A stretch of DNA of 64,000 nucleotides from an uncultured Gammaproteobacteria bacterium (GTDB lineage Bacteria; Patescibacteriota; Microgenomatia; UBA8517). The notes under the pieces were generated by a model that worked only from the letters and a program-made list of their open reading frames with translations, did no database searches and had not been told where the DNA came from. This document shows positions 1 through 64,000 of this stretch, one piece after another (positions within the stretch are counted from its first letter, which is position 1; every line of letters starts with the position of its first letter). The position numbers were made by a program, and so were the translations under genes. Where the stretch lies: contig CAYSAY010000001.1 in the NCBI GenBank assembly GCA_964429215.1, forward strand, positions 27,931-91,930, written 5' to 3'.

Positions 1-26
1 GGGGACAGGCTGATTCATTAACTGCA

Positions 27-2045
27 ATGTTTTCTGTATTGTCTTTGTATATCTTTCCCTACAGTTATTTATTATCTGCTGTATTTTTATCACTTGGAAC
101 TTTGATTAAACCTCAAGCAGCCTTTATTTTACCTGCAATTTTATACTTATTTGTTAAATCTGACATAAATAAATTATTTATTCAGAGAATATTTAAATTA
201 ATTAAATATTCTTTAGTTGGTTTAATTTTTTTTGTAGCTGGTTTTATTCCTTTTAATAACTCTTCTACTTTATATAATTTTATTCTTGAACGATTAACTG
301 TATCATCAGGACAGTATCCATATGGGTCTATAAATGCATTTTCTTTTTGGGGTCTATTTGGCTTCTGGAAACCTGACAACATTTCATTTTGGATAGGCCT
401 TTTGGTTTCTGTATTGTTTACTGCAGTGGTGTCAGTTTCTGTGTATAAAAAGAAAATTGATAACGGTCAGTATCAAATTGCTGCGTTGTCGCTTTTAATA
501 TTCTTTATGTTTTTGACAAGAATACATGAAAGGCATCTTTTGCCTGTACTTGCTCCTCTCTTGATTTCTTCGTTTGGTAATCCGGTATTACTTATTGCCT
601 ATCTAGGTTTGTCGTCAACGTATATTTTAAATTTATCATACTCATATTTTTGGATTACTGATAATTTTAAAGAGATATTTAATCCAACGCTTATTAAATT
701 TTTTATAATTACAAATTTAAGTTTGTTGATATTAACTGTGGTAACAATATTTAAAAAGTTTAAGTCCAAATTTGATTTGGTTGGGCTCTTTAAATTTAAG
801 TCTAATAAAACAAATACAATTAAAATAAATTCAATTGTTAAATTTCCAACGAAAGATATTACTAAAAAATATGCAAACATATTACTTTTTGCAGTTTTAT
901 TGTTTAGTCTCTTTACAAGAATTTACAATTTAGGAACACCTAAGGAAATGTATTTTGATGAAATATACCATTCTTTTACTGCTAGGTTAGTTTTGAATAA
1001 TGACCCAAAAGCTTGGGAATGGTGGAATCCACATCCAGAAGGTTTTGCTTATGAGTGGACCCATCCCCCATTATCAAAACTTGGCATGGCGTTGGCGATG
1101 TACATCGCTGGTGATAATTCTTTTGGGTGGAGGATACCGCAAGCTATTTTAGGAACCCTTTCAGTCCTTATGATTTACCTTTTGGCAAACGAAATATTTA
1201 AGGATAGAAAAACATCAATACTTTCAGCTTTTGTTTTTAGTTTAGATGGATTGCCTTTAGTGTTGAGTCGTATGGGAATGAATGATTCATATGTTTTGTT
1301 TTTTGCACTACTTTCAGTATATTTATTTATTAAGGACAAAAACTTTTTATCTTCGCTTGTTTATGGATTGGCGTTATCTTCAAAATGGTCTGCTCTTTAT
1401 GTCTTTCCTATTTTATTTATTTCTCATTTTGTGTTTAGAAAAAAGATTACTATTTCTTATCTCTCGTTTATCGTTTTCCCGATTGCAGTTTACATTGCAA
1501 GTTATGGAATTATGTTTGCAACTGGACATACTTGGGCGCAATTTATAGAGGTACAAAAACAAATGTGGTGGTATCATACTAGTCTTGTGGCGGAGCATCC
1601 TTATACATCACCTGCGTGGTCTTGGCCGTTATTATTAAGGCCTATCTACCTTTATGATGGACAAGAAATAAATGGGATGGTTGCAAGGATTTATGCTTTT
1701 GGAAATCCATTAGTTTTCTGGTTTGGATTTTTTTCAATCATCCTTTCTGGATTCATATCTTACAAAGAAAGGTTTAGAAAATTAGGTTTTGTCGTATTTT
1801 CATACCTTATTTTATTTTTGCCATGGATTGCTTCACCTCGTATTATGTTTTTGTATCACTATTTACCGTCTATTCCTTATATGGCGATTGCTGCAGGGTT
1901 TATATTACGTCGTTTTCCTAAAATTATCCCTTATCTATTAATTCCTAGTGTTCTTCTTTTTGTCTATTTTTATCCTCATTGGACAGGTATGAGAATACCA
2001 TTAAAGCTAGACGAGAGTTATTATTGGTTTGCTTCTTGGAGATAA
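27..2045 (+). CDS. Membrane glycosyltransferase, PMT/ArnT (GT39) family, with an extra N-terminal multi-TM region. The ORF is open to the window 5' edge, so it is probably 5'-partial.
   Basis: Motif FTRIYNLGTPKEMYFDEIYHSFTA contains the loop-1 DE motif of protein O-mannosyltransferases. It is followed by EWTHPPLSKLGMALAM and many TM helices. There is no in-frame stop between position 1 and the first ATG. Confidence 0.6.
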   Translation: MFSVLSLYIFPYSYLLSAVFLSLGTLIKPQAAFILPAILYLFVKSDINKLFIQRIFKLIKYSLVGLIFFVAGFIPFNNSSTLYNFILERLTVSSGQYPYGSINAFSFWGLFGFWKPDNISFWIGLLVSVLFTAVVSVSVYKKKIDNGQYQIAALSLLIFFMFLTRIHERHLLPVLAPLLISSFGNPVLLIAYLGLSSTYILNLSYSYFWITDNFKEIFNPTLIKFFIITNLSLLILTVVTIFKKFKSKFDLVGLFKFKSNKTNTIKINSIVKFPTKDITKKYANILLFAVLLFSLFTRIYNLGTPKEMYFDEIYHSFTARLVLNNDPKAWEWWNPHPEGFAYEWTHPPLSKLGMALAMYIAGDNSFGWRIPQAILGTLSVLMIYLLANEIFKDRKTSILSAFVFSLDGLPLVLSRMGMNDSYVLFFALLSVYLFIKDKNFLSSLVYGLALSSKWSALYVFPILFISHFVFRKKITISYLSFIVFPIAVYIASYGIMFATGHTWAQFIEVQKQMWWYHTSLVAEHPYTSPAWSWPLLLRPIYLYDGQEINGMVARIYAFGNPLVFWFGFFSIILSGFISYKERFRKLGFVVFSYLILFLPWIASPRIMFLYHYLPSIPYMAIAAGFILRRFPKIIPYLLIPSVLLFVYFYPHWTGMRIPLKLDESYYWFASWR

Positions 2046-2119
2046 TTTCGGATAAACCAGATAGACCGGAAGAATTCAGATAATCTGAAAGACAGAAAAA
2101 ATTCTGATAATATTTACAT

Positions 2120-2485
2120 ATGATATATAAAATTGCAGATCTTGAGGTATATAAGATGTCAATAGAATTATTAAAGGATCTATATATATTTTTAAAATCT
2201 GCACCCTCATCTGAATTTGATCTTTCGAAGAATTGTAAAAGAGCAGCCAAATCAATTCCTGCAAACATTGCTGAGGGCTTCGCTAAAAGAACTCATGAAG
2301 CAGTATTTAAGAATCACTTATTGATATCGCTCGGGTCTAGCGATGAGGTAATTGCGCATTTAGAAACATTGATTGCTGTAATTCCGAGATTAAATGATAA
2401 AGCCAGAATATTAATGTCTAAATATACTATTCTCTCGAAGAGATTGAATACACTTCATAAAAATTGGCACACTTATGCTTTCTAG
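2120..2485 (+). CDS. Four-helix-bundle protein (23S rRNA intervening-sequence protein / Avd-like family)
   Basis: 121 aa. Motifs KIADLEVYKMSIELLKDLY and ANIAEGFAKRTHEAVFKNHLLISLGSSDEVIAHLE are typical of the TIGR02436/PF05635 family. Confidence 0.6.
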   Translation: MIYKIADLEVYKMSIELLKDLYIFLKSAPSSEFDLSKNCKRAAKSIPANIAEGFAKRTHEAVFKNHLLISLGSSDEVIAHLETLIAVIPRLNDKARILMSKYTILSKRLNTLHKNWHTYAF

Positions 2486-2541
2486 CAATCTAATCTGATC
2501 TGACTTGTCCGATTTATCAGGTGTATCTGATTTATCTGAAA

Positions 2542-3417
2542 TTATAGTGCTAGAAGTAGGCTTCCAAGTATTACAAGTATTCCAAATCCTGTAGCAAGTA
2601 CTGTTGGCCAGCTTGTTCCTACAACTGGTAGTGAAGGCTGATTTGTAGGTGTAGATGTTGCAGCATTTGTTGCAACTGGGCAGGTACAATCAGTTTCAGT
2701 TAGACATTGTGTGTTTCTACAACTTCCGGTAGATGCGCCTGAAGCAATGTAACACATTAGGCCTGAAGGACAGTTGGCATTTGTTGTACAACTGTTGTTA
2801 CATTGTGGGTTTGCAGTAGCTGTAGCTGTTGCAGTTGATGTCGCTGTAGCTGTAGCTGTTGATGTCGATGACGCTGTAGCTGTTGGAGTTGCAGTTGCAC
2901 AGACACAAGTTGTTGATGTTGAACAAGAATTATTTCTACAGTTACCTGCAGTTTGTCCTGTTGGAATGTAACAAGTCATGGTTGTTGGACATTGTGTTGT
3001 ATTAGTACATGCAGTATTACATTGTGGAACAGCTGTTGCTGTAGCTGTTGCAGTTGGTGTTGCTGTTCTTGTAGGTGTTGCAGTTGGTGTTGCAGTTCTA
3101 GTTGGAGTTGCTGTAGGTGTTATTGTTGGTGTTGCTGTAGGTAGTGCAATTGTAAATACTAAAGAACAAGCTCTTGGCATACATAATCCAACGGTATTGT
3201 CTGTTCCTGTTTGTGTGCAGACTTCGTTTGGATCAGGACATAAGTCTCGTAATCTAGGATTACATGATTCTCCTGCTGCGGCTGGTTGACTTGATGGGAC
3301 ATTTGGAGCTACTGCTACATCTCTTGATTGGTATAGTTTAATAGCTGTAAAAATTGCAACTCCTGCAAGTATTAAAGTTGTAATTATTATTCCTATTGTT
3401 GTGTATTTATTTTTCAT
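2542..3417 (-). CDS. Membrane-anchored Cys-rich surface protein with a tandem 8-Cys module and TATPT linkers
   Basis: It has an N-terminal TM and two 43-aa modules with identical spacing (C-x3-C-x5-C-x5-C-x10-C-x4-C-x5-C-x-C). The modules are separated by (T-A-T-P-T)n linkers. There is a C-terminal hydrophobic segment. Confidence 0.5.
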   Translation of the reverse strand: MKNKYTTIGIIITTLILAGVAIFTAIKLYQSRDVAVAPNVPSSQPAAAGESCNPRLRDLCPDPNEVCTQTGTDNTVGLCMPRACSLVFTIALPTATPTITPTATPTRTATPTATPTRTATPTATATATAVPQCNTACTNTTQCPTTMTCYIPTGQTAGNCRNNSCSTSTTCVCATATPTATASSTSTATATATSTATATATANPQCNNSCTTNANCPSGLMCYIASGASTGSCRNTQCLTETDCTCPVATNAATSTPTNQPSLPVVGTSWPTVLATGFGILVILGSLLLAL

Positions 3418-4746
3418 TTAGATTATTTTTGGTTTCCATCCTAGTGATACATGGTTTAATTGTGCTTTTACTTCAAATCTAGTTGTTCCTGCTGAAAGTG
3501 CAGGAATTGTATATGATTGACAGAAATCTGTAGAACCTGGTCTAACTGCTGTTGTTTCTGGCATTTGGACACCGTTTATTTTAAAGATTGCTTTGTCGAA
3601 AGATCCTCCTGTTGCAGTTCCTGTTGCACAGAAGTTTACAACGCTACCTGCTCTTAATGCACCAAGTTGAGTAACTGTTAATTCAGTCCAAGTTGGACTA
3701 TATGCTTTTATGGTTTGGCATGAAGCTGTAATTGCAGGTGCAGTTGGTGTTGGTGCAATAGTTGGTGGGACTGTAGGAGGAGTTGTTGGTGGTGGATTTG
3801 TATTACATCCAGAATCATCAGTCCTTGAACAAAAACCTGATTGATTGTCTGCGTCTACTTGTACAATTCCACAAAAGCTTCCAGTTATTGTTTTACTTGT
3901 ACCGTTCCACCCAACACCAGATGGTAAGGGATCTTTTCGTTGACAACCATTAGGAACACCACCTGTACTTCCAATTCCTTCTTCACCTTTACAATAATAT
4001 GTCTGTACAGACCCAGTTATAGTACTACAATTACCGCCTGTAACGTTGTAACATTGTCTCTCCTCTAACACTTGATTACAAGTTCTGTTGGCGACTTTGA
4101 GACAAAAAGTACATTCAGATCCCCCAGTACCACTACCACATTGAAACCATCCTGCTCCTTCGGTTTGGCTAGAAGAACAATTTCCAGCTGTGATTTCTTC
4201 TCCACCACCTCCACCACCTCCGCCACATTCTTGTCCTGATTCGCCACAACTGTCTGATTGTGAATACCATTTACACTCATAACTTTTTTTAGGATCGCCT
4301 TTTAGAGGAGAGCAACTACTATTACATGACGATTGTGTTGTATTAGTTCCACATCCACCTCCTGCTTGCTCATTTATATTTTGATTTTGGCCTGTTAAAA
4401 ATACTCCTGCACCAACTCCTCCTACTAACAAAAACAATCCTAAAATTGTTGCTATTACTTTTCCGCCTGCAAATTTTTTCTTTGGACCTGAGATTACTAC
4501 TGCGGGCATTACTGTATCAATTTTTATGTCATCTGCAGGTGCAGCAGAACCAGAATCAACAACTGGAGATGGATTAACAACATCTTGTGCCACTCCGCTA
4601 AGCGGAGTTTTGTCCTCGCTTAGCGAGGGCATAGGAGGAAGAATATCTTCTTGTATTAATACAGGTGGAATACTGGTTGGTTGTGACTGTGTATCGTCTG
4701 TTTTAGCTTGTTTCTGATCGTTAGGCATATGACTTTTTGTATACAA
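3418..4746 (-). CDS. Cys-rich membrane-anchored surface protein with a Pro-rich N-terminus, a poly-Gly run and a PTTPPTVPPT linker
   Basis: 442 aa. TM at aa 95-117. There are more than 30 Cys, a GGGGGGGGEE run and a Thr/Pro linker. It overlaps the upstream gene by 26 nt (operonic). Confidence 0.45.
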   Translation of the reverse strand: MYTKSHMPNDQKQAKTDDTQSQPTSIPPVLIQEDILPPMPSLSEDKTPLSGVAQDVVNPSPVVDSGSAAPADDIKIDTVMPAVVISGPKKKFAGGKVIATILGLFLLVGGVGAGVFLTGQNQNINEQAGGGCGTNTTQSSCNSSCSPLKGDPKKSYECKWYSQSDSCGESGQECGGGGGGGGEEITAGNCSSSQTEGAGWFQCGSGTGGSECTFCLKVANRTCNQVLEERQCYNVTGGNCSTITGSVQTYYCKGEEGIGSTGGVPNGCQRKDPLPSGVGWNGTSKTITGSFCGIVQVDADNQSGFCSRTDDSGCNTNPPPTTPPTVPPTIAPTPTAPAITASCQTIKAYSPTWTELTVTQLGALRAGSVVNFCATGTATGGSFDKAIFKINGVQMPETTAVRPGSTDFCQSYTIPALSAGTTRFEVKAQLNHVSLGWKPKII

Positions 4747-6049
4747 ATATACTGGATAACAATATCCCTATACCCATTATGAATAAGCCAAGTGTTGGTG
4801 TCAAGCTACCAGTTTCTGGTGTTGGCATCAGTGTACTAACTGCAGTTGCAGTGGCCTTTTGAGTCGCAGATACAGTTGCTGTTGCAGTAGATGTTGCAGA
4901 TGCTTGAGTTGTTGCAGTTGAAGTAGCTTTTTGAGTTGGTGTTGCTGATGGAGTAGACTCAAATGCTGGTCCTTCCGCAGCAGAAACGACAAATGATTTT
5001 GTAACTGTTCTTAAAATACCAGTTGCGTCTCTCCATTTTAAAGTTACTTTGTGTTCACCTGGTTCAAGGTTATTTGGTGGACTCCATTTCCACGCACCTT
5101 TAGAATCTGCTGTAATAACTGCGGATTGTAATTCTGATTCAACCTGAATTTCTATTTGTGCTTTTGTTGGTGCTTTACCAAAAAATTCTGGATCAGTTGT
5201 ATTTATTATTTCTCCTTCATCTATAGATTCAATAGATAAAGTACTTACTGTATTTGGTACTTCTGATTTAGTAATTTCAAATCTTGAAGAAGCTTCTATC
5301 GCTTGTGGTACAGACAATGAACTTTCAGGAAGTGTTGTATCGTTGTTTTGAGTTAAAGTTCTAAAGTCATATGTTTTACCTAAGACTATTACTGGAATTG
5401 ACTTAATGTTTTTAGAATAAATTACAGCTGATGAGTTTCCATTTGATCCTCCATTTACTGTTATTTCAATAGCTGCTGATTCTGAGACGTTGTCAACATA
5501 ATTTGATATTGGAATAATATAACTACCTTCTGGTGAAGTAATATTTGTTAACAGAGTTCCGTTTATATTGATTGTAACGATTGCTTGTGCCGGTGTTGCT
5601 CCGTCTGCAAGGTAGACTATACCTGATGCAATTAAATTTTCAGTTCTTGCAACTTTATTGTTATTTGTGGTTAATTGCCATGCAATTCCATCGTTATCAT
5701 AATCTTTTCCTTCTGAATTTACTTTGAAGAATATATTTGAACCGGCATCTATCCCAGATATTGTAGCTGAATGTACAAAGCTTTTTTCAGAGTTTGTCTC
5801 AAGTGCAACTTTACTTAAACTATTTTGAGATTTACCCCATTTGACAAATCCTTTGGTCTCAATGTCTGTGTTCCAGGTTACTGTTGCTTCTGTGTTTGTT
5901 ACATTGCTAAATCTAACATTCTTAGGTGTAGTGGCAACACTAGCGCCGATTTTAAAAACTGATTTTGAATTAATTAAAAAGACTCCTGCTACAACACCAA
6001 TTACTAATATAATTACTCCAAGTATTGTAGGAAGTTTAGCTCTATTCAT
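4721..6049 (-). CDS. FN3-domain surface protein with a C-terminal cell-wall sorting-like signal
   Basis: N-terminal TM/signal anchor. PKNVRFSNVTNTEATVTWNTD...FFKVNS is an FN3-like domain. The C-terminus has a Thr/Ala/Ser linker, then PTPETG, a hydrophobic stretch and KKSYA. Confidence 0.5.
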   Translation of the reverse strand: MNRAKLPTILGVIILVIGVVAGVFLINSKSVFKIGASVATTPKNVRFSNVTNTEATVTWNTDIETKGFVKWGKSQNSLSKVALETNSEKSFVHSATISGIDAGSNIFFKVNSEGKDYDNDGIAWQLTTNNNKVARTENLIASGIVYLADGATPAQAIVTININGTLLTNITSPEGSYIIPISNYVDNVSESAAIEITVNGGSNGNSSAVIYSKNIKSIPVIVLGKTYDFRTLTQNNDTTLPESSLSVPQAIEASSRFEITKSEVPNTVSTLSIESIDEGEIINTTDPEFFGKAPTKAQIEIQVESELQSAVITADSKGAWKWSPPNNLEPGEHKVTLKWRDATGILRTVTKSFVVSAAEGPAFESTPSATPTQKATSTATTQASATSTATATVSATQKATATAVSTLMPTPETGSLTPTLGLFIMGIGILLSSIFVYKKSYA

Positions 6050-6245
6050 CGTGAGTTCTAAGTTTTATCTCATCTAATGTTTTTATGTCAAGGTTTGGAT
6101 CAAGCTTTAAAATTAATTCTTGTGGAATATCAGTTTTTGATTCTTTAGTAAAAACACTATATATAGAAAAACTGATCCAAAATAGTGTAGTAATTAAAGT
6201 AAGAATAATTAATATTATTAAACTTGGTAATTTATTTTTTTTCAT
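6042..6245 (-). CDS. Small membrane protein (hypothetical)
   Basis: 67 aa. MKKNKLPSLIILIILTLITTLFWISF is a TM helix. It overlaps both flanking operon genes. Confidence 0.3.
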   Translation of the reverse strand: MKKNKLPSLIILIILTLITTLFWISFSIYSVFTKESKTDIPQELILKLDPNLDIKTLDEIKLRTHDE

Positions 6246-6906
6246 TTTGTTTAGTATCTATTGTATAAGGAACTCTTCCTGAGATTAATAAGCTTATTAT
6301 CTTACCGTTTTCAGTAGTATTTGCATTAACTATTATTGAATCAATTTTTATTGGTCGTCTTAAATATTCAATACTTTTTAAGTATGATGATAAATTTTGA
6401 TATTCACCAGATACTGTAATTGAAAAAGGTAATTCACTAATGTCACCAAATACATTAGATACGTCAGCTGATTTTTGTTTTGCAGGTGGCACACCTTTCA
6501 TGACGATGTCAGATGATGACATACCAACAATTTGGACATTTGAAGATAATGCAATTTTTTCAAATTGTTTTATAAGCGTTTCTGGTGATGATGAGTTTGG
6601 AATAGCTTGATCAAGATATTGTAATTTTTCTGAATTTGTTTGAAGCAAGTTGCTTGCTTTTTGTAAATTACTAATTTTTTGATTTAATTCTGCAATTGTT
6701 GCTGTCTTTGATTCAATTTCTTTACTTAATTCTACAATTGTAAGTACTGTTGGTTTGATCGCAAAAATTGAAAATATAATTATCGTTACAATGGATAATA
6801 TTAGTTCAAGATATATTTTTAAGTTTGGTTTGCTATTATAGACACTAAGAATATTTAAAAAAAATTCTTTATATCTATAATAGTCATGTTTCCATCCAAT
6901 TGCCAT
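6232..6906 (-). CDS. pilO: Type IV pilus assembly protein PilO
   Basis: N-terminal TM, then a coiled coil, then a C-terminal DISELPFSITVSGEYQNLSSYLKSIEYLRRPIKIDSI segment typical of PilO. Confidence 0.6.
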   Translation of the reverse strand: MAIGWKHDYYRYKEFFLNILSVYNSKPNLKIYLELILSIVTIIIFSIFAIKPTVLTIVELSKEIESKTATIAELNQKISNLQKASNLLQTNSEKLQYLDQAIPNSSSPETLIKQFEKIALSSNVQIVGMSSSDIVMKGVPPAKQKSADVSNVFGDISELPFSITVSGEYQNLSSYLKSIEYLRRPIKIDSIIVNANTTENGKIISLLISGRVPYTIDTKQNEKK

Positions 6907-6907
6907 A

Positions 6908-7474
6908 TTATTTATTAGTCGTTAGTTGATTACTAGACACTTCAGCAGTAATAGTAAAATTTGTAATTGCGGAATTTTCAGTGTTTGATGAAACTTGAGT
7001 TAAATTAACATTTGTTAAAAACTTAGAATTTTCAAGGTTTATTAAAAATTGAGCAATTGATTGTTCAGAGAAAGAAATTGCTTTAATAGTTAAGTCTTTG
7101 TTTGTAATTGAAATTGAACTTAGAATGGTGTCACTTGGTATGTATTTTGAGACAGCTTCAATGGTGTTATTCACACTTGGTTCAGAATAGAGGACATTTA
7201 GAATTTTTAGTTTGTTTTGGTTAAGTCGGAACTGGTCTTCCGTACTAGCATATGCTAAAACTTGTGATTTTTTAACATTAAGTTCATCGTTAAGATCTGA
7301 ATTTCTTGAGTCAAACCAAAATCTTGAAAGAAATGCACTCATAACAATAAGTTCAGTAATAATAACTGTGACACGAAATGTAGAAAGAGCCCATTTTAAT
7401 ATTCGACCAACAGTGGAACCTTCGAATTCTTCTTGAGGTATTAGATTAATTTGTTTTGTTTTTCTAATGGGCAT
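6908..7474 (-). CDS. pilN: Type IV pilus assembly protein PilN
   Basis: N-terminal INLIP motif (INLLP in PilN), then a basic stretch and a TM helix. It lies immediately upstream of pilO. Confidence 0.55.
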   Translation of the reverse strand: MPIRKTKQINLIPQEEFEGSTVGRILKWALSTFRVTVIITELIVMSAFLSRFWFDSRNSDLNDELNVKKSQVLAYASTEDQFRLNQNKLKILNVLYSEPSVNNTIEAVSKYIPSDTILSSISITNKDLTIKAISFSEQSIAQFLINLENSKFLTNVNLTQVSSNTENSAITNFTITAEVSSNQLTTNK

Positions 7475-7517
7475 GTACTCAATATATCACATAGAAAGTC
7501 GCGTTAGAAGAGAAAAT

Positions 7518-7751
7518 TTATTTTGAAAGTTTTGATAGCTGAGATTTAATTCTTGCAGCTTTGTTTGCATGAATTGATCTGCTTTTTGAAGCTTTGTCGG
7601 CAAAAGATGATGCTGATTCTATATCTTTTTTAGATTTTGTTTTTTTAGCTTTTTTAATTGCTACTTCGAGCTTGGTTAAAACTACTTTATTTATAGCTTC
7701 TTTTCTTTGAGAACCTCTTAATGCTCTTTTGGCTGTTTTTGTTACTGGCAT
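7518..7751 (-). CDS. rpsT: 30S ribosomal protein S20
   Basis: 77 aa, basic. The MPVTKTAKRALRGSQRK...AINKVVLTKLE pattern matches S20. Confidence 0.8.
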   Translation of the reverse strand: MPVTKTAKRALRGSQRKEAINKVVLTKLEVAIKKAKKTKSKKDIESASSFADKASKSRSIHANKAARIKSQLSKLSK

Positions 7752-7787
7752 ATGGGTAGTATAATCTGGAAAAGCTAATTTGACAAT

Positions 7788-9482
7788 ATGAACATGAAAA
7801 TATTAACAAATAAAATAAAATCACTTTTTCAAGATCAGCAGCACTCAGTACTTTCTGCAGCTACTTTAATTATGGTGATGATTGTCATATCAAGGCTGTT
7901 GGGTTTGGTTAGACAAAGAGTACTTGCTCATTTTTTTGAATCTAGTGACTTAAGTTTGTTTTTTGCTGCATTTAGATTACCTGATACTATTTTTGAAGTT
8001 TTGGTTTTTGGAACTTTTGCATCCGCGTTTATTCCTATATTTACCACAACACTTAAAAAATCAAAAGAAAATGCTTGGAAAGTTGCTGGAATTATTGCAA
8101 ATTGGGGTGGAGTAATTTTTATAGTTTTGGCTACTATTGTGGTTATATTTGCGCATCCTTTGTATAGAATAATAACTCCTGGGTTTAATTATTCTGATCA
8201 GGCAAAAATTGCCGATCTTGCAAGAATTCTTTTTGTGGCACAAGGGTTTTTTGTAATCTCGTATGTATTGACTGCAGTCCTTGAGTCATCCAAACGATTT
8301 TTTGTACCTGCTTTAGCACCACTTTTTTATAACCTTGGAATGATACTTTCTACGATACTATTTGCAGATAAGTTGGGACTTTATGCCCCTGTAATTGGTG
8401 TAGTAGTGGGATCGGCAATGCATTTTTTTATCCAATTGCCACTTGCCATTAAACTTGGGTTTAGATTTAGTAAGGCGTTTACTCTTACGCCTGAAGTAAA
8501 AAAAATAGCCAAATTATCACTTCCTCGCATTGCAGAGGTTTCTTTCTTGCAAGTTGCTAAATTTGTTGAGCTCACGTTAGCGAGCCTAATTTCTGTCCCT
8601 GCGTACACTTATTTTACCTTTGGAAACACAATTCAACTATTGCCGGTTGGGCTTTTTGGTACTTCAATTGCAAAAGCTGCTCTTCCTACACTTGCAAGAC
8701 AAGCTGACGACCTTCCTGCATTTAAGAAGACTTTGTTTGAAACGCTAAATCAAGTTATATTTTTAATGGCACCCATTGTTGCATTTTTGATGGTCGCAAG
8801 GGTTCCAGTTGTAAGACTTATTTTTGGAACTGATATCTTTACTTGGAATGCTACAGTTGAAACATCCCTTGTTGTGTCTGCCTTTGCTTTTGGAATATTT
8901 TCTCAATCAATTAATTCAATCCTAGCAAGGTCTTTTTACGCATTATCAGACACAAAAACTCCTGTAATTGTTTCGGTTTCTACATTAATTTTAAATATTG
9001 TTATGGACTATATATTAGTAATTGTATACAAGCTTCCAGTTTGGAGTTTGGCAGCTGCGTTTTCTGTTTCATGCATTATTCAATCCGTAATACTTTTTGT
9101 ACTAATAACAAATAGAATTCATGATGGTGCAAAGAAAAGTTTATACATCCCAGTTTTGAAAATGTTTTTTTCAGGTTTAGTTTCAGGGAGCACTATGTTT
9201 TTCATATTAAAGTTTTTTGATAAATCTGTTTGGCTTAAGAAAATATCCTTTATCTCAAACCTTGATTTGCCGTTTGAGAAGTTTGTATTAGACACTAGGT
9301 ATGCTGGAAATTTATTGATGTTGACTGCGATCGTAGGTTTAATAGGTGTTGTTGTTTATATAATAGTTTTAAAATTATTAAAATCAACAGAGCTTGATAC
9401 ATTCATAAATTTATTTAAAAGAATGCTTCGTGGTCAAAAGTTTTCTACCGTATCAAATACTGAACAAACATTGGAGAGTTAA
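7788..9482 (+). CDS. murJ: Lipid II flippase MurJ (MviN)
   Basis: 564 aa polytopic membrane protein. N-terminal SAATLIMVMIVISRLLGLVRQRVLAHFFESSD is the MurJ signature. Confidence 0.8.
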   Translation: MNMKILTNKIKSLFQDQQHSVLSAATLIMVMIVISRLLGLVRQRVLAHFFESSDLSLFFAAFRLPDTIFEVLVFGTFASAFIPIFTTTLKKSKENAWKVAGIIANWGGVIFIVLATIVVIFAHPLYRIITPGFNYSDQAKIADLARILFVAQGFFVISYVLTAVLESSKRFFVPALAPLFYNLGMILSTILFADKLGLYAPVIGVVVGSAMHFFIQLPLAIKLGFRFSKAFTLTPEVKKIAKLSLPRIAEVSFLQVAKFVELTLASLISVPAYTYFTFGNTIQLLPVGLFGTSIAKAALPTLARQADDLPAFKKTLFETLNQVIFLMAPIVAFLMVARVPVVRLIFGTDIFTWNATVETSLVVSAFAFGIFSQSINSILARSFYALSDTKTPVIVSVSTLILNIVMDYILVIVYKLPVWSLAAAFSVSCIIQSVILFVLITNRIHDGAKKSLYIPVLKMFFSGLVSGSTMFFILKFFDKSVWLKKISFISNLDLPFEKFVLDTRYAGNLLMLTAIVGLIGVVVYIIVLKLLKSTELDTFINLFKRMLRGQKFSTVSNTEQTLES

Positions 9483-9586
9483 CTCTAAGATTACAAATAA
9501 TGATTGGTTAGGAGGGATGGGGGTTGTAATTATATTTTTAGTTATTAAGAAAAGAAGAGTTTGAAGTATTAGTGTAAAATGAAAGT

Positions 9587-10417
9587 ATGGAAGTGAGTAA
9601 GATCGCAATCTTCAAAGGCAAAAAGGTAAGAAAAGTTATTTTTCAAAATGAGTGGTGGTTTTCTGTTGTTGATGTTGTTGAAGCTTTGACAGATAGCGTA
9701 GATCCGCGTGATTACTGGTTTAGAATGAAAGTCAGAGTTAAAAGTGATGATGGAATTGAGTTGTCGACAATTTGTCGACAACTGAAATTAGAATCGTCTG
9801 ATGGTAAAAAATATAATACGGACTGTGCAAATACTGAAAGTATTTTTAGGATTATCCAATCGATTCCTTCTCCAAAAGCAGAGCCTTTTAAGCGCTGGCT
9901 GGCTAAAGTTGGATATGAAAGGGTACAGGAGATTGAAGATCCTGAACTTGCCACAAAAAGAACAAGAGCTATTTATAAAGCAAAAGGTTATCCCGATTCT
10001 TGGATTGAAAAAAGAATGCGTGGTATTGAAATCCGAGAAACATTAACAGATGAATGGAAAAAGAGGCGGGTTGGAGGGGATTTAGAATACGCAATTCTAA
10101 CTGCTGAAATTTCAAAGGCTACTTTTGGAATGATCCCAAGTGAATATAAAAAGTTCAAAGGTTTAAAAAGAGAAAATCTTCGTGATCATATGAATGACCT
10201 AGAATTAATTTTTTCAATGCTTGGTGAGGCATCAACGACTGAAATTGCTAAAAATCAGAATTCTCAAGGATTTATAGAAAATAAAATCTCTGCACAAAAA
10301 GGTGGAACAGTCGCAGGTAATGCAAGAAAAGAACTCGAAAAAGAAAGTGGGGTAAAAGTTTCAACCAAAAAGAATTTTAAGTTATTGAAAAATAAAAATC
10401 TTCAAATTGATAGTTGA
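9587..10417 (+). CDS. BRO-N domain protein, DinD-like (DNA-damage-inducible protein D family)
   Basis: FQNEWWFSVVDVVEALT is a Bro-N motif. The C-terminal half resembles E. coli DinD (KGLKRENLRDHMNDLELIFSMLGE...). Confidence 0.55.
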   Translation: MEVSKIAIFKGKKVRKVIFQNEWWFSVVDVVEALTDSVDPRDYWFRMKVRVKSDDGIELSTICRQLKLESSDGKKYNTDCANTESIFRIIQSIPSPKAEPFKRWLAKVGYERVQEIEDPELATKRTRAIYKAKGYPDSWIEKRMRGIEIRETLTDEWKKRRVGGDLEYAILTAEISKATFGMIPSEYKKFKGLKRENLRDHMNDLELIFSMLGEASTTEIAKNQNSQGFIENKISAQKGGTVAGNARKELEKESGVKVSTKKNFKLLKNKNLQIDS

Positions 10418-10442
10418 CAACTGTTGGCACTCAATGTATATT
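10414..10442 (+). promoter_or_regulatory. Sigma70-like promoter (TTGACA-17-TATATT) for hrcA-grpE
   Basis: TTGACA at 10414-10419. Then a 17-nt spacer. Then TATATT at 10437-10442. Confidence 0.6.
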
Positions 10443-10450
10443 AGTGCTAA
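10424..10450 (+). promoter_or_regulatory. CIRCE operator (HrcA binding site)
   Basis: TTGGCACTC-N9-TAGTGCTAA has one mismatch to the consensus TTAGCACTC-N9-GAGTGCTAA. It overlaps the promoter. Confidence 0.8.
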
Positions 10451-10483
10451 CCTCGATTAAATCGGGGTAAATATCAATTTATT

Positions 10484-11206
10484 ATGAATGCATTAACATC
10501 GAGACAGACACAAATTTTAAAGGCACTTATCGATGAATATATTGAAACAGCCGAGCCTGTTGGTTCTGGTCCTCTTGAGAAGAAATATAATTTAGGAGTT
10601 TCCCCTGCAACTATTCGAAATGAAATGGCTAACTTAACTTTATTAGGATTTTTAAAACAGCCTCATACATCAGCTGGAAGAATTCCAACATCTGGTGCTA
10701 TGAAATTCTACGTTGATCAACTTATGGAAGAAAAACAGATGAGTTTAGCTGAGGAAGTTAAGGCTAAAGAAGAGGTTTGGGATGATAGAGGTAATTTTGA
10801 TAAATTTATAAATGAAATGACTCATTCGTTAGCAGACAGAACTGGCGGAATGGCAGTTACCGCAACTCAAGACGGTTCAGTCTGGCAAGCAGGACATGGA
10901 AATTTATTTAGTTACCCAGAATTTGCAAATATAGGAATTTGCTCTTCTTTATTTGGATTCATGGATGAGGATGAACAACTAATGGATTTATTTTTTAATA
11001 GGTTTCCAATAGAGACTGCATTTGATGTACTATTTACTGAAGATTTAGGATTTAGGAATATGCCTGTGGGAATAGTTGCAGCTCATTTTAATGTGAAGGG
11101 TAGAAATGGTGCACTTGGGGTGATTGGTCCTGTTAGACAGTCTTATGCAAGCTTGGTTCCAGTGATCAGATACTATAGAGGAATGCTTGAAGATGTAATG
11201 CAATAA
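10484..11206 (+). CDS. hrcA: Heat-inducible transcription repressor HrcA
   Basis: The N-terminus RQTQILKALIDEYIETAEPVGSGPL is the HrcA winged HTH. A CIRCE element lies upstream. Confidence 0.85.
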   Translation: MNALTSRQTQILKALIDEYIETAEPVGSGPLEKKYNLGVSPATIRNEMANLTLLGFLKQPHTSAGRIPTSGAMKFYVDQLMEEKQMSLAEEVKAKEEVWDDRGNFDKFINEMTHSLADRTGGMAVTATQDGSVWQAGHGNLFSYPEFANIGICSSLFGFMDEDEQLMDLFFNRFPIETAFDVLFTEDLGFRNMPVGIVAAHFNVKGRNGALGVIGPVRQSYASLVPVIRYYRGMLEDVMQ

Positions 11207-11223
11207 TTTTAAAATAAATTAAT

Positions 11224-11721
11224 ATGAAAAAAATAATAAATAATAAAAAACAGGATATAGAAAAAAATAGTGAAGAGCTTGATGCAATGAAAAATCAGCT
11301 TGCAAGAGCCATGGCAGATTATGCCAATTTGCAAAAAAGAACAGATGAAGAAAGAGGAACAATGTATAAACTTGCTAGTATTTCTTTTATGACGAAAATT
11401 CTCCCAATAATTGATAACTTGAAACAGGCTCAGAACCATGTTAATGATTCTGGAATAGCAATAATTATTGGACAACTTGAAACTTTAGCAAAAGAAGAAG
11501 GCTTTGAAGAAATTAAGATTCAGGTTGGTGAAAAATTTAATGAACTAATAATGGAAGTTACAGAAGTTGTTGAAACTGATAACGAAAAAGACGATAATAA
11601 TGTGTCAGAAGTAGTATTATCTGGTTGGAAGTATAATGACCCGCCTAGACTCGGCGAGGCTGGTGGTACAGTTGTTAGACATTCAAGAGTAAAGGTGTGC
11701 AAACTTAAAAAAGCCTCTTGA
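11224..11721 (+). CDS. grpE: Nucleotide exchange factor GrpE
   Basis: 165 aa. It has a coiled-coil N-terminus and a GrpE-like C-terminus, and sits between hrcA and dnaK. Confidence 0.75.
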   Translation: MKKIINNKKQDIEKNSEELDAMKNQLARAMADYANLQKRTDEERGTMYKLASISFMTKILPIIDNLKQAQNHVNDSGIAIIIGQLETLAKEEGFEEIKIQVGEKFNELIMEVTEVVETDNEKDDNNVSEVVLSGWKYNDPPRLGEAGGTVVRHSRVKVCKLKKAS

Positions 11722-11746
11722 CAACGTCTTAGCACTCGTTGTATAT
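11717..11746 (+). promoter_or_regulatory. Sigma70-like promoter for dnaK-dnaJ
   Basis: TTGACA at 11717-11722 and TATATT at 11741-11746. About 50 bp are near-identical to the hrcA promoter. Confidence 0.6.
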
Positions 11747-11754
11747 TAGTGCTA
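11728..11754 (+). promoter_or_regulatory. CIRCE operator
   Basis: TTAGCACTC-GTTGTATAT-TAGTGCTAA. Confidence 0.85.
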
Positions 11755-11791
11755 ACTTCGATTTAATCGGAGCTAATATAAATTAAATAAT

Positions 11792-13711
11792 ATGTCAAAA
11801 ATAATAGGAATAGATTTAGGAACAACAAATAGCTGCGTAGCTGTAATGGAAGGTGGAAAACCTAAAGTTATTAGTGCTTCTGATACTGGAAAAAATACAA
11901 CCCCATCAGTAATTGAAATTATTAAAAATTTAGTTGGAGACGTTGCAAAACGCCAAATGGTTTTAAATTCAGAAAATACTATTGCTTCAGTTAAAAGGCT
12001 GATGGGAAGAAGATTTGAAGACAGTGAAGTAACAAGAACCGGAAAAATGGTTTCCTACAAAATTGTTTCAGGTAAAGGTGGTATGGCAGATGTTGAAATC
12101 AATGGAAAAACATATACTCCACAGGAAATTTCTGCAAGAGTTTTAATGAAACTTAAGAAAGATGCAGAAAAATATCTAGGAGAAACAGTAGATAGCGCAG
12201 TAATTACCGTTCCTGCATATTTTGATGATTCGCAAAGACAAGCAACAAAGCAAGCTGGTGAAATTGCAGGACTAAAGGTTGAAAGAATTATTAATGAACC
12301 AACTGCAGCAGCACTTGCTTACGGACTGGACAAGAAAAAGGCTGAAAAAATTGCAGTTTATGACCTTGGTGGTGGTACTTTTGACATTTCTATTTTGGAA
12401 TTAGGAGATGGTGTGTTTGAGGTAAAATCTACAAACGGTGATACACACTTAGGTGGAGATGATTTTGATGAAAAGATAGTCGATTATATTGCTGAAGAAT
12501 TTAAGAAAGAAAATTCAATGGATTTAAGGCTTGATAAACAGGCATTACAAAGAGTAAGAGATGCTGCAGAAAAGGCAAAAATTGAATTAACAGCATCTGA
12601 AGAAGTTGAAATTAATCAACCATATATAACTCAAAAGGATGGTCAGCCACTTCATTTGACAATGAAACTTACTAGATCAAAGTTTGAAGGAATTGTTGAG
12701 GATCTAATTGCAAAAACAATTAAACCAGTTGAGGCTGCACTTAAAGACGCAGGGCTTAAAGCATCTGATATAAATGAGGTCATTATGGTTGGTGGAATGA
12801 CTAGAATGCCAAAAGTTGTTGAAGAAGTTAAAAAATTCTTTGGTAAAGAACCAAATAAATCAGTTAATCCTGATGAAGTTGTGGCAATTGGTGCTGCTAT
12901 TCAAGCTGGAGTACTTGCAGGGGATGTAAAAGATATATTGCTTCTTGATGTTACCCCATTAACTCTGGCAATTGAAACAATGGGTGGAGTAGCAACACCA
13001 ATGATTCCAAGAAATACAACTGTTCCAACATCAAAAACTGAAGTATTTTCAACTGCTGCTGATAATCAAACACAAGTTGAAATTCATATCACTCAAGGTG
13101 AAAGACCACTTTCAAACGACAATAAAGCACTTGGAAGATTTACGCTTGATGGTATTCCACCAGCTCCAAGAGGAGTTCCACAAGTTGAAGTTGCTTTTGA
13201 TTTGGATGCAAATGGAATCTTAACTGTTACGGCAAAGGATAAAGCTACAGGAAAAACACAAAATATTAAAATTACTGGTTCTGTTGGATTAACTGATGAA
13301 GAAGTTAAAAAAGCTCAAGAAGATGCAGAAAAGAATAAAGCAGAGGATGAGAAGAAAGCAGAACAAATTAAAGCTAAAAATAGTGCAGATGCAATGATTA
13401 CAACTGCTGAAAAATCTATTAAGGATGCAGGAGAAAAAGCTCCAAAGGAAACAGTTGAAAAAGTACAGGAAAAAATTAAAAATCTCAAAGATATTTTAGA
13501 GACTGGTACAAAAGAGGATCTAGAGGCAAAAACAAAAGAACTTTCAGAAACACTATCTGAAGTAGGACAGGCAATGTATGCAAATCAAACACCTCCAGCA
13601 GGTGAAACAGCACCAGAATCATCCTCCGCTGAAGCTACGGATGAAAAGGAAAAGAAATCATCAAAGAAAACTGATGGTCCTGTTGAAGAGGGACAAGTAG
13701 TAAGCGAATAG
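11792..13711 (+). CDS. dnaK: Chaperone DnaK (Hsp70)
   Basis: N-terminus [19 protein letters not shown], then DLGGGTFD, then a C-terminal EEVK-rich lid. Confidence 0.95.
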
Positions 13712-13744
13712 CTTGCCAAAATAAAAATGGTAGAATAACTTCAT

Positions 13745-14632
13745 ATGTCCTCAAAAAATGATTATTATGATTTACTAGGAGTAACTAAATCTTCGTCTGC
13801 TCAGGAAATTAAAAATGCTTACCGTAAAAAAGCACTTGAGTGGCATCCAGATAGACATCAGGGTGGAGATAAAGAAGAGGCTGAGCGTAAATTTAAAGAA
13901 ATAAACGAAGCATATCAAATTCTTTCTGACCCATCTAAAAAAGGTGCATATGATAATTATGGTCATGATGCGTTTGCTCCAGGAGGAGCAGGTGCCAGAG
14001 GTGGAGGAAATCCATTTGCAGGAGGAGGACAGGGAAGTCCATTTTCATATACTTGGTCTTCTGCTGGAGGGCAAAATCCATTTGGTAATGCAGATTTTGG
14101 AGATCCGTTTGATATTTTTGAATCTTTTTTTGGAGGTGGAGGAAATCCATTTGGTGGACAAAGACAAAGACAGATTCCAAGGTATTCTATAAAACTTGAT
14201 TTTATGGATGCAGTTAAAGGTGTTGAAAAAGAATTTGTAATAGAAGGAAAAAAGAGAAAAATTAAAATTCCTGCAGGAGTAGATGAAGGTACAAAAATTA
14301 ATTTTGGTGATTTTACTTTATCAGTAAATGTAGGTACTCATGAATTTTTTGAAAGAGATAACGACGATATTTATATAAATGTAACTATTCCATACACAAT
14401 GGCAGTACTCGGTGGAACTATTAAAGTACCAACAATCACAGATGAGGTTAAAATTAAAATAAGGGAGGGAACTGGATCAGGAACAATGATACGTCTTCGT
14501 GGGAAGGGAGCTCCTAATCCACATCATAAAACTAAAGGGGACCAATATGTAAAATTAAATATTCTGGTTCCTGAAAAATTGACAAGGACTCAAAAAAGAA
14601 TAATTGATGATTTGAAGGAAGAAGGGCTTTAG
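13745..14632 (+). CDS. dnaJ: J-domain co-chaperone (DnaJ/CbpA-like, no zinc-finger domain)
   Basis: DYYDLLGV...HPDR is a J domain. It is followed by a G/F-rich region and a C-terminal substrate-binding domain. There are no CxxCxGxG repeats. Confidence 0.8.
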   Translation: MSSKNDYYDLLGVTKSSSAQEIKNAYRKKALEWHPDRHQGGDKEEAERKFKEINEAYQILSDPSKKGAYDNYGHDAFAPGGAGARGGGNPFAGGGQGSPFSYTWSSAGGQNPFGNADFGDPFDIFESFFGGGGNPFGGQRQRQIPRYSIKLDFMDAVKGVEKEFVIEGKKRKIKIPAGVDEGTKINFGDFTLSVNVGTHEFFERDNDDIYINVTIPYTMAVLGGTIKVPTITDEVKIKIREGTGSGTMIRLRGKGAPNPHHKTKGDQYVKLNILVPEKLTRTQKRIIDDLKEEGL

Positions 14633-14675
14633 TTAGCCATTGACTTGTTTCTAAACTGTAATTAGAATTTGATAT

Positions 14676-15233
14676 ATGGAACCTACAACTCAAGTTACAC
14701 CTAATCCAACTCCAGTTGTACCTGTTTCGCCTGTTACGCCTGCAGTTACATCAATACCTGTGTCTAATCCTGTGCAGGAAGTTCAATATGCAACTACTGG
14801 ATCAAGAATATTGGCAAGTATTATAGATGGTGTAGTTATTGCAATTCCTACATTTATAATTAGTTTTATTATTGGGTTTATAACTTCTGCTGTCAGTGTA
14901 AATAGTGCCGATACTACATTAGCAACTATGATTAGTTTTATAACTAATTTAATTGTCTATGTGCTAACTCAAATATATTATGTTTACTTTATTGGATCAA
15001 AAGGTCAAACAGTCGGTAAGATGGCAATGAAAATTAAAGTTGTAAAAGAAGATGATAATTCAGTACCAGGTTATGGATCAGCATTTTTAAGAGAAGTAAT
15101 AGGAAAGTTGCTTTCATCAATAGTTTTCTCACTTGGGTATTTCTGGATGATATGGGATGTAAAGAAGCAAGGTTGGCATGACAAGATAGCTCATACAATT
15201 GTAGTTAAAGTTCAAACTTCAGATTTGAAGTAA
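14676..15233 (+). CDS. RDD family membrane protein
   Basis: GQTVGKMAMKIKVV ... GWHDKIAHTIVV, typical of RDD proteins. Confidence 0.6.
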   Translation: MEPTTQVTPNPTPVVPVSPVTPAVTSIPVSNPVQEVQYATTGSRILASIIDGVVIAIPTFIISFIIGFITSAVSVNSADTTLATMISFITNLIVYVLTQIYYVYFIGSKGQTVGKMAMKIKVVKEDDNSVPGYGSAFLREVIGKLLSSIVFSLGYFWMIWDVKKQGWHDKIAHTIVVKVQTSDLK

Positions 15234-15235
15234 AC

Positions 15236-16258
15236 ATGAAAAATATCGATTACTCAAAAATAATAAGTCGTTCTTGGTATGTAACTTGGAAAAATAAATG
15301 GTTATGGGTTTTAGGATTAGTATTGGCTATGTTTGGTGCCGGTGGTGGGGGTGGCGGAGGCGGAGGTAGTAGTAGCGGAAGTTCAACAAATTTTAGTGAT
15401 AGTCCTTCGGGGTCACCACTTCCAAATGATCTAAAAGAAAAAACCAGTTATGTTTTAGGAACTGCTACTAATTATCTTCAAGATTGGTTTTTAAATGTTC
15501 CGGTTCAAAATTGGATTGTTTTAGGTTTGATTGTTTTGCTATTAGCTATTTTTGCAACAGTAGTAGTTTGGGTAGTAACAAATTGGGCAAAGGGAGCATT
15601 AATTATGGGTTTTGAGGATGCTAATAATGACAAACAGGTAACTTTAAAGTCAGTTTCACCTTATGGACTTAAAAATGTAAAAAAGTTAATTATTTTTGGG
15701 TTACTATCAACATCAATTTCACTCTCTGTTATTTTTTGTATTGCCTTAGTTATTGGGATTTCTTATCTTATTTATTTAGTATTTCAAACACTTGGAATAG
15801 TATTATTAGTTTTGATGGGAGTGTTAGGAGTTTTGTTGTTTATTTTTATGGTTATGATATTTACGATGGTTTCTATTTACGCTGAGCGTTTAATTGTTAT
15901 TAAAAACATGGAACCTTGGAATGCATGGAAACAAGCATTTAAGCTAAGCAAAGGCAATTTTTTTCCAACTTTAGTAATGGGTATAATAAATACTGTAATT
16001 GGTACGACTGTTGGGTGTTTGGGTATTGTGGTACTTTTAATTGTCTTTTCAATTCCTGGGTTTATATTAATTTACCCAATTTTTAAGAATGGATTTGTCA
16101 TACCAACTGTTCCACAAATAATTATGATAATTATTTTCTTTATGTTATTTTTCTCTATAAACTTAATGATTAAGTCAATATTTGTAGTATTTAATTATGG
16201 AAATTGGAATTTATTTTTTAAACAAATTATTGATAATGAAAATATAAAAAATGAATAA
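15236..16258 (+). CDS. Polytopic membrane protein with a Gly/Ser-rich loop (hypothetical)
   Basis: Six or more TM helices and a GGGGGGGGGSSSGSS loop. Flanked by two RDD genes. Confidence 0.35.
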   Translation: MKNIDYSKIISRSWYVTWKNKWLWVLGLVLAMFGAGGGGGGGGGSSSGSSTNFSDSPSGSPLPNDLKEKTSYVLGTATNYLQDWFLNVPVQNWIVLGLIVLLLAIFATVVVWVVTNWAKGALIMGFEDANNDKQVTLKSVSPYGLKNVKKLIIFGLLSTSISLSVIFCIALVIGISYLIYLVFQTLGIVLLVLMGVLGVLLFIFMVMIFTMVSIYAERLIVIKNMEPWNAWKQAFKLSKGNFFPTLVMGIINTVIGTTVGCLGIVVLLIVFSIPGFILIYPIFKNGFVIPTVPQIIMIIIFFMLFFSINLMIKSIFVVFNYGNWNLFFKQIIDNENIKNE

Positions 16259-16841
16259 TATTGCAAAACCAATTTTTAGAATACTAGCAGGACTAATAGA
16301 TTTTTCTATTGTTTTGTTTATGTATGTTTATGTAATTTTTTGGTTTTCTACAGGTAGCAATATTGAAGTAATACTTGATCAATTATTAATAGCTGTAATT
16401 GTTTTTTTACTGTTTGGGTTGTTATATCCATTTATTAAGTCGTTTTTGATATCTACATTTGGGGGAACAATTGGAAAATTGTTGACTGGTACAAAAATTA
16501 TAAAAGATGGTAAGAATTTAAGTTTTTGGCGAGCATTTTTGCGAAATCATATTGGTTATATGATTTCCGGTGTGTTTTTATACCTTGGTTTTATTTGGAT
16601 ATTTATAGATAAAGAGAGAAAAGGTTGGCATGATATGGTTGCTGATACGTTAGTTGTTATTACAAATAAATCTACTTATATTATCGGAATTATATTTTTG
16701 ATATTTATTACTTTTATTAATGTTGTTATGGTGAGACTCAGTATTGGTAACTTTTATAATAATTCTTCAGTTTATACAGAATTTACTAATTTGATTACTG
16801 ATTTACAAAAAGAATCAGTTAACGAGATTAATTTAGATTGA
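16251..16841 (+). CDS. RDD family membrane protein
   Basis: GGTIGKLLTGTKIIKDG ... GWHDMVADTLVV. Confidence 0.6.
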   Translation: MNNIAKPIFRILAGLIDFSIVLFMYVYVIFWFSTGSNIEVILDQLLIAVIVFLLFGLLYPFIKSFLISTFGGTIGKLLTGTKIIKDGKNLSFWRAFLRNHIGYMISGVFLYLGFIWIFIDKERKGWHDMVADTLVVITNKSTYIIGIIFLIFITFINVVMVRLSIGNFYNNSSVYTEFTNLITDLQKESVNEINLD

Positions 16842-16875
16842 TTAAAATCCTCTAATGCTGTAAACTTCACAAGAT

Positions 16876-17904
16876 ATGGCACAAAATAATCAACCAAGAA
16901 CTGAATTTAATCAGGCTCTAAAGGCAATTGCATCTGAGCGTGGACTTGACGCATCAGTAATTATTGATGCTATAAAACAAGCAATAATTGCAGCTTTTAG
17001 GAGAGATGCGAAAGAAAATGGTACTGAATATCCTGAAGAAGCAGTATTTGATGCAGAAATTAATTCACTTGATGGTGGAGCAAAAATAATTCTTGATGGA
17101 AAAGATGTTACGCCTCCTGGATTCGGTAGAATTGCGGCTCAAACTGCAAAGCAGGTAATTCATCAAAAAATAAGAGAAGCTGAAAGGGGAGTTATTATGG
17201 ATGAATTTGAAGGTAAAATTGGATCATTAGTTTCTGGAATAGTACTACGATTTGATGGCCCTAACGTCAGGGTTGATATGGGTAAAACTGAAGGGTTTAT
17301 GCCAGTTGAAGAAAGAACTCCAACAGAACGATTGTCACAAGGACAAAGACTTACATTCTTACTTAAAGATATTAGAGAAACTATTAAGGGCAAAGAAATT
17401 ATATTGTCTCGTGCAGATCCACAATTTGTTGTGAAACTTTTTGCAAGAGAAGTTCCAGAAATAAGTTCAAAGTCTGTAGAAATTAAATTAATATCAAGGG
17501 AAGCTGGGGTTAGAACAAAAATTGCAGTATTCTCAGGCCAAACTGGGGTTGATCCTGTTGGAAGCTGTGTAGGTCAAAAAGGTGTTCGTGTTCAAGCTGT
17601 TACAAATGAATTAGGTGGAGAAAGAGTTGACGTAATACCTTATAACGAAGACTTTGCAGAACTTATAAAGCTTGCATTGGCTCCAGCTGACAACTTAACT
17701 GTAAAAGTTAGCAAGAAAACAATGGAGGCAACAGTTACTGCTCCTGAGGATCAATTGTCTTTAGCTATTGGTAAAGAAGGTCAGAATGTAAGACTTGCAA
17801 GCAAACTTACAGGATATAAGATTGAAATACAAGGAATGGTTGTTACACCTGATGAAAAGATTGAAAAGAAGGAAGTAGTTACTGAAGATACACCACAGTC
17901 ATGA
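16876..17904 (+). CDS. nusA: Transcription termination/antitermination factor NusA
   Basis: N-terminal NusA domain, S1 and two KH domains (ALAPADNLTV, IGKEGQNVRLASKLTGYKIEI). Confidence 0.9.
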   Translation: MAQNNQPRTEFNQALKAIASERGLDASVIIDAIKQAIIAAFRRDAKENGTEYPEEAVFDAEINSLDGGAKIILDGKDVTPPGFGRIAAQTAKQVIHQKIREAERGVIMDEFEGKIGSLVSGIVLRFDGPNVRVDMGKTEGFMPVEERTPTERLSQGQRLTFLLKDIRETIKGKEIILSRADPQFVVKLFAREVPEISSKSVEIKLISREAGVRTKIAVFSGQTGVDPVGSCVGQKGVRVQAVTNELGGERVDVIPYNEDFAELIKLALAPADNLTVKVSKKTMEATVTAPEDQLSLAIGKEGQNVRLASKLTGYKIEIQGMVVTPDEKIEKKEVVTEDTPQS

Positions 17905-17931
17905 CAAACCAAAGTATCTTAAAAAATATAT

Positions 17932-19311
17932 ATGAAAGTAAAAAGACAACCAATTGTAGTAGTTTTAGGCCACGTTGATCACGGTAAGACCTCACTTCTT
18001 GATGCTTTAAGAAACACAAACATAACTGGCGGCGAAGCTGGTGGTATTACACAATCAATTGGAGCTTCAGTTGTAACAACGAAAGAGGGAAGTAAAATAA
18101 CATTTATAGACACTCCAGGTCACGCAATCTTTTCAGGGATGAGATCAAGAGGTGCTAATATTGCCGACATTGCCCTATTAATTGTTGATGGTTCTGGTGG
18201 AGTTAAACCGCAAACAAAAGAAGCAATTGGCTTAATTCAAGAATCAAAGATACCTTTTATTGTTGTTGTGACAAAAATTGATTTGCCTGCAGCTTCTGTC
18301 GATGTGGTATTGGCTGAACTTGAAAAGGAAGGAATTTTGTTTGAAGGTCGAGGTGGACAAACCCCTTATATTGGAGTTTCAGCTAAAAAGAAAGAAAAGT
18401 TAGAAGACTTGATTGATTTAATTAGCTTGCTTGCTGAAGTAAATAATATAGAAGGAGACGCAGAAATTCCACTTGAAAGTTATGTAATTGAAACAAACAA
18501 AGAAAGAGGCGGAAACATGGTTTCTGTTGTTGTTAAAAATGGAGTTTTAAAAGTTGGACAGGAGATATTTAGTGATTCAGCGCAAGGTAAAGTAAAAGGG
18601 CTCTATGACTTTGCCAATAAACAGGTAAAAGAAATAGGACTTGGTGAACCAGCAAAAATATTAGGCTTTGATAACTTGCCAGAAGTAGGAGCGTTAATAT
18701 CCGATCAAAAAATAGATATGAAATTAACTGTTAAAGATAACAAATCAAGAATTGAGAAAGGTAAAATAGCAATTTATTTAAAGGCTGAAAGTGCAGGATC
18801 TCTTGAAGCGCTTGTAGCCTCAATTCCTCAAGAGTTTTCAATTATTGAATCAACTGTTGGAGATGTTACAGAATCAGATGTATTAAATGCAAAGGCTAAT
18901 AATGCAGTTATCTTTGTGTTTGAAAGTAAAATTCCAGGAAGTGTTAAAAAACTTGCAGAAATGGATAAAGTAAAAATATTTAAATACGATATTATTTATG
19001 AACTTTTACAGAAACTTGATGAAATTGTAAAAAGCGGTTTAATTGAAATATTAGGCAAAGCTGAAATTTTAGCAAGTTTCCCATTTGATAATAAAAAAAT
19101 TGCTGGTTCTAAAGTCTTGCATGGAAGAATTGAAAAAACTGGGGATATAAGGCTAATGAGAGGGGAAAAAGAACTTGGAAAAGTAAAGATTTTATCTATT
19201 AAGAAACAAAAACAAGAAGTTCCTGGAGTATCTCAAGGAGAAGAATGTGGAATACTTTTTGTTCCACAGCTTGATTTTATTACAGGAGATGTTATAGTTT
19301 CGGTTAAATAA
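17932..19311 (+). CDS. infB: Translation initiation factor IF-2 (compact form, no N-terminal domains)
   Basis: [24 protein letters not shown] and a TKIDL-containing G domain, then domain II, C1 and C2. Only 459 aa. Confidence 0.85.
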   Translation: MKVKRQPIVVVLGHVDHGKTSLLDALRNTNITGGEAGGITQSIGASVVTTKEGSKITFIDTPGHAIFSGMRSRGANIADIALLIVDGSGGVKPQTKEAIGLIQESKIPFIVVVTKIDLPAASVDVVLAELEKEGILFEGRGGQTPYIGVSAKKKEKLEDLIDLISLLAEVNNIEGDAEIPLESYVIETNKERGGNMVSVVVKNGVLKVGQEIFSDSAQGKVKGLYDFANKQVKEIGLGEPAKILGFDNLPEVGALISDQKIDMKLTVKDNKSRIEKGKIAIYLKAESAGSLEALVASIPQEFSIIESTVGDVTESDVLNAKANNAVIFVFESKIPGSVKKLAEMDKVKIFKYDIIYELLQKLDEIVKSGLIEILGKAEILASFPFDNKKIAGSKVLHGRIEKTGDIRLMRGEKELGKVKILSIKKQKQEVPGVSQGEECGILFVPQLDFITGDVIVSVK

Positions 19312-19318
19312 ACAAAAA

Positions 19319-20251
19319 TTGATGGACAATTCATTTAAGAATCTAATAGATTCTGCCCAAGAAGTGTTGATACTTCTTCCAAGTAAGCCTTTTACTGATC
19401 AAGTTGCAGGAGGTTTGGCCCTGTATTTATCTTTAGTAGCAACTGGCAAAACAGTTTCTATTGTCTGCCCAGCTCCAATGATTACAGAATTTTCAAGGTT
19501 AATTGGGGTTGATAAAATATCATCAGATTTGGGAAATAATAATCTAGTTATTTCTCTTAAAAATTATGATGCCAATAGTGTTGATAAAGTAAGTTATGAC
19601 ATTATTGAAGGTCAATTTAAGTTAACTATCTCTCCAAAAGCAGGTCAAAAATCTCCAACAAAAGAACAACTTGATATAAATTATTCTGGTGCATCAGGAG
19701 ACTTGGTTATCTTGATTGGTGGAGCAAATGATTCTCATTTCCCTGCTCTTACCAAAGAAGAGTTTAAATCTGCAAAACTAGTTCATATCGGTACAAGACT
19801 TCTTGAAATTTTAAATAACGATTTGCAAGTACTATCATTTGCAAGACCCGCAAGCTCAACTTCAGAACTAGTTGCAAATTTAGTTAAAGAGTCAGAATTT
19901 GCAGTTGATGCCGATATTGCTACAAATTTACTTGCTGGTATTGAGGATCAAAGTAAAGGTTTTCAAAGTAGTGATGTTACTGCAGATACATTTACAATTT
20001 TTGCAGAACTTTTGAACTTGGGTGGTAAAAGAATGCCAAAATTAGTTCCTGCGAAAAGTTATCCAGTTGGAGCAATTCCAAACCAGCCATACAACAGACA
20101 AGCTCAACCGGTGCCAGCTTCAACAGTTGCAAAATTCATGGATGCAAAACCGGAAGACGTTGAGGCAATTGAAGAAGTTGAACAAGAAACACAACCAGCT
20201 CCACCATCATGGAGTGAGCCAAAAATCTTCACAGGAACTAGTGTGAGTTAA
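19319..20251 (+). CDS. Hypothetical protein, possibly a degenerate DHH-family (NrnA-like) homolog
   Basis: Position after infB matches nrnA synteny. The DHH-like motifs are degenerate (TDQ instead of DGD, NDSHF). Confidence 0.3.
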   Translation: MMDNSFKNLIDSAQEVLILLPSKPFTDQVAGGLALYLSLVATGKTVSIVCPAPMITEFSRLIGVDKISSDLGNNNLVISLKNYDANSVDKVSYDIIEGQFKLTISPKAGQKSPTKEQLDINYSGASGDLVILIGGANDSHFPALTKEEFKSAKLVHIGTRLLEILNNDLQVLSFARPASSTSELVANLVKESEFAVDADIATNLLAGIEDQSKGFQSSDVTADTFTIFAELLNLGGKRMPKLVPAKSYPVGAIPNQPYNRQAQPVPASTVAKFMDAKPEDVEAIEEVEQETQPAPPSWSEPKIFTGTSVS

Positions 20252-20433
20252 ATCTTTTCCCCAATCAATTTCGGAAGCTATTTCTAGTACCTCTTTAGCG
20301 CAAAGAGCAATTCTAAAAATCAGTATTGATAAAGCATCTTTATCATCATGTTTCGTTGTAATTTGAATGAAATTAAATCTACCAGTGAGAACACTGAAGA
20401 AATAGCAACAAATTCCATGTTATACTAAACATC

Positions 20434-21684
20434 ATGAGTCATAAAATAATTACTCTAATTTTAACTAGTTTTTGTTATCTGTTTTTATTAGTAAATAATA
20501 TCAGTGCACAAACATGCAATTTTCCCATCGGTGATAGTAATCTAAGAGATTACGGAACGGTAAAATCTCTAGAGATTGGTGGTCCTATACTTGGAAAAAT
20601 GACTGGTTTAGTAAATGATTCTGTCGAGGAGACAAAACTATTGAAAGAATTCTCATTTGCGGTTTCACCAGTTTTCATGGCCAGAATCCAACCAACAAGA
20701 AACACATTCAACTATTTATCAATGAATAAGGATATTGAAGTTGCGAAGCAATACAATTTAAAGCTAAAGGGTGACAGTTTGATTTTTGGAACTACTTCAA
20801 TAAGTCCCGGATGGCTAGGATTTACTGACACTAGTTGTGGTTCGTGGACTAATGTCGAACTAGATTCAATAATGAAAGACCATATTCAGAAAATAGTTAC
20901 ACATGGTGGGTCAAATTATTCAATATGGGAGGTGGTTAATGAGCCGTTTGACGGCAACGGCAATCTTTATAGATGTTGGTACAAAATACTTGGTAGGGAG
21001 TATATAGCCAATGCTTTTCGATATGCTGACCAAGCAAGACCTAATAAAGATATCAAATTAATGTTGAATGAACATTTTGGGTGGACTGCTTCACTTACTG
21101 AAGACAAACCGAAAATAGACGCCTTTATTAATTTAGTTAAAGAGCTGAAAAATGCAAATATTCCCCTAGATATTTTAGGAATCCAATTACATTTAAGGTT
21201 AGATGGGTTGTCCCAAACATATATAGATGAAATAAATTATTTTTTGACAGCAGCTCAGTCATTGCAGTTACCTGTACATATCACTGAAATGGATGTTTAT
21301 CAGGGAGTGTCACCTATGGCTGATTGGGAACAACTTCAAAAAAATGTATATAAAAACATCGTAGCTACATGTCTAAAATACTCAAACTGTAAATCATTTT
21401 CAACATGGGGAATATCTGACAAGTCAACATGGTTGAACAGTATAAATAATTTTCCAAACCCTAAACCACTTCTTTTTGATACAAATTATCTAAAAAAGCC
21501 TGCATATTTTGGTGTCGTAGAGGCAATATCTGAAGATACATTTCGTACATGTACTTCAAAACCAGGAGATTTAAATAATGATGGTTCTGTAAATATTTTC
21601 GATTACAATATTTTAATTTCGAAATTTGGAAACCCTTATACTTATGCAGATTTTGATTTGGTTGTTATAAATTATGGTAAATAA
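20434..21684 (+). CDS. Secreted glycoside hydrolase family 10 (endo-1,4-beta-xylanase-like) with a C-terminal dockerin-like module
   Basis: Signal peptide. WEVVNEP (acid/base), LGIQLH, HITEMDV (nucleophile) and STWGISDKSTWL are GH10 motifs. The C-terminal DLNNDGSVNIFDYNILISKFG is a dockerin Ca-binding repeat. Confidence 0.7.
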   Translation: MSHKIITLILTSFCYLFLLVNNISAQTCNFPIGDSNLRDYGTVKSLEIGGPILGKMTGLVNDSVEETKLLKEFSFAVSPVFMARIQPTRNTFNYLSMNKDIEVAKQYNLKLKGDSLIFGTTSISPGWLGFTDTSCGSWTNVELDSIMKDHIQKIVTHGGSNYSIWEVVNEPFDGNGNLYRCWYKILGREYIANAFRYADQARPNKDIKLMLNEHFGWTASLTEDKPKIDAFINLVKELKNANIPLDILGIQLHLRLDGLSQTYIDEINYFLTAAQSLQLPVHITEMDVYQGVSPMADWEQLQKNVYKNIVATCLKYSNCKSFSTWGISDKSTWLNSINNFPNPKPLLFDTNYLKKPAYFGVVEAISEDTFRTCTSKPGDLNNDGSVNIFDYNILISKFGNPYTYADFDLVVINYGK

Positions 21685-22783
21685 CAGACTTAAAACATTA
21701 AAGATTGTAGCAGAAATAGTTGTGGCAATCATTTTGTTAGTCTCTTTGGTACTTGGAGTAAATCTTGTTCTGAAAGGGAGAAATAATCTTGGTTCTATCG
21801 CTGGTGTTGTTGGGCCAAAGATAGCATTTTCAACGACGACCAGTACAATGAAATTGGGAGAATCAAAATCTTTTGACATTTTGCTGTCGACAGATACTAA
21901 TTTTATTACCGCCGTTCAAGTCGATTTGTCTTACGACCCTACAGTTTTGGATCAGGTAACATTTTCAAATGGCACAATTACCCCAGTCGTTTTAAAACCG
22001 CTCTCTACCAACAATGGAATTGCGTCTATAACACTTGGAGTGATGCCAACAAAAGCTTTCCATGGAAATGGTATTGTTGGTAAACTAAATGTCCATGCTA
22101 AAACTATAAAGAAAACTTCAATTACTTTTACTCAGAATTCTATTGTAACTTCGATGAATATTAACTCAAACACCCTAACTACCAGTGATTCAATTTTGAT
22201 TGATATTGTACCAAACACAATATTAGATTTTTCTGATGTTCCCACTTCACACTGGGCCTACAGTAATATAAGAATTTTACAGATACTAGGTATAGTACAA
22301 GGGTGTTCTCAAAATCCTTTAAAATATTGTCCAGAAGACCCAACTACTCGTTCTACAGCTAGTATCTTTTTACTTAAAGGAAAGTATGGTCAGAACTATT
22401 CGCCTCCGTTAGCCACTAAAACAAGTTTTTCTGATGTTCCCACTTCACACTGGGCATACAAATGGATTGAGCAATTAGCCAAAGAAGGGATAACTTCTGG
22501 TTGTGGATCTGGTAAATATTGTCCAGAAAGTCCTGTCACAAGAGCTCAGATGGCAGTATTATTGTTAAAAACAAAACATGGAATTAGTTATGTCCCATCC
22601 GTTTTTCCGACATCATTATTTTCTGATGTTCCCACTTCACACTGGGCATACAAATGGATTGAGCAATTAGCCAAAGAAGGGATAACTTCTGGTTGTGGAT
22701 CTGGTAAATATTGTCCAGAAAGTCCTGTCACAAGAGCTCAGATGGCAGTATATATAGTCAAGACTTTTAATTTGAAAATATAG
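21674..22783 (+). CDS. Cell-surface anchoring protein: N-terminal TM, a cohesin-like domain and three SLH domains
   Basis: AVQVDLSYDPTVLDQVTFSNGTI and NGIVGKLNVHAKTIKKTSITF resemble cohesin strands. There are three FSDVPTSHWAY...VTRAQMAV repeats (SLH). Confidence 0.6.
   Translation: MVNNRLKTLKIVAEIVVAIILLVSLVLGVNLVLKGRNNLGSIAGVVGPKIAFSTTTSTMKLGESKSFDILLSTDTNFITAVQVDLSYDPTVLDQVTFSNGTITPVVLKPLSTNNGIASITLGVMPTKAFHGNGIVGKLNVHAKTIKKTSITFTQNSIVTSMNINSNTLTTSDSILIDIVPNTILDFSDVPTSHWAYSNIRILQILGIVQGCSQNPLKYCPEDPTTRSTASIFLLKGKYGQNYSPPLATKTSFSDVPTSHWAYKWIEQLAKEGITSGCGSGKYCPESPVTRAQMAVLLLKTKHGISYVPSVFPTSLFSDVPTSHWAYKWIEQLAKEGITSGCGSGKYCPESPVTRAQMAVYIVKTFNLKI
22428..22760 (+). repeat. Tandem direct repeat: two identical ~131-bp copies (22428-22558 and 22630-22760) with a 202-bp period, encoding SLH domains 2 and 3
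   Basis: Verbatim identical DNA, ttttctgatgttcccacttcacactgggcatacaaatggattgagcaattagcc...cagatggcagta. Confidence 0.9.
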
Positions 22784-22796
22784 TAAAATATTTCTT

Positions 22797-23408
22797 ATGC
22801 AAGGAAACAATTCAATTTCAACACCAGTAGTTACTCCACCTCTTGTGATTGAGTATCCAAAATCAAACAATTATTTAGTTATGTTGTTATCTATCTTGCT
22901 AATTATCTCTGTAGCTATTTCAGGTTTTTTTGCTTTCCAAACACAGAAATTAGTTAAAGAATTAACTTTACTAAGAAGTGAAGCTACACCAGTTGCAACA
23001 GTAGAACCACTTACAACAAATAGTGCAATTGCAACTGCCGATCCAACAGCAAATTGGAAAACATATACAAATCCTAATTTTAGCTTTAAATATCCAGACA
23101 GCCTAAAAGTTGGAGAGATTGTCCCTGAATATATAGTCAAATTTGTGGACTCAAAACTAGTTGAAAAAATCATTATGTACCAAGGACAGTTTGCAGATGG
23201 AACTGACAATCCAAATTCAAAGTTTGAATATTCAGCAGGAAAAATACAAAACCAAGAATCTAAAATACAAAAAAATTATTCATATAATAAATTAGTTCAA
23301 ATATCCTATGAATTCAAGGTCAATGACGAGGACACAATAATGTCATTTGTTGGAATTGACCAAGAAGTTATTGATCAAATTCTTTCCACTTTTAAATTCA
23401 CAAATTAA
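22797..23408 (+). CDS. Membrane-anchored hypothetical protein (paralog of 40748-41359)
   Basis: TM LLSILLIISVAISGFFAFQTQKLVKELTLLR is shared with the paralog at about 80% nt identity. Confidence 0.45.
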   Translation: MQGNNSISTPVVTPPLVIEYPKSNNYLVMLLSILLIISVAISGFFAFQTQKLVKELTLLRSEATPVATVEPLTTNSAIATADPTANWKTYTNPNFSFKYPDSLKVGEIVPEYIVKFVDSKLVEKIIMYQGQFADGTDNPNSKFEYSAGKIQNQESKIQKNYSYNKLVQISYEFKVNDEDTIMSFVGIDQEVIDQILSTFKFTN

Positions 23409-23474
23409 CTGATATAATACAGGAACTAGATGATAGCGAGGAATAAAATCTTTGGCTACACATGACTAAACAAT

Positions 23475-23744
23475 ATGGCATTAAAAGTAGAAGAGAAAAA
23501 AGAATTAATTAAAAAGTTTGCAAGAGAAAAGGGCGATACTGGTTCTCCAGAAATTCAAATTGCACTTCTTTCCACAAAGATTGATAAACTTGCAGAACAC
23601 TTAAAGGAACACAAAAAAGATGTTCATTCAAGAAGAGGTTTACTTTCAATGGTTGCAAAAAGACGTAGACTTCTGTCATACTTGCAGAAGAAAGACGAAA
23701 AAAGATACAAGGATTTAATCAAAGAATTAAAATTAAACAAATAA
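23475..23744 (+). CDS. rpsO: 30S ribosomal protein S15
   Basis: 89 aa. ...[23 protein letters not shown] is S15. Confidence 0.9.
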
Positions 23745-23773
23745 TTCTTCAAAATTATTAGATTTAGGTTTAG

Positions 23774-26164
23774 ATGAAGTTAATGATAAATCAAAAAAAG
23801 ACAGTTAAAACATTCAAATTAGGTGGGAAAGAAATTACATTAACCACAGGAGTAGTTGCAGAACAAGCAGATAGTGCTGTTATGGCCAGAATGGGAGATA
23901 CTGTAGTTTTAGCAACTGTTACTTCAGCTCCATTAAAAATGGAAATGGATTATTTTCCACTTTCTCTAGAATATCAAGAAAAATTATATGCAGGTGGAAG
24001 AATTAAAGGTTCAAGATGGGTTAAAAGAGATGGGAAACCAACAGATGAAGAAATTTTAGTATCAAGACTTATTGATAGATCTATTAGACCACTATTCCCT
24101 AAGACATATAAAAAGGAAGTTCAAATAATAGTTTCTGTTCTTTCAGTTGATGGTGAAAATATGCCATCAATTTTAGCTGCAGTTGCAGCTTCAGCCGCAG
24201 TTCATATCACATCACTTCCATGGAAAGGACCAGTTGGAGTCGTTAACTTAGGTTTTAAAGAAGGTAAATATATAGTTAATCCAACAAATACTGAAATGGC
24301 AGAATCTGACCTTGATTTAGTTGTTTCCTCAACAAAGGAAGCAGTACTCATGATTGAGACTGGCGCTAAGGAAGTAAGCGAAGAGGTTATCGTTGATGGC
24401 GTTAAAATGGCTTTTGATGAAGCACAAAATATTAACAAGGCAATTGAAGAGTTTGCAACAGAATTGAGATCCAGCTCCGCTATGAAAATTAAAAGAGATA
24501 CATATGAAGAAGAAAAACCTTCTGAGAAGTTAGAAAAACAAATCCATAAATTAGTTGATAAAGATATTCCAGAACTTGTTAAAAATATGGCAACACATGA
24601 GGGTGCATCTGATGTGTTTAAAGAAATGGTTGCTTCTGTGGCTGAACAGGTCGAAGATGAGAATGATAAAAAATGGGTTGCTGAAATAATTGATCATATT
24701 AAGAAAGACTATATAAGAGAACAAATACTTAAAAAAGGTATTAGACCTGATGGAAGAAAGTTAACAGAAATTAGACCTCTTGCATCTGAAGTATCATTTT
24801 TACCTAGAACTCATGGATCGGGATTGTTTACTCGTGGACAAACTCAAGTGTTGTCAATTGCAACTCTAGGTTCAACTCAAATGGGACAACTTTTGGAAAC
24901 TGCAGAAGGCGAACAAGAGAAAAGATATATGCATCATTATTCTATGCCACCATTTACAACTGGTGAAGTTGGAAGAGTTGGAAATCCTGGAAGACGTGAA
25001 ATAGGACATGGAGCATTAGCTGAAAAAGCATTAATGCCAGTATTGCCTGATGTTTCAGTTTTTCCATATGCAATTCGAGTTGTATCTGAAGTTATGAGCT
25101 CTAATGGATCAACCTCAATGGCTTCTGTCTGTGGATCATCTTTAGCACTTATGGATGCTGGTGTTCCAATAACAGCTCCAGTATCAGGAATTGCAATGGG
25201 ACTTATTATTGATGGAAAAGATGTAGCAATACTTTCTGACATAATGGGTATTGAGGACTTTAATGGAGATATGGATTTTAAAGTTGCAGGAACTACAAAA
25301 GGTATTACAGCTATTCAATTAGATGTTAAAACATTGAATTTAACTCCAGCAATACTTGAGAAAGCATTAGCTCAATCAAAAATTGGAAGAGCTGAAATGT
25401 TAAAGGTTGTAACTGATGCGATTTCTGAACCTAGAGCTGAAGTTTCAGCATATGCTCCAAAGATTACTTTAGTTAAGATTCCAGTTGATAAAATTGGAGA
25501 ACTTATTGGACCTGGAGGAAAAGCTATTAAGGCTTTAATGGCAGATACAGGAACACAGATTGATGTTGAGGATGATGGAAGTGTTGCAATTTCAGGAATT
25601 GATAAAGAAGGAATTAAGAGTGCGATTGAGTACATTGAAGGTATGGGTAAGGAAGTTATGGCAGGAGAGATTTATGATGGAGAAGTTGTAAGAATGATGT
25701 CATTTGGAGCTTTTGTAAATATACTTCCTGGAAAAGACGGAATGGTTCATGTTTCAGATATGGGTCAAGAAGGATTTGTAGCTGATGCTAATGATGTGTT
25801 ACATGTTGGAGATAAAGTAAAAGTTAGAGTTAAAAAGATTGACGATCAAGGAAGAGTAAATCTTTCTATGAATATGGATCCTGCAATGGATGAAAAGATT
25901 GAAAGTTCAAAGAGAGAAAGAACTGGTGGAGACAGAGGTGGATCAAGAGGTGGATCAAGAGGTGGAGGATTTAATAGAGGTGGAAATGACAGAGGACATT
26001 CAGGTGGAGGAAGACCAGGAGGATTTTCCAGAGGACCAAGAACTGGTGGATTTAATAGGGATACAAGAGGAAATGCTGATAGACCAGCAACTGATGGAAG
26101 GTCAAGTGGTCCACACTTTCCAACTTCAAGATACTTCCAAACTGGAACAAACGTAGATCGCTAA
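23774..26164 (+). CDS. pnp: Polyribonucleotide nucleotidyltransferase (PNPase) with a C-terminal RGG-rich tail
   Basis: Two RNase PH domains, then KH, then S1 (GEIYDGEVVRMMSFGAFV). The roughly 75-aa tail is rich in RGG/GGF. Confidence 0.9.
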   Translation: MKLMINQKKTVKTFKLGGKEITLTTGVVAEQADSAVMARMGDTVVLATVTSAPLKMEMDYFPLSLEYQEKLYAGGRIKGSRWVKRDGKPTDEEILVSRLIDRSIRPLFPKTYKKEVQIIVSVLSVDGENMPSILAAVAASAAVHITSLPWKGPVGVVNLGFKEGKYIVNPTNTEMAESDLDLVVSSTKEAVLMIETGAKEVSEEVIVDGVKMAFDEAQNINKAIEEFATELRSSSAMKIKRDTYEEEKPSEKLEKQIHKLVDKDIPELVKNMATHEGASDVFKEMVASVAEQVEDENDKKWVAEIIDHIKKDYIREQILKKGIRPDGRKLTEIRPLASEVSFLPRTHGSGLFTRGQTQVLSIATLGSTQMGQLLETAEGEQEKRYMHHYSMPPFTTGEVGRVGNPGRREIGHGALAEKALMPVLPDVSVFPYAIRVVSEVMSSNGSTSMASVCGSSLALMDAGVPITAPVSGIAMGLIIDGKDVAILSDIMGIEDFNGDMDFKVAGTTKGITAIQLDVKTLNLTPAILEKALAQSKIGRAEMLKVVTDAISEPRAEVSAYAPKITLVKIPVDKIGELIGPGGKAIKALMADTGTQIDVEDDGSVAISGIDKEGIKSAIEYIEGMGKEVMAGEIYDGEVVRMMSFGAFVNILPGKDGMVHVSDMGQEGFVADANDVLHVGDKVKVRVKKIDDQGRVNLSMNMDPAMDEKIESSKRERTGGDRGGSRGGSRGGGFNRGGNDRGHSGGGRPGGFSRGPRTGGFNRDTRGNADRPATDGRSSGPHFPTSRYFQTGTNVDR

Positions 26165-26201
26165 CTTCAATTTTTAGTTAAATCAATGATATACTTAAAA
26201 T

Positions 26202-27251
26202 ATGCTTGATACTGCCTTTGATGAAATTAATATATTAGGTGACAAAGTAGGAAGGTCTACTATTCCTGATGATTTGAAAAAGTCTATAGAAATTAGGCTT
26301 GATCAACTAAAAAAACTTACAAACTCCCCAACATTTTTACCTGAGTATGACAGAATGAATAAATATATTGATTGGGTTTCAAATTTGCCATGGAATATAA
26401 AGTCACAAGATAATCTTGACTTGGTAAATGCTAAAAAGATACTTGATGCACACCATTATGGATTGGAAGATATTAAAGATAGAGTTTTGGAATACTTAGC
26501 CGTAATGAAACTTAAGCAGGAAAAAGGTGAAGGGCAAGATATATATAGGGCGCCAATATTGTGTTTTGTAGGACTTGTTGGTACTGGAAAAACTACAATT
26601 GCATACTCAATTGCAGAGGCCTTGGGTAGAAAGATTGCACGTATTCCTTTTGGAGGTATGGGAGACCCACTGGATTTGCGTGGTCAGTCCAAAATGCATC
26701 CTGAAGCAGAGCCTGGAAAAATTATTAAGGCACTAAGAGACACAGCCACAAGAAATTCAGTAATATTACTTGATGAAATAGATAGGGTTACAGAACAAGG
26801 AAGAGCTTCAATCATGGGTGTTTTGGTTGAACTTTTGGATCCTGGGCAAAACCATGCATTTACTGATCATTATATTGATTTTCCAGTAAATCTTTCTGAA
26901 TGTATTTTTATTGCAACTGCAAATAATACAACAAATATTTCAACTGCCGTAATGGACAGAATAGAACCTATTATGATGCCTTCTTATTCTGATCAAGAAA
27001 AGATAATTATTGGTAAGACTTACGTATTTCCAAAGGCTTTAAAGTCATCAGGACTTCCTCCAGATGCTTTAAAAATTGACGATGATGTTTGGATTAATTT
27101 GGTTAGGCCTTTGGGTTATGATGCTGGTATTCGTACAATGGAAAGAACAATTGGGGGAGTTGTTAGAAAAGTTGCAAGGATGATAGTTGAAGGAAAAGGA
27201 ACAAGCTTTAGTGTAACGCCTCAAAATGTAAAAGAATTTCTTCCTCTTTAA
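26202..27251 (+). CDS. Lon-family AAA+ ATPase module without protease domain
   Basis: LPWNIKSQDNLDL...HYGLEDIKDRVLEYLAV, GLVGTGKTT (Walker A), ILLDEID (Walker B) and GIRTMER (sensor 2) align to the LonA ATPase domain. There is no S16 protease domain. Confidence 0.65.
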   Translation: MLDTAFDEINILGDKVGRSTIPDDLKKSIEIRLDQLKKLTNSPTFLPEYDRMNKYIDWVSNLPWNIKSQDNLDLVNAKKILDAHHYGLEDIKDRVLEYLAVMKLKQEKGEGQDIYRAPILCFVGLVGTGKTTIAYSIAEALGRKIARIPFGGMGDPLDLRGQSKMHPEAEPGKIIKALRDTATRNSVILLDEIDRVTEQGRASIMGVLVELLDPGQNHAFTDHYIDFPVNLSECIFIATANNTTNISTAVMDRIEPIMMPSYSDQEKIIIGKTYVFPKALKSSGLPPDALKIDDDVWINLVRPLGYDAGIRTMERTIGGVVRKVARMIVEGKGTSFSVTPQNVKEFLPL

Positions 27252-27542
27252 TTTGGGTGTATAATCCTCTCAAGTAATATTTTTCTCAATTCAACTTGCT
27301 GAAGGAGCAAAAAATGAATACTAGTGCTTTGTGTAAAGGAAAGGAATACGGAATGAAGGGGCGAGGAAGAGTGATATACCAAGGTGCAGAATCTGTGACA
27401 ACTGGGTATTGTACCTGTCGGTGGGAGTACGTTTTTGTAAGGGTCAATGATTGGTTTGGCCTTTCACCCATCTCCCTGACAGCCGAGGAAGTTGCTAAAG
27501 AGATATATAATATCTGACAATCTTCCTAAGCCGCAGGGTCAA

Positions 27543-27573
27543 TAAAAAAACTATTGACCCTGCAAGATTTACT
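27543..27573. promoter_or_regulatory. 12-bp perfect inverted repeat (gcagggtcaata-N7-tattgaccctgc). Possible transcript 3' end or operator.
   Basis: Perfect stem with no flanking U-tract. Confidence 0.4.
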
Positions 27574-27596
27574 TTAACAATTGATATAATTGATTT

Positions 27597-28052
27597 ATGA
27601 AGCTTCTAATTATTGGCGATTCGCATGGAAATATTGCAAATTTAAAACATGTTTTGGGGTTTGGGAAACATATTAAAGTTGGTGCAGTTATTCACACAGG
27701 GGATTGGAATGATGTCAAAAGTCTAGAAACTGTTTTTAATTATAATATTCCAATTTATACGGTATTAGGTAATGCAGATATAGATCCAATATTGGCTAAA
27801 AAATTAAAAATAAAAGCTGAAGGATTTTCTGAAGATTTTTTAAAAATCGAGATTGATGGGATTACTATTTGTATAACTCACAACATCAGAAAGTTAAAAG
27901 AAAATATAAATAATTTTGATTTTATATTTTGTGGTCATAGACACAGACAATTAAAAGAAAATAATATAGTAAATCCTGGAGCGTTAGAAAATGATATTAA
28001 TTTTGTGGTTTTTGATACGCTTACAAACAGTGTAGAATTAATTAATATATAA
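27597..28052 (+). CDS. Metallophosphoesterase (YfcE-like MPP family)
   Basis: LLIIGDSHGN...VIHTGDW...FIFCGHRH are MPP motifs. Confidence 0.65.
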   Translation: MKLLIIGDSHGNIANLKHVLGFGKHIKVGAVIHTGDWNDVKSLETVFNYNIPIYTVLGNADIDPILAKKLKIKAEGFSEDFLKIEIDGITICITHNIRKLKENINNFDFIFCGHRHRQLKENNIVNPGALENDINFVVFDTLTNSVELINI

Positions 28053-28054
28053 AT

Positions 28055-28651
28055 ATGTTTTTCTCTTCTCTTTCGTTAATAATTTCAAATTTGGTGCCAC
28101 TTTTTGGCATTTTATTTTTTGGATGGAGTATTTATCCAATCCTAATTGCTTACTGGCTTGAGAATTTAGTAATTGGATATTTTACTTTTTTGAAAATTTC
28201 ACTTTCCAAAGGCAGGAACATTACTACTGTAGACCCAAATCGTATTGTATCTTTTGATATGCCTACATGGTTTGTTCTTGGATTTTTTTCGATACACTAT
28301 TCACTTTTTTGTTTAGTCCATGGAATATTTTTATTTACAAATTTTTTAATTTGGGCTAATTTTAATTCTTCTGATATTTATAAAATAATTATTATGGCAA
28401 TATCAATTTTTATTAGTCACTGGGTTTCATATCATTATAATTATCTAGCGAAGAAGGAATATTTAAAAATTTCTCCAAGACAACAAATGGGTAAACCATA
28501 TCCACGTATAATGATTATGCATGCTGTTGTGTTGATAGGCGGAATGGTGTTATTTGGTCAAGAGTTTCAACTGCTTAGTGCTGTTGCATTAATTTTACTT
28601 AAAACCATTTTTGATTTGGGTGCGCATATAGTAGAACATAAAAATGTCTAA
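28055..28651 (+). CDS. Polytopic membrane protein (hypothetical)
   Basis: Several TM helices. Overlaps the next gene by 8 nt. Confidence 0.3.
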   Translation: MFFSSLSLIISNLVPLFGILFFGWSIYPILIAYWLENLVIGYFTFLKISLSKGRNITTVDPNRIVSFDMPTWFVLGFFSIHYSLFCLVHGIFLFTNFLIWANFNSSDIYKIIIMAISIFISHWVSYHYNYLAKKEYLKISPRQQMGKPYPRIMIMHAVVLIGGMVLFGQEFQLLSAVALILLKTIFDLGAHIVEHKNV

Positions 28652-29201
28652 ATATGAAGAGCTTCTTAATCTTAAAAATGAGATGGAAATGGATGAATCC
28701 CTTCCATTAAAAAAGGGTGCAGGGAAATTAGTATTTGGGTCGGGGAATATGGAAGCAAAAATACTTTTGTGCGGTGAAGGTCCGGGGAAAAACGAAGACC
28801 TTCAAGGACTACCTTTTGTGGGACAAGCAGGAAAACTGTTAGATAAGTTATTGTTAATTTCTGGACTTGATAGAAAAAAAGTATTCATTACAAATATTGT
28901 CCATCATAGGCCTCCAGAAAATCGCGATCCCCTTCCAAACGAAATTGATAGTTATGGAAAATACTTAGATAAAATTATTGAGATTTTAGATCCCAAAATA
29001 ATTATTACACTCGGAAGATTTTCTATGAACAAATTTTTACCCGGGGTATTCATTAGTGACGCTCATGGAAAAAGTTTTAAAGTCGGAGAATATACAATAA
29101 TACCAATGTATCATCCAGCAGCATCACTTAGAAATGGAAAAATACTTGAAGCTGAGAAGGCGGACTTTGAGAAATTAAAGGATATGGTACAATTGAGCTA
29201 A
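28644..29201 (+). CDS. Uracil-DNA glycosylase, family 4
   Basis: LLCGEGPGKNEDLQGLPFVGQAGKLL is the family-4 UDG motif. Confidence 0.75.
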   Translation: MSKYEELLNLKNEMEMDESLPLKKGAGKLVFGSGNMEAKILLCGEGPGKNEDLQGLPFVGQAGKLLDKLLLISGLDRKKVFITNIVHHRPPENRDPLPNEIDSYGKYLDKIIEILDPKIIITLGRFSMNKFLPGVFISDAHGKSFKVGEYTIIPMYHPAASLRNGKILEAEKADFEKLKDMVQLS

Positions 29202-29203
29202 AT

Positions 29204-30847
29204 ATGCTTCGATTTATTGCCCTTTCGGGTACTACAGGAGTTACTGAGAACTTAAATGTTTATGAATACAAGGATGAAATGATTATCCTTGATTGTGGTG
29301 TTGGATTTCCCGACCTTGAAATGCCAGGAGTTGATCTTGTTATTCCTGATTTTTCATATGTAGTTAAGAATAAACACAAACTAAAGGCGGTAGTTTTATC
29401 CCAAGGACATGAGGATCATATTGGAGCTCTTCCCTTTTTGTTTCGTGAAATTAATGTTCCAATATATTGTGCTCCGCTTGTAACTGAATTTGTTGAAGAA
29501 AAATTTAGAGATAAGGGTATAAATGATTACAAAATAAATACATTTAACCCAGATACCGATACATTTCAAATTGGAAGCTTTAAAATTTCTCCTTTTAGGG
29601 TATCTCACTCTGTTCCTGATACTGTAGGGTTTGCAATTGAAACTCCTGAAGGAAAAGTAATACATGTTCCTGAACACAAAATCGATCAAGAATCGGTTGA
29701 TGGTCAATCGTTTGACTTGGCACGATGCAAGAAACTTTCTGAGGGGGAAAATATTTGTTTAATTGCAGATTGTTTAGGTGCTAATGAACCTGGATTTGCT
29801 CCTAGTGGAGTTCCTGTCGAAGAAAATTTGTACAAGGTCTCAAAGGATGCTAAAAAGGCTTTGTTTATGACTGCAATGTCTTCATCTATCGGTAGATTTC
29901 AACAGATGATAAATGTTGCAAACAGACTTCAAAGAAAAGTAGTTTTTGTGGGTCGTTCAATTCAAAACAAAACAGAGTCAGCTCATAAATTGGGATATTT
30001 GAAATACACAAACGATCAGGTGGTTGATGTTAAGCAAGCAAAGAAAATTCATCCAAGAAATTTAATGTACGTAATTGCTGGTTGTTATGGTCAGGTTGGA
30101 AGCTCAGTTTACAGAGTTGCAACAGATGATGATTCCAGAATTTCAGTTGTGGAAGGTGATACTTTTGTATTTTCAGCCAACCCAGCCCCACCATATTCTA
30201 AAGAAAGCCAAGATTTTGTAATTGATGAATTAATAGATCGTGGAGTTGATGTTCATTATTACGATTTAAATGAAGGCTTGCATGTTACAGGCCATGGTGG
30301 ACAAGAAGATATTAAAATGCTTTTTGATATTGTAAAACCAAAATATTTTATTCCAACTGGAGGAACTATTAAGCACATGCATGCCTTTGAAAAATTAGTT
30401 ATGTCTACTGGTAGGTTAAAGGAAGAAGTCTTTAAGTTAAAACCTGGAGATAGTGTTGATTTTAAAAACGGAGTTGCAACAAGGGGACAAAAGATATCAG
30501 TTAAGGAAGTTATGGTTCATGGGTTGGGGATTGGGGATATTGGTAAAACTGTTTTGGAACATAGAACTCTTCTTGGAAAACAGGGAATGGTTGTTATTGT
30601 CTTTAAAGCTACAAAGGATGGAAAGGTTTTGAATAAACCTGAAATAGTAAGTAAAGGATTTGTGTATGAAGGTATTTCAGGAGGATTATTGAATGATTCT
30701 ATCCAAAGACTTGTGAAACACTTGGGGACACATAATAATTTAAATGCTAAAAAATTAAAAGATGAAGCTATTAAATTTTTAGAAGGCTATTTCTTCAAAT
30801 CTACAGGTAGAAGTCCAATGATTATTCCTATTGTTGTAGAGGTTTAA
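29204..30847 (+). CDS. rnj: Ribonuclease J
   Basis: Metallo-beta-lactamase HEDHIGALP, then beta-CASP, then a C-terminal domain. 547 aa. Confidence 0.85.
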   Translation: MLRFIALSGTTGVTENLNVYEYKDEMIILDCGVGFPDLEMPGVDLVIPDFSYVVKNKHKLKAVVLSQGHEDHIGALPFLFREINVPIYCAPLVTEFVEEKFRDKGINDYKINTFNPDTDTFQIGSFKISPFRVSHSVPDTVGFAIETPEGKVIHVPEHKIDQESVDGQSFDLARCKKLSEGENICLIADCLGANEPGFAPSGVPVEENLYKVSKDAKKALFMTAMSSSIGRFQQMINVANRLQRKVVFVGRSIQNKTESAHKLGYLKYTNDQVVDVKQAKKIHPRNLMYVIAGCYGQVGSSVYRVATDDDSRISVVEGDTFVFSANPAPPYSKESQDFVIDELIDRGVDVHYYDLNEGLHVTGHGGQEDIKMLFDIVKPKYFIPTGGTIKHMHAFEKLVMSTGRLKEEVFKLKPGDSVDFKNGVATRGQKISVKEVMVHGLGIGDIGKTVLEHRTLLGKQGMVVIVFKATKDGKVLNKPEIVSKGFVYEGISGGLLNDSIQRLVKHLGTHNNLNAKKLKDEAIKFLEGYFFKSTGRSPMIIPIVVEV

Positions 30848-30881
30848 CTTCAATCACTAGCTTCATAATGTTTAGTTTGCT

Positions 30882-32999
30882 ATGATGTATTTATCTATGG
30901 CAAAGAAGAAATCAAGAAAGACGGATAAAAGGGCATTTAAGCTTAAACTTAAGCCTCAAACATATACCTCTATTGCTCAAGTTATTTTTTTTGCATTAGC
31001 TGGGCTTATTATTATATCTTTTTCAAGAAGCGGTACTCTTCTTAAAATGTTTAACGATTTTATAATGAATATCTTTGGCTGGGCTACGTTATTCTTGCCA
31101 TTCATTTTTCTTTCCTTTGCTTTTATGATGAGTAAAATTAAATTACCACTATCACAACCGAATGTTATAGTTGGATCAATTTTGATATTCTTATCAGTTT
31201 CTGGAATTGGAAAATCTGGGTTTTTAGGTTCAACTTTTTGGGATGGAGTTTCAACTTTGGTTACACCCGCAGGTGCGGTAGTAATATTTTTAGGGGTGAT
31301 CATAACTGGCTTGGTAATTTTGTTTAACACTTCTTTTGATCAAGTATTTAAAATTTTAAAAAGTTTTTATGATACTGTTAGTCTTTACATTTTTGGACAG
31401 AAATCAGTTGGTGGCGGAAGGATCATGGCTCGAAAGGATTTTAAAATCACTGGTTCACCAACAGCTAATGCCCCTATTATTAATGCACCTAAGCCTATTA
31501 CAGTTTCTGAAAAGGCTAAAGAGCCATTGGAAGAAAAATTAATTAGTAACGTTAAAGGCGAAGATGCCATTTGGAAATACCCACCTCTTAGTTTGCTTTC
31601 TGGAGAACAGATAGGAAAAGTAGATAGAGGAGATATTAATGGGAATGCAGATATTATTGAAAAAACACTTGAATCGTTTGGCATTACTGCAAATATAGTT
31701 GAAGTAAATTTGGGGCCTGCTGTTACCCAGTACGCAATCCAAGTAGCACTTGGTACAAAACTTAGTAAAATAACTGGTCTTGAAAGAGATTTGGCTTTGG
31801 CGCTTTCTGCTCCTACTGGAGCTATCAGAATAGAAGCTCCTATTCCTGGACGAAACTTGGTAGGTATAGAACTTCCTAATAAATCACCTGAATTTGTACC
31901 AATAAAGAGAATATTGGAGTCTGATGAAATGGCTCTTAAAAAATCAAAATTATCTGTTACTTTGGGACTTGATGTAGCAGGCAAACCAGTAATAGCAGAT
32001 ATAGGAAAAATGCCTCATGTTTTGATTGCGGGTCAAACAGGATCTGGTAAGTCTGTTTGTGTAAATACATTTTTGGCATCAATTCTTTTCAGGGCCTCTC
32101 CTTCTGAAGTTAAATTTATCATGGTTGATCCAAAGAGAGTTGAGCTTACAGGATATAATGACATCCCACATTTATTGTCTCCTGTTATAGTCGAAACAGA
32201 TAAGGTTTTGTCTGCTTTAAGATGGCTTACACGCGAAATGGATAGAAGATATGAGTTGTTTGCTCAAGCTGGGGCAAGAAATATTGATACATACAATGAG
32301 ATGAGCGGTTTCCAAGCACTTCCTTACATTGTTCTTTTGATTGATGAACTTGCCGATGTTATGCTTTTGGCACCAGTTGAAGTTGAAGACGCAATTACAA
32401 GAATTGCACAGATGAGTCGTGCCGTTGGTATACACATGGTTCTTGCTACACAAAGGCCATCTGTAAACGTTATAACTGGATTAATTAAAGCTAATATCCC
32501 TACTAGAATTGCATTTGCAGTTTCATCACAAATAGATTCTAGGGTTATCATGGATACACAAGGTGCTGAAAAATTGTTGGGTAAAGGAGATATGCTGTTT
32601 TTACCTCCAGACCAAGCAAAACCTGCAAGAATTCAAGGAGCTTTTATTAATGATGAAGAAGTCAAAAAACTTGTCAATTTTATTAAAAATCAAGGAGTTC
32701 CAGTTCAATATACAGAAGAGGTTACTACTCAAACTAAATCTGGCAATCCTACAGTTCCCGGTGTTCAGGGTGAAACAGATAATTTATTTGCAGAAGCAAT
32801 TAAAATTGTGTGTCAGTATGACAGAGCATCTGCCTCATTGTTACAAAGAAGATTATCAATTGGCTATGCTCGTGCAGCTAGGGTAATTGATCAACTACAA
32901 GATGCAGGTGTAATTGCCCCCTCAGATGGATCTTCAAAGCCTCGTGAAGTGCTTATCAAAAACGCTGAGGAGTTCTTGGGTCAATTTCAAAAACAATAA
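30882..32999 (+). CDS. ftsK: DNA translocase FtsK/SpoIIIE
   Basis: N-terminal TM segment, then AGQTGSGKS (Walker A), then a C-terminal winged-helix gamma domain (LLQRRLSIGYARAARVIDQL). Confidence 0.9.
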   Translation: MMYLSMAKKKSRKTDKRAFKLKLKPQTYTSIAQVIFFALAGLIIISFSRSGTLLKMFNDFIMNIFGWATLFLPFIFLSFAFMMSKIKLPLSQPNVIVGSILIFLSVSGIGKSGFLGSTFWDGVSTLVTPAGAVVIFLGVIITGLVILFNTSFDQVFKILKSFYDTVSLYIFGQKSVGGGRIMARKDFKITGSPTANAPIINAPKPITVSEKAKEPLEEKLISNVKGEDAIWKYPPLSLLSGEQIGKVDRGDINGNADIIEKTLESFGITANIVEVNLGPAVTQYAIQVALGTKLSKITGLERDLALALSAPTGAIRIEAPIPGRNLVGIELPNKSPEFVPIKRILESDEMALKKSKLSVTLGLDVAGKPVIADIGKMPHVLIAGQTGSGKSVCVNTFLASILFRASPSEVKFIMVDPKRVELTGYNDIPHLLSPVIVETDKVLSALRWLTREMDRRYELFAQAGARNIDTYNEMSGFQALPYIVLLIDELADVMLLAPVEVEDAITRIAQMSRAVGIHMVLATQRPSVNVITGLIKANIPTRIAFAVSSQIDSRVIMDTQGAEKLLGKGDMLFLPPDQAKPARIQGAFINDEEVKKLVNFIKNQGVPVQYTEEVTTQTKSGNPTVPGVQGETDNLFAEAIKIVCQYDRASASLLQRRLSIGYARAARVIDQLQDAGVIAPSDGSSKPREVLIKNAEEFLGQFQKQ

Positions 33000-33009
33000 T
33001 ATTTAAATT

Positions 33010-33633
33010 ATGATTACAGTTGGGCAAATATTGAAAGAAGCTCGTCTAAAGAAAAAAATTTCTTTAATTAAACTTGAAAATTTAACTAAGATAAAGAGAG
33101 ATTTTATAGTTTTGATTGAGAAAAATGATTGGAACAATTTACCTGAATATCCAGTGGTATCTGGGTTTGTTAAAAATCTAAGTACAGCACTTGATTTGTC
33201 ATCTCAAAATACCGTAGCTGTTCTTAGAAGAGATTACCCGCCAAAGAAATTAAATATAAATCCGAAACCTGATGCAGTTTCAAAATTTACTTGGTCTCCA
33301 AAATTGACTTTTGCAATTGGAATTTTAGGACTTATTGTAATTGTCTTAAGTTATTTAGGGTTAGAGTATTTGAAATTTATAAAACCTCCTGAATTATTAA
33401 TCACTTCACCTACAGAAAATGAACTAATATTGCAAAATACTGTTAGGATAAAAGGATCGACAACAACTGATGCTTCGCTGATTGTAAACAACCAACCGAT
33501 TATATTAGACCAAGATGGCCATTTTGATTCAATTATTGAAGTTAACAAGGACACAAAAGAAATAAAATTTGTAAGTAGGTCAAGATCTGGTAAAGTTACA
33601 GAAGTAACAAAAAGTATAGTCGTAGAAAAATAA
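33010..33633 (+). CDS. RodZ-like HTH membrane protein
   Basis: N-terminal XRE-type HTH (VGQILKEARLKKKISL), a single TM and an extracytoplasmic domain. Confidence 0.4.
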   Translation: MITVGQILKEARLKKKISLIKLENLTKIKRDFIVLIEKNDWNNLPEYPVVSGFVKNLSTALDLSSQNTVAVLRRDYPPKKLNINPKPDAVSKFTWSPKLTFAIGILGLIVIVLSYLGLEYLKFIKPPELLITSPTENELILQNTVRIKGSTTTDASLIVNNQPIILDQDGHFDSIIEVNKDTKEIKFVSRSRSGKVTEVTKSIVVEK

Positions 33634-33634
33634 T

Positions 33635-33871
33635 ATGGATTCAGTACAAAGATTATTGGTAATAGTAGTAATTGCACTTACAGTGCTTTTAGTAATTGTT
33701 GGTGTTCAAGTAGTTTTTATCATTTTAGACTTAAGAAAATCAATTAAGCGGTTGAATTCAATATTGGAAGATGCAATATTGGGAGGAGGGTTAATTAGGC
33801 CTGATAAACTCACTGGTATTATGGAAATTTTGAGAAAAAATAAAACTCTTCAAACCCACGGACAAGAATAA
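33635..33871 (+). CDS. Small membrane protein (hypothetical)
   Basis: 78 aa with an N-terminal TM. Confidence 0.3.
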   Translation: MDSVQRLLVIVVIALTVLLVIVGVQVVFIILDLRKSIKRLNSILEDAILGGGLIRPDKLTGIMEILRKNKTLQTHGQE

Positions 33872-33894
33872 TTTTTTGTGGTAAAATTAGCCTC

Positions 33895-35631
33895 ATGATC
33901 ACAAGTAATGAAGTAAGGGAAAAATATTTAAAATTTTTTGAGAAACGGGGACATGCAATAATTCCTCCAGCCCCACTTGTATTAGAAAATGATCCAACTA
34001 CTTTATTTACATCATCTGGAATGCAGCCATTGGTCCCTTATTTAATGGGCAAAAAACATGAATTAGGAACAAGGCTTGTTGATTCGCAGCCTTCAATTAG
34101 GCTTCAAGATATAGAGGAGGTTGGAGATAACAGACATACTACTTACTTTGAAATGTTGGGTAATTGGAGTCTTGGCGATTATTTTAAAGAAGAACAACTT
34201 CCTTGGATCTGGGAGTTTTTAACTAAAGAATTAAAATTATCACCTACGAAGTTGTATGTCTCAATTTTTGAAGGTACATCAGATGTTCCTGAAGATATTG
34301 AAAGCTTTAATATCTGGAGAAAGTTAGGAGTTCCTGAAGACCATATTTTTGAATATGGTGTTAAAAAAAATTGGTGGAGTAGAAGTGGTACACCTGACCA
34401 GATGCCTGAAGGAGAAATTGGGGGACCAGATTCTGAGATATTTTTTGATTTTGGCGAATCTTTAAAATTACATGAAGCATCTGAGTTTAAAAATGATAAA
34501 TGTAATCCAAATTGTGATTGCGGAAGGTTTTTAGAAATCGGAAACTCTGTTTTTATTCAGTACAGTAAAAATAAGGATGGTTCTTTGTCAGAACTACCTC
34601 AAAAAAATGTCGATTTTGGAGGCGGTTTAGAAAGAATTACGGCAGCACTTAATAATGATCCAGATGTATTTAAAACTGATATCTTTTGGCCAACGATTGA
34701 AAAACTTGAAGAAATAACTGGTAAAAAATATGATGATGAAAAAAAGAATTTTAGGATTATTTCAGATCATTTAAGAGCTTCAAAAGCTCTAATTGATAGT
34801 GGGGTTGTTCCATCGAATAAGATGCATGGATATATTCTCAGACGATTGGTAAGAAGAGTTGTAACTAAACTTGATAAATTTGAAATGCTGGTTACAGAAC
34901 CGCTTATTTTAGAAGAATACAGAAAGTTTAAAGTTAGTCTTGAGAATGGTTTAAAGGAGATTAAAAAAATTGAAAAAATTACAGGTAAAATAGCTTTTGA
35001 TTTATATCAATCCTATGGGTTTCCGCTTGAATTGACTGTAGAACTTTTTGCAGATAAAGGACAAAAAGTGGATTTGGAAGAATTTAAAAAGGAGTTTGAG
35101 AAACATAAAGATGCATCCCGATCTACTTCTAAAGGAATGTTTAGAGGCGGTCTTGAAGATCACTCAGAAGAAACGACCAAGTTACATACAGCAACACACA
35201 TGTTGCATGCATCACTACGAAAAGTTTTAGGCGACACTGTAAGCCAGAAAGGAAGTCATATTACGGCTGAAAGGCTAAGATTTGATTTTTCATATACAAA
35301 CAAATTAACAGATGATCAAGTTAAAGATGTGTTTGATTTGATTAACGAGAAAATTGATCAGGATTTAACGGTAAGTTTTGTTGAAACTACACCTGCTGAA
35401 GCCATCAAAAAAGGAGCATTACATTTCTTTGCAGAAAAATATGGTGAGAAGGTTAAAATGTATACAATAGGTTCAGAAAATGATTATTTTTCGCGCGAAA
35501 TATGTGGAGGACCGCACGTCACTAGCACAAGCCTTTTAGGTCATGCTAGAATGATTAAGCAGGAGAAAATTGGGAGTGGAATAATACGAATATATGTTGG
35601 ACTTTCTGACAAAATCAAAAGAGAAAAATGA
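33895..35631 (+). CDS. alaS: Alanine--tRNA ligase, compact form without the C-Ala domain
   Basis: N-terminus VREKYLKFFEKRGHAIIPPAPLVLENDPTTLFTSSGMQ. The editing domain has HTATHMLH and CGGPHV. 578 aa. Confidence 0.85.
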   Translation: MITSNEVREKYLKFFEKRGHAIIPPAPLVLENDPTTLFTSSGMQPLVPYLMGKKHELGTRLVDSQPSIRLQDIEEVGDNRHTTYFEMLGNWSLGDYFKEEQLPWIWEFLTKELKLSPTKLYVSIFEGTSDVPEDIESFNIWRKLGVPEDHIFEYGVKKNWWSRSGTPDQMPEGEIGGPDSEIFFDFGESLKLHEASEFKNDKCNPNCDCGRFLEIGNSVFIQYSKNKDGSLSELPQKNVDFGGGLERITAALNNDPDVFKTDIFWPTIEKLEEITGKKYDDEKKNFRIISDHLRASKALIDSGVVPSNKMHGYILRRLVRRVVTKLDKFEMLVTEPLILEEYRKFKVSLENGLKEIKKIEKITGKIAFDLYQSYGFPLELTVELFADKGQKVDLEEFKKEFEKHKDASRSTSKGMFRGGLEDHSEETTKLHTATHMLHASLRKVLGDTVSQKGSHITAERLRFDFSYTNKLTDDQVKDVFDLINEKIDQDLTVSFVETTPAEAIKKGALHFFAEKYGEKVKMYTIGSENDYFSREICGGPHVTSTSLLGHARMIKQEKIGSGIIRIYVGLSDKIKREK

Positions 35632-37720
35632 AAGTTTTTGGGCTTTACTCATCGAACCTGAGTGGATTACTTCAGCAATTTGGCAAATTGTAGATAAGAA
35701 AGTTGAAATAGTTAGTACTTCACCTTCTACCAGATATGATAACCAAAGTAATGTGGAAGGGTTGGGTTTAATTGAAGCAGTTGATGCTTCTTTATCATCA
35801 TGCACACAGAATTTACCAGAGGATTTTATTGATCCAACAAAAACTGTTTTTGGAGTACCTAATTCTTGGATTGAAGATGGAAATATAAAAGAAGAATATT
35901 TAGGTAAACTTAAAAAATTATGTGATGATTTATCCTTAGTACCGTCTGGATTTGTAGTATTATCTGAAGCTATTTCTCATTTTATAAAGCAAGATGAAGA
36001 ATCTCCTCTATCCGGTATTGTTGCTGGAATAAGCAATGATGTTGTTGATTTATCAATATTTAGTTTGGGTAAATTAATAGGTACTACAAGTGTTCTAAGA
36101 AGTGTGTCAATTGAAGAAGATATGGTGGAAGGATTAAGTAGACTTGGTGGAACACTTGAAAATTTTCCCTCCAGAATTATCTTAATTAATCAAAAAGAAC
36201 AAGAATTGGAAGAGATAAAAACAACCTTGGGAAGTGCAGATTGGGAAAAGATTGGTAATAGTAAGTTTATTCATACTCCAAGAATTGAGGTTTTAGAACC
36301 AAGTAAGAAAATTATGGCTGTGGCTCTTGCTGGAGGATCTGAAATGGGTGAAGTAATTGGAGTGCATGAAGTTGGTGCTAACGAACAAGTTGATACTGAT
36401 ATTGATACTGAAACTGATACTTTACCTATTGAAGAACTTGATAATGTTCATGAGCCTGAAAATGTTACTGCAGAAGATTTAGGTTTTGTCGTAAATAATG
36501 AACCACAAAAGGCATCTTTTGTGGCACCTGTGGTTAATGATAAATTTATTGAACCTGTAAAGTCTATACAATTGCCAAAACTACCAAAATTTAACTTTAA
36601 AAAACCTAATTTTAACTTTAAAGTAGGTAATCGACCGTTGATAATGGGAGGTAGTTTATTAATTACCCTACTTGTTGTTGGATTTATACTTTGGTGGTTT
36701 GCACCAAAAGCAACAATTACAATTTATGTTTCACCAAAGAAAATTGAAGAAAGTACATCTGTAAATATAGCGTCTGATTTAACTAGTTCAGAAATTGAGG
36801 TTGCTGTATCTGGAGAAAAGACAAAATCAACAACTGGTACAAAATTAGTTGGAGATAGAGCGAAGGGTTCTGTGAAGATTCAAAACGGTACGGCTTTTCC
36901 AGTGAATGTTCCTGCAGGAACTATACTTTTATCAGCCGGGGATTTGAAGTTTCAAACTACAAAGTCTGCATCAATTTCAGGTGCATTATCTCCTAGTACA
37001 CCAGGAACGGCAACTATTGATGTTGAGGCTGGAAATATTGGAAATGAATATAATTTAGCAAAGAATGAAGTGTTTAAAGTATCTAATTTTCCAAAGGCAG
37101 AAGTAGATGCAACTGCTGTTGATAATTTTACTGGTGGTTCAAGCCGTCAAATTTCATCAGTTAGCGATGATGATAGAAAGTCGCTAATTAAAAGCTTGAC
37201 TGAAGAGTTAACTAACGATGCAAAATTAAAATTAAATGAAAAAGTTGGTTCGGATGAGATGTTGGTTGAGTCATCAATAATTACTGAAAGTGATGAAGAA
37301 GATTTTAGCAATAAAGTTAATGATGAAGCTTCGAACTTGAAACTTAATTTAGGATTAATTGTAAAGGCAAAGGTTGTCTCTAAAACTGGATTATCAGCTG
37401 TTTCAAAGAAAAATTTAGAGAGCAAAGTGCCAGAGGGTTTTGTGTTAAAAGATGATCAGATAACATATGATTTTTCAGAGACAGACGAAGATGACGTTTT
37501 TGAACTGCGAATTTCTGCTAATTTATTACCAAATATTAATCCTGATGATATTGCAAAAAAAGTCTCAGGTAAAATTTCTAGTATTGCTGAAGATTATTTA
37601 AATAGTGTTCCTGGTTTTATAAGGGCAGAAATAAGAGTTACTCCTTTATTTCCAGGTAAACTTGGAACATTGCCTCATGTTTCAGATAGAATATATATAA
37701 CAATTTCGGCTGATAAATAA
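35594..37720 (+). CDS. Large single-pass membrane protein (hypothetical). The N-terminal cytoplasmic region weakly resembles the actin-like PilM/FtsA fold.
   Basis: TM LIMGGSLLITLLVVGFILWWFAP at mid-protein. The N-terminal LLIEPEWITSAIWQIVDKKVEIVSTS and VAGISNDVVDLSIF look like phosphate-1 and phosphate-2 motifs. Overlaps the alaS 3' end by 38 nt. Confidence 0.3.
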   Translation: MLDFLTKSKEKNESFWALLIEPEWITSAIWQIVDKKVEIVSTSPSTRYDNQSNVEGLGLIEAVDASLSSCTQNLPEDFIDPTKTVFGVPNSWIEDGNIKEEYLGKLKKLCDDLSLVPSGFVVLSEAISHFIKQDEESPLSGIVAGISNDVVDLSIFSLGKLIGTTSVLRSVSIEEDMVEGLSRLGGTLENFPSRIILINQKEQELEEIKTTLGSADWEKIGNSKFIHTPRIEVLEPSKKIMAVALAGGSEMGEVIGVHEVGANEQVDTDIDTETDTLPIEELDNVHEPENVTAEDLGFVVNNEPQKASFVAPVVNDKFIEPVKSIQLPKLPKFNFKKPNFNFKVGNRPLIMGGSLLITLLVVGFILWWFAPKATITIYVSPKKIEESTSVNIASDLTSSEIEVAVSGEKTKSTTGTKLVGDRAKGSVKIQNGTAFPVNVPAGTILLSAGDLKFQTTKSASISGALSPSTPGTATIDVEAGNIGNEYNLAKNEVFKVSNFPKAEVDATAVDNFTGGSSRQISSVSDDDRKSLIKSLTEELTNDAKLKLNEKVGSDEMLVESSIITESDEEDFSNKVNDEASNLKLNLGLIVKAKVVSKTGLSAVSKKNLESKVPEGFVLKDDQITYDFSETDEDDVFELRISANLLPNINPDDIAKKVSGKISSIAEDYLNSVPGFIRAEIRVTPLFPGKLGTLPHVSDRIYITISADK

Positions 37721-37734
37721 GTAAATCAAAAGTA

Positions 37735-38394
37735 ATGAATCGTCGTAAAGTAGTCAAACTTGCTAGTCTAATTTCAGGTCTTTCGGGACTTACAATTCTT
37801 GTATCTTCAGTATGGCCAATAGTAGAATATCAGTTAACTGAGGCCAGATCTTATACAACATTATTATCACCATTAGTAATAACAAAAGAAGATCAGGTAC
37901 AAAAAACAGGTGATTTAACAAAAGCTTCTAATTGGTTTCCAGATGCTCCTAAAAATGATCAGTTCGAGAAGTCAAAAGTTGATTTCTATACAATTTCGAT
38001 ACCAAAATTAAAAATTGATAATGCAATTGTTTCAATAGGTGGGGAAGATTTGTCAAAAAATCTTGTTCAGTATCCTGGAACTGCATTACCTGGAAAAAAT
38101 GGAAATGCAGTAGTTTTTGGCCATTCAGTTTTACCAATTTTTTATAACCCAAAAAATTATATGGCAATATTCTCTACTCTTCCAACACTTAAAACAGGTG
38201 ACGACATACTAGTTAATTATGACGGAGTTGCCTTTAAATTTTTAGTGGAGGAAATGTTTGAGATTTATCCTTCAGACATTCAAATATTAGAGCAAAATCC
38301 ATCAGATTCGTTTTTGACGTTAGTCACTTGTACTCCACCAGGGGACCCTAGAAATCCTAAGAGATTGATAGTAAGGGCCAGAGTTACTTCTTGA
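37735..38394 (+). CDS. Sortase (transpeptidase)
   Basis: N-terminal membrane anchor, VVFGHSV (His), LTLVTCTP (TLXTC Cys), RLIVRARV (Arg). Confidence 0.8.
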   Translation: MNRRKVVKLASLISGLSGLTILVSSVWPIVEYQLTEARSYTTLLSPLVITKEDQVQKTGDLTKASNWFPDAPKNDQFEKSKVDFYTISIPKLKIDNAIVSIGGEDLSKNLVQYPGTALPGKNGNAVVFGHSVLPIFYNPKNYMAIFSTLPTLKTGDDILVNYDGVAFKFLVEEMFEIYPSDIQILEQNPSDSFLTLVTCTPPGDPRNPKRLIVRARVTS

Positions 38395-38432
38395 AGTTGT
38401 ATAATAGACATAATGAGATTAAGCATAAAGCT

Positions 38433-38843
38433 ATGAAATATTTAGGAATCGATTACGGAAGAAAAAAAATAGGATTGGCTGTTTCTGATGGAAAACTTGC
38501 AGAACCATATCAAGTAATTCGTTGTGCAGATTATGAAAAAATGATTTTTCATATTAAAAGAATAGTCGAAAAACAGAAAATAGAAATAGTTGTGGTTGGA
38601 ATGTCTGAGAATGAAATGGGAGAGGAGATTAAAAAGTTTGTTGAAAATATGAAAACTTTGTTAAACCCAACTTCGGAGAAGCAAGCTCGGCTTATTCCCT
38701 GTGTTCTTTCTGATGAGACTTTGTCGAGCCATGATGCAATTGAAATGTCTATCCAGTCTGGTATGGGAAGAAAGAAAAGAAAAGAAATGGAGGATGCCTT
38801 CGCCGCCTCAATAATGCTTCAAAATTATTTGGATAGAAGTTAA
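38433..38843 (+). CDS. ruvX: Putative pre-16S rRNA nuclease YqgF/RuvX
   Basis: MKYLGIDYGRKKIGLAVSD. The ORF track extends to 38391, but a start at 38433 fits the family. Confidence 0.75.
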   Translation: MKYLGIDYGRKKIGLAVSDGKLAEPYQVIRCADYEKMIFHIKRIVEKQKIEIVVVGMSENEMGEEIKKFVENMKTLLNPTSEKQARLIPCVLSDETLSSHDAIEMSIQSGMGRKKRKEMEDAFAASIMLQNYLDRS

Positions 38844-38888
38844 TTCTACTGCTTGTTTTATCTTAATTCATGATATAATTTCAGTAGT

Positions 38889-39086
38889 ATGTTTAAGAAT
38901 GTAATTGCTCCAATTCAGGCTTGGTTAATGTCACAGGGAAAATGTGTTGGTTGTGGAATGCCTCTTTCTGACGGATCAAAGAAAAAGAACAAAAATGGTG
39001 AAATGGTAACTTGTAAATGTGGAAGAATTTACATCAAAAATTCTAAGACTAAAAAGTACAGAAGAGCACTCCTAAGTGAGGTTTGA
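38889..39086 (+). CDS. Small zinc-ribbon protein (hypothetical)
   Basis: CVGCG...CKCG. Confidence 0.35.
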   Translation: MFKNVIAPIQAWLMSQGKCVGCGMPLSDGSKKKNKNGEMVTCKCGRIYIKNSKTKKYRRALLSEV

Positions 39087-39101
39087 TATAATAGATCTTC
39101 A

Positions 39102-40055
39102 ATGCTGAAAAAAATAGTCGTTGTAATAATTTCTTTATTTTTAATATTTATTCTTGGATCATTCTATGTAAGGACCTTATTTTTAGCTCCTTCTAATGAT
39201 TCTCAAATAGTTAGCTTCATGGTAGATAAAGGTTCATCGATTACTAAAATTGCAAATAATTTACAAAAAAATGGGTTTGTTAAAAATGCTTATATTTTTA
39301 AGTACTACGTACAGTTTACAGGTATCCAAAATAAAATTCAGGCTGGCGAATTTGACTTAAGTAAAAATTTATCAGTTACTCAGATTATTGAGAAACTTAA
39401 AAAAGGACCAACTGAAGTTTTAGTGACTATTCCTGAAGGACTTCGAAGAGAAGAGATTGCACAGAGATTTAAAACTGCATTAAATAAGGATGATGTTTTT
39501 GTTACAGAATTTATGACACTAACAGCTTCAAAAGAAGGGTATTTGTTCCCTGATAGTTATTTATTTCCAAAAGAGGCGACAGCAGTTCAAATAGTAAATC
39601 GAATAACTTCAACATTTAATTTAAAAGTTAAAGATGCTACTTTTAATCAAATAATTATGGCCTCTATGCTTGAGAGAGAAACATTTGCAGACAGTGAAAA
39701 GCCAATTGTTGCTGGAGTACTTTATAAAAGAATTGAAAATGAATGGCCATTGCAGGTTGATGCAACATTACAATATGCCAAAGATAGTTTAAAATTTAAA
39801 ACAATAAGTTCAGGAAATAAATATTGGGATCCGATATATTCTGAAGATAAAGAAATCAATTCGCCATTTAATACTTATAAAAACTTGGGGTTACCTCCAA
39901 GCCCTATATCAAACCCAGGATTGACATCAATTCTTGCTTCAATTTCGCCAGAAACTTCTGATTATTGGTACTATATTCATGATAATGATGGCAATATCCA
40001 TTTTGGGAGGACTCTTGAAGAACACAATGCAAACATTGCGAAATATCTAAATTAG
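39102..40055 (+). CDS. mltG: Endolytic murein transglycosylase MltG (YceG family)
   Basis: N-terminal TM, then a YceG-like domain (FLFPDSYLFPK, GLPPSPISNPGL). Confidence 0.75.
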   Translation: MLKKIVVVIISLFLIFILGSFYVRTLFLAPSNDSQIVSFMVDKGSSITKIANNLQKNGFVKNAYIFKYYVQFTGIQNKIQAGEFDLSKNLSVTQIIEKLKKGPTEVLVTIPEGLRREEIAQRFKTALNKDDVFVTEFMTLTASKEGYLFPDSYLFPKEATAVQIVNRITSTFNLKVKDATFNQIIMASMLERETFADSEKPIVAGVLYKRIENEWPLQVDATLQYAKDSLKFKTISSGNKYWDPIYSEDKEINSPFNTYKNLGLPPSPISNPGLTSILASISPETSDYWYYIHDNDGNIHFGRTLEEHNANIAKYLN

Positions 40056-40057
40056 GT

Positions 40058-40090
40058 GTTGACAAGTGTATATCCACTATATATACTCTA
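40058..40090 (+). promoter_or_regulatory. Promoter module TTAGGTGTTGACAAG...TATATA ahead of the toxin-antitoxin pair
   Basis: TTGACA at 40058-40063, with TATATACT/TATATAT downstream. The same 15-nt -35 module recurs at 41366. Confidence 0.5.
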
Positions 40091-40095
40091 TATAT

Positions 40096-40350
40096 ATGAC
40101 AAGCACAGTTATTTTTAAAATTGATTCTAAATTAAAACAAGAGGCACAACAAACCGCTGAAGGTTTGGGATTAACTTTAACTTCTGTTATGAATAATTAT
40201 CTTGTTGATTTTGTAGAAAAGAAATCAGTTTCTTTTGGTAAAACAAAATTTATTGATCCATACGGATCAATGTCTGGTGGGCCAATTTCAGAAAAAGAAA
40301 TTAAAAGTTTTTCCTTAGCTTGGCAAAAAAGAATACAAAAAATTGGATAG
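40096..40350 (+). CDS. RelB/DinJ-family antitoxin
   Basis: MTSTVIFKIDSKLKQEAQQTAEGLGLTLTSVMNNYL is DinJ-like RHH. The ORF track start at 40066 is GTG, and ATG at 40096 is more likely. Confidence 0.6.
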   Translation: MTSTVIFKIDSKLKQEAQQTAEGLGLTLTSVMNNYLVDFVEKKSVSFGKTKFIDPYGSMSGGPISEKEIKSFSLAWQKRIQKIG

Positions 40351-40729
40351 CTATATATTAGATACACATGCATTAATTTGGTATATTCGAGGATTTAGTA
40401 CTATCTCTCTAAAATCAAAGAAAATAATTCAAGAGATATTTGAAGGAAACGCAAATTGTTATATTTCTACAATGGTTGTACTCGAAGCATTTTATGTGAG
40501 CTTAAAACATAGCGATTTCATTTATTCTAATTTTTTAAAGATAATTGATAAACCAAACATTAAAATTGTTTCATTTGACAAAAAAGTATTAAATCAGTCC
40601 GTTGAGCTTCCAGAAAAAATGGATATTCACGATAGAATAATTGTGGCTACAGCAATTATTACCAATACCCCATTAATAACAAAAGACAAGATTTTAAGAG
40701 CTAATTTTCCAAATGAAACTATTTGGTAA
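40343..40729 (+). CDS. vapC: PIN-domain toxin (VapC-like)
   Basis: ILDTHALIW...DRIIVATAIITNTPLITKD. Overlaps the antitoxin by 8 nt. Confidence 0.7.
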   Translation: MDSYILDTHALIWYIRGFSTISLKSKKIIQEIFEGNANCYISTMVVLEAFYVSLKHSDFIYSNFLKIIDKPNIKIVSFDKKVLNQSVELPEKMDIHDRIIVATAIITNTPLITKDKILRANFPNETIW

Positions 40730-40747
40730 TAGTTGTATAATTAACTT

Positions 40748-41359
40748 ATGCAAGAAAATCAAACACAATTACCAGTAAATCAATCAATCAGTGAGACAGT
40801 GATTCAGACAGAACAGTTGCCAAAGAAAAGTAATTTTCTAGTTATCTTGTTATCTAGTTTACTAATTATCTCGCTTGCAATCGCAGGTTTTTTTGCCTTC
40901 CAAACACAAAAACTTGTTAAAGAGTTAACTTTATTACGAATTGAACCAACACCTGTTGTTACTGCAGAACCAACAATTGAGCCAGTTGCAACTAATAGTG
41001 CAACTCCTGATTTAATAGCAACTCCAAAATCGATCGTAAACTTATTTGATGCGATTAATAAAAACTTTAATTTGAGTCTAGTACAAATTGCAGAAAATCA
41101 ATTTTATTCGCCTACTGGAATGATTTCTAAAAAATCGTGGAAAATAGATCTTGTAAATTCAAATCTTGGGAAATCATTTACAACATATATAGCAACCCAA
41201 TTGAGTCCAAACTTTTCTGAATCTGCTGGAGGTGGTGGTGGGGGTGTAGATGCATATGAAAACAGTTTAATTAAATGTTTCCACGTGTATGGTTTTAAAA
41301 GCGGTGATCCAACAAATTGGAAAGATCCTTTTAATTATTTATCCTGTGCTGAAAAATAG
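40748..41359 (+). CDS. Membrane-anchored hypothetical protein (paralog of 22797-23408)
   Basis: Shares the TM and LVKELTLLR segment with the paralog. Confidence 0.45.
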   Translation: MQENQTQLPVNQSISETVIQTEQLPKKSNFLVILLSSLLIISLAIAGFFAFQTQKLVKELTLLRIEPTPVVTAEPTIEPVATNSATPDLIATPKSIVNLFDAINKNFNLSLVQIAENQFYSPTGMISKKSWKIDLVNSNLGKSFTTYIATQLSPNFSESAGGGGGGVDAYENSLIKCFHVYGFKSGDPTNWKDPFNYLSCAEK

Positions 41360-41372
41360 CTATTTTAGGTGT

Positions 41373-41400
41373 TGACAAGGCCTCAAATTTATATATAATC
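41373..41400 (+). promoter_or_regulatory. rpoB promoter (TTGACA-16-TATAAT)
   Basis: TTGACA at 41373-41378 and TATAAT at 41395-41400. A 5'UTR hairpin cccgtttcgatacggg follows. Confidence 0.6.
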
Positions 41401-41468
41401 CTCTTTAGGCGTACATAAGTACGTTTTTCCCGTTTCGATACGGGCTTTACTTTTCGCTAACAAAATCA

Positions 41469-44400
41469 ATGGCTAAAACTAACAAAAGACGCAACTTTGG
41501 AAAAGAAGAACATAATCTTCCTGTACTTGATTTAACACTTGTCCAAAGAGAATCTTGGGAATGGTTTTTAAGTAAAGGTGTAGCAGAAGAACTTAAAGCA
41601 ATTTCTCCAATTGATGACTTCACAGGAAAAAACTGGCAACTATTTTTAGGAGATCATTCACTAGGAAAGCCAACAATTACTGCAAGTTATGCACAACTTA
41701 AAGGATTAACATATTCTTCTCCACTTAAAATTACAGCAACTCTTATTAACAAAAGAACCGGTAAAGAAGTAAGCCAAGAAGTATTCTTGGGAGATCTTCC
41801 TCAAATGACAGCTCGTGGAACATTTATTGTCAACGGTATTGAAAGAGCAGTTATTAATCAAATTGTAAGAAGTCCAGGAATTTATTTCTCAGGAGATTTG
41901 GATGCAACCTCAGGAAGAACACTTTATAAAGCAGAAGTAAGACCTTTACATGGTTCATGGCTTGAATTTGAGGTTACTAGAGGAGATTTAATTTATGCAA
42001 GAATTGATAGAAGAAAGAAAGTTTTGGGAACTGTATTTTTGAAGGCTCTTGGTATGGAATCTGAAAAAGAAATTCTAAATTTCTTTAAAGATTTTGATAT
42101 TGATAAGAATCATAAATATATTGAAGCTACACTTGCAAAAGACACAACAAAGGGAAGAGACGAAGCACTTCTTGAAATTTATCGTAAACTTCGACCTGGA
42201 GAACCAGTTTTAATTGAAAATGCTACTAATTTGTTTGAAAGCATGTTCTTGGATAAGAGAAGATATGATTTAGGAGAAGTTGGAAGATATAAGATTAATA
42301 AAAGATTTGGTGTAAGCGTTGCAGATAAAAATGTAAATGTATTAACTCTTAAAGATATAACTGCATCCTTAACTTATGTATTAGGTTTACAAAATGGAAC
42401 TGGAAGAGTTGATGATATTGATCATTTATCAAACAGAAGACTTAGAAGAGTTGGAGAATTAGTTGGAGTAAATGCCTTTAGAATCGGATTATTAAGACTT
42501 GAAAGATCTGTTAAAGAAAAGATGAGTTTGATTTCACCTGATGATAGACCACTTCCATCAAACTTAATTAATGCAAGACCACTTATTTCATCTTTGAATG
42601 AGTTCTTTAGAAGTAATCAGCTCTCAACAATTTTGGATGATACAAATCCACTTTCAGAAGTAGACAACCTCCGAAGAGTATCAGTTTTGGGTGCAGGTGG
42701 AATTAATAGGGAAAGAGCATCGTTCTCTATTCGTGATGTTAATTCATCTCAATATGGAAGACTTGATCCTGTAAGATCACCTGAAGGACCAAACATTGGT
42801 CTTGTTACTTATCTCTCGTTATACGCACGCGTTAACGAGTACGGATTTTTGGAATCTCCTTATAAAAAGGTTGTTAAAGAAGGTAAAAAAGTAAAAGTAA
42901 CTGACGAGATTGTTTACTTAACAGCAGATGATGAAGAAACATTCCATATCACTCACTCAGGAATTAATATTGATGAAAGTGGTTATATAAAAGATCAAAG
43001 AGTTCCACTTCGAAATCTTGGAAGTTTTGCTGAAGGAGATGTCTCATTAGTTGATTATATTGATATCACACCAAGACAATTGGTTGGTACCTCAGCGTCA
43101 CTTATTCCATTCTTAGCGCATGACGAAGGTAACAGAGCTCTTATGGGATCTAACATGCAATGTCAGGCTGTACCTCTTGTTGCACCAGATTCTCCAGTAG
43201 TTGGAACAGGAATGGAAGCTGAAATTTCAAAAGCTATGGTTAGAAACGTTTTGGCAAGACATGCTGGTGTTGTGGAATATGCTGATAATGAAAAAGTTAT
43301 AGTTAAACTTGATGTGAGTGGTTCCCATAAAAAATTATCTATAGAAGATGCAACTGAAGATATAGATGTTACAGATGGTGGGACAAAGGAAGTTTATTCT
43401 TTAATGAAGTTTAAGAGAACAGCTCATTCTACTTGTTACAATCAAAGAGTTGCAGTAGTACCAGGTGACAAAGTTGTACCAGGTTCACTTCTTGTTGATG
43501 GACCTGCAAGCGCAGGTGGAGAACTTGCATTAGGTCGAAACTTAATGGTTGCATATACTTCATTTGGTGGTTATGGATTTGAAGATGCTATTTTAATTTC
43601 TGAAAGGCTTGTTAAAGATGATTTGTTAACTTCAATTCATATTGAAGAATATGATGCAGAAGTAGTTGATACAAAATTAGGTGCAGAAGAAAGAACAAAA
43701 GATATTCCAAACGTATCAGAAGGTGAGCTTGCAAATTTGGCAGATGATGGAATTGTAGTAATTGGAGCAGAAGTTGGACCAAATGATATCTTGGTTGGTA
43801 AAATTGCACCAAAAGGAGAGACTGAATTAACTTCTGAGGAAAGATTGCTTCGAGCTATATTTGGAGAAAAAGCCCGTGAAGTTAGAGATACGTCCCTTCG
43901 TGTTCCACATGGCGAAAAAGGAATTGTAGTTGGAGTTTCTATCTTAGATCGTAACAAAGGCGATGATTTAGGACCTGGAGTAATTGAAAAGATTACTGTT
44001 AAAGTAGCTCAAATCAGAAAAATTACAGTTGGAGATAAAATTGCAGGAAGACATGGAAATAAGGGTGTTATTGCAAAGATTATGGCAGTTTCTGATATGC
44101 CTTATTTACAAGATGGAACACCAGTAGACATTGTTATTTCACCTCTTTCTGTTCTTTCTCGTATGAACTTAGGACAATTATTAGAAGCTCACTTTGGTCT
44201 TGCTTTACATAACAAAAACGAAAAGGGAGCATTCCCAGTATTTGATCACGTTACCGAAGGGACATTAGTCGAAGAACTTAAATCTGCAAATCTTCCAGTT
44301 ACTGGAAAGATGAGACTTGTTGATGGTAGAACTGGTGAACCATTTAAGGAAGATACAGTAGTTGGTATTGGATACATTTTGAAGTTGACCCACATGGTCG

Positions 44401-44843
44401 AGGACAAGACTCACGCAAGATCAACTGGACCTTACTCATTAGTCACACAACAGCCATTAGGTGGTAAAGCACAAATGGGTGGACAAAGACTTGGAGAAAT
44501 GGAAGTCTGGGCACTTGAGGCTCATAGGGCACAACACATTTTACAAGAGATGTTGACTATTAAGTCAGATGACATCGTAGGACGTGCAAAAGCATTTGAA
44601 GCAATTGTTAAGGGAACTGAAATTCCAGAATCAACTATTCCAGAGTCCTTTAAGGTCCTTGTTCGTGAACTTAACGCTTTAGGCTTAAATATTATTCCAA
44701 AAGGTGTTATACTCGCAAAGGATTCTCCAGTGGAAGACATTAAAGATGGCATCAAATTTGCAGAAGCTTTAGGTGCTGAAGATGTTGCAACTGACGAATT
44801 ATTGGATCCAAAAGGAAAAATGGAGGTAATAGATGCTAACTAA
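41469..44843 (+). CDS. rpoB: DNA-directed RNA polymerase subunit beta
   Basis: 1124 aa with conserved RpoB blocks. Confidence 0.97.
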   Translation: MAKTNKRRNFGKEEHNLPVLDLTLVQRESWEWFLSKGVAEELKAISPIDDFTGKNWQLFLGDHSLGKPTITASYAQLKGLTYSSPLKITATLINKRTGKEVSQEVFLGDLPQMTARGTFIVNGIERAVINQIVRSPGIYFSGDLDATSGRTLYKAEVRPLHGSWLEFEVTRGDLIYARIDRRKKVLGTVFLKALGMESEKEILNFFKDFDIDKNHKYIEATLAKDTTKGRDEALLEIYRKLRPGEPVLIENATNLFESMFLDKRRYDLGEVGRYKINKRFGVSVADKNVNVLTLKDITASLTYVLGLQNGTGRVDDIDHLSNRRLRRVGELVGVNAFRIGLLRLERSVKEKMSLISPDDRPLPSNLINARPLISSLNEFFRSNQLSTILDDTNPLSEVDNLRRVSVLGAGGINRERASFSIRDVNSSQYGRLDPVRSPEGPNIGLVTYLSLYARVNEYGFLESPYKKVVKEGKKVKVTDEIVYLTADDEETFHITHSGINIDESGYIKDQRVPLRNLGSFAEGDVSLVDYIDITPRQLVGTSASLIPFLAHDEGNRALMGSNMQCQAVPLVAPDSPVVGTGMEAEISKAMVRNVLARHAGVVEYADNEKVIVKLDVSGSHKKLSIEDATEDIDVTDGGTKEVYSLMKFKRTAHSTCYNQRVAVVPGDKVVPGSLLVDGPASAGGELALGRNLMVAYTSFGGYGFEDAILISERLVKDDLLTSIHIEEYDAEVVDTKLGAEERTKDIPNVSEGELANLADDGIVVIGAEVGPNDILVGKIAPKGETELTSEERLLRAIFGEKAREVRDTSLRVPHGEKGIVVGVSILDRNKGDDLGPGVIEKITVKVAQIRKITVGDKIAGRHGNKGVIAKIMAVSDMPYLQDGTPVDIVISPLSVLSRMNLGQLLEAHFGLALHNKNEKGAFPVFDHVTEGTLVEELKSANLPVTGKMRLVDGRTGEPFKEDTVVGIGYILKLTHMVEDKTHARSTGPYSLVTQQPLGGKAQMGGQRLGEMEVWALEAHRAQHILQEMLTIKSDDIVGRAKAFEAIVKGTEIPESTIPESFKVLVRELNALGLNIIPKGVILAKDSPVEDIKDGIKFAEALGAEDVATDELLDPKGKMEVIDAN

Positions 44844-47800
44844 TACATTAGATACATTGTTTGAACTTAAGAATTTAGAGGACTTTGGTACTCTAATGAT
44901 TAGGCTTGCATCTCCTGATGATATTCGAAGATGGAGCAAGGGTGAAGTTACAAAACCTGAAACAATTAATTATAGAACTTTAAAGTCTGAAAAAGATGGT
45001 TTGTTTGATGAAAAAATCTTTGGACCTACAAAAGATTGGGAATGTTACTGTGGAAAGTATAAGAGAATTAGATATAAGGGTGTTATTTGTGACAAATGTG
45101 GAGTTGAAGTTACACAAGCTCGAGTAAGAAGAGAGAGAATGGGACATATTAATCTTGCATGTCCAGTTGCTCATATTTGGTTTTTCAAAGGAGCTCCTTC
45201 AAAGATTTCAACAATTTTAGGTGTTGCTCCTCGTGCAATGGAACAAGTTATTTATTTTGCTAGATACATGGCTTTAAATGTTGACGAAGATAAGAAAAAG
45301 GATGCAATTAAACTTCTTGAAACTGCTTTAACTGATAATGAAACACAGATAATTACATCTTTTAAGGAAAAGAAAGATAAACTTTCTGTAGAGGCTGCAA
45401 AAGCAAGAGAGAAGATCGAATCTAAAATCAAAGATAAAGAACAATTATCCCTTGTAATTTCTGAGATTGAACTTGATGCAAGAAAGAAAGAGACTGCACT
45501 TTCTGAAGATGAAAAGGCAAATCTTTCAAGAAATTCAAGACTTTTCGAAAATTTAATTGATTTAGTTAGAAGTCTTAAGTCATTAAGTATTCTTTCTGAA
45601 GAAGAATATGATGAATTGTATACATTTGGTGCAGCTGATTTCTTTGAAGCTAAAATGGGTGCTGAAGCTGTGCTTTCAGTACTTTCTGACGTAAATCTAG
45701 AAAAACTTTCAACAGAACTTCGAAAAGAAGTAGATGAAACTAAAACAACAAGTACAAAGTATATTAAAATTGTTAAGAGGCTTAAGCTTGTAGACGGACT
45801 TAGAAAATCAAAGATTGACCCAACTTGGATGATTATGAAGGTTCTTCCAGTATTACCTCCAGATCTTAGACCTATGGTTCAATTATCAGGTGGAAGGTTT
45901 GCAACATCTGACTTAAATGATTTATATAGAAGAGTAATAAACAGAAATAATAGACTTAAACACTTAATTGGTCTTGGAGCACCTGAGATAATTCTTCGAA
46001 ATGAAAAGAGAATGTTACAAGAAGCTGTTGATTCACTTCTTGATTCATCTCAACGAAAAGCAACAAGAAGAGCAAGAGGTAGACAACCATTAAGATCACT
46101 TTCAGATTTACTTAAAGGAAAACAAGGAAGATTTAGACAGAACTTACTTGGAAAAAGAGTAGATTATTCAGGACGTAGCGTAATTATCGTTGGACCAGAT
46201 CTTAAACTTAATCAATGTGGACTTCCAAAAGAAATGGCACTTGAGATGTTTAAGCCATTTGTGCTTCGTGAAATGATTTCAAGAGGAATTGCACCAAACG
46301 TAAAATCAGCTAAAAACATGCTTGATAGAAGACCACCTGAAGTTTTTGACATATTGGAAGAAATTACAAAAGATCATCCAGTATTGCTTAACCGTGCACC
46401 AACATTGCATAAACTTTCAATTCAAGCATTTTACCCAGTACTTATTGAAGGAAGTGCTATCAGACTTCATCCAGCAGTCTGTTCAGGATTTAATGCTGAC
46501 TTTGATGGAGATCAAATGGCAGTTCATGTTCCACTTTCTACAATGGCAATCGAAGAAGCAAAGACTCTTATGCTTCCAGAACATAATTTATTAAGACCAT
46601 CTGACGGTTCACCTGTCTCAACACCTGCTTCAAAAGAAATGGCACTTGGAGTTTATTACTTAACATCAGTAGATACCAAACTTGAATTAAGCAAGAATAC
46701 TTTCTCAGACAAAGATGAAGCAGTTCTAGCTCATCAAAGTGAGAAAATTGAACTAAGACAACCAATAATGGTTCGTATTGATGGAAAAATAATTGAGACA
46801 ACAGTTGGAAGAGTTTATTTCAATGAAATATTACCTCCTGTATTTGATTTTGTTAACGAAGCAGCGACATCTACTGTTATTAAAAAGTTATTCTCTATCG
46901 CTTATGCCAAATGTGATGCAGCAACAGTAGTTTTGATGATTGATGCTGTAAAGTCATTAGGATTTTCTGCAGGTACAATTTCTGGAATTTCATTTGGAGT
47001 TTTTGATGCAGCACTTCTTCCTGGAAAGAAAGAACTTATTAAAGAAGCTGAAGTTAAAGTTGCCGATATTGAAAACAACTTTAATATGGGTCTTATCACA
47101 GTAGATGAGAAGAAGAGAATGAGAAATGAAGTCTGGGTTGAAGTTACTGAAGATATTGCTGATAAAACATGGGCATTAATGGGACCAACTAATCCTATTA
47201 AAGTTGTTATTGATGCTAAAGTTGGACGTGCTAGCCGTGATCAAGTTAAACAGTTATCTGCTATGAGAGGATTGGTTGTTGATCCACTTGGAAAGATTGT
47301 TGAATTACCTATTAAATCAAACTTTAGAGAAGGACTTTCAGTATTTGAATACGTTACCTCATCTAGAGGATCAAGAAAAGGACTTACTGACTCTGCTATT
47401 AAGACAGCTGATGCTGGTTACTTAACAAGACGTTTGGTTGATGTATCCCATGATTTAATTATTAGACTTGTAGATTGTGAAACAAACGACGGAATTATAA
47501 TTAAGAAATCAGATAGACCTGCAGTATTTGCAGCAAGAATAGTTGGAAGATATTTGACAGCTGATGTTAAAGATGCAAAGGGTAAAGTAATCGCTGTTAA
47601 GGGAGATGCAATTGATGAAGAATTGGCATCAAAATTTGATAAATCAGAAGTTAGTGAAGTTGGAGTAAGATCAGCCTTAACTTGTGGTGCACGACATGGA
47701 CTTTGTTCTAAGTGTTATGGTTGGGATCTATCAACTAAAAAAGATGTGGAACCAGGAACACCAGTTGGAGTAATTGCAGCACAATCTATTGGAGAACCAG

Positions 47801-48564
47801 GAACACAGCTTACACTTAAGACTAAACACGCAGCTGGAGTATTTGGTGTACTTGACGTTACACAAGGACTTCCAAGAGTTGAAGAGTTGGTTGAAGCAAG
47901 AACACCTAAAGTAGTTTCATCTATATCTGAAATTTCTGGAAAAGCAGTTGTATCTGAGACAGAAGAAGGATATAGAGTTGTAGTGAGATCAACAGGAAAA
48001 ATAAAAGAAGAAAGAGAATATATATTACCAAAGACTCTTGAACTTGCAGTAAAAGATGGACAAGTTATTGAAGCTGGTACACCACTTTCATTTGGTCCTC
48101 TTGATATCAAAGATATATTGGCAATAAATGGATTAAGACCAGCTCAAGAATATCTAGTTTCAGAACTTCAAAAAGTTTATGAATCTCAAGGTATTGGTAT
48201 TAATGACAAACATTTTGAAGTTATTGCAAGAAAGATGAGTGATGAAGTTAGGGTTGTGACAGCTGGAGACACACAATTTTTACCAGGTGAACTTTCAAGC
48301 AGAGCAACTTTTGAAAGTGAAAATGAAAAGACTTTGGCAGAAGGTGGAGAACCATCATCAGCATCACAAACAATATTAGGTATAACTAGAAGATCACTTT
48401 ATACAGAATCATGGTTGTCAGCTGCATCATTTGAACAAACTACTGATGTATTAACTGAAAGTTCACTTATGGCAAGAGAAGATAAACTATTGGGTCTTAA
48501 AGAGAACGTTATAATAGGTAGACTTATTCCAGTAACAGCTGAGAAAGCTTTGATTAAAAATTAA
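44833..48564 (+). CDS. rpoC: DNA-directed RNA polymerase subunit beta'
   Basis: 1243 aa. Zn finger [20 protein letters not shown] and NADFDGDQM. Confidence 0.97.
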   Translation: [1243 protein letters not shown]

Positions 48565-48567
48565 ATT

Positions 48568-48993
48568 ATGCCAACTGCAAATCAATTAGTAAAACATGGA
48601 AGAACTGCAAATAAAAAGAAGTCAAAGACAACTTCTTTAAAAAAGTGGTTTAATGCAAAGGATCGAGAATTTGGAGAGAATTCATCTCCATTTAAAAGAG
48701 GAGTAGTTTTAACTGTTAGAACTATGACTCCTAGAAAACCTAATTCAGCACTTCGAAAAGTTGCAAGAGTAAGGCTTTCAAACAAACAAGAAGTAACAGT
48801 TTATATTCCAGGAGAGGGACATGAACTTGCAGAACATTCAGTCGTACTTGTAAGAGGTGGTAAGATTAAAGACTTAGCCGGTGTAAAGTACACAATAGTT
48901 AGAGGAAAATTGGATACAACTGGAGTAAGTGGTAGAAAGAACGGAAGAAGTAGATATGGTGTTAAGAAAGACGCAGTAGTAGGAAAGAAATAA
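48568..48993 (+). CDS. rpsL: 30S ribosomal protein S12
   Basis: [12 protein letters not shown]...[15 protein letters not shown]. Confidence 0.95.
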
Positions 48994-49007
48994 TTTAATA
49001 AAAATAT

Positions 49008-49487
49008 ATGCCAAGAAAAGGACCAGCAAGAAAAAGAATGGTAGAGGTAGATCCTCTTTATGAGAGTCGCTTAATAGCGAAGCTTATAAATAGGAGTATG
49101 TATGATGGTAAAAAATCAGTTGCTCAAAAGGAAATTTATAGCGCCTTGACAATAATTGCTGAAAAAACCAAAGAAGATCCAACAACTATTTTTGAAAGAG
49201 CAATTGAAAACATCAAACCTGAAATGGAAGTTAGAGCTAAAAGAGTTGGTGGAGCAGCGTATCAAGTTCCAATGCAGGTTAGAGGAGAAAGAAAAGAATC
49301 ATTAGCAATAAGATGGTTAGTTGCTGCAGCAAGAGCAAAGAGTAATTCAGAATTCCACACATATGGTGAAAAAATGGCACAAGAACTAATGGATGCTGCA
49401 AAAGGTGAAGGCGGAGCAGTAAGAAAAAGACAAGAGATGGAAAAGCAGGCAGAAGCGAATAAAGCGTTTAGTCACTTCAAGTGGTAA
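49008..49487 (+). CDS. rpsG: 30S ribosomal protein S7
   Basis: MPRKGPARKR... Confidence 0.95.
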   Translation: MPRKGPARKRMVEVDPLYESRLIAKLINRSMYDGKKSVAQKEIYSALTIIAEKTKEDPTTIFERAIENIKPEMEVRAKRVGGAAYQVPMQVRGERKESLAIRWLVAAARAKSNSEFHTYGEKMAQELMDAAKGEGGAVRKRQEMEKQAEANKAFSHFKW

Positions 49488-49593
49488 TTTAGGGCTAATA
49501 ATCTTCAATTGTTCATTTTTTTAATTTAACTCAATTCTTCTTTGCTTGTCCAAAGAAGAAATTGGAAGAAGAAAAGACACACCTGCCAAAATA

Positions 49594-49626
49594 TTGAGTT
49601 CAATTTACTCAACTCATTTTTGTTTG
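49594..49626 (+). terminator. Intrinsic terminator after rpsG
   Basis: tgagtt-N10-aactca followed by tttttgtttg. Confidence 0.45.
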
Positions 49627-49771
49627 TATGACTCCTTCGGGTCAAGCCCTCGTCGGGCAGATGCAAACATTTTAATTGAATTGACTTGGTAAACTGAAAT
49701 CAAATTTTAGAAGGTGGAAAATAAATTCATAATTGAATTTTGACCAGTGAGAGTGTAATATCAGCTTCATT

Positions 49772-50086
49772 ATGCCATTTGAATTTTCACGCAATTATGG
49801 ACCTACTAAAGGTAAACTTAAAACTGTTCAATCTGGATTAATAGTATTACCTGGCAAAAAGGAAATTTTATTAGAAGAAGCAACACATGTCGGGCATGGT
49901 CAAATTTTTGATAGTGTAACCGTTAGGGGAAGAGGAATTTGGATTAATAGGGGGCATGTTGATAAAGGGAATGACAAACCAATAATTAAAAGAGGTGGAC
50001 GTCATGCTTTACTAAAGAGAGGTGAAACAGTAATCGTTAATTTTGATGGTCTTGAAAAAGAGGTTGAAATTACTAGTGTCAATTAA
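49772..50086 (+). CDS. Hypothetical 104-aa protein inserted between rpsG and fusA
   Basis: Basic, with a beta-rich pattern (KRGGRHALLKRGETVIVNFDG). I recognise no family. Confidence 0.35.
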   Translation: MPFEFSRNYGPTKGKLKTVQSGLIVLPGKKEILLEEATHVGHGQIFDSVTVRGRGIWINRGHVDKGNDKPIIKRGGRHALLKRGETVIVNFDGLEKEVEITSVN

Positions 50087-50151
50087 TAATATCCATTGAA
50101 TTGATTTCATACCTCTGTTACAATCACTCTTGCTCCTAAGGAGTTTTTAAA

Positions 50152-52320
50152 ATGGCAGAAGAAGCAAAGAAAAAGTCCGCAATGGTTATGACGGCTACCA
50201 AAGACCGTAATGTTTCGTTGGACAAAATTCGAAATTTAGGAATCATTGCTCACATTGATGCAGGTAAAACTACAACAACAGAAAGACTACTTTTTGAAAC
50301 AGGTAGAACTTATAAGCAAGGATCTGTTGATGATGGAACTACAGTTACTGACTGGATGGTTCAAGAAAGAGAAAGAGGAATTACAATTGTCTCAGCTGCA
50401 ATCACAGCATTCTGGGATTTACAACAAGAAGCATCTGTAGAAAAAGGGCACTACAGAATTAATTTAATTGATACCCCAGGACACATTGATTTTACTGCTG
50501 AAGTTGAGAGATCTCTTCGCGTATTGGATGGAGCTTTAATGGTCTTTGACGGTAGAACTGGTGTTGAATCACAATCTGAAACTGTTTGGAGACAAGCTGA
50601 TAAATACAAAGTTCCTAGAATTTGTGTACTGAATAAACTTAATTTAATAGGTGCTGACTTTGATGGTTCTATTGCCTCAATCAGAGAAAGACTAAAGGCC
50701 AACGCTTCTCCTGTTACTTACCCAATTGGTCAAGAACATGCACATCGTGGAGTAATTGACCTTATCAAGATGAAAGCCTTTACATATAAAGCAGTTGAGG
50801 ATGCAAAATTAACTGAAGAAGAAATTCCAGCTGATCTTCTTGAAACTGCCAAGAAATATAGAGGAGAATTACTTGATGCTATTTCTGAATTTGATGATGA
50901 TACACTAGCTAAATATTTAGAAGGTGTAGAACCAACTGAGGTAGAAATTAAAAGAGCAATTAGAAAAGGTGTTATAACCGGTAAATTCTTCCCAGTCTTT
51001 GGTGGAGATAACAGATCTGCAGAGTCCCAACTTTTACTTGATGGTGTAGTCCAATACTTACCATCCCCAATCGATCTTGAACCAATTGAAGGAACTAATG
51101 CAAAGACAGGCGAAATTGAGCACAGAGAAAGAAATAATGAAGCTCCATTTTCAGGTATAGCTTTTAAAGTTGTTACAGATCCACATGTAGGAAGGCTTCT
51201 TTATGTTAGAGTTTACTCAGGAATATTAAAGACTGGTCAGACTGTTTATAATGCAAATAAACAAATTTCAGAAAGAATAGGAAAACTTGTTCTACTTCAT
51301 GCTGATCAAAGAGAACTAATTGAAGAAGCATATGCAGGAGAAATAGTTGCAGTTGTCGGTATGAAAGATACAACTACAGGTCACACTATTTGTGATCCAG
51401 CACATCCTATCCATTTGGAGTCAATTAATTTCCCAGAGCCAGTTATTTCTCTTGCAATTGAACCTGCAACAAAGGCTGATCAAGAGAAGATGGGCTTGGC
51501 ATTAAACAAACTTTCTGATGAAGATCCAACATTTAGAATTAAGAGTAATCCTGAAACAGGTCAAACTATTATTGCAGGAATGGGAGAGCTTCAACTTGAA
51601 GTTTTAGTAGATAGAATGAAAAGAGAGTTTAATGTTGTTGCAAATACTGGAGCTCCACAAGTTGCTTATAAAGAAACAATTAAGAAATATGCAGAAGGTG
51701 AAGGAAAGTATATAAGACAAACTGGTGGTCGTGGACAATATGGGCACTGTCTTATCAAGGTTGAACCTCGTGGACGTGGTGAAGGTTTTGAATTTAAATC
51801 TGAAATTAAAGGTGGAGCAATCCCACAAGAATATATTCCAGCAATTGAAAAGGGTATTAGAGAGAAACTTGAAAATGGTATTATGGCAGGTTATCCAATG
51901 GTTGATGTCCGCGCAATTGTTTATGATGGATCCTATCATGATATTGATTCTTCAGAAATGTCCTTTAAGATTGCAGGTTCCTTAGGTGTTGAAGATGCTA
52001 TAAAGAAGGCTGATATGTGCCTTCTTGAGCCTATTATGAAGGTTGAGGTATTTACCCCAGCTGAATATATGGGAGACGTCATGGGAGATTTGTCTAGTAA
52101 GAGAGCACAAATTTCAGGAACTGAAGAAAAAGCAGGAGAAACTGTTGTTCTTGCAACTGCACCACTTGCAGAACTATCAGGTTACGCAACAAAATTAAGA
52201 TCACTTACACAAGGAAGAGCAAGAGCCTTTGTAGAACCTTCTCATTATGAAGAAGTTCCAAGCCACATTGCAGCACAAATAGTTGCAAAAGCTGGAAAAG
52301 TTGAGATGGTTAGAGGATAA
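50152..52320 (+). CDS. fusA: Elongation factor G
   Basis: AHIDAGKTTTTE, DTPGH and 722 aa. Confidence 0.95.
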   Translation: MAEEAKKKSAMVMTATKDRNVSLDKIRNLGIIAHIDAGKTTTTERLLFETGRTYKQGSVDDGTTVTDWMVQERERGITIVSAAITAFWDLQQEASVEKGHYRINLIDTPGHIDFTAEVERSLRVLDGALMVFDGRTGVESQSETVWRQADKYKVPRICVLNKLNLIGADFDGSIASIRERLKANASPVTYPIGQEHAHRGVIDLIKMKAFTYKAVEDAKLTEEEIPADLLETAKKYRGELLDAISEFDDDTLAKYLEGVEPTEVEIKRAIRKGVITGKFFPVFGGDNRSAESQLLLDGVVQYLPSPIDLEPIEGTNAKTGEIEHRERNNEAPFSGIAFKVVTDPHVGRLLYVRVYSGILKTGQTVYNANKQISERIGKLVLLHADQRELIEEAYAGEIVAVVGMKDTTTGHTICDPAHPIHLESINFPEPVISLAIEPATKADQEKMGLALNKLSDEDPTFRIKSNPETGQTIIAGMGELQLEVLVDRMKREFNVVANTGAPQVAYKETIKKYAEGEGKYIRQTGGRGQYGHCLIKVEPRGRGEGFEFKSEIKGGAIPQEYIPAIEKGIREKLENGIMAGYPMVDVRAIVYDGSYHDIDSSEMSFKIAGSLGVEDAIKKADMCLLEPIMKVEVFTPAEYMGDVMGDLSSKRAQISGTEEKAGETVVLATAPLAELSGYATKLRSLTQGRARAFVEPSHYEEVPSHIAAQIVAKAGKVEMVRG

Positions 52321-52342
52321 GCTTCACTTCGTGAAATTTTTA

Positions 52343-52388
52343 ATTTTCAATTTCCAATTTTCAATTAATTCTCAATTATTCAATTTTT
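52343..52388. repeat. Short tandem array of (t)tcaatt units
   Basis: ttttcaatttccaattttcaattaattctcaattattcaattttt. Confidence 0.7.
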
Positions 52389-52495
52389 AAATCAACATAT
52401 TTCAGCCAGTTTTCCATTTACTTTTGCAAAACACCACATAAATATATTTTAGCATTTTTTTGATTTTTTAAGTTTGCCATGCTACACTCTTTCGA

Positions 52496-52849
52496 ATGAA
52501 AATTTTAGTTATTGAGGATAATGAAATTGCTCGCATGGCTATTGCAGCTTTTCTTAGAGGCCATGAAATCGAGTTAGCTTCTACTTTAAATGATGGTCTT
52601 GAAGGCCTTAAAAAAGAACCTGATTTAGTAATCACTGATTGGAATTTAGGTAATGATACAAATACTGCAGACATTGTTGATTATTGTTTGGAAAAAGGAA
52701 TTAGAGTTGTAATTCAAACTGGCAGTCCATTTGCAGACGATTTAGATGAAATGAGAAGTCGAGGCATAGAAATTATACATAAATTAGATTTACGCAACGA
52801 AATAAAAGGTAACATTGAAAATATCGGTAAATCTGGCGTTGAACGCTGA
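52496..52849 (+). CDS. Stand-alone response-regulator receiver (CheY-like) domain protein
   Basis: IEDNE acidic pocket, phospho-acceptor D in LVITDWNL, T in VIQTG and K in IIHKLD. Confidence 0.65.
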   Translation: MKILVIEDNEIARMAIAAFLRGHEIELASTLNDGLEGLKKEPDLVITDWNLGNDTNTADIVDYCLEKGIRVVIQTGSPFADDLDEMRSRGIEIIHKLDLRNEIKGNIENIGKSGVER

Positions 52850-52857
52850 TTTACCCG

Positions 52858-52887
52858 TTGACAGATAGAAACAATATAAAATATAAT
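52858..52887 (+). promoter_or_regulatory. tuf promoter (TTGACA-18-TATAAT)
   Basis: TTGACA at 52858-52863 and TATAAT at 52882-52887. A second aaaatataatacaa copy lies about 50 bp downstream. Confidence 0.5.
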
Positions 52888-52950
52888 ACAATCTCTTGAG
52901 GCAGAAAGATGCCTCTTGTTTATTGAAGAGTAACAAAATATAATACAACT

Positions 52951-54153
52951 ATGGCAGCAGATACAAAACAAAAATTTGATAGAACAAAGACCCATTTAAA
53001 CATTGGTACAATTGGTCACGTTGATCACGGCAAGACCACATTAACAGCTGCTATTACTACAGTACTTGCAAAAAATTTCCCAGGCGGTGTAAACAAAGCT
53101 TATGCCTTTGACCAAATCGATTCAGCTCCAGAAGAAAAACAAAGAGGAGTTACTATCAACATTGCTCACGTTGAATACGAAACAGCAAAAAGACACTATG
53201 CTCATATCGATGCTCCAGGTCATGCTGACTATATCAAGAACATGATTACAGGTGCAGCACAAATGGACGGAGCAATATTGGTTGTTTCAGCTCCAGATGG
53301 ACCAATGCCTCAAACAAGAGAACATGTAATTCTTGCAAGACAAGTTAACGTCCCATGTTTAATGGTCGCATTAAACAAATGTGACGCAATGGATGATCCA
53401 GAACTTTTGGAATTAGTTGAAGCAGATATTAGAGAATTATTAAACAAATATCAATTCCCAGGAGACACAACCCCAATTGTCAGAGTTTCAGCTCTTAAAG
53501 CTCTTGAAGGTGATGCAGAAGCAGAAAAAGGAATCTTAAAGTTGATGGAAACTGCAGATGAATTTATCCCAGATCCAGTAAGAGATACAGAAAAACCATT
53601 CTTAATGCCTGTTGAAGACGTATTCTCAATTTCAGGAAGAGGAACAGTTGTTACTGGAAGAGTTGAAAGAGGAGTAATCAAAGTTAATGAAGAAATCGAA
53701 ATCATTGGTATTAAAGCAACTGTAAAATCAGTTGTTACAGGTCTTGAAATGTTTAGAAAGTTACTTGATTCTGCAATGGCAGGAGACAATGTAGGTGTTC
53801 TTTTAAGAGGAATAGATAAAGAAGCTGTTGAAAGAGGACAAGTTTTAGCAAAAACAGGTACAGTTACACCACATACCGAGTTCGAAGCTGAAGTTTATAT
53901 CTTAAGCAAAGATGAAGGTGGAAGACACACACCATTCTTTACAGGTTACAAACCACAATTCTTTATTAGAACAGCAGATATTACAGGAGATGTTAAACTT
54001 GCAGAAGGTGTAGAAATGGTTATGCCAGGAGATTCAGCTAAGATGACAGTTAAACTTATTGTACCTATTGCTATGGAAGAAGGATTAAGATTCGCAATTC
54101 GAGAAGGTGGTCACACAGTAGGTGCTGGAGTTATCACCAAAATCATAGCTTAA
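52951..54153 (+). CDS. tuf: Elongation factor Tu
   Basis: [23 protein letters not shown] and 400 aa. Confidence 0.97.
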
Positions 54154-54183
54154 GAGTCTCGCACCCTGATTTAGAATATAACT

Positions 54184-54486
54184 ATGCAAAGATTAAGAGT
54201 TAAGCTTAAAGCTTACGATCATAGAGTTATAGACGAAGCAGCAACTAAAATAATAGATGCAGCACTATCTTCAGGTGCAAAAATTTCAGGACCAACCCCA
54301 CTTCCAACAGAGAGAACAATGATGTCTGTTAAAGAATCCCCTTTTACTGATAAAGATGCACAAGAACATTATGAAGTTTTAATTCACAAAAGAATAATTG
54401 ATATTAATGACCCAACTCCAAGAACTGTTGATGCCCTTTCAAACCTCGACCTTCCAGCAGGAGTCAGTATTGAAATAAAAATGTAA
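54184..54486 (+). CDS. rpsJ: 30S ribosomal protein S10
   Basis: MQRLRVKLKAYDHRVIDEA... Confidence 0.95.
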   Translation: MQRLRVKLKAYDHRVIDEAATKIIDAALSSGAKISGPTPLPTERTMMSVKESPFTDKDAQEHYEVLIHKRIIDINDPTPRTVDALSNLDLPAGVSIEIKM

Positions 54487-54495
54487 TCCAATCCT

Positions 54496-54765
54496 ATGGG
54501 TGAAAGAGATAAAAAAGACTATTTAATTTCTAATAAAGAAAGAAAAAAGGTAGATAGTGGACTTTTTATGGGACGTATAGCAATTGCACTTGGTTATTTG
54601 GAGGGCATCAGAACTAAAGGGGTTACTTTAAACGAGTACCACAAAACATTTATGTCTACGTTAGACGGTACGGATTATGAAGCTTATTCTAAAATGCATA
54701 CGAGTGTATATGATTTTTTAAAGAAAAACGCTAAATTTTTTAAAATTAAAGTTGGAGAAGACTAA
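54496..54765 (+). CDS. Hypothetical 89-aa protein between rpsJ and rplC
   Basis: No recognised motif. Followed by an intrinsic terminator. Confidence 0.3.
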   Translation: MGERDKKDYLISNKERKKVDSGLFMGRIAIALGYLEGIRTKGVTLNEYHKTFMSTLDGTDYEAYSKMHTSVYDFLKKNAKFFKIKVGED

Positions 54766-54788
54766 TATTGAAAGGAATTATTAAATTC

Positions 54789-54828
54789 AAGATGAAGTAT
54801 GTTGTTTTCTTTCTTCATCTTTTTTTAA
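54789..54828 (+). terminator. Rho-independent terminator (aagatgaag-loop-cttcatctt plus T6)
   Basis: 9-bp stem followed by ttttttaata. Confidence 0.6.
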
Positions 54829-54982
54829 TATTGTTGCGGCAACTTCAGCAGCTTTATCGTGCTTAACAAGTAACACAGGTGCTTCCCCGGAATTCTTACC
54901 TGCTAGAGTTGGGACTTTAACTAATGCTACTGTTTCCTTTTCATTTGTCATCTTGTGCGTATTATACATTGAAAGCGTTGCT

Positions 54983-55010
54983 TGATACAATCAGATTAGT
55001 TTGATATAAT
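54983..55010 (+). promoter_or_regulatory. Promoter for the rplC cluster (TTGATA-16-TATAAT)
   Basis: TTGATA at 54983-54988 and TATAAT at 55005-55010. Confidence 0.5.
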
Positions 55011-55073
55011 TCACCCTTAGAATCATGATGATGACATCTAGTGGTTTTTTGGCCTTATTAAAGTCTCTAACAA

Positions 55074-55787
55074 ATGAATACATTATTTGGAACAAAAGGA
55101 ACAATGACACAAACCTTCATAGAAGGGTATAGAGTTCCTGTCACAAAAGTTACCCTAGGACCTTGCACAGTACTTCAGATTAAAACTTTAGAAAAAGATG
55201 GTTACTGGGCAATGCAATTAGGTTTTGGAACTAAAAAAGTTAAGAATACTTCAAAAGCACTTCAGGGACACACCAAACAAACAAATACAACTCCAAGATA
55301 TATTAAAGAGATAAAGTTAAAGTCAGAACCAAAGTTTGCAGTTGGAGATGTTATTAAAGTATCAGATATTTTTAAGAAAGGTGATGTTGTTTCTGTTACT
55401 GCTGTTAACAAGGGTAAAGGCTTTGCAGGTGGCGTTAGAAGATTTAATTTTAGAGGTGGACCAAAGACTCATGGACAAAGTGATCGCCATAGAGCTCCTG
55501 GATCAATTGGACAGACCACAACACCAGGTAGAGTTTATAAAGGTAAGAGAATGGCAGGAAGAATGGGTGGCGTTCAAATTACTATTAAAAACCTTCATAT
55601 ATTATCAGTTGATAATGAAACAAACACAGCTTTACTTTCAAGCCCAATTCCAGGAAGAGTTGGAATATTTTTGACAGTAAACAAAATTAAATCTGGATCT
55701 TTGAAAGATTTGGAACACGAAGTAGTAGCACAAGTCGTAGAGAGCGAAGCACCAGTAGAAACAAAGGAGGTAACAGTTGAAAGCTAA
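55074..55787 (+). CDS. rplC: 50S ribosomal protein L3
   Basis: Sequence and synteny. Confidence 0.93.
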   Translation: MNTLFGTKGTMTQTFIEGYRVPVTKVTLGPCTVLQIKTLEKDGYWAMQLGFGTKKVKNTSKALQGHTKQTNTTPRYIKEIKLKSEPKFAVGDVIKVSDIFKKGDVVSVTAVNKGKGFAGGVRRFNFRGGPKTHGQSDRHRAPGSIGQTTTPGRVYKGKRMAGRMGGVQITIKNLHILSVDNETNTALLSSPIPGRVGIFLTVNKIKSGSLKDLEHEVVAQVVESEAPVETKEVTVES

Positions 55788-56385
55788 GTCATATACAATT
55801 AAAGGTACTGCTAAAGAAGATGTTACTCTTCCTAAAGAGTATAATCTTGATCGTTCAGTAAGCTTAATAAAGCAGGCAGTTAGGGTTTATGAAGATGGAA
55901 CTCACTTTGGTTTGGCTAGAGTTAAGACAAGAACAGAAGTGAACGTTTCAAGAAGGAAAATTTACAAACAAAAAGGAACAGGTGGAGCAAGACATGGTGC
56001 TAAATCTGCACCAATTTTCGTCGGTGGAGGAGTTGCCCATGGACCAAAAGGAGTAAAAAGATTTTTGAGCTTACCTATTAAAATGAAGAGATTGGCGTTT
56101 TTATTAGCTCTTTCTAAAAAGGTAGCTTCTAAAAAAGCAATTATTGTAGAAGGACTTGGAAAAGTTAAAAAGACAAAAGAAGCAAATGAAGCTATAATGG
56201 CTTTGAAAAAAGTAGCTGATATAAAATCAAAAGTATTAGTAGTTCTTTCAACTGCAAGCTATGACAAAGCTAAGTTTTTTAAAAATATTAAAGATTGTGA
56301 AGTTAGAAACTTTAATGATTTGAATGCCTTTTTAGTTGTTAGAAAAAGTTTGATATTAATTGATAGTGAAGTGTTTAGAAAATAA
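55777..56385 (+). CDS. rplD: 50S ribosomal protein L4
   Basis: Sequence and synteny. Confidence 0.9.
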   Translation: MKAKSYTIKGTAKEDVTLPKEYNLDRSVSLIKQAVRVYEDGTHFGLARVKTRTEVNVSRRKIYKQKGTGGARHGAKSAPIFVGGGVAHGPKGVKRFLSLPIKMKRLAFLLALSKKVASKKAIIVEGLGKVKKTKEANEAIMALKKVADIKSKVLVVLSTASYDKAKFFKNIKDCEVRNFNDLNAFLVVRKSLILIDSEVFRK

Positions 56386-56386
56386 T

Positions 56387-56680
56387 ATGAAATTTATACC
56401 TATATTTACAGAAAAGAGCATGAATCAATCCAAGAATGGACAATATTCATTTTGGGTTTTACCTGAATTTAACAAAAATCAGATTAAAAATTATTTAGAG
56501 ACAGCATTTGATGTAAAAATTGCAGATATAAAAACAATTAATTATAAAAAAATGATTGGTAGGTCTCAAAGAGGAATTGTAAAAACTATATCAGCAAAGA
56601 AGAAAGTATTGGTTACCTTAAAATCAGGAAAGATAGAATTGTTTGATACTGAAACAAAAGAAAAAGGAGCTAAGAAATAA
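56387..56680 (+). CDS. rplW: 50S ribosomal protein L23
   Basis: MKFIPIFTEKSM.... The start is trimmed from the ORF-track start at 56360. Confidence 0.85.
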   Translation: MKFIPIFTEKSMNQSKNGQYSFWVLPEFNKNQIKNYLETAFDVKIADIKTINYKKMIGRSQRGIVKTISAKKKVLVTLKSGKIELFDTETKEKGAKK

Positions 56681-56681
56681 A

Positions 56682-57440
56682 ATGTTGAAACTTAAATCAA
56701 TTTTAAAGAAACATTCTGGAAGAAGTGGAGGAACTGTCACAGTTAGACATCAAGGTGGACGTGCAAAACGATTTTTAAGAACTATTGACTTTAAAAGAGT
56801 TAAAAAAGATTTGTGGGCTAAAGTTGAGGCTATTGAATATGATCCAAATCGAAACGCAAGGATCGCAAGATTGGTTTATGCAGATGGTCAAAGATCGTAT
56901 ATAATAGCACCAGTCGGTTTAGTTGAGGGGATGAAGGTTATCGCGTCAAGTGATGCTCCACTCGAAATAGGTAATTGTTTACCAATTTCTAGAATTCCAG
57001 TAGGAACTGGTGTTCACAATATAGAAATTAGACCTGGAAAAGGCGGACAAATAGCAAGAGGTGCTGGAATAATGGCATTTATCTTTGGAAAAGATGAAAC
57101 ATCCGTTCTTATTAAAATGCCATCTGGAGAAATAAGAAGATTTGATCCAACATGTACAGCAGTTATTGGGCAAGTTGGAAATATCGACGATAAAAACAAA
57201 AAGTTAAGAAAAGCAGGTGCATCTAGGTGGAGAGGTATAAGACCTAGTGTAAGAGGTGTTGCAATGCATCCTGATGCACATCCACATGGTGGAGGAGAAG
57301 GTCGAAGCGGTGTTGGACTTAAGTATCCAAAGACACCTTGGGGTAAGAAAGCAGTAGGAAAGACTAGAAGTCCAAGAAAATATTCGGATGGTGTAATAAT
57401 TACAGGTAGAAAAAGAGGAAAGGCTGGTTTAACAAAATAA
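56682..57440 (+). CDS. rplB: 50S ribosomal protein L2
   Basis: [19 protein letters not shown] and HPHGGGEGR. Confidence 0.93.
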
Positions 57441-57444
57441 TTAT

Positions 57445-57726
57445 ATGAGTAGAAGTGCAAAAAAAGGACCATACATTGATGACAGGCTAATTAAAAAATT
57501 AAGCCAAGGAATGGGATCTAAAGAGAACCCTGTTAAAACATGGTCACGTGCTTGTCAAATTCCACCAGAATTTGTAGGAAAGTATTTCACTGTACACAAT
57601 GGAAAGATATTTGTACCTGTATTCGTAACAGAAGATATGGTTGGTCACTCTCTTGGAGAATTTTCACCAACAAGAACATTTAAAGGACATGGAGAAGTTG
57701 TCAAGAGAACTATGGACAAGACCTAA
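57445..57726 (+). CDS. rpsS: 30S ribosomal protein S19
   Basis: Sequence and synteny. Confidence 0.93.
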
Positions 57727-57736
57727 AAAAAATACT

Positions 57737-58180
57737 ATGGAATTTAAATCTGAACAAAAATATTTGATACTTAGCCCAAGGAAAATTAGGCCAGTTGTTG
57801 AGGTTATTAAAAAGATGACACCAAACAAGGCTTTGGAGTCGTTGCCATTTATTAAAAAGAGAGCATCTGAATTTGTTTTTAAAGTAATTAAATCAGCTGT
57901 TGCAAATGCAACACAAAAAGGAGTAGATAGTAATACTTTAATTTTTAAAGAAATACAAATAGGTGAAGGGCCAAGACTTAAAAGAGGGCAGCCAGTATCA
58001 AGAGGTCGTTGGCATCCTATAAAGAAGCGAATGAGCCACGTTAAGGTTATTTTGACAACCAAAAAAGTAAGTGAAGTTAAACCAGCTAAAGTTTTAAAGA
58101 AGGTTGAAAATAAAGAAGTAAAAGTAGTTAAAAAAGCTGTTGTTACAAAGAAAGAAACTAAAAATGTCACAAAAAATTAA
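57737..58180 (+). CDS. rplV: 50S ribosomal protein L22
   Basis: MEFKSEQKYLILSPRKIRPVVEVIKK.... The start is trimmed to the internal ATG. Confidence 0.88.
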   Translation: MEFKSEQKYLILSPRKIRPVVEVIKKMTPNKALESLPFIKKRASEFVFKVIKSAVANATQKGVDSNTLIFKEIQIGEGPRLKRGQPVSRGRWHPIKKRMSHVKVILTTKKVSEVKPAKVLKKVENKEVKVVKKAVVTKKETKNVTKN

Positions 58181-58817
58181 TCCAATTGGCTTTAGGGTAG
58201 GTAGAATGATCGGATGGAAATCTAGATGGTTTGCTAATGGAACAGATTATAAAGTTTTATTACTTGAAGATTTTAAAATCAGAAAAGAATTAATGAAAAG
58301 ATTATCTAATGCTGGAATAATTAGTGTTGATATCGAAAGACAGCCAAAAAGTATTGTAATTATTATTACTGTATCAAGACCTGGAGTAGTAATTGGTAGA
58401 GGTGGGTCTGGAATTGAAGAATTAAAGAGATTTATTGTTTCTTTAATGAATACAGATAAAACTAAAAAGAAAAGTAATTTAAAGATAGATTTAAAGGTAA
58501 ACGAAGTCAAAAATCCTGACCTTTCAGCTTATTTGATAGCTGAAAAAGTTATTTCAGATTTGGAAAGAAGAATTCCACATCGAAGATCAGTTACAAAAGC
58601 AATGGAGAGAGTAATGTCTGCTGGTGCAGGTGGAATTAAAATTGTTTTGGGTGGTCGTATTAATGGAGCTGAGATTGCAAGAGTTGAAAAGTTCCATCAA
58701 GGATCTGTACCAACTCAAACATTACGTGAAGATATTGATTACGCAGAAAGACCAGCGCTTACAAAAAGAGGTTATGTTGGAGTAAAAGTTTGGATACATA
58801 GAAAGGAGGATCAGTAA
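58164..58817 (+). CDS. rpsC: 30S ribosomal protein S3
   Basis: KINPIGFRVGRMIGWKSRWFA. KH domain. Confidence 0.92.
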   Translation: MSQKINPIGFRVGRMIGWKSRWFANGTDYKVLLLEDFKIRKELMKRLSNAGIISVDIERQPKSIVIIITVSRPGVVIGRGGSGIEELKRFIVSLMNTDKTKKKSNLKIDLKVNEVKNPDLSAYLIAEKVISDLERRIPHRRSVTKAMERVMSAGAGGIKIVLGGRINGAEIARVEKFHQGSVPTQTLREDIDYAERPALTKRGYVGVKVWIHRKEDQ

Positions 58818-58898
58818 TAAATCAATAAATCAGTGAATCAATAATTCAATAAAAAACTGAATTACTGTTTTAATGAATAAATGAATTACTAATCTAAT

Positions 58899-59303
58899 AT
58901 GTTACAACCTAAGAGAGAGAAATTTACAAAGAATATGAGAGGAAGAAGAAGAGGAACAGCTCTTCGTGGTAGCTCTGTTTCTTTTGGAGATTTTGGACTT
59001 AAAGCACTTGAGGTAGCTTGGGTTACTGCAGCACAGATTGAAGCTGCCAGAAAAGCGATATCGCATCATCTTAAAAGAGGAGGAAAAGTTTGGATTAGAA
59101 TATTTCCTGATAAACCAGTTTCAGGAAGAGCTGCAGGGAAAAGAATGGGTGGAGGAAAAGGTGAAGTTGAAAGACATGTTGCAGTTGTTAAACCTGGAAG
59201 AATAATGTTTGAAGTTGCAGGGGCAAGTGAAAAGCTTGTAAAAGAGGCATTTATCAGAGCATCTGCTAAACTACCTATTGCAACTAGAATGGTCATAAAA
59301 TAA
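58899..59303 (+). CDS. rplP: 50S ribosomal protein L16
   Basis: Sequence and synteny. Confidence 0.93.
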
Positions 59304-59313
59304 ACACAATCGT

Positions 59314-59535
59314 ATGAAAATAAAAGAATTAAAAGAATTAAAGTCAAAGGAAGCAAAAGATTTAGTAGCACTTGTTTCTAAGAAAAAGGTTGAACTTATT
59401 AAAAATCAGGTTAAAATTGCAGGTGGCGCTGAGAAGAATTTGAAAAAGTCTTGGAATCTTAGAAAAGAAATAGCACAGATTATGACAATAGTTAAGAATA
59501 AAATGGTAAATGAAAATATTATGAAAATATCATGA
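59314..59535 (+). CDS. rpmC: 50S ribosomal protein L29
   Basis: Sequence and synteny. Confidence 0.85.
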   Translation: MKIKELKELKSKEAKDLVALVSKKKVELIKNQVKIAGGAEKNLKKSWNLRKEIAQIMTIVKNKMVNENIMKIS

Positions 59536-59777
59536 AGATATTTAAAGGAAAAATAACAGGATTAAAAATGGCAAAGACCATTACTGTTGATGTGGAAAGA
59601 TTTTTGACACATCCACTTTACAAGAAAAGATTTAAAAGAAGCAAAAAGTATCAAGTTCATAGTGAAATAGAACACAAAATTGGAGATACTGTAAGTTTTT
59701 CTGAATGTCCACCGATTAGTAAAACTAAAAGATGGAAGGAAATTGAAACTAAAGTAGAAAAGAAAGGAAAAAAGTAA
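59532..59777 (+). CDS. rpsQ: 30S ribosomal protein S17
   Basis: Sequence and synteny. Confidence 0.9.
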   Translation: MKIFKGKITGLKMAKTITVDVERFLTHPLYKKRFKRSKKYQVHSEIEHKIGDTVSFSECPPISKTKRWKEIETKVEKKGKK

Positions 59778-60143
59778 ATGGTACAACTTAGATCATATTT
59801 AGTTCCTGCTGATAATTCAGGTGCTAAAAAGTTGATGATTATTGGAGTTCCTGGAAGAATTGGTAAAATTGCAACTCTTGGACAAGTTGTTTTATGTGTT
59901 GTTAAGGGTTGTGACCCAAATGGTGCAGTTAAGGATCATGATAAAGTAAAGGTTTTAATAGTTAGAACCAAAAAAGAAGTTAAAAGGTTTGATGGTACTT
60001 ATGTTAGGTTTGATGATAATGCAGGTGTCATTATTGATAAACAAGGAATGCCACTTGGAACAAGAGTTTTGGGACCAATTGCGAGAGAAGTAAAAGAAGC
60101 AGGATTTAACAAAATTGCATCGTTGTCTAGGGAGGTAGTTTAA
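59778..60143 (+). CDS. rplN: 50S ribosomal protein L14
   Basis: MVQLRSYLVPADNSGAKK. Confidence 0.95.
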   Translation: MVQLRSYLVPADNSGAKKLMIIGVPGRIGKIATLGQVVLCVVKGCDPNGAVKDHDKVKVLIVRTKKEVKRFDGTYVRFDDNAGVIIDKQGMPLGTRVLGPIAREVKEAGFNKIASLSREVV

Positions 60144-60177
60144 ATATTTAAATATATGATGAAATACAATTAACATT

Positions 60178-60483
60178 ATGAAACTTAAAATTGGAGATAC
60201 AGTCAAAATAACAATGGGTAAGGATAAAGGTAGAATTGGTAAAATTGAGAAAGTTTTGCCTAAACTTGATTCAGTTTTAATTCCCGAGGTTAATATGTAC
60301 AAAAAGCATGTTAAAGGACAACAAGGTCAAAAAGGTGGAATGTATTCCATTCCAAGGCCTTTAAATGTCGCAAAAGTTGCATTAATTTGTCCAAATTGTA
60401 AGAAGCAAACAAGAGTGGGTATAGAAGTTGTAAAAGATGAAAAGTTAAGAGTATGTAGAAAATGTAAAAAACAAATAATATAA
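60178..60483 (+). CDS. rplX: 50S ribosomal protein L24 with a C-terminal CxxC...CxxC zinc-ribbon extension
   Basis: KOW (KIGDTVKITMGKDKGRIGKI). The tail is CPNCKK...CRKCKK. Confidence 0.88.
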   Translation: MKLKIGDTVKITMGKDKGRIGKIEKVLPKLDSVLIPEVNMYKKHVKGQQGQKGGMYSIPRPLNVAKVALICPNCKKQTRVGIEVVKDEKLRVCRKCKKQII

Positions 60484-60503
60484 GCAAGCTTGTAATTAAA
60501 ATT

Positions 60504-61052
60504 ATGAACAGACTAAAAGAATTATACGAAAAAGAAATAAAGAAGCAGCTAATGGATGAATTTAAAATTAAGAATCCTATGGCTATACCTGCACTTAAAA
60601 AGATAAACATTAATGTTGGTATTGGAAACGCTTTAAAGAACAAAGAATTGAAAGAAAGTTTAGTTAAAGATTTTTCATTAATTGCAGGACAAAAATTGTC
60701 TGAAAGAAAAGCAAAGTTATCAGTTGCTACCTTTGCAATCAGAGAAGGAATGGTTGTTGGTCTTGCAGTAACAATAAGAAAAGAACGAATGTATGATTTT
60801 TTTGATAAATTTGTTAATATAGTACTTCCTCGTTTAAGAGATTTTAGAGGAGTTAAAAGGACAAGCTTTGATAAAAACGGAAGTTATACTTTAGGGCTTA
60901 CTGATCATACTGTTTTTCCAGAAATTGATATTACTAAGGCAGCTCCTGCTCATGGAATGGAGATTACATTTGTAACAAACGCTGGATCAAAAGAAAAAGG
61001 AGAAAGATTAATGGAATTATTAGGTATGCCTTTCATTAAGGAGAATAATTAA
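60504..61052 (+). CDS. rplE: 50S ribosomal protein L5
   Basis: Sequence and synteny. Confidence 0.93.
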   Translation: MNRLKELYEKEIKKQLMDEFKIKNPMAIPALKKININVGIGNALKNKELKESLVKDFSLIAGQKLSERKAKLSVATFAIREGMVVGLAVTIRKERMYDFFDKFVNIVLPRLRDFRGVKRTSFDKNGSYTLGLTDHTVFPEIDITKAAPAHGMEITFVTNAGSKEKGERLMELLGMPFIKENN

Positions 61053-61065
61053 AATATAAATAAAT

Positions 61066-61251
61066 ATGGCAAAAACATCTAAAGTAGCAAGAGAAACAAA
61101 AAAATTAAAATATAAAATCAGGTATAGAAACAGATGCAAACTCTGTGGAAGACCAAGAGGATATATGAGAAAATACGGAATCTGTAGATTATGTTTTAGG
61201 GAACATGCACTTAAAGGTGAAATACCAGGAGTTCGCAAAGCGAGTTGGTAA
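61066..61251 (+). CDS. rpsZ: 30S ribosomal protein S14 type Z (zinc-binding)
   Basis: 61 aa. [23 protein letters not shown]. Confidence 0.92.
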
Positions 61252-61339
61252 ACCAACAAAGAAAGATAAAATAAGAATATGACAAACTATCAAATCGGTG
61301 ACTTTTTAATAAATGAACAAGAAAATCAGAAGGAGAACC

Positions 61340-61717
61340 ATGACTAATTACGCAATTGCTGATTTTCTTATAAGACTTAAGAATGCTTCTATGGCAGGAA
61401 TTAAGGAAGTAACAATGCCTAGAACTAATCTTATATTAGGAGTGGCTAAAGCTTTACAGTCAGAAAAGTTTTTGGATACTGTTACTGATAAAGATGGAAA
61501 TATTACTGTTACACTTGCAATTTATGCAAAGAAACCTGTTTTATCAAATGTAACGATAATTTCAAGACCTGGACTTAGAATTTATATGAGTGTTGATGAA
61601 TTGGAATCAAAGAAAACTCCTGATATTTATATATTGAGCACTCCAAAAGGAGTCATGTCAGGAAGACAAGCAAAAAAGTTGAGAGTTGGTGGGGAAGTAA
61701 TAGCAAAAGTAATCTAA
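61340..61717 (+). CDS. rpsH: 30S ribosomal protein S8
   Basis: MTNYAIADFLIRLKNA. Start trimmed from 61313. Confidence 0.9.
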   Translation: MTNYAIADFLIRLKNASMAGIKEVTMPRTNLILGVAKALQSEKFLDTVTDKDGNITVTLAIYAKKPVLSNVTIISRPGLRIYMSVDELESKKTPDIYILSTPKGVMSGRQAKKLRVGGEVIAKVI

Positions 61718-61719
61718 TT

Positions 61720-62262
61720 ATGTCAAAAATCGGACAATTACCAATATTAGTACCTAAAGAAGTAAAGCTAGATATAGCTGGAAATACCTTGACTGTAACT
61801 GGGCCAAAAGGAAGTTTGGTATTAAATTTTTCTAAGGAATTAAATATTGAAGTAAAAGAAGAAAATATTTTTGTCACAATTAAAAAGGATTCTAAATTTG
61901 CAAGATCAGTTTGGGGAACTACTAGAATGTTAATTGCCAATAATATTAAAGGGGTTACAGAGGGATGGAAGAAACAGCTTGAATTAGTTGGTACTGGTTA
62001 TCGGTCAGAAGTACAAGGAAATACATTAGTTTTAACAGTTGGATATTCTCATCCTATAAAGATAGAAGCTCCAACAGGCATTACTTTCAAAGTTGAAAAG
62101 AGTGTAATTAATGTTGATGGAATTGATAAGCAAGTAGTAGGACAGGTATCAGCTGATATTAGGGCATCTAGACCACCAGAACCATATAAAGGTAAGGGTG
62201 TAAAGTACGTTGGTGAGTATATTCGAAGAAAAGCAGGAAAGGCTGCAAAGGCTGCGGCGTAA
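61720..62262 (+). CDS. rplF: 50S ribosomal protein L6
   Basis: Sequence and synteny. Confidence 0.93.
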   Translation: MSKIGQLPILVPKEVKLDIAGNTLTVTGPKGSLVLNFSKELNIEVKEENIFVTIKKDSKFARSVWGTTRMLIANNIKGVTEGWKKQLELVGTGYRSEVQGNTLVLTVGYSHPIKIEAPTGITFKVEKSVINVDGIDKQVVGQVSADIRASRPPEPYKGKGVKYVGEYIRRKAGKAAKAAA

Positions 62263-62275
62263 TAGAAATAAAAAT

Positions 62276-62626
62276 ATGATTAAAACTGGATTTGATAGAC
62301 GAAAAACAAGAATTAGATCTAAGGTTGTTGGAACAACTTTAAGACCAAGACTTAGCGTGTTTAAGTCAAATAAATATATTTCTGCTCAGATTATTAATGA
62401 TGAAACTGGTAAAACGATTGTTTCGATGAATGAAAAAGCATTAGGAAAACTTGGAGAATTAGGTAAAAATGGAGTAGGAAAAGCTAAAGAACTTGGAAAG
62501 ATGCTTGCAGATATTGCTAAAAAAGCGAAAGTTAAAGCAGTTGTATTTGACAAAGGTGGATATGCATATCACGGAAAAGTTAAGGCTGTAGCAGAAGGAG
62601 CTAGAGAAGGGGGATTAGATTTCTAA
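62276..62626 (+). CDS. rplR: 50S ribosomal protein L18
   Basis: Start trimmed from 62210 to the internal ATG. Confidence 0.88.
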   Translation: MIKTGFDRRKTRIRSKVVGTTLRPRLSVFKSNKYISAQIINDETGKTIVSMNEKALGKLGELGKNGVGKAKELGKMLADIAKKAKVKAVVFDKGGYAYHGKVKAVAEGAREGGLDF

Positions 62627-62635
62627 TTTATATTT

Positions 62636-63166
62636 ATGAGAAATAATAATTATCAACAACCAGAAAGAGAATTTTCAGAAACTGTTGTTCAAATAAACAG
62701 AATTTCTAAAAAAACTAAAGGTGGAAACCAAATAAGGTTTGGTGCAGTTATTGTACTAGGTGATAAAAAGGGAAAAGTGGGTGTAGGAAACTCTAAAGCT
62801 CATGATGTTAGAAACGCTATAAGGAAAGCAATTGAGGATGCTAAAAAGAATATGGTTAAAATTACCATGAGAGGTACAACTATTCCTTATTCAGTTATTG
62901 CAAAAATAGGTGCATCTAAAGTTATGTTAAAGCCTGCACCTCCTGGATCAGGTATTATTGCAGGTGGACCTATGAGAGTTGTATTGGAGTCTGCAGGTGT
63001 TCGTGATATTGTAGGTAAAACTTTAGGCAGTAACAATAAAATTTCTAATGTTAGGGCTACAATTCTTGCTTTAGTTATGTCAACAAAAATGTTAGAAAAG
63101 AAAAATTATATGAATGAATCAAGAGAAACAAAAAAAGAAGTACTTAAAGAGAAAGGAAGTAAATAA
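62636..63166 (+). CDS. rpsE: 30S ribosomal protein S5
   Basis: Sequence and synteny. Confidence 0.93.
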   Translation: MRNNNYQQPEREFSETVVQINRISKKTKGGNQIRFGAVIVLGDKKGKVGVGNSKAHDVRNAIRKAIEDAKKNMVKITMRGTTIPYSVIAKIGASKVMLKPAPPGSGIIAGGPMRVVLESAGVRDIVGKTLGSNNKISNVRATILALVMSTKMLEKKNYMNESRETKKEVLKEKGSK

Positions 63167-63534
63167 TGTCACAGAAACGATTAGGTAGAGGATATGGAAG
63201 TGGAAAAGGTGGCCACACTTCTAGTCGTGGACAAAAAGGTCAAAAATCTAGAACAGATGTACACGTACTTTTTGAAGGATTAAAAGTTAAAAAATCGACA
63301 ATTAAAAAGTTTCCTCTTCTTCGTGGAAAGGGAAAGTTTTTAGCCAAAATTAAACCAATTACAATTAATGTCTCTAAATTAGATATGTTTAAAAAAGGCG
63401 ACACTGTTTCAATTGAATCACTTATTAAAAACAAGATTGTTTCTAAAGTTGATGCTTACAAATACGGAGTTAAAGTTTTAGGTAATAGTGAACTTAAGAA
63501 GGATTTAAAGTTTGAAGTTCCAGTTTCAAAATGA
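63166..63534 (+). CDS. rplO: 50S ribosomal protein L15. It directly abuts rpsE, so there is no L30 gene.
   Basis: GRGYGSGKGGHTSSRGQKGQKSR. Overlaps the rpsE stop. Confidence 0.85.
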   Translation: MSQKRLGRGYGSGKGGHTSSRGQKGQKSRTDVHVLFEGLKVKKSTIKKFPLLRGKGKFLAKIKPITINVSKLDMFKKGDTVSIESLIKNKIVSKVDAYKYGVKVLGNSELKKDLKFEVPVSK

Positions 63535-64000
63535 TTGCCCAATTTTTTAAAAAAATATTAGCTAGTCCAACTCTTCGAAGAAAAATATTAATAACATTCG
63601 CTGCTCTTTTGGTCTTTAGAATTGCAGCACATATTCCTGCAGCAGGTATAAATAGAGAAAGTCTTGCAGCACTTTTTGCAGGAAGTCCATTGCTTTCACT
63701 TCTTGATGTTTTTTCCGGTGGAACTTTAGCTAATTTTTCAATTATGGCTCTTGGACTCAATCCTTATATTAATGCCTCGATTATTTTTCAAATATTGGGT
63801 TATGTAGTTCCACAACTTGAAGAACTTCAAAAAGAAGGCGAATATGGGCAAGAAAAAATTAATCAATATACTAGAATGTTGACAGTTCCACTTGCAATCC
63901 TTCAAAGCTTTGGCATGTATGCTCTACTTAGATCGCAATCTATAATTGGTAATTTGGGTCCGGTTGATCTAGTAATTCTTTGTATTACTATGACAGCTGG
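63531..64000 (+). CDS. secY: Preprotein translocase SecY (5' part, continues past the window end)
   Basis: MIAQFFKKILASPTLRRKILITFAALLVFRIAAHIP.... ATG at 63531 overlaps the rplO stop. Confidence 0.85.
   Translation, partial: MIAQFFKKILASPTLRRKILITFAALLVFRIAAHIPAAGINRESLAALFAGSPLLSLLDVFSGGTLANFSIMALGLNPYINASIIFQILGYVVPQLEELQKEGEYGQEKINQYTRMLTVPLAILQSFGMYALLRSQSIIGNLGPVDLVILCITMTA

Follow-up and report, generated by a model that had tools for sequence, protein, structure and literature searches.

A conserved envelope gene array with type IV pilus platform genes and a convergent PMT-type glycosyltransferase gene in a Woesebacteria-type bacterium

Organization and transcription of the array

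The 64-kb stretch of DNA analysed here (the window) came from an ultrasmall Woesebacteria-type bacterium of the Woesebacteria/Microgenomates lineage (Patescibacteria), and it contained one conserved gene array composed of two type IV pilus platform genes plus four genes for membrane- or wall-anchored surface proteins. The six packed minus-strand genes originally predicted were all found: pilN (6908..7474; 188 aa; Pfam PilN 2.5e-14, 53.5 bits versus cutoff 22.8), a pilO-like gene (6232..6906; 224 aa; Pfam PilO 3.1e-08, 34.3 bits versus cutoff 22), a gene for a 67-aa single-pass membrane protein (6042..6245), an FN3/Big_13 gene (4721..6049; 442 aa; Pfam Big_13 7.6e-09, Pur_ac_phosph_N 5.8e-07, and fn3 0.005), and the two Cys-rich genes cysB (3418..4728; 436 aa) and cysA (2542..3417; 291 aa). 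These gene identities are virtually certain; the array parts were of known kinds, and the paired Cys-rich proteins made up an undescribed family. Each of the six products had one N-terminal transmembrane (TM) segment, and no Cys was found in array products other than CysA and CysB.

The array junctions spanned –14 to +1 nt: pilN and pilO were separated by 1 nt, pilO overlapped the 67-aa gene by 14 nt, the overlaps at 67-aa gene/FN3 gene and FN3 gene/cysB were 8 nt each, and cysB abutted cysA. Tight packing was kept wherever spacing was measured among related loci (0 to 5 nt for pilN–pilO, and mostly –4 for the next two junctions). The 67-aa protein was detected by tblastn in nearly all related loci (35–62% identity), and it kept the same position in nearly every one with enough flank. 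By sequence, PilN and PilO were bona fide family members; at its N-terminus PilN carried INL(I/L)P, a type of motif by which PilM is bound in other bacteria, and xINLLPxEEF was kept in 22/22 aligned loci. No pilM, pilB, pilC, pilT, or pilin-like genes were found within the 64-kb window, and so the evidence for a tie to pili consisted of PilN/PilO homology and gene order only.

The ribosomal protein S20 gene rpsT (7518..7751, minus strand; TIGR00029 8.5e-09) was located 43 nt upstream of pilN, with no terminator-like hairpin in the gap and a promoter-like TTGTCA-17-TATACT at 7758–7786 from the promoter scan; rpsT was the first co-directional gene of the array in nearly all loci, and in 68/70 metagenome loci S20 preceded pilN. 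All six genes had been assigned to one transcript; this agreed with the tight packing and with a sequence scan finding no terminator-like sites within the array, but a sigma70-like promoter motif (TTGACA-17-CATAAT; 4776..4804, minus strand; 11/12 match) lay in the codons of the FN3 sorting signal at the 3′ end of that gene, with the cysB ATG following ~48 nt downstream. A motif of at least 10/12 with the 17-nt spacer was present in 19/23 distinct homologous tails versus 1.6% of random windows, and its Leu codon was TTG in 21/22 versus 17% usage in window genes; this putative internal promoter coincided with a conserved peptide. Because the conserved motif precedes cysB, a single transcript is probably an oversimplification. 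The ATG start of cysB was that used in public contigs, and an alternative TTG at 4746 was less likely.

The FN3/Big_13 protein and the CysB–CysA cassette

The FN3/Big_13 protein, which had no Cys, was arranged as N-terminal signal-anchor, FN3-like domain, Big_13 domain, T/S/A-rich linker, and LPXTG-type sortase signal [TPETG (4808–4822), TM, and KK tail]. PETG was invariant in the family alignment, the signal across loci was [LIT]P[EQD][TS]G, and the protein was conserved as well as PilN and PilO. A sortase that may process both the FN3 and CysA signals was encoded in the window ~30 kb from the array (37735..38394, plus strand; Pfam Sortase 8.6e-25); it scored 55.5 bits against TIGR01076 (cutoff 39.35) and reached none of the class cutoffs; sortase is near-ubiquitous in Microgenomates (PMC6744442). 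Sortase anchoring is predicted at different strengths for the two proteins: it is likely for the FN3 protein and somewhat favoured for CysA, whose signal LPVVG (2617–2631) plus WPT and TM (family pattern LPx[VAS]G) lacked both a basic tail and the Thr normally found at position 4. The FN3 protein shared with Gram-positive LPXTG proteins the [LIT]P[EQD][TS]G motif, the hydrophobic segment, the basic tail, Ig-like domains, a low-complexity stalk, and a sortase in the genome; unlike in those proteins, no pilin-type isopeptide domains were detected, CysA had the LPx[VAS]G plus WPT variant, and the N-terminal segments resembled uncleaved signal-anchors, so the sorted proteins may be held at both ends. 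The Haloferax S-layer glycoprotein likewise has a mucin-like, Thr-rich, O-glycosylated stalk directly before its C-terminal sorting signal and TM, but it differs in having PGF-CTERM with an archaeosortase, in belonging to another domain of life, and in showing no homology.

CysB was composed of a cytoplasmic Pro-rich N-terminus, a TM (4390–4458), a Cys-rich ectodomain, a P/T linker, and a C-terminal Ig-like domain opened by the invariant unpaired Cys337 (3718–3720); a search for it gave 1472 clusters at E<=1e-3. Identity was 80% in the TM, 60% in the C-terminal domain, and 24% in the hypervariable Cys-rich region, and the TM being the most conserved part argues for specific contacts inside the membrane. 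The C-terminal domain (AF2 pLDDT >90) gave only generic Ig-like fold matches in the structure search, with weak likeness, the best being to accessory/binding modules of carbohydrate-active enzymes. CysA, matching nothing in Pfam or NCBIfam, was composed of an N-terminal signal-anchor, the invariant unpaired Cys84 (3166–3168) within a C-x-L-x-F-T motif, TP/TA linkers, two 8-Cys modules, and the sorting-type signal. The best-kept parts of both proteins were the TM and anchor segments, and some CysA homologues contained nothing beyond a TM, a TP linker, and an anchor, having one Cys and no binding module.

CysB and CysA formed an obligate 1:1 tandem cassette that was duplicated as a unit (B-A-B-A in L005, L021, and L023). 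Odd Cys counts were found in 46/46 locus and 105/106 database copies of CysA and in 34/34 locus and 180/184 database copies of CysB (285/290 database members together), each protein having one invariant unpaired Cys plus an even number of others; a chimera in L015 (CysB N-terminus with CysA C-terminus) had an even count of 12 Cys. The odd counts with a single unpaired Cys each suggest a covalent CysA–CysB heterodimer, for and against which the chances appear balanced; the partner of each free Cys is possibly a second copy of the same protein (homodimer) or another protein. MdbA/VKOR-type disulfide machinery is enriched in CPR bacteria (PMC6744442).

The tandem GT-C enzyme and the T/P/A-rich linkers

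The long Thr/Pro linkers claimed from the sequence were real and occurred in CysA (TATPT/TATATA runs at residues 93–129 and 174–202), CysB (PPPTTPPTVPPTIAPTPTAPA at residues 312–332), and the FN3 protein (residues 365–392), and T/P-rich runs of at least 8 residues were confined to these three proteins in the 64-kb window. The GT39 gene had been described as next door; it did lie in the adjacent region, but it was convergent to the array with a four-helix-bundle gene in between. The window held its 3′ 681 codons (3..2045, plus strand; PMT_4TMC 6.6e-19, PMT 3e-14, and PMT_2 2.6e-12) in a frame (frame 3) open to the window edge with no stop before nt 27; the first ~144 residues were off the window, and the full-length protein, obtained from L001:5267-7744, had 825 aa. 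It was a fusion of two GT-C modules: (i) a PimE/PIG-M-like N-module, matching GPI mannosyltransferase 1 at E 3e-5 in a profile search, with Pfam matches on N-modules to PMT_2, PIG-U, and GT87 and (ii) a PMT C-module from about nt 890, carrying the expected loop-1 DE motif (YFDEIYH; D-E at nt 957–962).

Membership of a lipid-modifying ArnT subclade, named at the outset as a result that would overturn the original interpretation, was rejected: PMT, PMT_2, and PMT_4TMC all scored above Pfam cutoffs, the matches among solved-structure (PDB) sequences were fungal PMTs only, the AF2 model matched Pmt4/Pmt1/Pmt2 at E 7.8e-11 to 5e-6 with fungal PMTs as the top seven Foldseek hits, and ArnT came only at rank 27 (E 0.014). 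The enzyme is thus assigned to the PMT type with high confidence.

PMT begins and GT-87 PimE lengthens the O-mannose, and linkers known to be glycosylated include Pro-Thr and TPTPTATATP ones (PMC12757957). The system here had in common with the actinobacterial pathway of protein O-mannosylation (for example, M. tuberculosis Rv1002c Pmt plus PimE) the PMT and PMT_4TMC domains, the DE motif, no MIR domain, a predicted second PimE/PIG-M-like GT-C activity, and Thr/Pro-rich unstructured acceptor regions on Sec-exported proteins. Unlike there, both GT-C modules were fused into one ~800-aa polypeptide in a Patescibacterium, the score was far from the NCBIfam Pmt equivalog cutoff (65.6 versus 800 bits), and the N-module was not confidently assignable to GT87; the activity and donor of the whole enzyme are putative. 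A polyprenol-phosphate-mannose synthase was not found in the 64-kb window. The original proposal of TP/TA linkers as PMT substrates has a documented precedent in Caldicellulosiruptor bescii CelA, whose TPTPTATATP linker depends on GT39 (PMC12757957) in a non-actinobacterial monoderm and is close to the TATPT/TATATA runs of CysA; the candidate substrates here differed in being membrane- or wall-anchored and non-enzymatic, and the enzyme in being a tandem GT-C. Mannosylation of the linkers by this enzyme is slightly favoured.

Conservation, proposed mechanism, and competing readings

The synteny set included 19 species-representative and 80 metagenome loci. The array plus the convergent PMT gene was conserved across about 40 Woesebacteria/Microgenomates loci, and loci with enough flank had PilO in 52/52, FN3 in 38/38, CysA in 18/18, CysB in 17/18, and PMT in 17/18. 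The GT39 gene travelled with the Cys-rich genes in 17/19 species-representative loci and in 17/18 metagenome loci with enough flank; one exception among the former, L026, ended short of the PMT site. L015 kept TP-rich proteins with the PMT gene absent within 10 kb. The four-helix-bundle gene (2120..2485, plus strand; 23S_rRNA_IVP family; Pfam 4.4e-19, TIGR02436 1.1e-17), initially counted in the locus, failed to travel with the array and was rejected as a member: apart from the window, only L048 and L070 had it between array and PMT gene, and it was absent from L004–L026. The conserved block also took in dnaK-grpE-hrcA-murJ-rpsT, LCP, UvrD, and FemAB genes, and the related loci belonged to one lineage (DnaK 74–96% identical); because these housekeeping neighbours are equally syntenic and the loci are of one lineage, adjacency is weak evidence for a specific PMT–substrate link.

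The pilus link, the glycosylation, and any adhesin role are what we infer from these data, and whether the surface proteins would physically associate with the pilus machine is evenly poised. The array resembled the PilM-PilN-PilO-(PilP)-PilQ loci of diderms and the PilMNO loci of Gram-positive bacteria in its PilN and PilO domains, bitopic topology, PilM-binding-type motif, and further envelope-spanning components encoded directly downstream of pilO; it was unlike them in that pilM was not adjacent, rpsT was upstream, and PilP/PilQ were absent, the downstream positions holding instead the 67-aa TM protein, the Ig-like protein with a sortase signal, and the CysB/CysA pair.

Tentatively, and with a chance put just short of even, we propose an envelope array in which pilus alignment proteins and four lineage-specific single-pass proteins reach from the membrane into and beyond the wall. 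PilN–PilO would bind PilM encoded elsewhere to form the pilus platform, which the small TM and FN3 proteins would lengthen in a role analogous to that of PilP/PilQ or TsaP of diderms, sortase linking the FN3 protein covalently to peptidoglycan. Membrane-anchored CysB, bearing the hypervariable disulfide-rich head, and wall-anchored, stalk-like CysA would be joined by a Cys337–Cys84 disulfide into a surface-exposed complex whose variable modules may touch a host cell, particle, or phage. The T/P/A linkers would be O-mannosylated while leaving Sec, with the initial mannose added by the PMT module and then extended by the PimE-like module fused to it, which would stiffen the stalks and shield them against proteases.

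That the PMT is a mere syntenic neighbour, either a general secretome O-mannosyltransferase or a wall-glycopolymer enzyme with the GT-C and LCP genes, the array linkers being unspecific substrates or unglycosylated, is rather unlikely. Such a role would fit its convergent, separate transcription unit, the unrelated housekeeping genes of the block, the L015 arrangement, the wide spread of ~800-aa fusion homologues (946 matches), and the many secreted proteins on which actinobacterial PMTs act (PMC12757957); however, the fold of the PMT module, its DE motif, and its PMT_4TMC match indicate protein over lipid acceptors, the sole TP-rich proteins in 64 kb adjoin the gene, and the linker closely resembles the documented GT39-dependent one.

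The original interpretation, in which pilus assembly and three host- or particle-binding adhesins, O-mannosylated by a dedicated GT39 enzyme, are tied together by a single polycistronic transcript, was partly supported, and in that full form it is unlikely. Packing without terminator-like sites, the PMT-type enzyme alongside in most loci, linkers confined to array proteins, hypervariable ectodomains suited to surface recognition, and the weak likeness of the CysB Ig-like domain to carbohydrate-active enzyme modules all favour it, but the promoter-like motif ahead of cysB is internal, conservation of CysB/CysA peaks in TM and anchor segments as is not adhesin-like, some CysA homologues lack a binding module and have only one Cys, the FN3 protein is conserved as well as PilN and PilO, and the four-helix-bundle gene is unlinked. 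The proposal of pilus-associated adhesins was weakened: neither the FN3 protein, CysB, nor CysA was pilin-like, and both adhesin role and pilus association were read from gene order.

It is improbable that the array instead makes a glycoprotein coat fixed to the wall, or a tether between membrane and wall, that is unrelated to pili, with PilN/PilO-like proteins as co-opted scaffolds and with FN3 and CysA–CysB as structural envelope parts made beside murJ, LCP, GT-C, and FemAB: the missing pilus genes, the setting among wall genes (MurJ at one flank and, at the opposite flank, PMT, a DUF2298/YYY GT-C, an LCP transferase, and FemAB), the array being universal and single-copy within the lineage as would fit a housekeeping structure, two products anchored in membrane and in wall, and a precedent in flagellar cages, where PilMNO homologues were co-opted outside pili (PMC10823254), point that way, but PilN retains INLLP in 22/22 loci and hypervariable ectodomains are unusual in a purely structural coat. 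CPR bacteria, moreover, have type IV pilus parts with PilQ absent and generally pair PilM with PilN and PilO (PMC6744442), and a complete Microgenomates genome has a type IV pilus locus in which PilM is listed without PilN or PilO (PMC7143001), an indication that the PilN and PilO encoded here belong to the pilus machine itself.

Gene organization and conservation of the array

All six minus-strand ORFs claimed by the original prediction were present: pilN (6908-7474; Pfam PilN 53.5 vs a cutoff of 22.8), pilO (6232-6906; Pfam PilO 34.3 vs a cutoff of 22), a gene for a 67-aa transmembrane (TM) protein (6042-6245), the FN3/Big_13 protein gene (4721-6049; Big_13 above the Pfam gathering score; product hereafter called the FN3 protein), and the genes of two paired Cys-rich proteins, CysB (3418-4728; ATG start, 436 aa, as annotated on public contigs) and CysA (2542-3417). 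Neighbouring genes were at most 1 nt apart and overlapped by up to 14 nt, gene spacing was similarly tight in the related loci where it was measured, and rpsT (7518-7751, minus strand) lay 43 nt upstream of pilN. The window had a G+C content of about 33%, and the nearest relatives of its proteins were found in Woesebacteria/Microgenomates MAGs.

Each of the six products displayed a single N-terminal hydrophobic segment and, as read from sequence, the look of an N-in/C-out single-pass protein. The N-terminus of PilN was KQINLIPQEEF in the window and matched xINLLPxEEF in 22/22 aligned loci; an N-terminus of this INLLP type is the PilM-binding peptide in PilM-PilN complexes. No pilM, pilB, pilC, or pilin gene was encoded in the 64-kb window, and a reading of the downstream proteins as pilins or minor pilins was rejected, there being no G-FTLIE-type class III signal in the window and the N-termini being plain signal-anchors. 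A complete Microgenomates genome has a pilus locus with PilM and without PilN or PilO (PMC7143001), and CPR bacteria are without PilQ (PMC6744442).

Related loci were collected by three CysB-homologue look-ups, by scanning species representatives with the FN3 protein, and by scanning metagenomes with PilN. All of them shared one gene order: dnaK-grpE-hrcA-murJ, followed by rpsT-pilN-pilO-TM-FN3-[CysB-CysA]n, and then by the convergent GT39 gene of the window start (PMT gene), additional GT-C genes, LCP, UvrD, and FemAB. Among loci with enough flank, S20 was found upstream of pilN in 68/70, PilO in 52/52, FN3 in 38/38, CysA in 18/18, CysB in 17/18, and PMT in 17/18, and these counts show the array to be fixed in this lineage. 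All these loci belonged to a single lineage (DnaK 74-96% identical) and their housekeeping flanks were equally conserved, so a specific link between array and PMT gene is not isolated by synteny; the contig scan and the metagenome scan returned the same lineage only and therefore had no power to break this confound. One locus alone (L015) kept TP-rich proteins without an adjacent PMT gene and had a DUF2298/YYY-type GT-C gene plus LCP at the usual PMT position.

The proposed co-travel of genes held for PMT, CysA, and CysB at the frequencies listed but failed for the four-helix-bundle gene, which occupied this position in the window, L048, and L070 only. Since DGR Avd proteins belong to the family of this gene, and the gene has variable proteins as neighbours, a DGR target was also considered; it was rejected, as no TR/VR-type repeats were found within nt 1-10,000, no RT-like ORF was noticed among the ORFs examined, and the four-helix-bundle gene was missing from most relatives. 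Direct repeats of at least 40 nt within nt 1-10,000 comprised TP/TA linker repeats (Thr/Pro/Ala-rich runs) and two weak two-copy chance-like matches.

Two variations were seen around the array in relatives: (i) a conserved two-TM protein of 93-113 aa with the motif FDxFFPxxGxWSxxYF ... KGxFYxxPA followed CysA in many of them (L005:12369-12650, L016:13403-13696, L018:13475-13762, L020:13295-13582, L022:13170-13511, L024:13102-13389, and L025:9877-10164) and did not occur in the window, whose four-helix-bundle gene stood at that position instead; and (ii) three additional genes, encoding proteins of ~326-348 aa, 54-67 aa, and ~228 aa, none of them Cys-rich, separated the FN3 gene from CysB at L008:11283-13260 and L012:11217-13249.

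The claim that the array forms one transcript stood in so far as no minus-strand terminator-like site was found within 2542-7474, and it was qualified by a conserved promoter-like site ahead of CysB. This site, TTGACA-17-CATAAT (4804-4776, minus strand), was the top promoter-like site of the first 10 kb; it lay within the FN3 sorting-signal codons S-L-T...F-I-M, with the CysB ATG ~48 nt downstream. Within nt 1-10,000, simple counts of promoters and of terminators came out at the level expected from shuffling, and the site is therefore taken as meaningful through its cross-locus conservation alone: a score of at least 10/12 was reached in 19/23 distinct homologous tails (1.6% of random windows), always with a 17-nt spacer; its Leu codon was TTG in 21/22, compared to a usage of 17% in window genes; and the rare codons AGC, TTC, and ATA recurred at the site. 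The conserved spacer, the TTG codon, and the rare codons together point to selection at the DNA level, and they suggest that the CysB-CysA cassette has its own promoter besides any read-through, although the site overlaps a conserved peptide. A probable promoter written within sorting-signal codons is a further lead. The pilO>TM and TM>FN3 junctions were mostly -4 nt across loci, which is consistent with translational coupling, and no outstanding hairpin was found in the rpsT-pilN gap (z = 0.31). The start codons of rpsT and murJ were divergent and 36 nt apart (7752-7787); a -10-like TATACT ended 7 nt ahead of the rpsT ATG, so near that rpsT may be leaderless.

The CysB-CysA cassette and its cysteine counts

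CysA and CysB had no match in Pfam or NCBIfam. CysB was composed, from N- to C-terminus, of a cytoplasmic tail rich in Pro, a TM segment (80% identity, the most conserved region), a hypervariable Cys-rich region (24%), a P/T linker, and an Ig-like domain (60%), the last of which was modeled by AF2 at pLDDT >90 and matched generic Ig-like modules only. CysA began with a conserved signal-anchor and further carried the C-x-L-x-F-T motif, TP/TA linkers, an 8-Cys module in zero to four copies, and an LPx[VAS]G-type end. The two genes always occurred as a B-A pair, which was duplicated as one unit in three loci (L005, L021, and L023). The CysB profile covered 1,472 clusters at 50% identity, and the family members listed carried no informative source name and almost no precomputed Pfam domain.

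The Cys count was odd in all distinct proteins of the fetched loci, namely 34/34 of CysB type (range 7-43) and 46/46 of CysA type (range 1-33), and among database proteins it was odd in 180/184 of CysB type and 105/106 of CysA type; the other array products, the FN3 protein included, had zero Cys. In CysA the invariant odd residue was C84, the sole Cys in twelve one-Cys variants; in CysB it was C337, residue 1 of the C-terminal domain, whose remaining two Cys co-occurred, being both present or both missing. A lipoprotein reading of CysA was rejected on sequence, since Cys84 lay 25-40 residues past the TM segment with no lipobox. The simplest reading of the counts is that the remaining Cys would all be engaged in intramolecular disulfides, leaving one thiol per partner for an intermolecular bond, for which CysA-C84 to CysB-C337 would be the most economical candidate. 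Disulfide machinery of MdbA/VKOR type is enriched in CPR genomes (PMC6744442). In a 262-aa chimera at L015:13457-14245, an N-terminus and TM segment of CysB type were joined to a TP linker and sorting signal (IPDSG) of CysA type; both odd-Cys motifs were missing and its 12 Cys gave an even count, a single case that fits the parity rule. CysA and CysB constitute a large uncharacterised family pair with a testable covalent-pairing rule.

The CysB-type C-terminal domain was also present on proteins of 559-637 aa (P0071, P0096, and P0367), with Hint/PT-HINT/intein-type Pfam domains on P0071 and P0096, the two with domain data, and P0071 and P0367 were among the few even-Cys family members. The CysB homologues of L031, L032, and L036 had another ending, ...VPQEGNYLVQCQICTDSTLSNCTTMGQAN, instead of the usual Ig-like domain, and their Cys counts were still odd (13, 17, and 25, respectively).

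The fused PMT enzyme and the Thr/Pro-rich linkers

The GT39 ORF had no stop ahead of nt 27, and the gene therefore continues past the window edge; the full-length protein had 825 aa (L001:5267-7744, taken from a public contig overlapping the window end, on which the proteins are identical). Its C-terminal GT-C half (C-module) is PMT-type by four tests: (i) Pfam matches to the PMT catalytic region PF02366 (53.6 bits vs a cutoff of 22.7), to PMT_2 (47.7 bits vs 26.1), and to the C-terminal four-TM region PMT_4TMC (PF16192; 68.6 bits vs 32.4); (ii) the loop-1 Asp-Glu after TM1, present in YFDEIYH (D-E at nt 957-962) and invariant as D446 and E447 in an alignment of 30 homologues; (iii) a phmmer search against PDB, whose sole matches were the fungal Pmt4 (9i5k, 4.2e-06) and Pmt1 (6p25, 4.9e-04), both via the PMT_4TMC region; and (iv) a Foldseek search with the AF2 model (pLDDT 82.8), in which Pmt4, Pmt1, and Pmt2 took ranks 1-7 (E 7.8e-11 to 5e-6). 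Membership of an ArnT-type, lipid-modifying subclade, the outcome against which the original prediction had staked its PMT assignment, was rejected on the strength of the PDB sequence search, of the fold search, where ArnT 5ezm ranked no higher than 27 (E 0.014), and of PMT_4TMC, which to our knowledge is not part of ArnT-type enzymes. The score against the NCBIfam bacterial Pmt equivalog NF058602 was 65.6 bits vs a cutoff of 800, and the protein is thus a remote homologue of actinobacterial Pmt rather than its orthologue; it had no MIR domain, and neither, as far as we know, does actinobacterial Pmt.

The N-terminal ~400 residues formed a second GT-C module (N-module), whose separate set of acidic loop residues, in LDHGTF and WSDY, was invariant. 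The N-module of the window lineage alone had no Pfam match, while 10 N-modules gave weak matches to PMT_2 (6), PIG-U (3), Mannosyl_trans4 (2), and GT87 (1); GPI mannosyltransferase 1 was the only PDB match of the N-module profile (3.1e-05), and the whole-protein Foldseek search also returned GPI-MT-I (TM-score normalised to target length 0.68), ALG3, and PimE 9dm7 (0.62). The N-module is a GT-C mannosyltransferase-like module of no assigned family, and we infer a PimE/PIG-M-like nature for it. The ~800-aa fusion was common in Microgenomates (946 matches). According to a recent review, bacterial O-mannosylation is initiated by PMT and then extended by the GT-87 enzyme PimE, with polyprenol-phosphate-mannose used at both steps (PMC12757957); the predicted fusion of PMT and PimE/PIG-M-like modules in one protein fits this scheme. 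Such a natural fusion would support the two-step model and extend PMT-type protein glycosylation to Patescibacteria, and in the literature collection searched there was no paper combining protein O-mannosyltransferase with Candidate Phyla Radiation.

On the far side of the PMT gene, ahead of the window start, L001:1296-5133 encoded a protein of 317 aa (faint putative-glycosyltransferase match), a 655-aa GT-C-like membrane protein of DUF2298/chlor_Arch_YYY type, and a glycopolymer transferase of the LCP family, and these three genes place the PMT gene in a wall-glycan neighbourhood.

The T/P/A-rich linkers were encoded by DNA repeats of 6-30 nt, and T/P-rich runs of at least 8 residues were found solely in CysA, CysB, and the FN3 protein within the 64-kb window. 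Because of this confinement, and because the array linker matches published GT39-dependent linkers (PMC12757957), O-mannosylation of the linkers by the neighbouring PMT enzyme is plausible.

Wall attachment, proposed architecture, and further features of the window

The FN3 protein ended with TPETG, a TM segment, and the KK tail YKKSYA, and its homologues displayed the variants LPETG, LPESG, IPETG, and LPQSG; this C-terminus is a predicted LPXTG-type sorting signal. A sortase was encoded in the window (37735-38394, plus strand), and sortases are reported to be near-ubiquitous in Microgenomates (PMC6744442). The C-terminus of CysA had a conserved LPx[VAS]G[TV]xWPT plus TM segment without Thr at position 4 and without a basic tail, and no NCBIfam sorting-signal model matched it. 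The sortase gene was directly preceded by that of a 708-aa protein (within the stretch 35594-38394, plus strand) with a weak Baseplate_J-like match (1.1e-06) and no NCBIfam match.

The CPR/Patescibacteria lifestyle is one of attachment to other cells, for which type IV pili are the best-supported device; we know of no account of how the pilus crosses, or is braced in, the secretin-less, Gram-positive-like CPR envelope. The array, with six single-pass proteins, two of them bearing sortase-type signals, is a lineage-wide candidate for the missing pilus-bracing module. In the composite reading that we favour, PilN-PilO would be these organisms' pilus platform proteins, and the platform would be continued into the wall by the four downstream proteins; sortase would fix the FN3 protein to peptidoglycan, and CysB and CysA would be covalently joined in a surface-exposed complex that has variable heads and is probably O-mannosylated. 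PilN/PilO, PMT, and sortase substrates are known kinds of component; what sets the locus apart is the combination of the fused PMT, the CysB-CysA cassette and the parity rule it follows, and the promoter embedded in codons. The observation behind the original prediction was confirmed, and its interpretation was supported in part.

A pilus-independent envelope role of the array is possible, as PilMNO co-option in flagellar cages (PMC10823254) is a precedent; were the pilus link wrong, the locus would still be a useful, though ordinary, marker of Woesebacteria envelope architecture. An adhesin role of the variable heads, which has no specific fold match in its favour, is also possible, and the idea is weakened because the anchors are the best-conserved parts and some CysA proteins consist of TM segment, linker, and anchor alone. 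The favoured composite reading can be carried further, to a joint reading that we regard as unlikely in its entirety: the array would be the wall-spanning part of a secretin-less CPR pilus machine, with PilN-PilO membrane-coupled to a sortase-fixed Ig-like protein and to disulfide-linked, O-mannosylated CysB-CysA, the hypervariable cystine-rich heads would serve as a host-recognition surface at the pilus base, and the stalks would be glycosylated by a single fused PMT/PimE-like enzyme of the 'initiate-and-extend' kind. On this reading, the strict rule of one free Cys per partner would mark out CysB-CysA as a new covalent surface-protein system of two components.

Elsewhere in the window, the stretch 20434-22783 (plus strand) encoded a GH10 xylanase (Pfam 2.1e-58) with a weak C-terminal dockerin match (0.0045), directly followed by a protein with a weak cohesin match (2.2e-4) plus two SLH domains (6.1e-26), and the two could be a minimal cohesin-dockerin xylanase pair anchored at the cell surface of a Patescibacterium. 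Within the SLH gene, a stretch of 133 nt recurred exactly as a direct repeat, at 22427-22559 and at 22619-22751. Paralogous 203-aa single-pass proteins, both without a Pfam match, were encoded at 22797-23408 and 40748-41359 (plus strand) and shared a 158-nt stretch of 78% identity. A 61-nt direct repeat, 82% identical between its copies (10424-10484 and 11729-11789), lay upstream of hrcA and of dnaK and contained TTAGCACTC-N9-(G)AGTGCTAA, which we take to be a CIRCE-type HrcA operator.

Follow-up and report, generated by a model that had tools for sequence, protein, structure and literature searches.

The window, by which we mean the whole stretch of 64,000 nucleotides that was analysed, holds near its start a cluster of pilus and envelope genes, and the last gene of this cluster encodes a protein of 291 aa with two copies of an eight-cysteine (8-Cys) module. 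The genes that bear on this protein are the following:

27 to 2045, + strand: PMT-family (GT39) glycosyltransferase, convergent with the 8-Cys gene (PF16192, 6.6e-19; PF02366, 3e-14)
2542 to 3417, − strand: ORF of 291 aa, envelope protein with two 8-Cys modules and 21 Cys in total (the 8-Cys protein)
3418 to 4746, − strand: Cys-rich neighbour of 442 aa with 21 Cys, upstream of the 8-Cys gene, syntenic in about 45 loci
4721 to 6049, − strand: FN3-like and Big_13 protein of 442 aa (Pfam Big_13, 7.6e-9; Pur_ac_phosph_N, 5.8e-7)
6042 to 6245, − strand: small membrane protein of 67 aa, conserved within the cluster
6232 to 6906, − strand: PilO homologue (PF04350, 3.1e-8)
6908 to 7474, − strand: PilN homologue, the first pilus gene of the cluster, after rpsT (PF05137, 2.5e-14)
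7518 to 7751: rpsT, which precedes pilN
37735 to 38394, + strand: sortase of 219 aa with a TLVTC active-site motif (PF04203, 8.6e-25)

From pilN through the 8-Cys gene, the genes abut or overlap in the window, and the 8-Cys gene stands last in the cluster. The PMT gene may extend past the start of the window; the gene in the same position on contig L002 was called as 825 aa. In the Cys-rich neighbour a long N-terminus on the cytoplasmic side leads to a single membrane helix, a Cys-rich region and, at the C-terminal end, a domain that is conserved; a preliminary description of this DNA had credited it with more than 30 Cys, and the count is 21. The FN3/Big protein has an N-terminal anchor and terminates in TPETG, a hydrophobic segment and a KK tail.

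The genomes of GTDB species were scanned for the locus with an alignment of nine sequences as the query, and 53 loci were returned. These come mostly from MAGs of Candidatus Woesebacteria, the Microgenomates group or Patescibacteria, about twenty are titled 'uncultured Gammaproteobacteria', and a few bear other taxon names or none; the host is a Woesebacteria/Microgenomates (CPR) bacterium. When the proteins of the window were compared with these loci by tblastn, the same order was found in about 40 of them, namely MurJ (on the opposite strand), rpsT, pilN, pilO, the small membrane protein, the FN3/Big protein, the Cys-rich protein, the 8-Cys protein and the convergent PMT, with identities of the cluster proteins down to 30-50%. 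The PMT gene adjoins the 8-Cys gene in about 35 loci, and the identical 291-aa protein is present on five metagenome contigs. CPR cells are ultrasmall and have no outer membrane. Much of the diversity of bacteria belongs to the CPR/Patescibacteria, whose surface proteins mostly carry no annotation beyond 'hypothetical'; the conserved cluster of rpsT, pilN, pilO, three envelope proteins and PMT provides a lead on pili or surface structures that cross the CPR envelope.

Along the 291-aa protein, from its N-terminus to its C-terminus, the following features were recognised:

3340 to 3396, − strand: N-terminal hydrophobic anchor (aa 8-26), after basic MKNK; the most conserved segment of the family, consensus LAGVAIFTAIRLYQ
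3283 to 3312, − strand: VAPNVPSSQP motif (aa 36-45); V36, P38 and S43 invariant in alignment A6, P38 also in the wider alignment A5
3181 to 3264, − strand: candidate degenerate 4-Cys mini-module (aa 52-79), CNPRLRDLCPDPNEVCTQTGTDNTVGLC, seen by eye to resemble the C-P-x4-C...G-x-C core
3148 to 3168, − strand: CSLVFTI (aa 84-90), a strand-like motif (CxLxFxI) that opens with a lone conserved Cys; C84 invariant and F88 nearly so (A5)
3028 to 3147, − strand: Thr/Pro/Ala-rich linker 1 (aa 91-130), with an imperfect 6/24/30-nt tandem repeat in its DNA at 3032-3140
2899 to 3027, − strand: 8-Cys module 1 (aa 131-173), found by regular expression and family profile
2809 to 2898, − strand: Thr/Ala/Ser-rich linker 2 (aa 174-203); DNA tandem repeat at 2816-2897
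2680 to 2808, − strand: 8-Cys module 2 (aa 204-246), the first sequence in the AlphaFold alignment
2617 to 2631, − strand: LPVVG (aa 263-267), a sortase-type LPxxG motif followed by conserved TSWPT (sequence and A6)
2545 to 2616, − strand: C-terminal hydrophobic segment (aa 268-291), which ends in LLLAL and has no basic tail

The N-terminal hydrophobic helix is 19 residues long, and the protein beyond this anchor is predicted to be extracellular. Sixteen of the 21 Cys lie within the modules, four in the N-terminal insert and one is the lone conserved Cys84. The insert at aa 52-79 is common to the relatives P0004, P0028 and P0033, and its designation as a mini-module is tentative because the module HMM does not detect it. 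In the CxLxFxI motif the residues alternate hydrophobic, and a loose regular expression for it matches 44 of the 47 orthologues found at the locus. A lipoprotein attached through Cys84 was considered and rejected on inspection of the sequence, the residues before it forming no lipobox; a pilin-type N-terminus was likewise rejected, since there is no prepilin motif of the G/FTLIE type.

The preliminary description had reported two modules of 43 aa, at aa 131-173 and 204-246, both with the spacing C-x3-C-x5-C-x5-C-x10-C-x4-C-x5-C-x-C. This proved to be exact: the expression C.{3}C.{5}C.{5}C.{10}C.{4}C.{5}C.C has exactly two matches in the translated ORF 2542-3417, at aa 133-173 and 206-246, and both modules start with PQCN as had been reported. 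The residues between the Cys do diverge, with a protein identity of 49% between the two copies that falls to 37% when the cysteines are not counted, and at the DNA level only 60% of positions are identical, from which it follows that the duplication is old. The TATPT-type linkers described between the modules are also present, and the DNA that encodes them consists of imperfect tandem repeats. Since repetitive linker DNA of this kind yields long antisense ORFs, and since one gene caller split the orthologue on contig L001, it was considered whether the two copies might be an artefact of chance or composition, in a spurious ORF that runs antisense to low-complexity DNA or lies inside it. However, the 8-Cys pattern occurred in none of 200,000 shuffles of the 291-aa protein, the protein keeps its Cys and is conserved across 47 syntenic loci at identities as low as about 30%, and the family comprises 119 representatives. 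The conservation data refute the artefact, which is left with a negligible probability, and the two repeats are real copies of a module family that is absent from the copies of Pfam-A and NCBIfam that were searched. The modules of the syntenic orthologue on contig L001 have the same spacing as those of ORF 2542-3417.

The family was delineated by an exhaustive HMMER profile search of 1.84 billion representatives with a profile of three modules, which gave 119 representative proteins at E<=1e-3, of which 35 were found at E<=1e-10. A pattern count among these 119 gave 207 eight-Cys modules across 112 proteins. Their signature is C-x3-C-x5-C-x5-C-x(4-17)-C-x4-C-x5-C-x-C, in which the fourth loop alone varies and the other spacings are essentially fixed; the spacing that had been called invariant is therefore so among close relatives, but over the whole family the fourth loop ranges from 4 to 17 residues. 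Across the 207 modules, a loop of 4 residues is the commonest (n=82), followed by loops of 10 (n=59), 6 (n=16), 8 (n=15) and 9 (n=11). The family consensus is P-x3-C-N-x2-C-T-x-N-x-D-C-P-S-G-[LM]-x-C-x(4-17)-C-R-N-P-x-C-x2-E-T-D-C-x-C, and all eight Cys are kept in 205 of 238 matches to the module HMM. The R after C5 is conserved in 96% of modules, the N after C1, the N after this R and the G two positions before C5 in 76-80% each, and at the sites before C3, after C3 and after R-N the most frequent residues are D, P and P, respectively (38-49%). In the long-loop class the sequence of the hairpin is itself conserved (Y-I-x-S-G-x-T-x-G) and not hypervariable. Proteins of the family are named 'hypothetical protein', apart from one UniRef entry with an unsupported integrin label. 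A word-index protein search with the two concatenated modules gave one relative, P0001 (encoded on contig L001), from two candidates, and the same kind of search with an alignment of 149 modules gave no match. A phage origin of the 8-Cys protein was rejected, no relatives having been found among the viral contigs searched. The definition of the module provides annotators with a ready domain model and marks a class of probably wall-anchored Microgenomates proteins.

The number of modules per protein varies from 0 to 5 across the family, and it also varies at the locus itself. Among the 47 orthologues at the last position of the cluster, 22 have no module, 13 have one, ten have two and two have three; contig ends or runs of N truncate or hide parts of a few of the 22 ORFs without a module. 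Whether or not modules are present, this set retains four elements throughout, namely anchor, CxLxF motif, linker and LPxxG tail, and the shortest orthologues (146-149 aa) contain nothing else. It follows from the presence of 0 to 3 modules in positional orthologues that the module is an accessory or optional insert in a stalk.

No entry of Pfam, NCBIfam or PDB matches the module above its threshold. The 291-aa protein had no match at E<=1 in a scan of Pfam and NCBIfam, a PDB sequence search with it gave noise only, and literature searches found no description of the 8-Cys module. In order to compare the family with Pfam, 149 non-redundant modules were scanned singly at E<=0.1, and the matches were to Dumpy_DPY (PF21164; 46 modules, best E of 3.7e-6), DUF7107 (26), Toxin_11 (18) and WAP (16), others being scattered. 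The earlier failure to place the spacing among EGF, Kazal or TNFR domains was upheld, as there were no EGF or Kazal matches and a single module matched a nematode TNFR-like model at E=0.034; EGF was also absent from scans of 11 family proteins that included the 291-aa protein. The two modules of ORF 2542-3417 themselves had no Pfam match at E<=0.1, PF21164 included. When ten short-loop modules were examined individually, eight matched PF21164 at 15-24 bits (cut-off 27) and the other two had no DPY match; in every case the matched span began at C2 and ended with the R-N-P that follows C5. Searching PDB with the 149-module profile gave as the best match 1OIG, a DPY module (E=0.006), and hhalign of the profile against the 1OIG sequence gave a probability of 93.7% over 21 columns, the aligned segment being C-x-s-N-s-D-C-P-S-x-x-x-C-...-C-R-N-P, that is, the inner four Cys and their flanks.

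The DPY module has two disulfides and the spacing Cx5Cx5Cx4C (PMC12723725). Spacings of x5, x5 and x4 occur at C2-C5 in 82 of the 207 family modules, whereas the modules of ORF 2542-3417 have x5, x5 and x10. The resemblance to DPY of Dumpy thus lies in the inner four Cys and their neighbours, which align as C-x-x-N-S-D-C-P-S-x-x-x-C-x4-C-R-x-P, and also in the setting, since both are tiny beta-hairpin modules arranged in tandem in long extracellular and presumably load-bearing proteins. They differ in that the DPY module packs 4 Cys into about 21-24 residues and is interleaved with EGF modules in the arthropod matrix protein from which it is reported, while the bacterial (CPR) module spreads 8 Cys over 35-48 residues and lies between Thr/Pro linkers; in addition, the hairpin of the copies in ORF 2542-3417 is longer by an insertion of 6 residues, and these copies do not match PF21164. 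The description of the module as uncharacterised accordingly stands in so far as no database entry is matched above threshold, but needs qualification for its inner four Cys, which align with the DPY module: the 8-Cys unit is uncatalogued and its core, as judged from the alignments, is DPY-like. Given that the informative positions are few, homology and convergence of this core are not separable, and a tiny disulfide hairpin of the DPY type would be common to a giant insect matrix protein and to bacterial stalks by ancient descent or by convergence. A comparable likeness was observed to TIGR04201, a 22-residue NCBIfam model of a Myxococcus Cys-rich repeat that was matched by 40 of the 149 modules at E<=0.1. 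This model and DUF7107 describe short Cys-rich repeats that have the motif C-x-x-x-x-D-C-x-x-G-x-x-C in common with the module, but the matches span only 16-29 residues and, where individually inspected, scored 17 vs 25 bits and at most 17 vs 24.6 bits; they reflect a common generic hairpin core and not membership. Among the small disulfide-rich extracellular modules, which are a familiar kind, the module constitutes a new domain family, and it does not represent a new kind of biology.

AlphaFold2 with the alignment of 149 sequences gave a model with a pLDDT of 81.6, in which residues 19-22 and 30-34 form a hairpin that bears C4 and C5, with short elements around C2 and C6. A single-sequence model of both modules with their linker had the same secondary structure and was left out of the fold search because its pLDDT was only 61.5. 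Foldseek of the module model against PDB found nothing below E=0.46; its structural neighbours are weak and all knottin-like or disulfide-rich, and they include Evasin-3, carboxypeptidase inhibitors and Dkk. In size, Cys density and the central beta-hairpin the module resembles knottin/ICK mini-proteins, such as spider and cone-snail toxins, Evasin-3 and carboxypeptidase inhibitors, and its N-terminal CNxSCxxxSDC resembles P-superfamily conotoxins (Toxin_11). A function as a knottin-type inhibitor or toxin, displayed on the surface or released, was also considered; like carboxypeptidase inhibitors and ICK toxins, it would block a protease or a channel of the host. We regard such a function as very improbable.

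Variants with fewer Cys give an indication of how the cysteines may be paired. In 12 modules of seven proteins C6 and C8 are lost jointly, and the last Cys then lies exactly 11 residues after C5, which is the position of C7. Minimal versions with four Cys (C2-C5 only) also exist and the 6-Cys variant is common. The module probably contains four disulfides, and the pairing most likely comprises C6-C8 and C1-C7, plus a DPY-like pair of bonds within C2-C5, predicted to be C2-C4 and C3-C5; the C6-C8 bond is favoured because these two Cys are lost together in the 12 modules. The pairing stays uncertain in view of one divergent module (P0101) without C1 and C8, which fits C1-C8 and C6-C7 equally well. 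A cysteine-stabilised alpha-beta (defensin-like) arrangement, in which CxxxC is paired with CxC, was rejected given the joint loss of C6 and C8.

The hosts are probably anaerobes, which stands against disulfides, as extracellular disulfide formation is then not guaranteed. With eight invariant Cys within about 41 residues, the module could instead bind metal, either Zn or an Fe-S cluster, and serve as an extracellular metal-binding or redox element, in which each 4-Cys mini version could make one Cys4 site. However, the region is extracytoplasmic, between a membrane anchor and a sortase-type tail, it has no CxxC pairs as typical of zinc sites, and the common 6-Cys variant suits three disulfides and not Cys4 sites. 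Moreover, the core aligns with the disulfide-bonded DPY, the neighbours in fold are all disulfide-rich, and zinc-finger Pfam matches were sporadic (1-2 of 149 modules per family), which makes metal binding highly improbable.

The C-terminus of the protein is similar to that of Gram-positive LPXTG proteins in having LPxxG and a hydrophobic segment, preceded by a Thr/Pro-rich region, in a genome with a sortase gene. It is unlike these proteins in that there is no basic tail, that V, A or S takes the place of T at position 4 and that T-x-W-P-T is conserved after the Gly; also, there is no obvious signal-peptidase site near the N-terminal hydrophobic segment, which may stay in the membrane. The residues of the tail that are invariant in alignment A6 are L263, P264, G267, T268, W270, P271 and T272. 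The tail did not match TIGR01167 (cut-off 15.9 bits), its 24 mostly hydrophobic residues including no K or R; this, the V for the canonical T and the missing basic residues after the hydrophobic segment stand against wall anchoring. Tails of relatives (P0003 and the orthologue on L040) scored 10.6-13.9 bits with the same model and that of the FN3/Big neighbour 14.8, and an NCBIfam scan of the tails gave near-threshold LPXTG_anchor matches and one weak PFE-CTERM match on the FN3/Big tail. Among the 112 module-bearing proteins, 80 have LPxxG with a hydrophobic tail, and ten of these are of the classical LPKTG type with a basic tail. The sortase at 37735-38394 is a candidate for the enzyme that would process the LPxxG tail. 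In the family the end of the last module is separated from LPxxG by a median of 18 residues, and the module is usually the domain nearest the anchor, with PKD, Big and other domains distal to it. The 15 residues that flank a module are 65-67% T/P/S/A, compared with 40% for the whole proteins.

It is proposed with moderate confidence that the 8-Cys module serves as a structural spacer, stapled by disulfides, in an envelope protein that is anchored to the wall and probably O-glycosylated. The centre of the module (C2-C5) would be a DPY-like beta-hairpin stapled by two disulfides, and the outer C1, C6, C7 and C8 would form two more, by which the N-terminal segment is held to the C-terminal one. 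The N-terminal helix would insert into the membrane, the body of the protein would be exported and fold oxidatively, and the Thr/Pro-rich linkers would be O-glycosylated by the adjacent PMT-type transferase. It should be noted that the PMT gene is convergent and is not transcribed together with the 8-Cys gene; the two may be neighbours only because the order of the genes was inherited. The LPVVG tail would then be processed by the sortase of the genome and the protein attached to the wall, where the modules, without being catalytic, would act as compact and rigid beads, resistant to proteases, and determine how long and how stiff the stalk across the wall is, as EGF and DPY modules do in Dumpy fibres. 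The T/P/S/A-rich flanks, the varying copy number, the module-free orthologues and the conserved long hairpin are consistent with a role as a spacer.

Apart from the modules no folded domain is recognisable in the 291-aa protein, so the modules may bind something specific and not just act as spacers. In that case the C4-C5 hairpin and a surface rich in Ser, Thr and Asn would bind a ligand on a host cell or in a matrix, for example a glycan, or a partner protein from the pilus-associated cluster, and the protein would be a small adhesin. The C4-C5 loop does vary from 4 to 17 residues across the family, and binding knottins (Evasin-3, carboxypeptidase inhibitors and Dkk) are among the structural neighbours. 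It is believed that CPR bacteria rely on contact of their surface with hosts (PMC4736985; PMC7143001). On the other hand, positional orthologues without the module retain every other feature, the module normally lies closest to the anchor with PKD/Big and other domains distal, and the long-loop hairpin is conserved in sequence and not diversified. A recognition or adhesion domain is, on balance, rather unlikely, and the structural spacer is the preferred role.

The position of the gene allows one further suggestion. In Gram-negative pil operons, PilP and the secretin PilQ are commonly encoded after pilN and pilO. The 8-Cys protein and its two upstream neighbours might thus be unrecognised envelope parts of the type IV pilus machinery of a monoderm CPR bacterium, in which the conserved N-terminal CxLxFxI strand is donated, by donor-strand complementation, to the conserved beta-rich domain at the C-terminus of the Cys-rich neighbour. 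A collar or tether embedded in the wall would then be built from the disulfide knots together with the glycosylated linkers, fixed in the membrane at one end and by sortase in the peptidoglycan at the other. We hold this to be decidedly unlikely. The idea of a donated strand was derived from the Pam pili of CPR bacteria, which assemble in that way: these are built from CPR-specific envelope proteins, with Microgenomatia among the classes, and show paired Cys, post-translational modification and assembly by a donated beta-strand (bioRxiv 10.64898/2026.03.03.709456). The CxLxFxI motif may, speculatively, be likened to such a strand, but the present cluster is built around pilN and pilO and not around Pam chaperones. 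An NCBIfam scan of the three proteins of the window, with the CPR_pilus (Pam) models included, gave no match at E<=1, and the only match to a Pam model was a weak one, in the PKD region of the relative P0021 (18.7 bits against a cut-off of 300). The 8-Cys module itself is found in three homologues of the Cys-rich neighbour (P0014, P0029 and P0036).

The gene order at window positions 2542-9482 was found to be kept in about 40 Woesebacteria/Microgenomates genomes, on comparison of the related loci L007-L059. It runs from MurJ (on the opposite strand) through rpsT, pilN, pilO, the gene of a 67-aa membrane protein, an FN3/Big gene and the cysteine-rich 442-aa neighbour to the envelope protein with the eight-cysteine modules (the 8-Cys protein), the next gene being the convergent PMT glycosyltransferase. 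No pilM adjoins pilN in this cluster. The following features lie at its 8-Cys end:

2120-2485, plus strand: 23S rRNA intervening-sequence protein gene (PF05635), between the 8-Cys and PMT genes
2774-3289, plus strand: long antisense ORFs (63-103 aa) with much Cys, Val and Ala, opposite the Thr/Ala-rich linkers
3148-3168 (aa 84-90 of the 8-Cys protein): strand-like CxLxFxI motif, opened by a lone conserved cysteine
3283-3312 (aa 36-45 of the 8-Cys protein): conserved VAPxAPxSxP motif, between the membrane helix and the linker
3418-4746, minus strand: Cys-rich neighbour, with a conserved cytoplasmic N-terminus followed by one membrane helix

Outside its modules, the 8-Cys protein carries the two motifs listed, of which CxLxFxI was matched by a loose regular expression in 44 of 47 orthologues; they may possibly represent a donor strand or a processing site. 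The module itself also occurs in some homologues of the Cys-rich neighbour, and a 10-Cys variant is seen in some family members (the profile-search proteins P0048 and P0107, and the ORF starting at 7361 of locus L058). The length-variable C4-C5 loop of this variant encloses a second C-P-x-G-x-x-C hairpin, which shows that duplication of the hairpin unit inside one module is possible. In the Cys-rich neighbour, the middle part is rich in cysteine and poorly conserved and contains eight consecutive glycines (nt 4200-4226); the C-terminal domain of about 100 aa is well conserved and gave no Pfam match.

Of the related loci, only L015, L025 and L043 were found to have the PF05635 gene in this position, suggesting that it is a variable insertion. 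On the related contig L001, the gene caller had placed a spurious antisense gene opposite the linkers and had cut the real gene short.

Over the whole window, almost all 2-kb bins show a positive GC skew, and beyond 8 kb the skew lies at about +0.15 to +0.35, except for dips near 20-24, 40-42 and 52-54 kb. The plus strand carries nearly all genes beyond 7.8 kb, and no tRNA gene was found in the 64 kb. An unusual strand composition disparity has been reported for a Microgenomates genome (PMC7143001).

Other genes lie further along the window:

9587-10417, plus strand: BRO-N domain protein, between MurJ and the hrcA-grpE-dnaK-dnaJ genes
20434-22783, plus strand: GH10 glycoside hydrolase gene, then a gene for an S-layer homology (SLH) domain protein
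35594-38394, plus strand: gene of a 708-aa protein, with a sortase gene directly 3'

A weak Baseplate_J-like match was obtained for the 708-aa protein, whose gene overlaps that of alanyl-tRNA synthetase; the C-terminus of the 708-aa protein carries no sorting signal. The succession of GH10 and SLH genes points to a wall-attached polysaccharide-degrading function. The BRO-N domain is of a type often associated with phages.

Follow-up and report, generated by a model that had tools for sequence, protein, structure and literature searches.

A GH10 enzyme with a single-loop dockerin-type tail and an adjacent cohesin-SLH protein: a candidate cell-surface display module in a Woesebacteria-like CPR bacterium

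Within a 64-kb stretch of DNA (the window), we identified two overlapping genes that probably form a two-gene module for displaying an enzyme at the cell surface. [quoted passage not shown] The two genes overlap by 11 nt (ATGGTAAATAA), with the ORF B start codon inside the final codons of ORF A.

The Pfam profile Glyco_hydro_10 (PF00331) matched ORF A at residues 83-364 with 198.4 bits (E 2.1e-58), far above the curated cutoff of 22.1, and 136 GH10 sequences in the PDB matched the protein. The best of the PDB matches, Clostridium thermocellum XynZ (1xyz), aligned end to end with residues 31-365 (E 8e-44), and Pfam and this alignment together place the (beta/alpha)8 catalytic domain at 20524-21528 (+). 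Both catalytic glutamates are kept: the acid/base E170 lies in WEVVNEP (20926-20946, +), corresponding to WDVANEC in 1xyz, and the nucleophile E285 in HITEMDV (21277-21297, +), corresponding to FTEIDI. At the N-terminus, inspection of the translation by eye, rather than by a predictor, points to a Sec signal peptide (MSHKIITLILTSFCYLFLLVNNISA; 20434-20508, +) with a basic n-region, a hydrophobic core, small residues at -3/-1 and cleavage after ISA. From these features we infer that ORF A is a GH10 endo-xylanase with an intact active site, xylan being its likely substrate. A protein in public assemblies (P0121) is 100% identical to ORF A.

Downstream of the catalytic domain, ORF A ends in a 41-aa C-terminal tail (KPGDLNNDGSVNIFDYNILISKFG-NPYTYADFDLVVINYGK; 21559-21681, +), delineated by a partial Dockerin_1 match, a tail profile and an AF2 model. 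It consists of a dockerin-type Ca loop with its helix (21559-21630, +) and a second helix that lacks such a loop (21631-21681, +). Type I dockerins (PF00404) contain two tandem Ca-binding (F-hand) repeats of ~22 residues, ~60-70 aa altogether, whereas only one repeat was matched in the tail: residues 377-398 aligned with profile positions 1-22 of 57, at 17.6 bits and thus below the Pfam cutoff of 22.9. The Ca-ligand positions of this repeat (1, 3, 5 and 12) are occupied by D1, N3, D5 and D12 in DLNNDGSVNIFD; all of 23 tails share D1 and D12, at least 90% of them have N at position 3, and position 5 is mostly D and sometimes N. In the second half (NPYT...NYGK) the helix is present and the D-x-N-x-D-G loop is absent. 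The family consensus reads GDLNxDGxVNIFDYNxLxSKFGNPYTIFDYNxLxxNYGK, from which the window tail diverges in the second helix (YADFDLVVI, as against IFDYNxLVA). A profile built from the 23 tails matched dockerins in the PDB (5nrm_B, E 4e-8), over profile positions 4-29 only, and related loci carry two-repeat relatives with the same 'IFDYN' helix (P0232, L003 8922-10370 and the GH44 protein of L096); for these reasons we read the tail as dockerin-derived. With 41 aa, one loop and a C-terminal position in its carriers, it appears to be a truncated, non-canonical dockerin lacking the second Ca-binding loop. The AF2 model of the tail, built from an 8-sequence alignment, has one loop and two helices at moderate confidence (pLDDT 73.6). 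Foldseek with this model was uninformative, giving one calmodulin match at E 9.7 and no structural match. The sub-cutoff score, the uninformative fold search and the divergent second helix were all counted against the display module.

The tail is a modular, portable C-terminal tag on unrelated enzymes. In metagenomes it is carried by 128 ORFs in 78 loci, which were chosen by tail alignment alone, without regard to cohesin; it is also found in Microgenomates/Patescibacteria MAGs, and the Hainich groundwater well H41 is the source of tail-bearing loci L013, L024 and L025. Almost all carriers (125/128) end no more than 4 residues from the tail, and most are carbohydrate-active enzymes (GH5, GH16, GH39, GH43, GH141 and pectate lyases). 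Their names in the source databases are 'hypothetical protein', and only 1 of 24 carriers reached Dockerin_1 at E<=1e-3. Like a sorting tag, the tail is found at the very C-terminus of many secreted proteins that are otherwise unrelated, and it could be a sorting or processing signal, or else a Ca-dependent stabilising or glycan-binding element, in which case the cohesin-SLH neighbor would have no connection with it and act as a surface adhesin or S-layer-associated protein. While the score under the Pfam threshold and the moderate-confidence model with no structural match would fit such a role, the tail lacks the hydrophobic membrane segment typical of sortase/exosortase signals, and over its first 25 residues it matches dockerin repeats and keeps every Ca-ligand position. 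Furthermore, neighboring enzymes carry in its place intact dockerins of two repeats that share its helix motif, and the tail clusters with cohesin genes. We therefore consider a function other than docking improbable and continue to treat the tail as a candidate docking element.

ORF B begins with a hydrophobic helix (residues 8-33; 21695-21772, +; by inspection) that may act as a signal-anchor or as a long signal peptide; in members of the cohesin family, the cohesin domain is preceded by a TM helix and then a conserved R-S-x-A motif. In ORF B this domain spans residues ~45-185 (21806-22228, +), as judged by Pfam, AF2 and Foldseek. Pfam Cohesin (PF00963; cutoff 24.1) gave 21.9 bits in full ORF B and 24.8 bits on the domain alone, and was matched by 31 of the 34 family members, with a best E of 4.7e-11. 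The cohesin family profile retrieved almost only cohesins from the PDB (best E 3e-6). Modeled as residues 38-186 (21785-22231), the domain is all-beta (pLDDT 92.2, pTM 0.84), and the best 43 Foldseek PDB matches are all cohesins and cover types I, II and III (lowest E 2.7e-9, TM 0.69-0.75), at 10-19% identity to the solved cohesins. The nine-stranded beta-sandwich (jelly-roll) of cohesins is recovered by AF2 and Foldseek, and at the level of the predicted structure a true cohesin fold is confirmed for 21806-22228.

Three tandem SLH domains complete ORF B (22229-22765, +, comprising 22229-22381, 22427-22573 and 22619-22765), detected by Pfam SLH (PF00395) at 90.6 bits in 3 stretches. Upon inspection, TRAE-type motifs were found at the expected position, reading TRST, TRAQ and TRAQ; TRAE/TRAQ variants of the SLH motif are functional, for example in Paenibacillus alvei SpaA. 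A 133-nt stretch is 100% identical between copies 2 and 3, and the copy number differs among independent short-read assemblies: L001, where a third copy begins, supports the triplet, and in L007 and L008 it is collapsed to 2 copies. Classical SLH-wall binding requires a pyruvylated ligand made by the CsaB pyruvyltransferase, and Pfam scans of 33 window ORFs detected no csaB in these 64 kb of the 264,764-bp contig, an observation that was counted against the display module. The first-pass annotation of this DNA had described a GH10 enzyme with WEVVNEP and HITEMDV, a cohesin-like beta-sandwich, three SLH domains and the 11-nt gene overlap, and all of these sequence features lie where it had placed them. 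Its dockerin stood in part: a dockerin-derived Ca-binding tail is present, as a truncated single-loop form with no second repeat. The profile searches that it had proposed were likewise positive for Glyco_hydro_10 and SLH, below the cutoff for Dockerin_1, and above the cutoff for Cohesin on the isolated domain but not on the full protein.

Related loci bear on whether the two proteins are partners. Cohesin-like genes are present in 22 of the 78 tail-selected loci and in all 7 of those that are at least 12 kb long. Pairing of tail and cohesin is supported by this clustering, together with the precedent of single-loop dockerins in Ruminococcus flavefaciens. With only the cohesin domain as query, a word-indexed search of proteins returned 0 matches; an exhaustive HMMER search with the same domain returned 395 representative clusters, and 10 cohesin-family representatives looked up in their clusters were all named only 'hypothetical protein'. 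Architectures of scaffoldin and adaptor type occur in the family, including 9 cohesins plus a dockerin in P0238 (L096) and a cohesin combined with a tail in a single protein, which is the range to be expected if these cohesins and dockerins form a functioning network. A cohesin-like ORF directly follows the tail gene in 15 of 97 cases. Since the within-locus background, in which other ORFs of at least 200 aa directly precede a cohesin gene (16/176), is not much below this value, the adjacency indicates clustering rather than specific pairing, and this lack of specificity was counted against the display module.

Both genes could also belong to a cohesin-dockerin network without being mutual partners, the tail docking on a different membrane-anchored cohesin encoded at another site of the genome, and the cohesin of ORF B binding other dockerin-bearing proteins, such as those with two repeats. 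Along with the non-specific adjacency, such an arrangement would be in keeping with L003/L015, L013 and L016, where several cohesin paralogs and both tail types occur side by side, and with the ORF B cohesin being only ~30-37% identical to other family members. However, the 64-kb window contains one tail and one cohesin, and no more, in genes that overlap by 11 nt, and the order of tail gene followed by cohesin gene recurs in the 15 metagenomic cases. On balance, we think it unlikely that ORF A and ORF B bind other partners only, and we favor direct docking of the tail on the ORF B cohesin. The earlier description of one enzyme and one anchor holds within the window, in which we found neither a CBM nor a multi-cohesin scaffoldin.

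A third gene, ORF C (22797-23408, + strand), starts 13 nt downstream of ORF B and encodes a membrane-anchored extracytoplasmic protein, with a paralog at 40748-41359 and homologs in four tail-gene loci (L003/L015, L006, L018 and L065); a Pfam scan of ORF C gave no match. It possibly lies in one operon with ORF A and ORF B, its membership in the system being uncertain. A promoter/terminator scan gave sites at background level (19 versus 16.2 expected), and scans of the window for tRNAs and Rfam families gave no matches. EF-Tu, DnaK and EF-G of the window cluster with Candidatus Woesebacteria proteins at >=90% identity, which identifies the host as a Woesebacteria-like CPR bacterium and bears out the CPR-type genome proposed in the first-pass annotation. 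The same sample also yielded contig CAYGFH010000002.1 (L003/L015), with five dockerin-type enzymes and a cohesin. It was considered as part of the same genome and rejected: its GC is 0.447 compared with 0.339 for the window, and its tetranucleotide correlation with the window is 0.65 compared with 0.975 between the window halves, indicating a different genome.

That annotation had also suggested a newly acquired polysaccharide-scavenging module and regarded such machinery as not expected in a CPR organism. A freshly transferred module, foreign to the CPR genome, would account for the labels of the closest relatives (Acidobacteria for the GH10 domain; Anaerolineae or Thermoanaerobaculia, at 48-62% identity, for the SLH domains) and for a cohesin+SLH fusion that ORF B alone has among about 190 family members examined. 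In contrast, the composition of the locus is indistinguishable from that of the rest of the window (GC 0.336 versus 0.339 for the window; tetranucleotide r 0.92, where 3-kb chunks range from 0.78 to 0.97), the closest non-self GH10 relatives are only 40-45% identical to ORF A, with none above 45%, and the locus is flanked by housekeeping genes (IF-2 and S15/PNPase). A further GH10 that ends in this type of tail (P0202) is found at a different locus, and the tail and cohesin families are typical of Microgenomates/Patescibacteria. Lateral transfer of this kind is very improbable, and nothing indicates recent acquisition of the locus. Nor is the machinery out of place in CPR bacteria, given the 395 cohesin clusters and the 128 tail ORFs in 78 loci and in Microgenomates/Patescibacteria MAGs; cohesin and dockerin proteins had also been reported for Microgenomates in a preprint (bioRxiv 10.1101/2021.08.21.457207).

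In the display module that we favor, ORF A would be exported by Sec, and ORF B would be attached to the envelope in two ways, through the membrane helix at its N-terminus and through its three SLH domains, bound to a wall polymer, and would expose one cohesin domain. The ORF A tail would bind this cohesin in a Ca-dependent manner. The docked xylanase would then stay on the cell and free xylo-oligosaccharides beside the cell's own transporters, and the 11-nt overlap may couple translation of ORF A and ORF B.

The usual picture of CPR bacteria is one of epibionts with a minimal metabolism. We tentatively suggest, at somewhat less than even likelihood, that the 41-aa tail is the main enzyme-display tag of a Microgenomates/Patescibacteria clade, in which a minimised one-calcium dockerin and membrane-anchored cohesins would make up a CPR-specific cellulosome-like system, largely missed by standard annotation, with the window representing a lineage that has been re-anchored to the wall by a cohesin-SLH fusion. 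If so, compact display of carbohydrate-active enzymes would be widespread and would give many CPR bacteria a direct part in polymer degradation as well as a defined surface architecture. Re-anchoring through functional SLH domains would further predict, for the Woesebacteria-like lineage, a wall polymer able to bind SLH domains. If it works together with a small cohesin, a natural single-calcium dockerin of 41 residues could give protein engineers a useful affinity pair. The scores of both modules only reach or fall short of the Pfam thresholds, so surveys of cellulosomes in metagenomes will count too few of them. New here are the cohesin+SLH fusion and the apparent predominance, within this clade, of the truncated tail.

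The architecture of the two proteins resembles that of clostridial systems. C. (Acetivibrio) thermocellum OlpA and SdbA each have one cohesin and three SLH domains, and ORF B shares with them a secretion signal, one cohesin and a C-terminal SLH triplet, in the same order. Dockerin-bearing enzymes of C. thermocellum include XynZ and Xyn10B, which like ORF A combine a GH10 enzyme with a C-terminal dockerin, XynZ also being the best PDB match. In contrast to C. thermocellum, the ORF A tail has a single Ca loop in place of two, the ORF B cohesin is divergent from those of solved structure and follows a long N-terminal membrane helix, and the host is a CPR bacterium and not a clostridium. A cellulosome sensu stricto has a several-cohesin scaffoldin, several dockerin enzymes and usually a CBM, and the window does not contain such a set. 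Closer in phylogeny, cohesin/dockerin ('cellulosome') proteins have already been reported from Microgenomates, namely Ca. Shapirobacterales BG1-G2 and Ca. Roizmanbacterium (Bell et al., bioRxiv 10.1101/2021.08.21.457207, citing Geesink et al. 2020). These belong to the same superphylum, and there too cohesin and dockerin proteins are encoded, and expressed with glycoside hydrolases; in the portion of the preprint available, the reports are based on domain annotation and mention neither a single-loop tail, nor its clustering with cohesins on membrane anchors, nor a cohesin anchored by SLH domains. Adjacent one-cohesin and one-dockerin genes are likewise found in ClcC-ClcD of Cellulosilyticum lentocellum, a heterodimer that raises activity on insoluble substrate (PMC13487519), although that organism is a Firmicute, its dockerin is canonical and an SLH anchor is not mentioned in the abstract. 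A parallel to the tail, already described, is the group-2 dockerins of R. flavefaciens, which have ~40 aa and a single Ca-binding repeat and bind with high affinity to the cell-anchored cohesin of ScaE (Duarte et al. 2025, PMC12270676). The tail resembles them in length, in its one repeat and in its single-cohesin surface anchor, to which it is expected to bind. Group 2, however, comprises five sequences, compared with the 128 ORFs of the window tail type, and resembles the C-terminal half of group-4 dockerins, whereas the window tail retains the N-terminal loop and, unlike group 2, a helix-only remnant of the second repeat. Positions 10/11 are Gly-Arg in group 2 and Ile-Phe in the window tail, and ScaE is anchored by sortase where ORF B would be anchored by SLH domains. 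Truncation of the tail was probably independent of that in R. flavefaciens group 2, and common descent of the two forms is unlikely.

The first-pass annotation placed a GH10 enzyme and an overlapping cohesin-SLH protein side by side, and both open reading frames are present, at 20434-21684 (ORF A) and 21674-22783 (ORF B). ORF A encodes 416 aa with a GH10 domain (Pfam Glyco_hydro_10, E 2.1e-58). The catalytic domain of C. thermocellum XynZ (1xyz) aligns to residues 31-365 (E 8e-44), identifying WEVVNEP (E170) as the acid/base motif and HITEMDV (E285) as the nucleophile motif. By inspection, a Sec signal peptide appears to be present at the N-terminus. ORF B encodes 369 aa comprising a cohesin and three SLH domains (Pfam SLH, 90.6 bits). 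The Pfam Cohesin score is just below threshold for the full protein (21.9 versus 24.1 bits) and above it when the domain is scanned alone (24.8 bits). In an exhaustive HMMER search, 395 representative clusters matched this domain; among 34 relatives, 31 match Pfam Cohesin (best E 4.7e-11), and the PDB entries matched by a profile from 34 of the clusters are almost exclusively cohesins (best E 3e-6). An AlphaFold2 model from the 34-sequence alignment is all-beta (pLDDT 92.2, pTM 0.84), and its 43 best Foldseek matches in the PDB are without exception cohesins (types I, II and III; E down to 2.7e-9, TM-score up to 0.75), some of them non-cellulosomal ones from Archaeoglobus and C. perfringens. 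The predicted fold, on which the earlier assignment had been made to depend, is therefore that of a cohesin.

SLH copies 2 and 3 of ORF B (22427-22559 and 22619-22751) are 100% identical across 133 nt, which reflects a tandem duplication of very recent origin or a repeat collapsed by short reads. Short-read assemblies of the same organism collapse the repeat to two copies in two loci (L007 and L008; protein P0001, 305 aa), while a third copy begins in another (L001), so the number in ORF B is probably, not certainly, three. Logan contigs break at the copy 2/3 repeat. No csaB was seen in Pfam scans of 33 ORFs of the 64-kb window.

The dockerin proposed for ORF A held up in part. A dockerin-type Ca loop is present in the last 41 residues (the tail), but Pfam Dockerin_1 detects just a single repeat, with residues 377-398 matching profile positions 1-22 of 57, and the score of 17.6 bits is below the 22.9 cutoff. 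The tail is modular, as unrelated secreted proteins share it at their extreme C-terminus with 50-73% identity. A profile of 23 tails matches solved dockerins (5nrm_B, E 4e-8; 2y3n_B; 1daq) over profile positions 4-29 only, and is alignable to either canonical repeat. The second half of the tail (NPYT-IFDYNxLVxNYGK) repeats the first-half helix without the D-x-N-x-D-G loop. AlphaFold2 models the tail as a loop and two helices with moderate confidence (pLDDT 73.6); a fold search with this model was uninformative. Since adjoining enzymes of related loci have dockerins with both repeats intact and this same IFDYN helix (L003 8922-10370, P0232 and the GH44 of L096), the tail is best read as a dockerin whose second Ca loop was lost.

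The ATG of ORF B sits in the final codons of ORF A, creating an 11-nt overlap (ATGGTAAATAA, 21674-21684). The same junction, in which the tail's last codons AAT TAT GGT AAA TAA (N-Y-G-K-stop) contain the downstream start ATG GTA AAT AA, is found at L003 7169-7179 and 8922-8932 and in L020, L030, L050, L057, L060 and L068. Because the start codon is embedded in conserved tail codons, successive genes in tail-gene arrays overlap by ~11-24 nt. These junctions suggest translational coupling, and arrays that may have grown by duplication with the junction conserved.

A scan of a genome collection recovered the tail from MAGs of Ca. Microgenomates and Patescibacteria, and from two TPA MAGs whose gammaproteobacterial assignment is doubtful. 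TPA MAGs that go by 'uncultured Gammaproteobacteria' and 'uncultured Pseudomonadales' have tail-enzyme arrays in L015 (CAYGFH010000002.1) and in L012 and L014 (CAYILS01); L015 holds a cohesin-like gene beside its array, like Microgenomates/Patescibacteria MAGs, and encodes a 3656-aa protein upstream of it. The labels of these MAGs may be wrong. A metagenome scan added 78 loci, in which 128 ORFs carry a full single-loop tail, at most four residues from the C-terminal end in 125. Members of the ORF B-type cohesin family are present in 22 of these 78 tail-selected loci, rising with locus length to 10 of 21 at 8 kb or more and 7 of 7 at 12 kb or more. Of the 97 tail genes whose downstream sequence is long enough, 15 are directly followed by a cohesin-like ORF, which in many cases overlaps the tail gene slightly, compared with 16 of 176 other ORFs in the same loci. 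Tail and cohesin genes thus cluster, and adjacency does not imply specific pairing, because other ORFs also precede cohesin genes in these cohesin-dense loci. The 24 tail carriers sampled (loci L018-L095, alignment A5) are mostly carbohydrate-active enzymes (three GH5, GH16, GH39, GH43, GH141, pectate lyases, beta-helix and BNR proteins), and only a single one matches Dockerin_1 at E<=1e-3. In their sources, representatives of the cohesin family are called 'hypothetical protein' or go unnamed. Domain-based cellulosome surveys would overlook most of this system.

The usual family member combines a membrane helix at the N-terminus with a single cohesin. Of the 150 best representatives, about 19 add a C-terminal two-repeat dockerin (adaptor type), and several members bear the single-loop tail themselves. 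Among these 150 and 44 metagenomic cohesin ORFs, SLH domains occur in ORF B only. A conserved R-S-x-A motif (A invariant) between helix and cohesin in P0239-P0386 (alignment A1) is a possible signal-peptidase site. Many of these proteins close with a hydrophobic or amphipathic C-terminal tail (e.g. ...FFQNIFSILSGKQ, ...LNFFRK), or with a C-terminal membrane helix whose end is basic (P0249, P0252, P0263, P0278 and P0279); both endings could serve as alternative anchors. P0238 (L096, JGI Ga0616349_0002182; GC 0.435), a scaffoldin-like protein of 2276 aa, contains nine cohesins of ORF B's family together with Big_7 and fn3 modules and a two-repeat dockerin. Its neighbours are more cohesin genes and a GH44 that has a two-repeat IFDYN dockerin, which makes L096 4650-11480 a full cellulosome-like locus.

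ORFs A and B lie between IF-2 and a DHH-like gene on one side and rpsO-pnp on the other, within housekeeping genes (NusA, DnaK/J, HrcA, RNase J, FtsK, AlaRS, rpoBC, EF-G/Tu, ribosomal proteins; GC 0.34). The IF-2 homolog (17932-19311) is just 459 aa, beginning at the G domain without the usual N-terminal region. The attribution to a CPR host was right, because EF-Tu, DnaK and EF-G cluster at 90% identity with proteins of Candidatus Woesebacteria GW2011_*_33_* and of 'Microgenomates/Patescibacteria group' MAGs. The locus shares both the GC (0.336) and the tetranucleotide signature of the rest of the window (r 0.92; 3-kb chunks, 0.78-0.97). The 64 kb contain one tail and one cohesin only. ORF C (22797-23408; 203 aa, no Pfam match) has a membrane helix and an extracytoplasmic domain, with a paralog at 40748-41359 just upstream of rpoB. 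Its homologs adjoin tail-bearing enzymes in L003/L015, L006, L018 and L065, the L003 homolog matching PsbP_2 (32.5 bits); ORF C might conceivably belong with the display system. A sortase gene (37735-38394; PF04203, E 9e-25) lies directly 3' of an ORF of 708 aa whose Baseplate_J-like match is weak, the two genes spanning 35594-38394. With MurJ (7788-9482), YceG (39102-40055) and PilN/PilO (6232-7474, minus strand) also in the window, it indicates an envelope of Gram-positive type that has several routes for surface anchoring.

Overall, ORF A and ORF B are best interpreted as a cell-surface display pair. The GH10 enzyme would be exported via Sec and docked through its single-loop tail, presumably in a Ca-dependent manner, on the cohesin of ORF B; the putative substrate is xylan. 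ORF B would be held by its membrane helix and by SLH binding to a presumed wall ligand, and translational coupling across the 11-nt overlap would keep the two proteins in matching amounts.

A strong precedent for such docking is offered by the R. flavefaciens group-2 dockerins, which have ~40 aa and one Ca repeat and show high affinity for the cell-anchored ScaE cohesin (PMC12270676). The first-pass view that such machinery is unexpected in CPR is outdated, as systems of this kind are known: bioRxiv 10.1101/2021.08.21.457207 reports cohesin/dockerin proteins expressed by Ca. Shapirobacterales (Microgenomates) and cites Ca. Roizmanbacterium as having 'cellulosomes', a cultured saccharibacterium has an essential dockerin-domain protein (PMC10633639), Patescibacteria are known to have SLH proteins (PMC13059738), and a validated pair of one cohesin and one dockerin is described for Cellulosilyticum (PMC13487519). 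In the literature searched, we did not find descriptions of the single-loop tail as an abundant standard tag in the Microgenomates/Patescibacteria clade, of its clustering with membrane-anchored cohesins, or of the cohesin-SLH fusion. The pair itself is real and well-formed, and its anchor has the same architecture, a cohesin with three SLH domains, as OlpA and SdbA of C. thermocellum.

Follow-up and report, generated by a model that had tools for sequence, protein, structure and literature searches.

CheY, from E. coli and Vibrio, is a single-domain receiver of ~120 aa, and Spo0F, LovR, CpdR and DivK are likewise single REC domains that signal only by protein contacts or phosphotransfer. The str operon, in turn, is known for secondary tuf promoters, which in E. 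coli (tufA) and in Gram-positive bacteria lie inside or after fusA, and for expression of tuf above the rest of the operon. Integration or recombination hotspots between conserved core genes are a general concept. Here, we describe a locus that can be set beside all three, and confirm that a complete single-domain receiver is encoded between fusA and tuf.

The window, i.e. the whole 64,000-nt stretch of DNA analyzed, carries fusA up to position 52320 and tuf from position 52951, and the 630-nt interval between them contains a single plausible gene, at 52496–52849 on the plus strand. A sequence-only reading had claimed that this gene encodes an intact 117-aa receiver with a full catalytic set; the claim was borne out by the ORF itself, an AlphaFold2 model, Foldseek searches, a family profile, and conserved residues. 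The features of the interval and of its two flanking genes are as follows.

50152–52320, plus strand: fusA, encoding EF-G (722 aa; Pfam EF-G domains); the variable slot is bounded on the left by its stop codon
52335–52387, no strand assigned: degenerate AATTTTC/TTCAATT heptamer array, here called the tcaatt array (TRF: period 7, 7.9 copies, 74% matches)
52392–52439, minus strand: remnant of a decayed small gene (MWCFAKVNGKLAEIC*), intact in locus L042 as a 68-aa ORF
52460–52488, plus strand: predicted REC promoter, TTGATT-17 nt-TGcTACACT (extended -10), read from the sequence
52496–52849, plus strand: stand-alone receiver (REC) protein, 117 aa (Pfam, orthologues, dN/dS, AlphaFold2, Foldseek, PDB profile matches)
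52858–52887, plus strand: predicted tuf promoter P1, TTGACA-18 nt-TATAAT, with the first copy of AAAATATAATACAA (12/12 to consensus)
52898–52925, plus strand: hairpin GAGGCA/TGCCTC followed by a U-rich tract (terminator scan match, folding, conservation)
52916–52944, plus strand: predicted tuf promoter P2, TTGTTT-17 nt-TATAAT, with the second copy of AAAATATAATACAA (leaderless type)
52951–54153, plus strand: tuf, encoding EF-Tu (400 aa; Pfam)

The str string is also broken by a 104-aa ORF between rpsG and fusA, which corrects the picture given by that reading.

REC scored 27.0 bits against the Pfam Response_reg model (PF00072), i.e. under the gathering cut-off of 30.2, and the match covered residues 3–53 only, which is the N-terminal half of the protein. 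The low score is the one point in favor of a chance ORF in an AT-rich spacer that is no gene at all. However, two relatives (P0020 and P0023) have precomputed PF00072 matches, and among PDB entries the family profile detected CheY, PhoB and Spo0F (E ~1e-9, with CheY giving the best named matches at ~3e-9); hence the score below cut-off is due to divergence and not to a different fold. An AlphaFold2 model built from 12 family sequences had a mean pLDDT of 85 and the canonical β1α1–β5α5 arrangement, i.e. (βα)5, with a disordered tail at residues 111–117. Foldseek searches with this model returned solved receiver domains at TM 0.65–0.74, including LovR-type 2msw, the REC domain of PhyR, DesR, Spo0F and NtrC1. 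The five residues of receiver phospho-chemistry are all in place (E7/D8, D48, T75 and K96): among the 12 family members, D48 is invariant, T75 and K96 occur in at least 90%, and the acidic pair E7/D8 is DD in the relatives. The family is further marked by DLVITD48-W-x-L, with a TDW motif at the phospho-aspartate, and by a disordered tail that mostly ends in -ER. The GC content of the gene (0.32–0.33) is close to that of its neighbors. Orthologue conservation, purifying selection (below), the confident receiver fold and the PDB profile matches refute the chance-ORF reading, for which we see practically no room. Neither Pfam nor the AlphaFold2 model revealed a DNA-binding, RNA-binding or output domain, so REC must act via protein contacts or phosphotransfer.

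The family is small. A search of 5.8 billion proteins with REC returned only an identical copy and three orthologues at ~58% identity, and when 1.84 billion cluster representatives were searched exhaustively with a profile, 316 matched at E ≤ 1e-3 and six at E ≤ 1e-10. In all, four orthologues at ~58% identity and six more distant members, at 28–41%, keep the catalytic residues. The dN/dS ratio (ω) was 0.19 for L002 versus L003, the sole unsaturated pair, and 0.15–0.41 in the other pairs; the estimate of ω≈0.19 indicates that REC is under purifying selection. NCBIfam subfamily models all scored far below their cut-offs for REC and allowed no assignment, PADLOC returned noise only (E at least 0.002) with no match to a toxin–antitoxin or defence family, and a scan of GTDB species representatives with the REC alignment gave generic receivers only among the matches listed. 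Literature searches found no description of this family, nor of a receiver between fusA and tuf. By these comparisons, REC is of a well-known kind, being a single-domain receiver, but represents a new family that is very divergent.

The hosts, as far as they can be named, point in one direction. The 90% clusters of EF-Tu, EF-G and S7 from the window have members named Candidatus Woesebacteria, Microgenomates group and Patescibacteria group, and contigs related to the window come from 0.1-µm groundwater filtrates. Moreover, S5 is followed directly by L15 in the window, without L30 between them, an arrangement typical of CPR bacteria. The matches thus describe a very small, divergent family that appears only in a Woesebacteria-like Microgenomates clade (CPR/Patescibacteria).

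Within this clade the address of REC is conserved. A member of the family lies in the fusA–tuf gap in nine of the nine lineages with readable DNA; a tenth lineage, P0007, for which gene positions only are at hand, was left out of the sample. The arrangements are listed below.

Window, L002, L003 and L013–18: fusA-REC-tuf; EF-G identity to the window 88–97%
L038 (an NCBI assembly) and L040/41: fusA-REC-tuf; EF-G identity to the window ~80%
L043–45: fusA-REC-tuf; identity to the window 72% for EF-G and 74% for EF-Tu
L039: REC, with 8 nt between its end and the same tuf promoter P1; EF-G not in view
L042: REC downstream of fusA; EF-G identity to the window 83% (over 59 aa)

No family member was seen in any other genomic context among the loci examined. 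Wherever other cargo shares the gap with REC (the window, L039 and L042), REC is the gene that adjoins P1, and its stop codon lies 8–10 nt from the P1 -35 box. The insertion that the sequence-only reading had noticed in one genome therefore recurs in related genomes, in nine lineages and down to 72% EF-G identity, and is not a one-genome accident; nor were decayed copies of REC found in relatives.

The gap has a second side, which became visible when metagenome contigs were searched with the conserved promoter–hairpin string TATAATACAANNNCTTGAGGCA. The search returned 17 loci, all directly upstream of a tuf gene whose product is 90–99% identical (aa) to that of the window, and REC is encoded in none of the 17. 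The fusA–tuf distance in these loci varies between 136 nt, in L030 with its empty gap, and over 2.2 kb, and the ORFs within are unrelated: Pfam recognized toxin–antitoxin pairs (a YafQ/RelE/ParE-like toxin with RHH, and PIN with a RelB-like antitoxin), an IS1595 transposase that is split, and a Schlafen AlbA_2 protein, and the remaining ORFs were without a Pfam match. The edges of the gap are sharp. Homology between loci ends at the fusA stop codon, with immediate divergence beyond it in 17 loci, and resumes ~10 nt upstream of the P1 -35 box; other cargo genes, too, end right at P1. A search of the REC-less gaps with the family HMM found no REC remnants (best E 2.5 versus ≤1e-38 for positive controls), so a locus has either an intact REC or no trace of one. 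The fusA–tuf spacer is thus shown to be a hypervariable slot between two extremely conserved genes.

Loci with and without REC are intermixed in a tree of the tuf 5' region, where the nearest neighbors of the window (L021, L026 and L030) are without REC. The histories of REC and fusA also disagree. Between L003 and the window, fusA is 96.7% identical and REC 58%; between L002 and L003, by contrast, REC is 90% and fusA 91% identical, with a dS of 0.27 for REC and 0.69 for fusA. This discordance suggests exchange of the cassette between lineages, and homologous recombination in the conserved flanks would be the simplest reading of the mismatch. No flanking integrase, repeats or att-like sites were found at REC. 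The deep lineages that carry REC came to light by way of REC itself, and the REC-less loci by way of a promoter pattern confined to the crown clade; in this sample, therefore, an ancestral REC with losses is not separable from repeated gains.

We next consider the elements around REC that had been read as its own. The tcaatt array exists, as TRF confirms, and had been taken for an element belonging to REC; this second part did not hold. Among the other REC loci the array occurs only in L042 and is absent from L002, L003, L014, L038, L040 and L043. In L042, the DNA homologous to the array overlaps the 3' end of an intact minus-strand ORF of 68 aa (226–432, minus strand of that locus), and the window retains a damaged copy of this ORF: 12 of the first 13 residues of the remnant are identical (start MWCFAKVNGKLAE), DNA homology is found at the start and in the 3' region, ~160 nt are deleted from the middle of the gene, and a stop codon comes early. 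Judged by this homology, the array adjoins, and partly belongs to, a decayed neighboring cargo gene and is no control element of REC. A short hairpin just after fusA (52323–52335) was insignificant (-2.7 kcal/mol, z = 0.08).

REC had also been regarded as an integral member of the operon, and here the window points the other way: 175 nt separate fusA from REC, and a predicted promoter of its own ends 7 nt before the REC ATG, a placement of the leaderless type. This promoter matches the consensus at 8 of 12 positions, below the threshold of the scanner. Upstream of REC in L014 we read TTGACT-17-TACAAT-8-ATG, and L014, L038, L040 and L043 all have a -10 box 6–8 nt before the REC ATG; in L002 and L003, REC starts 10 nt after the fusA stop codon with no clear promoter. 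Across the window, 17 of 43 genes have a -10-like hexamer that ends 6–9 nt ahead of the start codon (background ~0.6 per offset), and a Shine-Dalgarno sequence precedes only 2 of the 43. The genome therefore appears to rely mainly on leaderless-type gene starts; literature searches on leaderless starts in CPR bacteria and on kinases in Woesebacteria returned nothing specific. REC may then form a small transcription unit of its own, with an extended -10 promoter, a leaderless mRNA, and a predicted end at the hairpin and U tract between P1 and P2.

Downstream of REC, the 14-mer AAAATATAATACAA occurs exactly twice in the 64 kb, at 52878 and 52935 (chance expectation 0.25; two matches were reached in 3 of 100 shuffles), and both copies are conserved in 20 related loci. 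The first is part of P1, the only 12/12 consensus site between 48 and 56 kb, whose spacer is 18 nt long in each of 21 loci, REC-bearing and REC-less alike. The second is part of P2, which ends 6 nt before the tuf ATG. The -35/-10 spacing of P2 is 17–18 nt in all loci, and in distant loci the -10 box lies 9–29 nt from the tuf ATG; the -10 box thus tracks the -35 box and not the start codon, which argues for a promoter element rather than a ribosome-binding signal. Several distant loci have a TGn extended -10 at P2.

The hairpin between the two promoters folds at -10.3 kcal/mol (z = -2.6), and across related loci its stem is kept while the loop varies. Variants include G-U changes in L026 and L030, a nested hairpin inserted into the loop in L023, and GAGGGC/GCCCUU in distant loci. 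RNAalifold on 20 tuf leaders recovered the hairpin but no two-sided compensatory pair, with the distant sequences misaligned; support for the hairpin therefore rests on stem-versus-loop conservation, G-U changes and indels. Rfam gave nothing in the window at gathering scores, and a SAM-II match in the spacer was dismissed as a chance match (E 0.84). The hairpin could act as an intrinsic terminator for REC or upstream transcripts; in P1 transcripts, it could serve for attenuation or form a 5' stem-loop that protects the mRNA. P2 would give rise to a leaderless tuf mRNA. RNase J is encoded in the window.

The P1-hairpin-P2 module is the same with and without REC, and is identical in the 17 REC-less relatives. 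Of the duplicated tuf -10 element described by the sequence-only reading, the two copies therefore stand, as predicted tandem promoters P1 and P2, and the link to REC does not: by its conservation, the module belongs to tuf.

What, then, might REC do? Our main reading, to which we give a probability of roughly 55%, is that REC is an accessory stand-alone phospho-switch served by an unlinked kinase or a small-molecule donor, and that it is found at this address because it has long resided in a permissive slot. Since the tuf promoter module is unchanged by the presence of REC, the position is better explained by a permissive, well-transcribed slot than by wiring to the elongation factors. In such a scheme, an unlinked histidine kinase or a small donor (acetyl phosphate) would phosphorylate D48, phospho-REC would change its binding to a protein partner, and REC would be the longest-resident cargo of the slot, with many losses or replacements along the way. 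Neither the 64-kb window nor the flanks of related loci yielded a histidine kinase, an Hpt protein or che genes, so that the search for a partner histidine kinase, which the sequence-only reading had proposed, was negative there. The lowest frequencies of histidine kinases have been reported for CPR bacteria (PMC10805038). Nevertheless, synteny down to 72% EF-G identity exceeds that of most accessory cargo, and this, like the position of REC next to P1 wherever cargo is shared, could reflect coupling to tuf.

Such coupling would mean that phospho-REC tunes the activity or expression of the elongation factors by binding to EF-Tu, to EF-G, to the ribosome, or to RNA polymerase at the tuf promoters. 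That all nine readable lineages, to 72–74% EF-G/EF-Tu identity, have REC in the same gap is unusually deep synteny for cargo; REC adjoins P1 where other cargo is present, with its stop codon 8–10 nt from the -35 box; and signalling genes are so scarce in CPR bacteria that a retained receiver probably matters. However, 17 close relatives, including the nearest by tuf, do without REC and have an identical P1-hairpin-P2 module, other cargo genes likewise end right at P1, and REC, which has no DNA- or RNA-binding domain, evolves fast (58% identity where EF-G is at 97%). Moreover, no position in EF-Tu separates REC-plus from REC-minus crown lineages, although this is a weak test. We consider this reading unlikely. 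Control of, or by, elongation-factor expression, as first proposed for REC, is an idea whose sole argument is the conserved neighborhood. That the whole family adjusts translation elongation or tuf transcription according to its phosphorylation state, by contacts of the conserved -ER tail or the α4-β5-α5 face with one of these partners, seems to us a long shot.

A different history is conceivable, in which REC is a recently mobile cassette, comparable to the toxin–antitoxin and transposase genes of the slot, and entered a preferred site in repeated, independent insertions. The mobile-type cargo of the slot, the scatter of REC among crown-clade lineages, and the discordant divergence of REC and fusA (with dS lower for REC than for fusA between L002 and L003) would all fit. 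Set against this, there are no integrase, repeats or att-like sites flanking REC, the family was seen in no other context, its composition matches the host, and its divergence broadly tracks that of the hosts (58% within the crown, 30–43% for distant hosts), and we regard recent mobility as quite doubtful. It is also conceivable that the REC fold serves as a constitutive adaptor or scaffold that needs neither phosphorylation nor a kinase. The absence of kinase and Hpt genes from the window and from the flanks of related loci, the few kinases of CPR bacteria (PMC10805038), and the absence from REC of two CheY features, the aromatic switch residue and the K-P motif, lend themselves to such a pseudo-receiver. 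Yet all five phospho-chemistry residues are kept across a family that is otherwise only 28–41% identical, which would be unexpected if phosphorylation were irrelevant, and a phosphorylation-independent REC is accordingly given poor odds.

CPR bacteria have very few signalling genes, and a conserved orphan receiver stands out among them. Its fixed address beside tuf makes REC a testable candidate for a link from signal to growth machinery in uncultured organisms. If the family did modulate translation, signals would feed directly into protein synthesis in ultra-small bacteria that are poor in kinases, and the persistence of REC at the tuf promoter across deep divergence would be explained. If instead REC is ordinary accessory cargo, as we favor, a conserved position beside essential genes may arise from a permissive, recombination-prone slot and not from shared function. 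The conserved address of REC and the behavior of junctions in the str/S10 ribosomal cluster of this clade as cargo hotspots, bounded by ultra-conserved genes, are new observations.

Among known receivers, REC resembles CheY, with which it shares its size, the acidic pair, Thr and Lys, and a Trp that follows the phospho-aspartate (D57-W58-N-M-P in CheY, D48-W-N-L-G in REC). It differs in that the position aligned with the aromatic switch Y106 is Ile/Val, in that K96 lacks the Pro that follows in CheY (K109-P110), in the absence of che genes nearby, and in its score: the family reaches at most 23 bits against the NCBIfam CheY equivalog PRK10610, for which the cut-off is 189. Spo0F, LovR (2msw), CpdR and DivK are among its top structural and sequence neighbors. 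Unlike these, REC has no visible phosphorelay, LOV-kinase or ClpXP context at its locus, scores below the cut-off of every subfamily model, and belongs to a family with its own conserved -ER C-terminus and fusA–tuf location. With respect to the str operon, P1 and P2 fit the pattern of tuf having its own strong promoter(s) downstream of fusA, and differ from it in that two tandem promoters flank a terminator-like hairpin, with P2 placed for a leaderless transcript. Lastly, the gap resembles core-gene recombination hotspots in being a short, sharp-edged interval with conserved flanking genes and differing accessory genes in close relatives. Here, however, the genes on either side encode translation factors and lie inside the str/S10 cluster, and one cargo, REC, persists across deep divergence.

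A -10-like hexamer ends 6–9 nt upstream of the start codon in 17 of the 43 genes of the window, against a background of ~0.6 per offset. Examples of such leaderless-type starts are found at 14676, 20434, 27597, 33895, 40748, 52951 (tuf) and 54184. A Shine-Dalgarno sequence precedes only two of the 43 genes, rpoC and fusA. Judged by these sequence signals, leaderless-type starts are the predicted dominant start type across the window's genes. Literature searches returned no description of leaderless-type dominance in Woesebacteria or CPR.

The tuf leader, in which a hairpin (GAGGCA/TGCCTC) separates the tandem promoters P1 and P2, offers a second pairing. The 3' arm of the hairpin (CCUCUU) can pair alternatively with a downstream AAGAG(G), both in the window (52892..52930) and in the related fusA–tuf loci L024, L033, L038 and L040; in L038, both sides of this pairing are altered together (CCCUU/AAGGG). 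The CCUCUU/AAGAG(G) pairing could form an alternative structure overlapping the -35 element and spacer of P2. A different variant was noted in another related locus, L023 (minus strand, ~8270–8350), where a second hairpin (GCGGAG...CTCCG) is nested in the loop of the conserved one and the outer stem is retained. At the gathering score, an Rfam search of the whole 64 kb gave no match, whether to a tRNA, a ribosomal-protein leader or a riboswitch. The gene at 2120..2485 belongs to the 23S rRNA intervening-sequence protein family (PF05635); no rRNA gene is in view.

Two further junctions between translation genes carry additional open reading frames:

49772..50086, + strand, 104-aa ORF that interrupts rpsG–fusA
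54496..54765, + strand, 89-aa ORF between rpsJ (S10) and rplC (L3)
54787..54990, - strand, 67-aa ORF between rpsJ and rplC

The 104-aa ORF has no match in Pfam, NCBIfam or PADLOC. At the same junction, the related locus L003 encodes a DUF559 protein, and L031, L033 and L034 have gaps of 0.4–1.1 kb. Its content differs among related loci, and rpsG–fusA looks like a second cargo slot, besides the fusA–tuf gap. Neither ORF at rpsJ–rplC could be annotated; the 89-aa ORF has a homologue at the same site in L034 (34% identity), and the S10–L3 gap in L026 spans 2.8 kb.

Elsewhere, GC content falls to 0.24–0.27 at 56050..56650 (the end of rplD plus rplW), compared with the usual ~0.35 of the window. 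At 62636..63534, L15 directly follows S5 with no L30 gene between them, an order that fits a CPR bacterium. A PIN-domain gene (40343..40729) and an unknown 203-aa ORF (40748..41359) lie directly 5' of rpoB, the position usually held by rplJ–rplL. Lastly, CIRCE-like inverted repeats (TTGGCACTC-N9-TAGTGCTAA) are present upstream of hrcA and dnaK (~10430–10480 and ~11735–11790), and their placement before these two genes matches the usual layout of the HrcA heat-shock operator.
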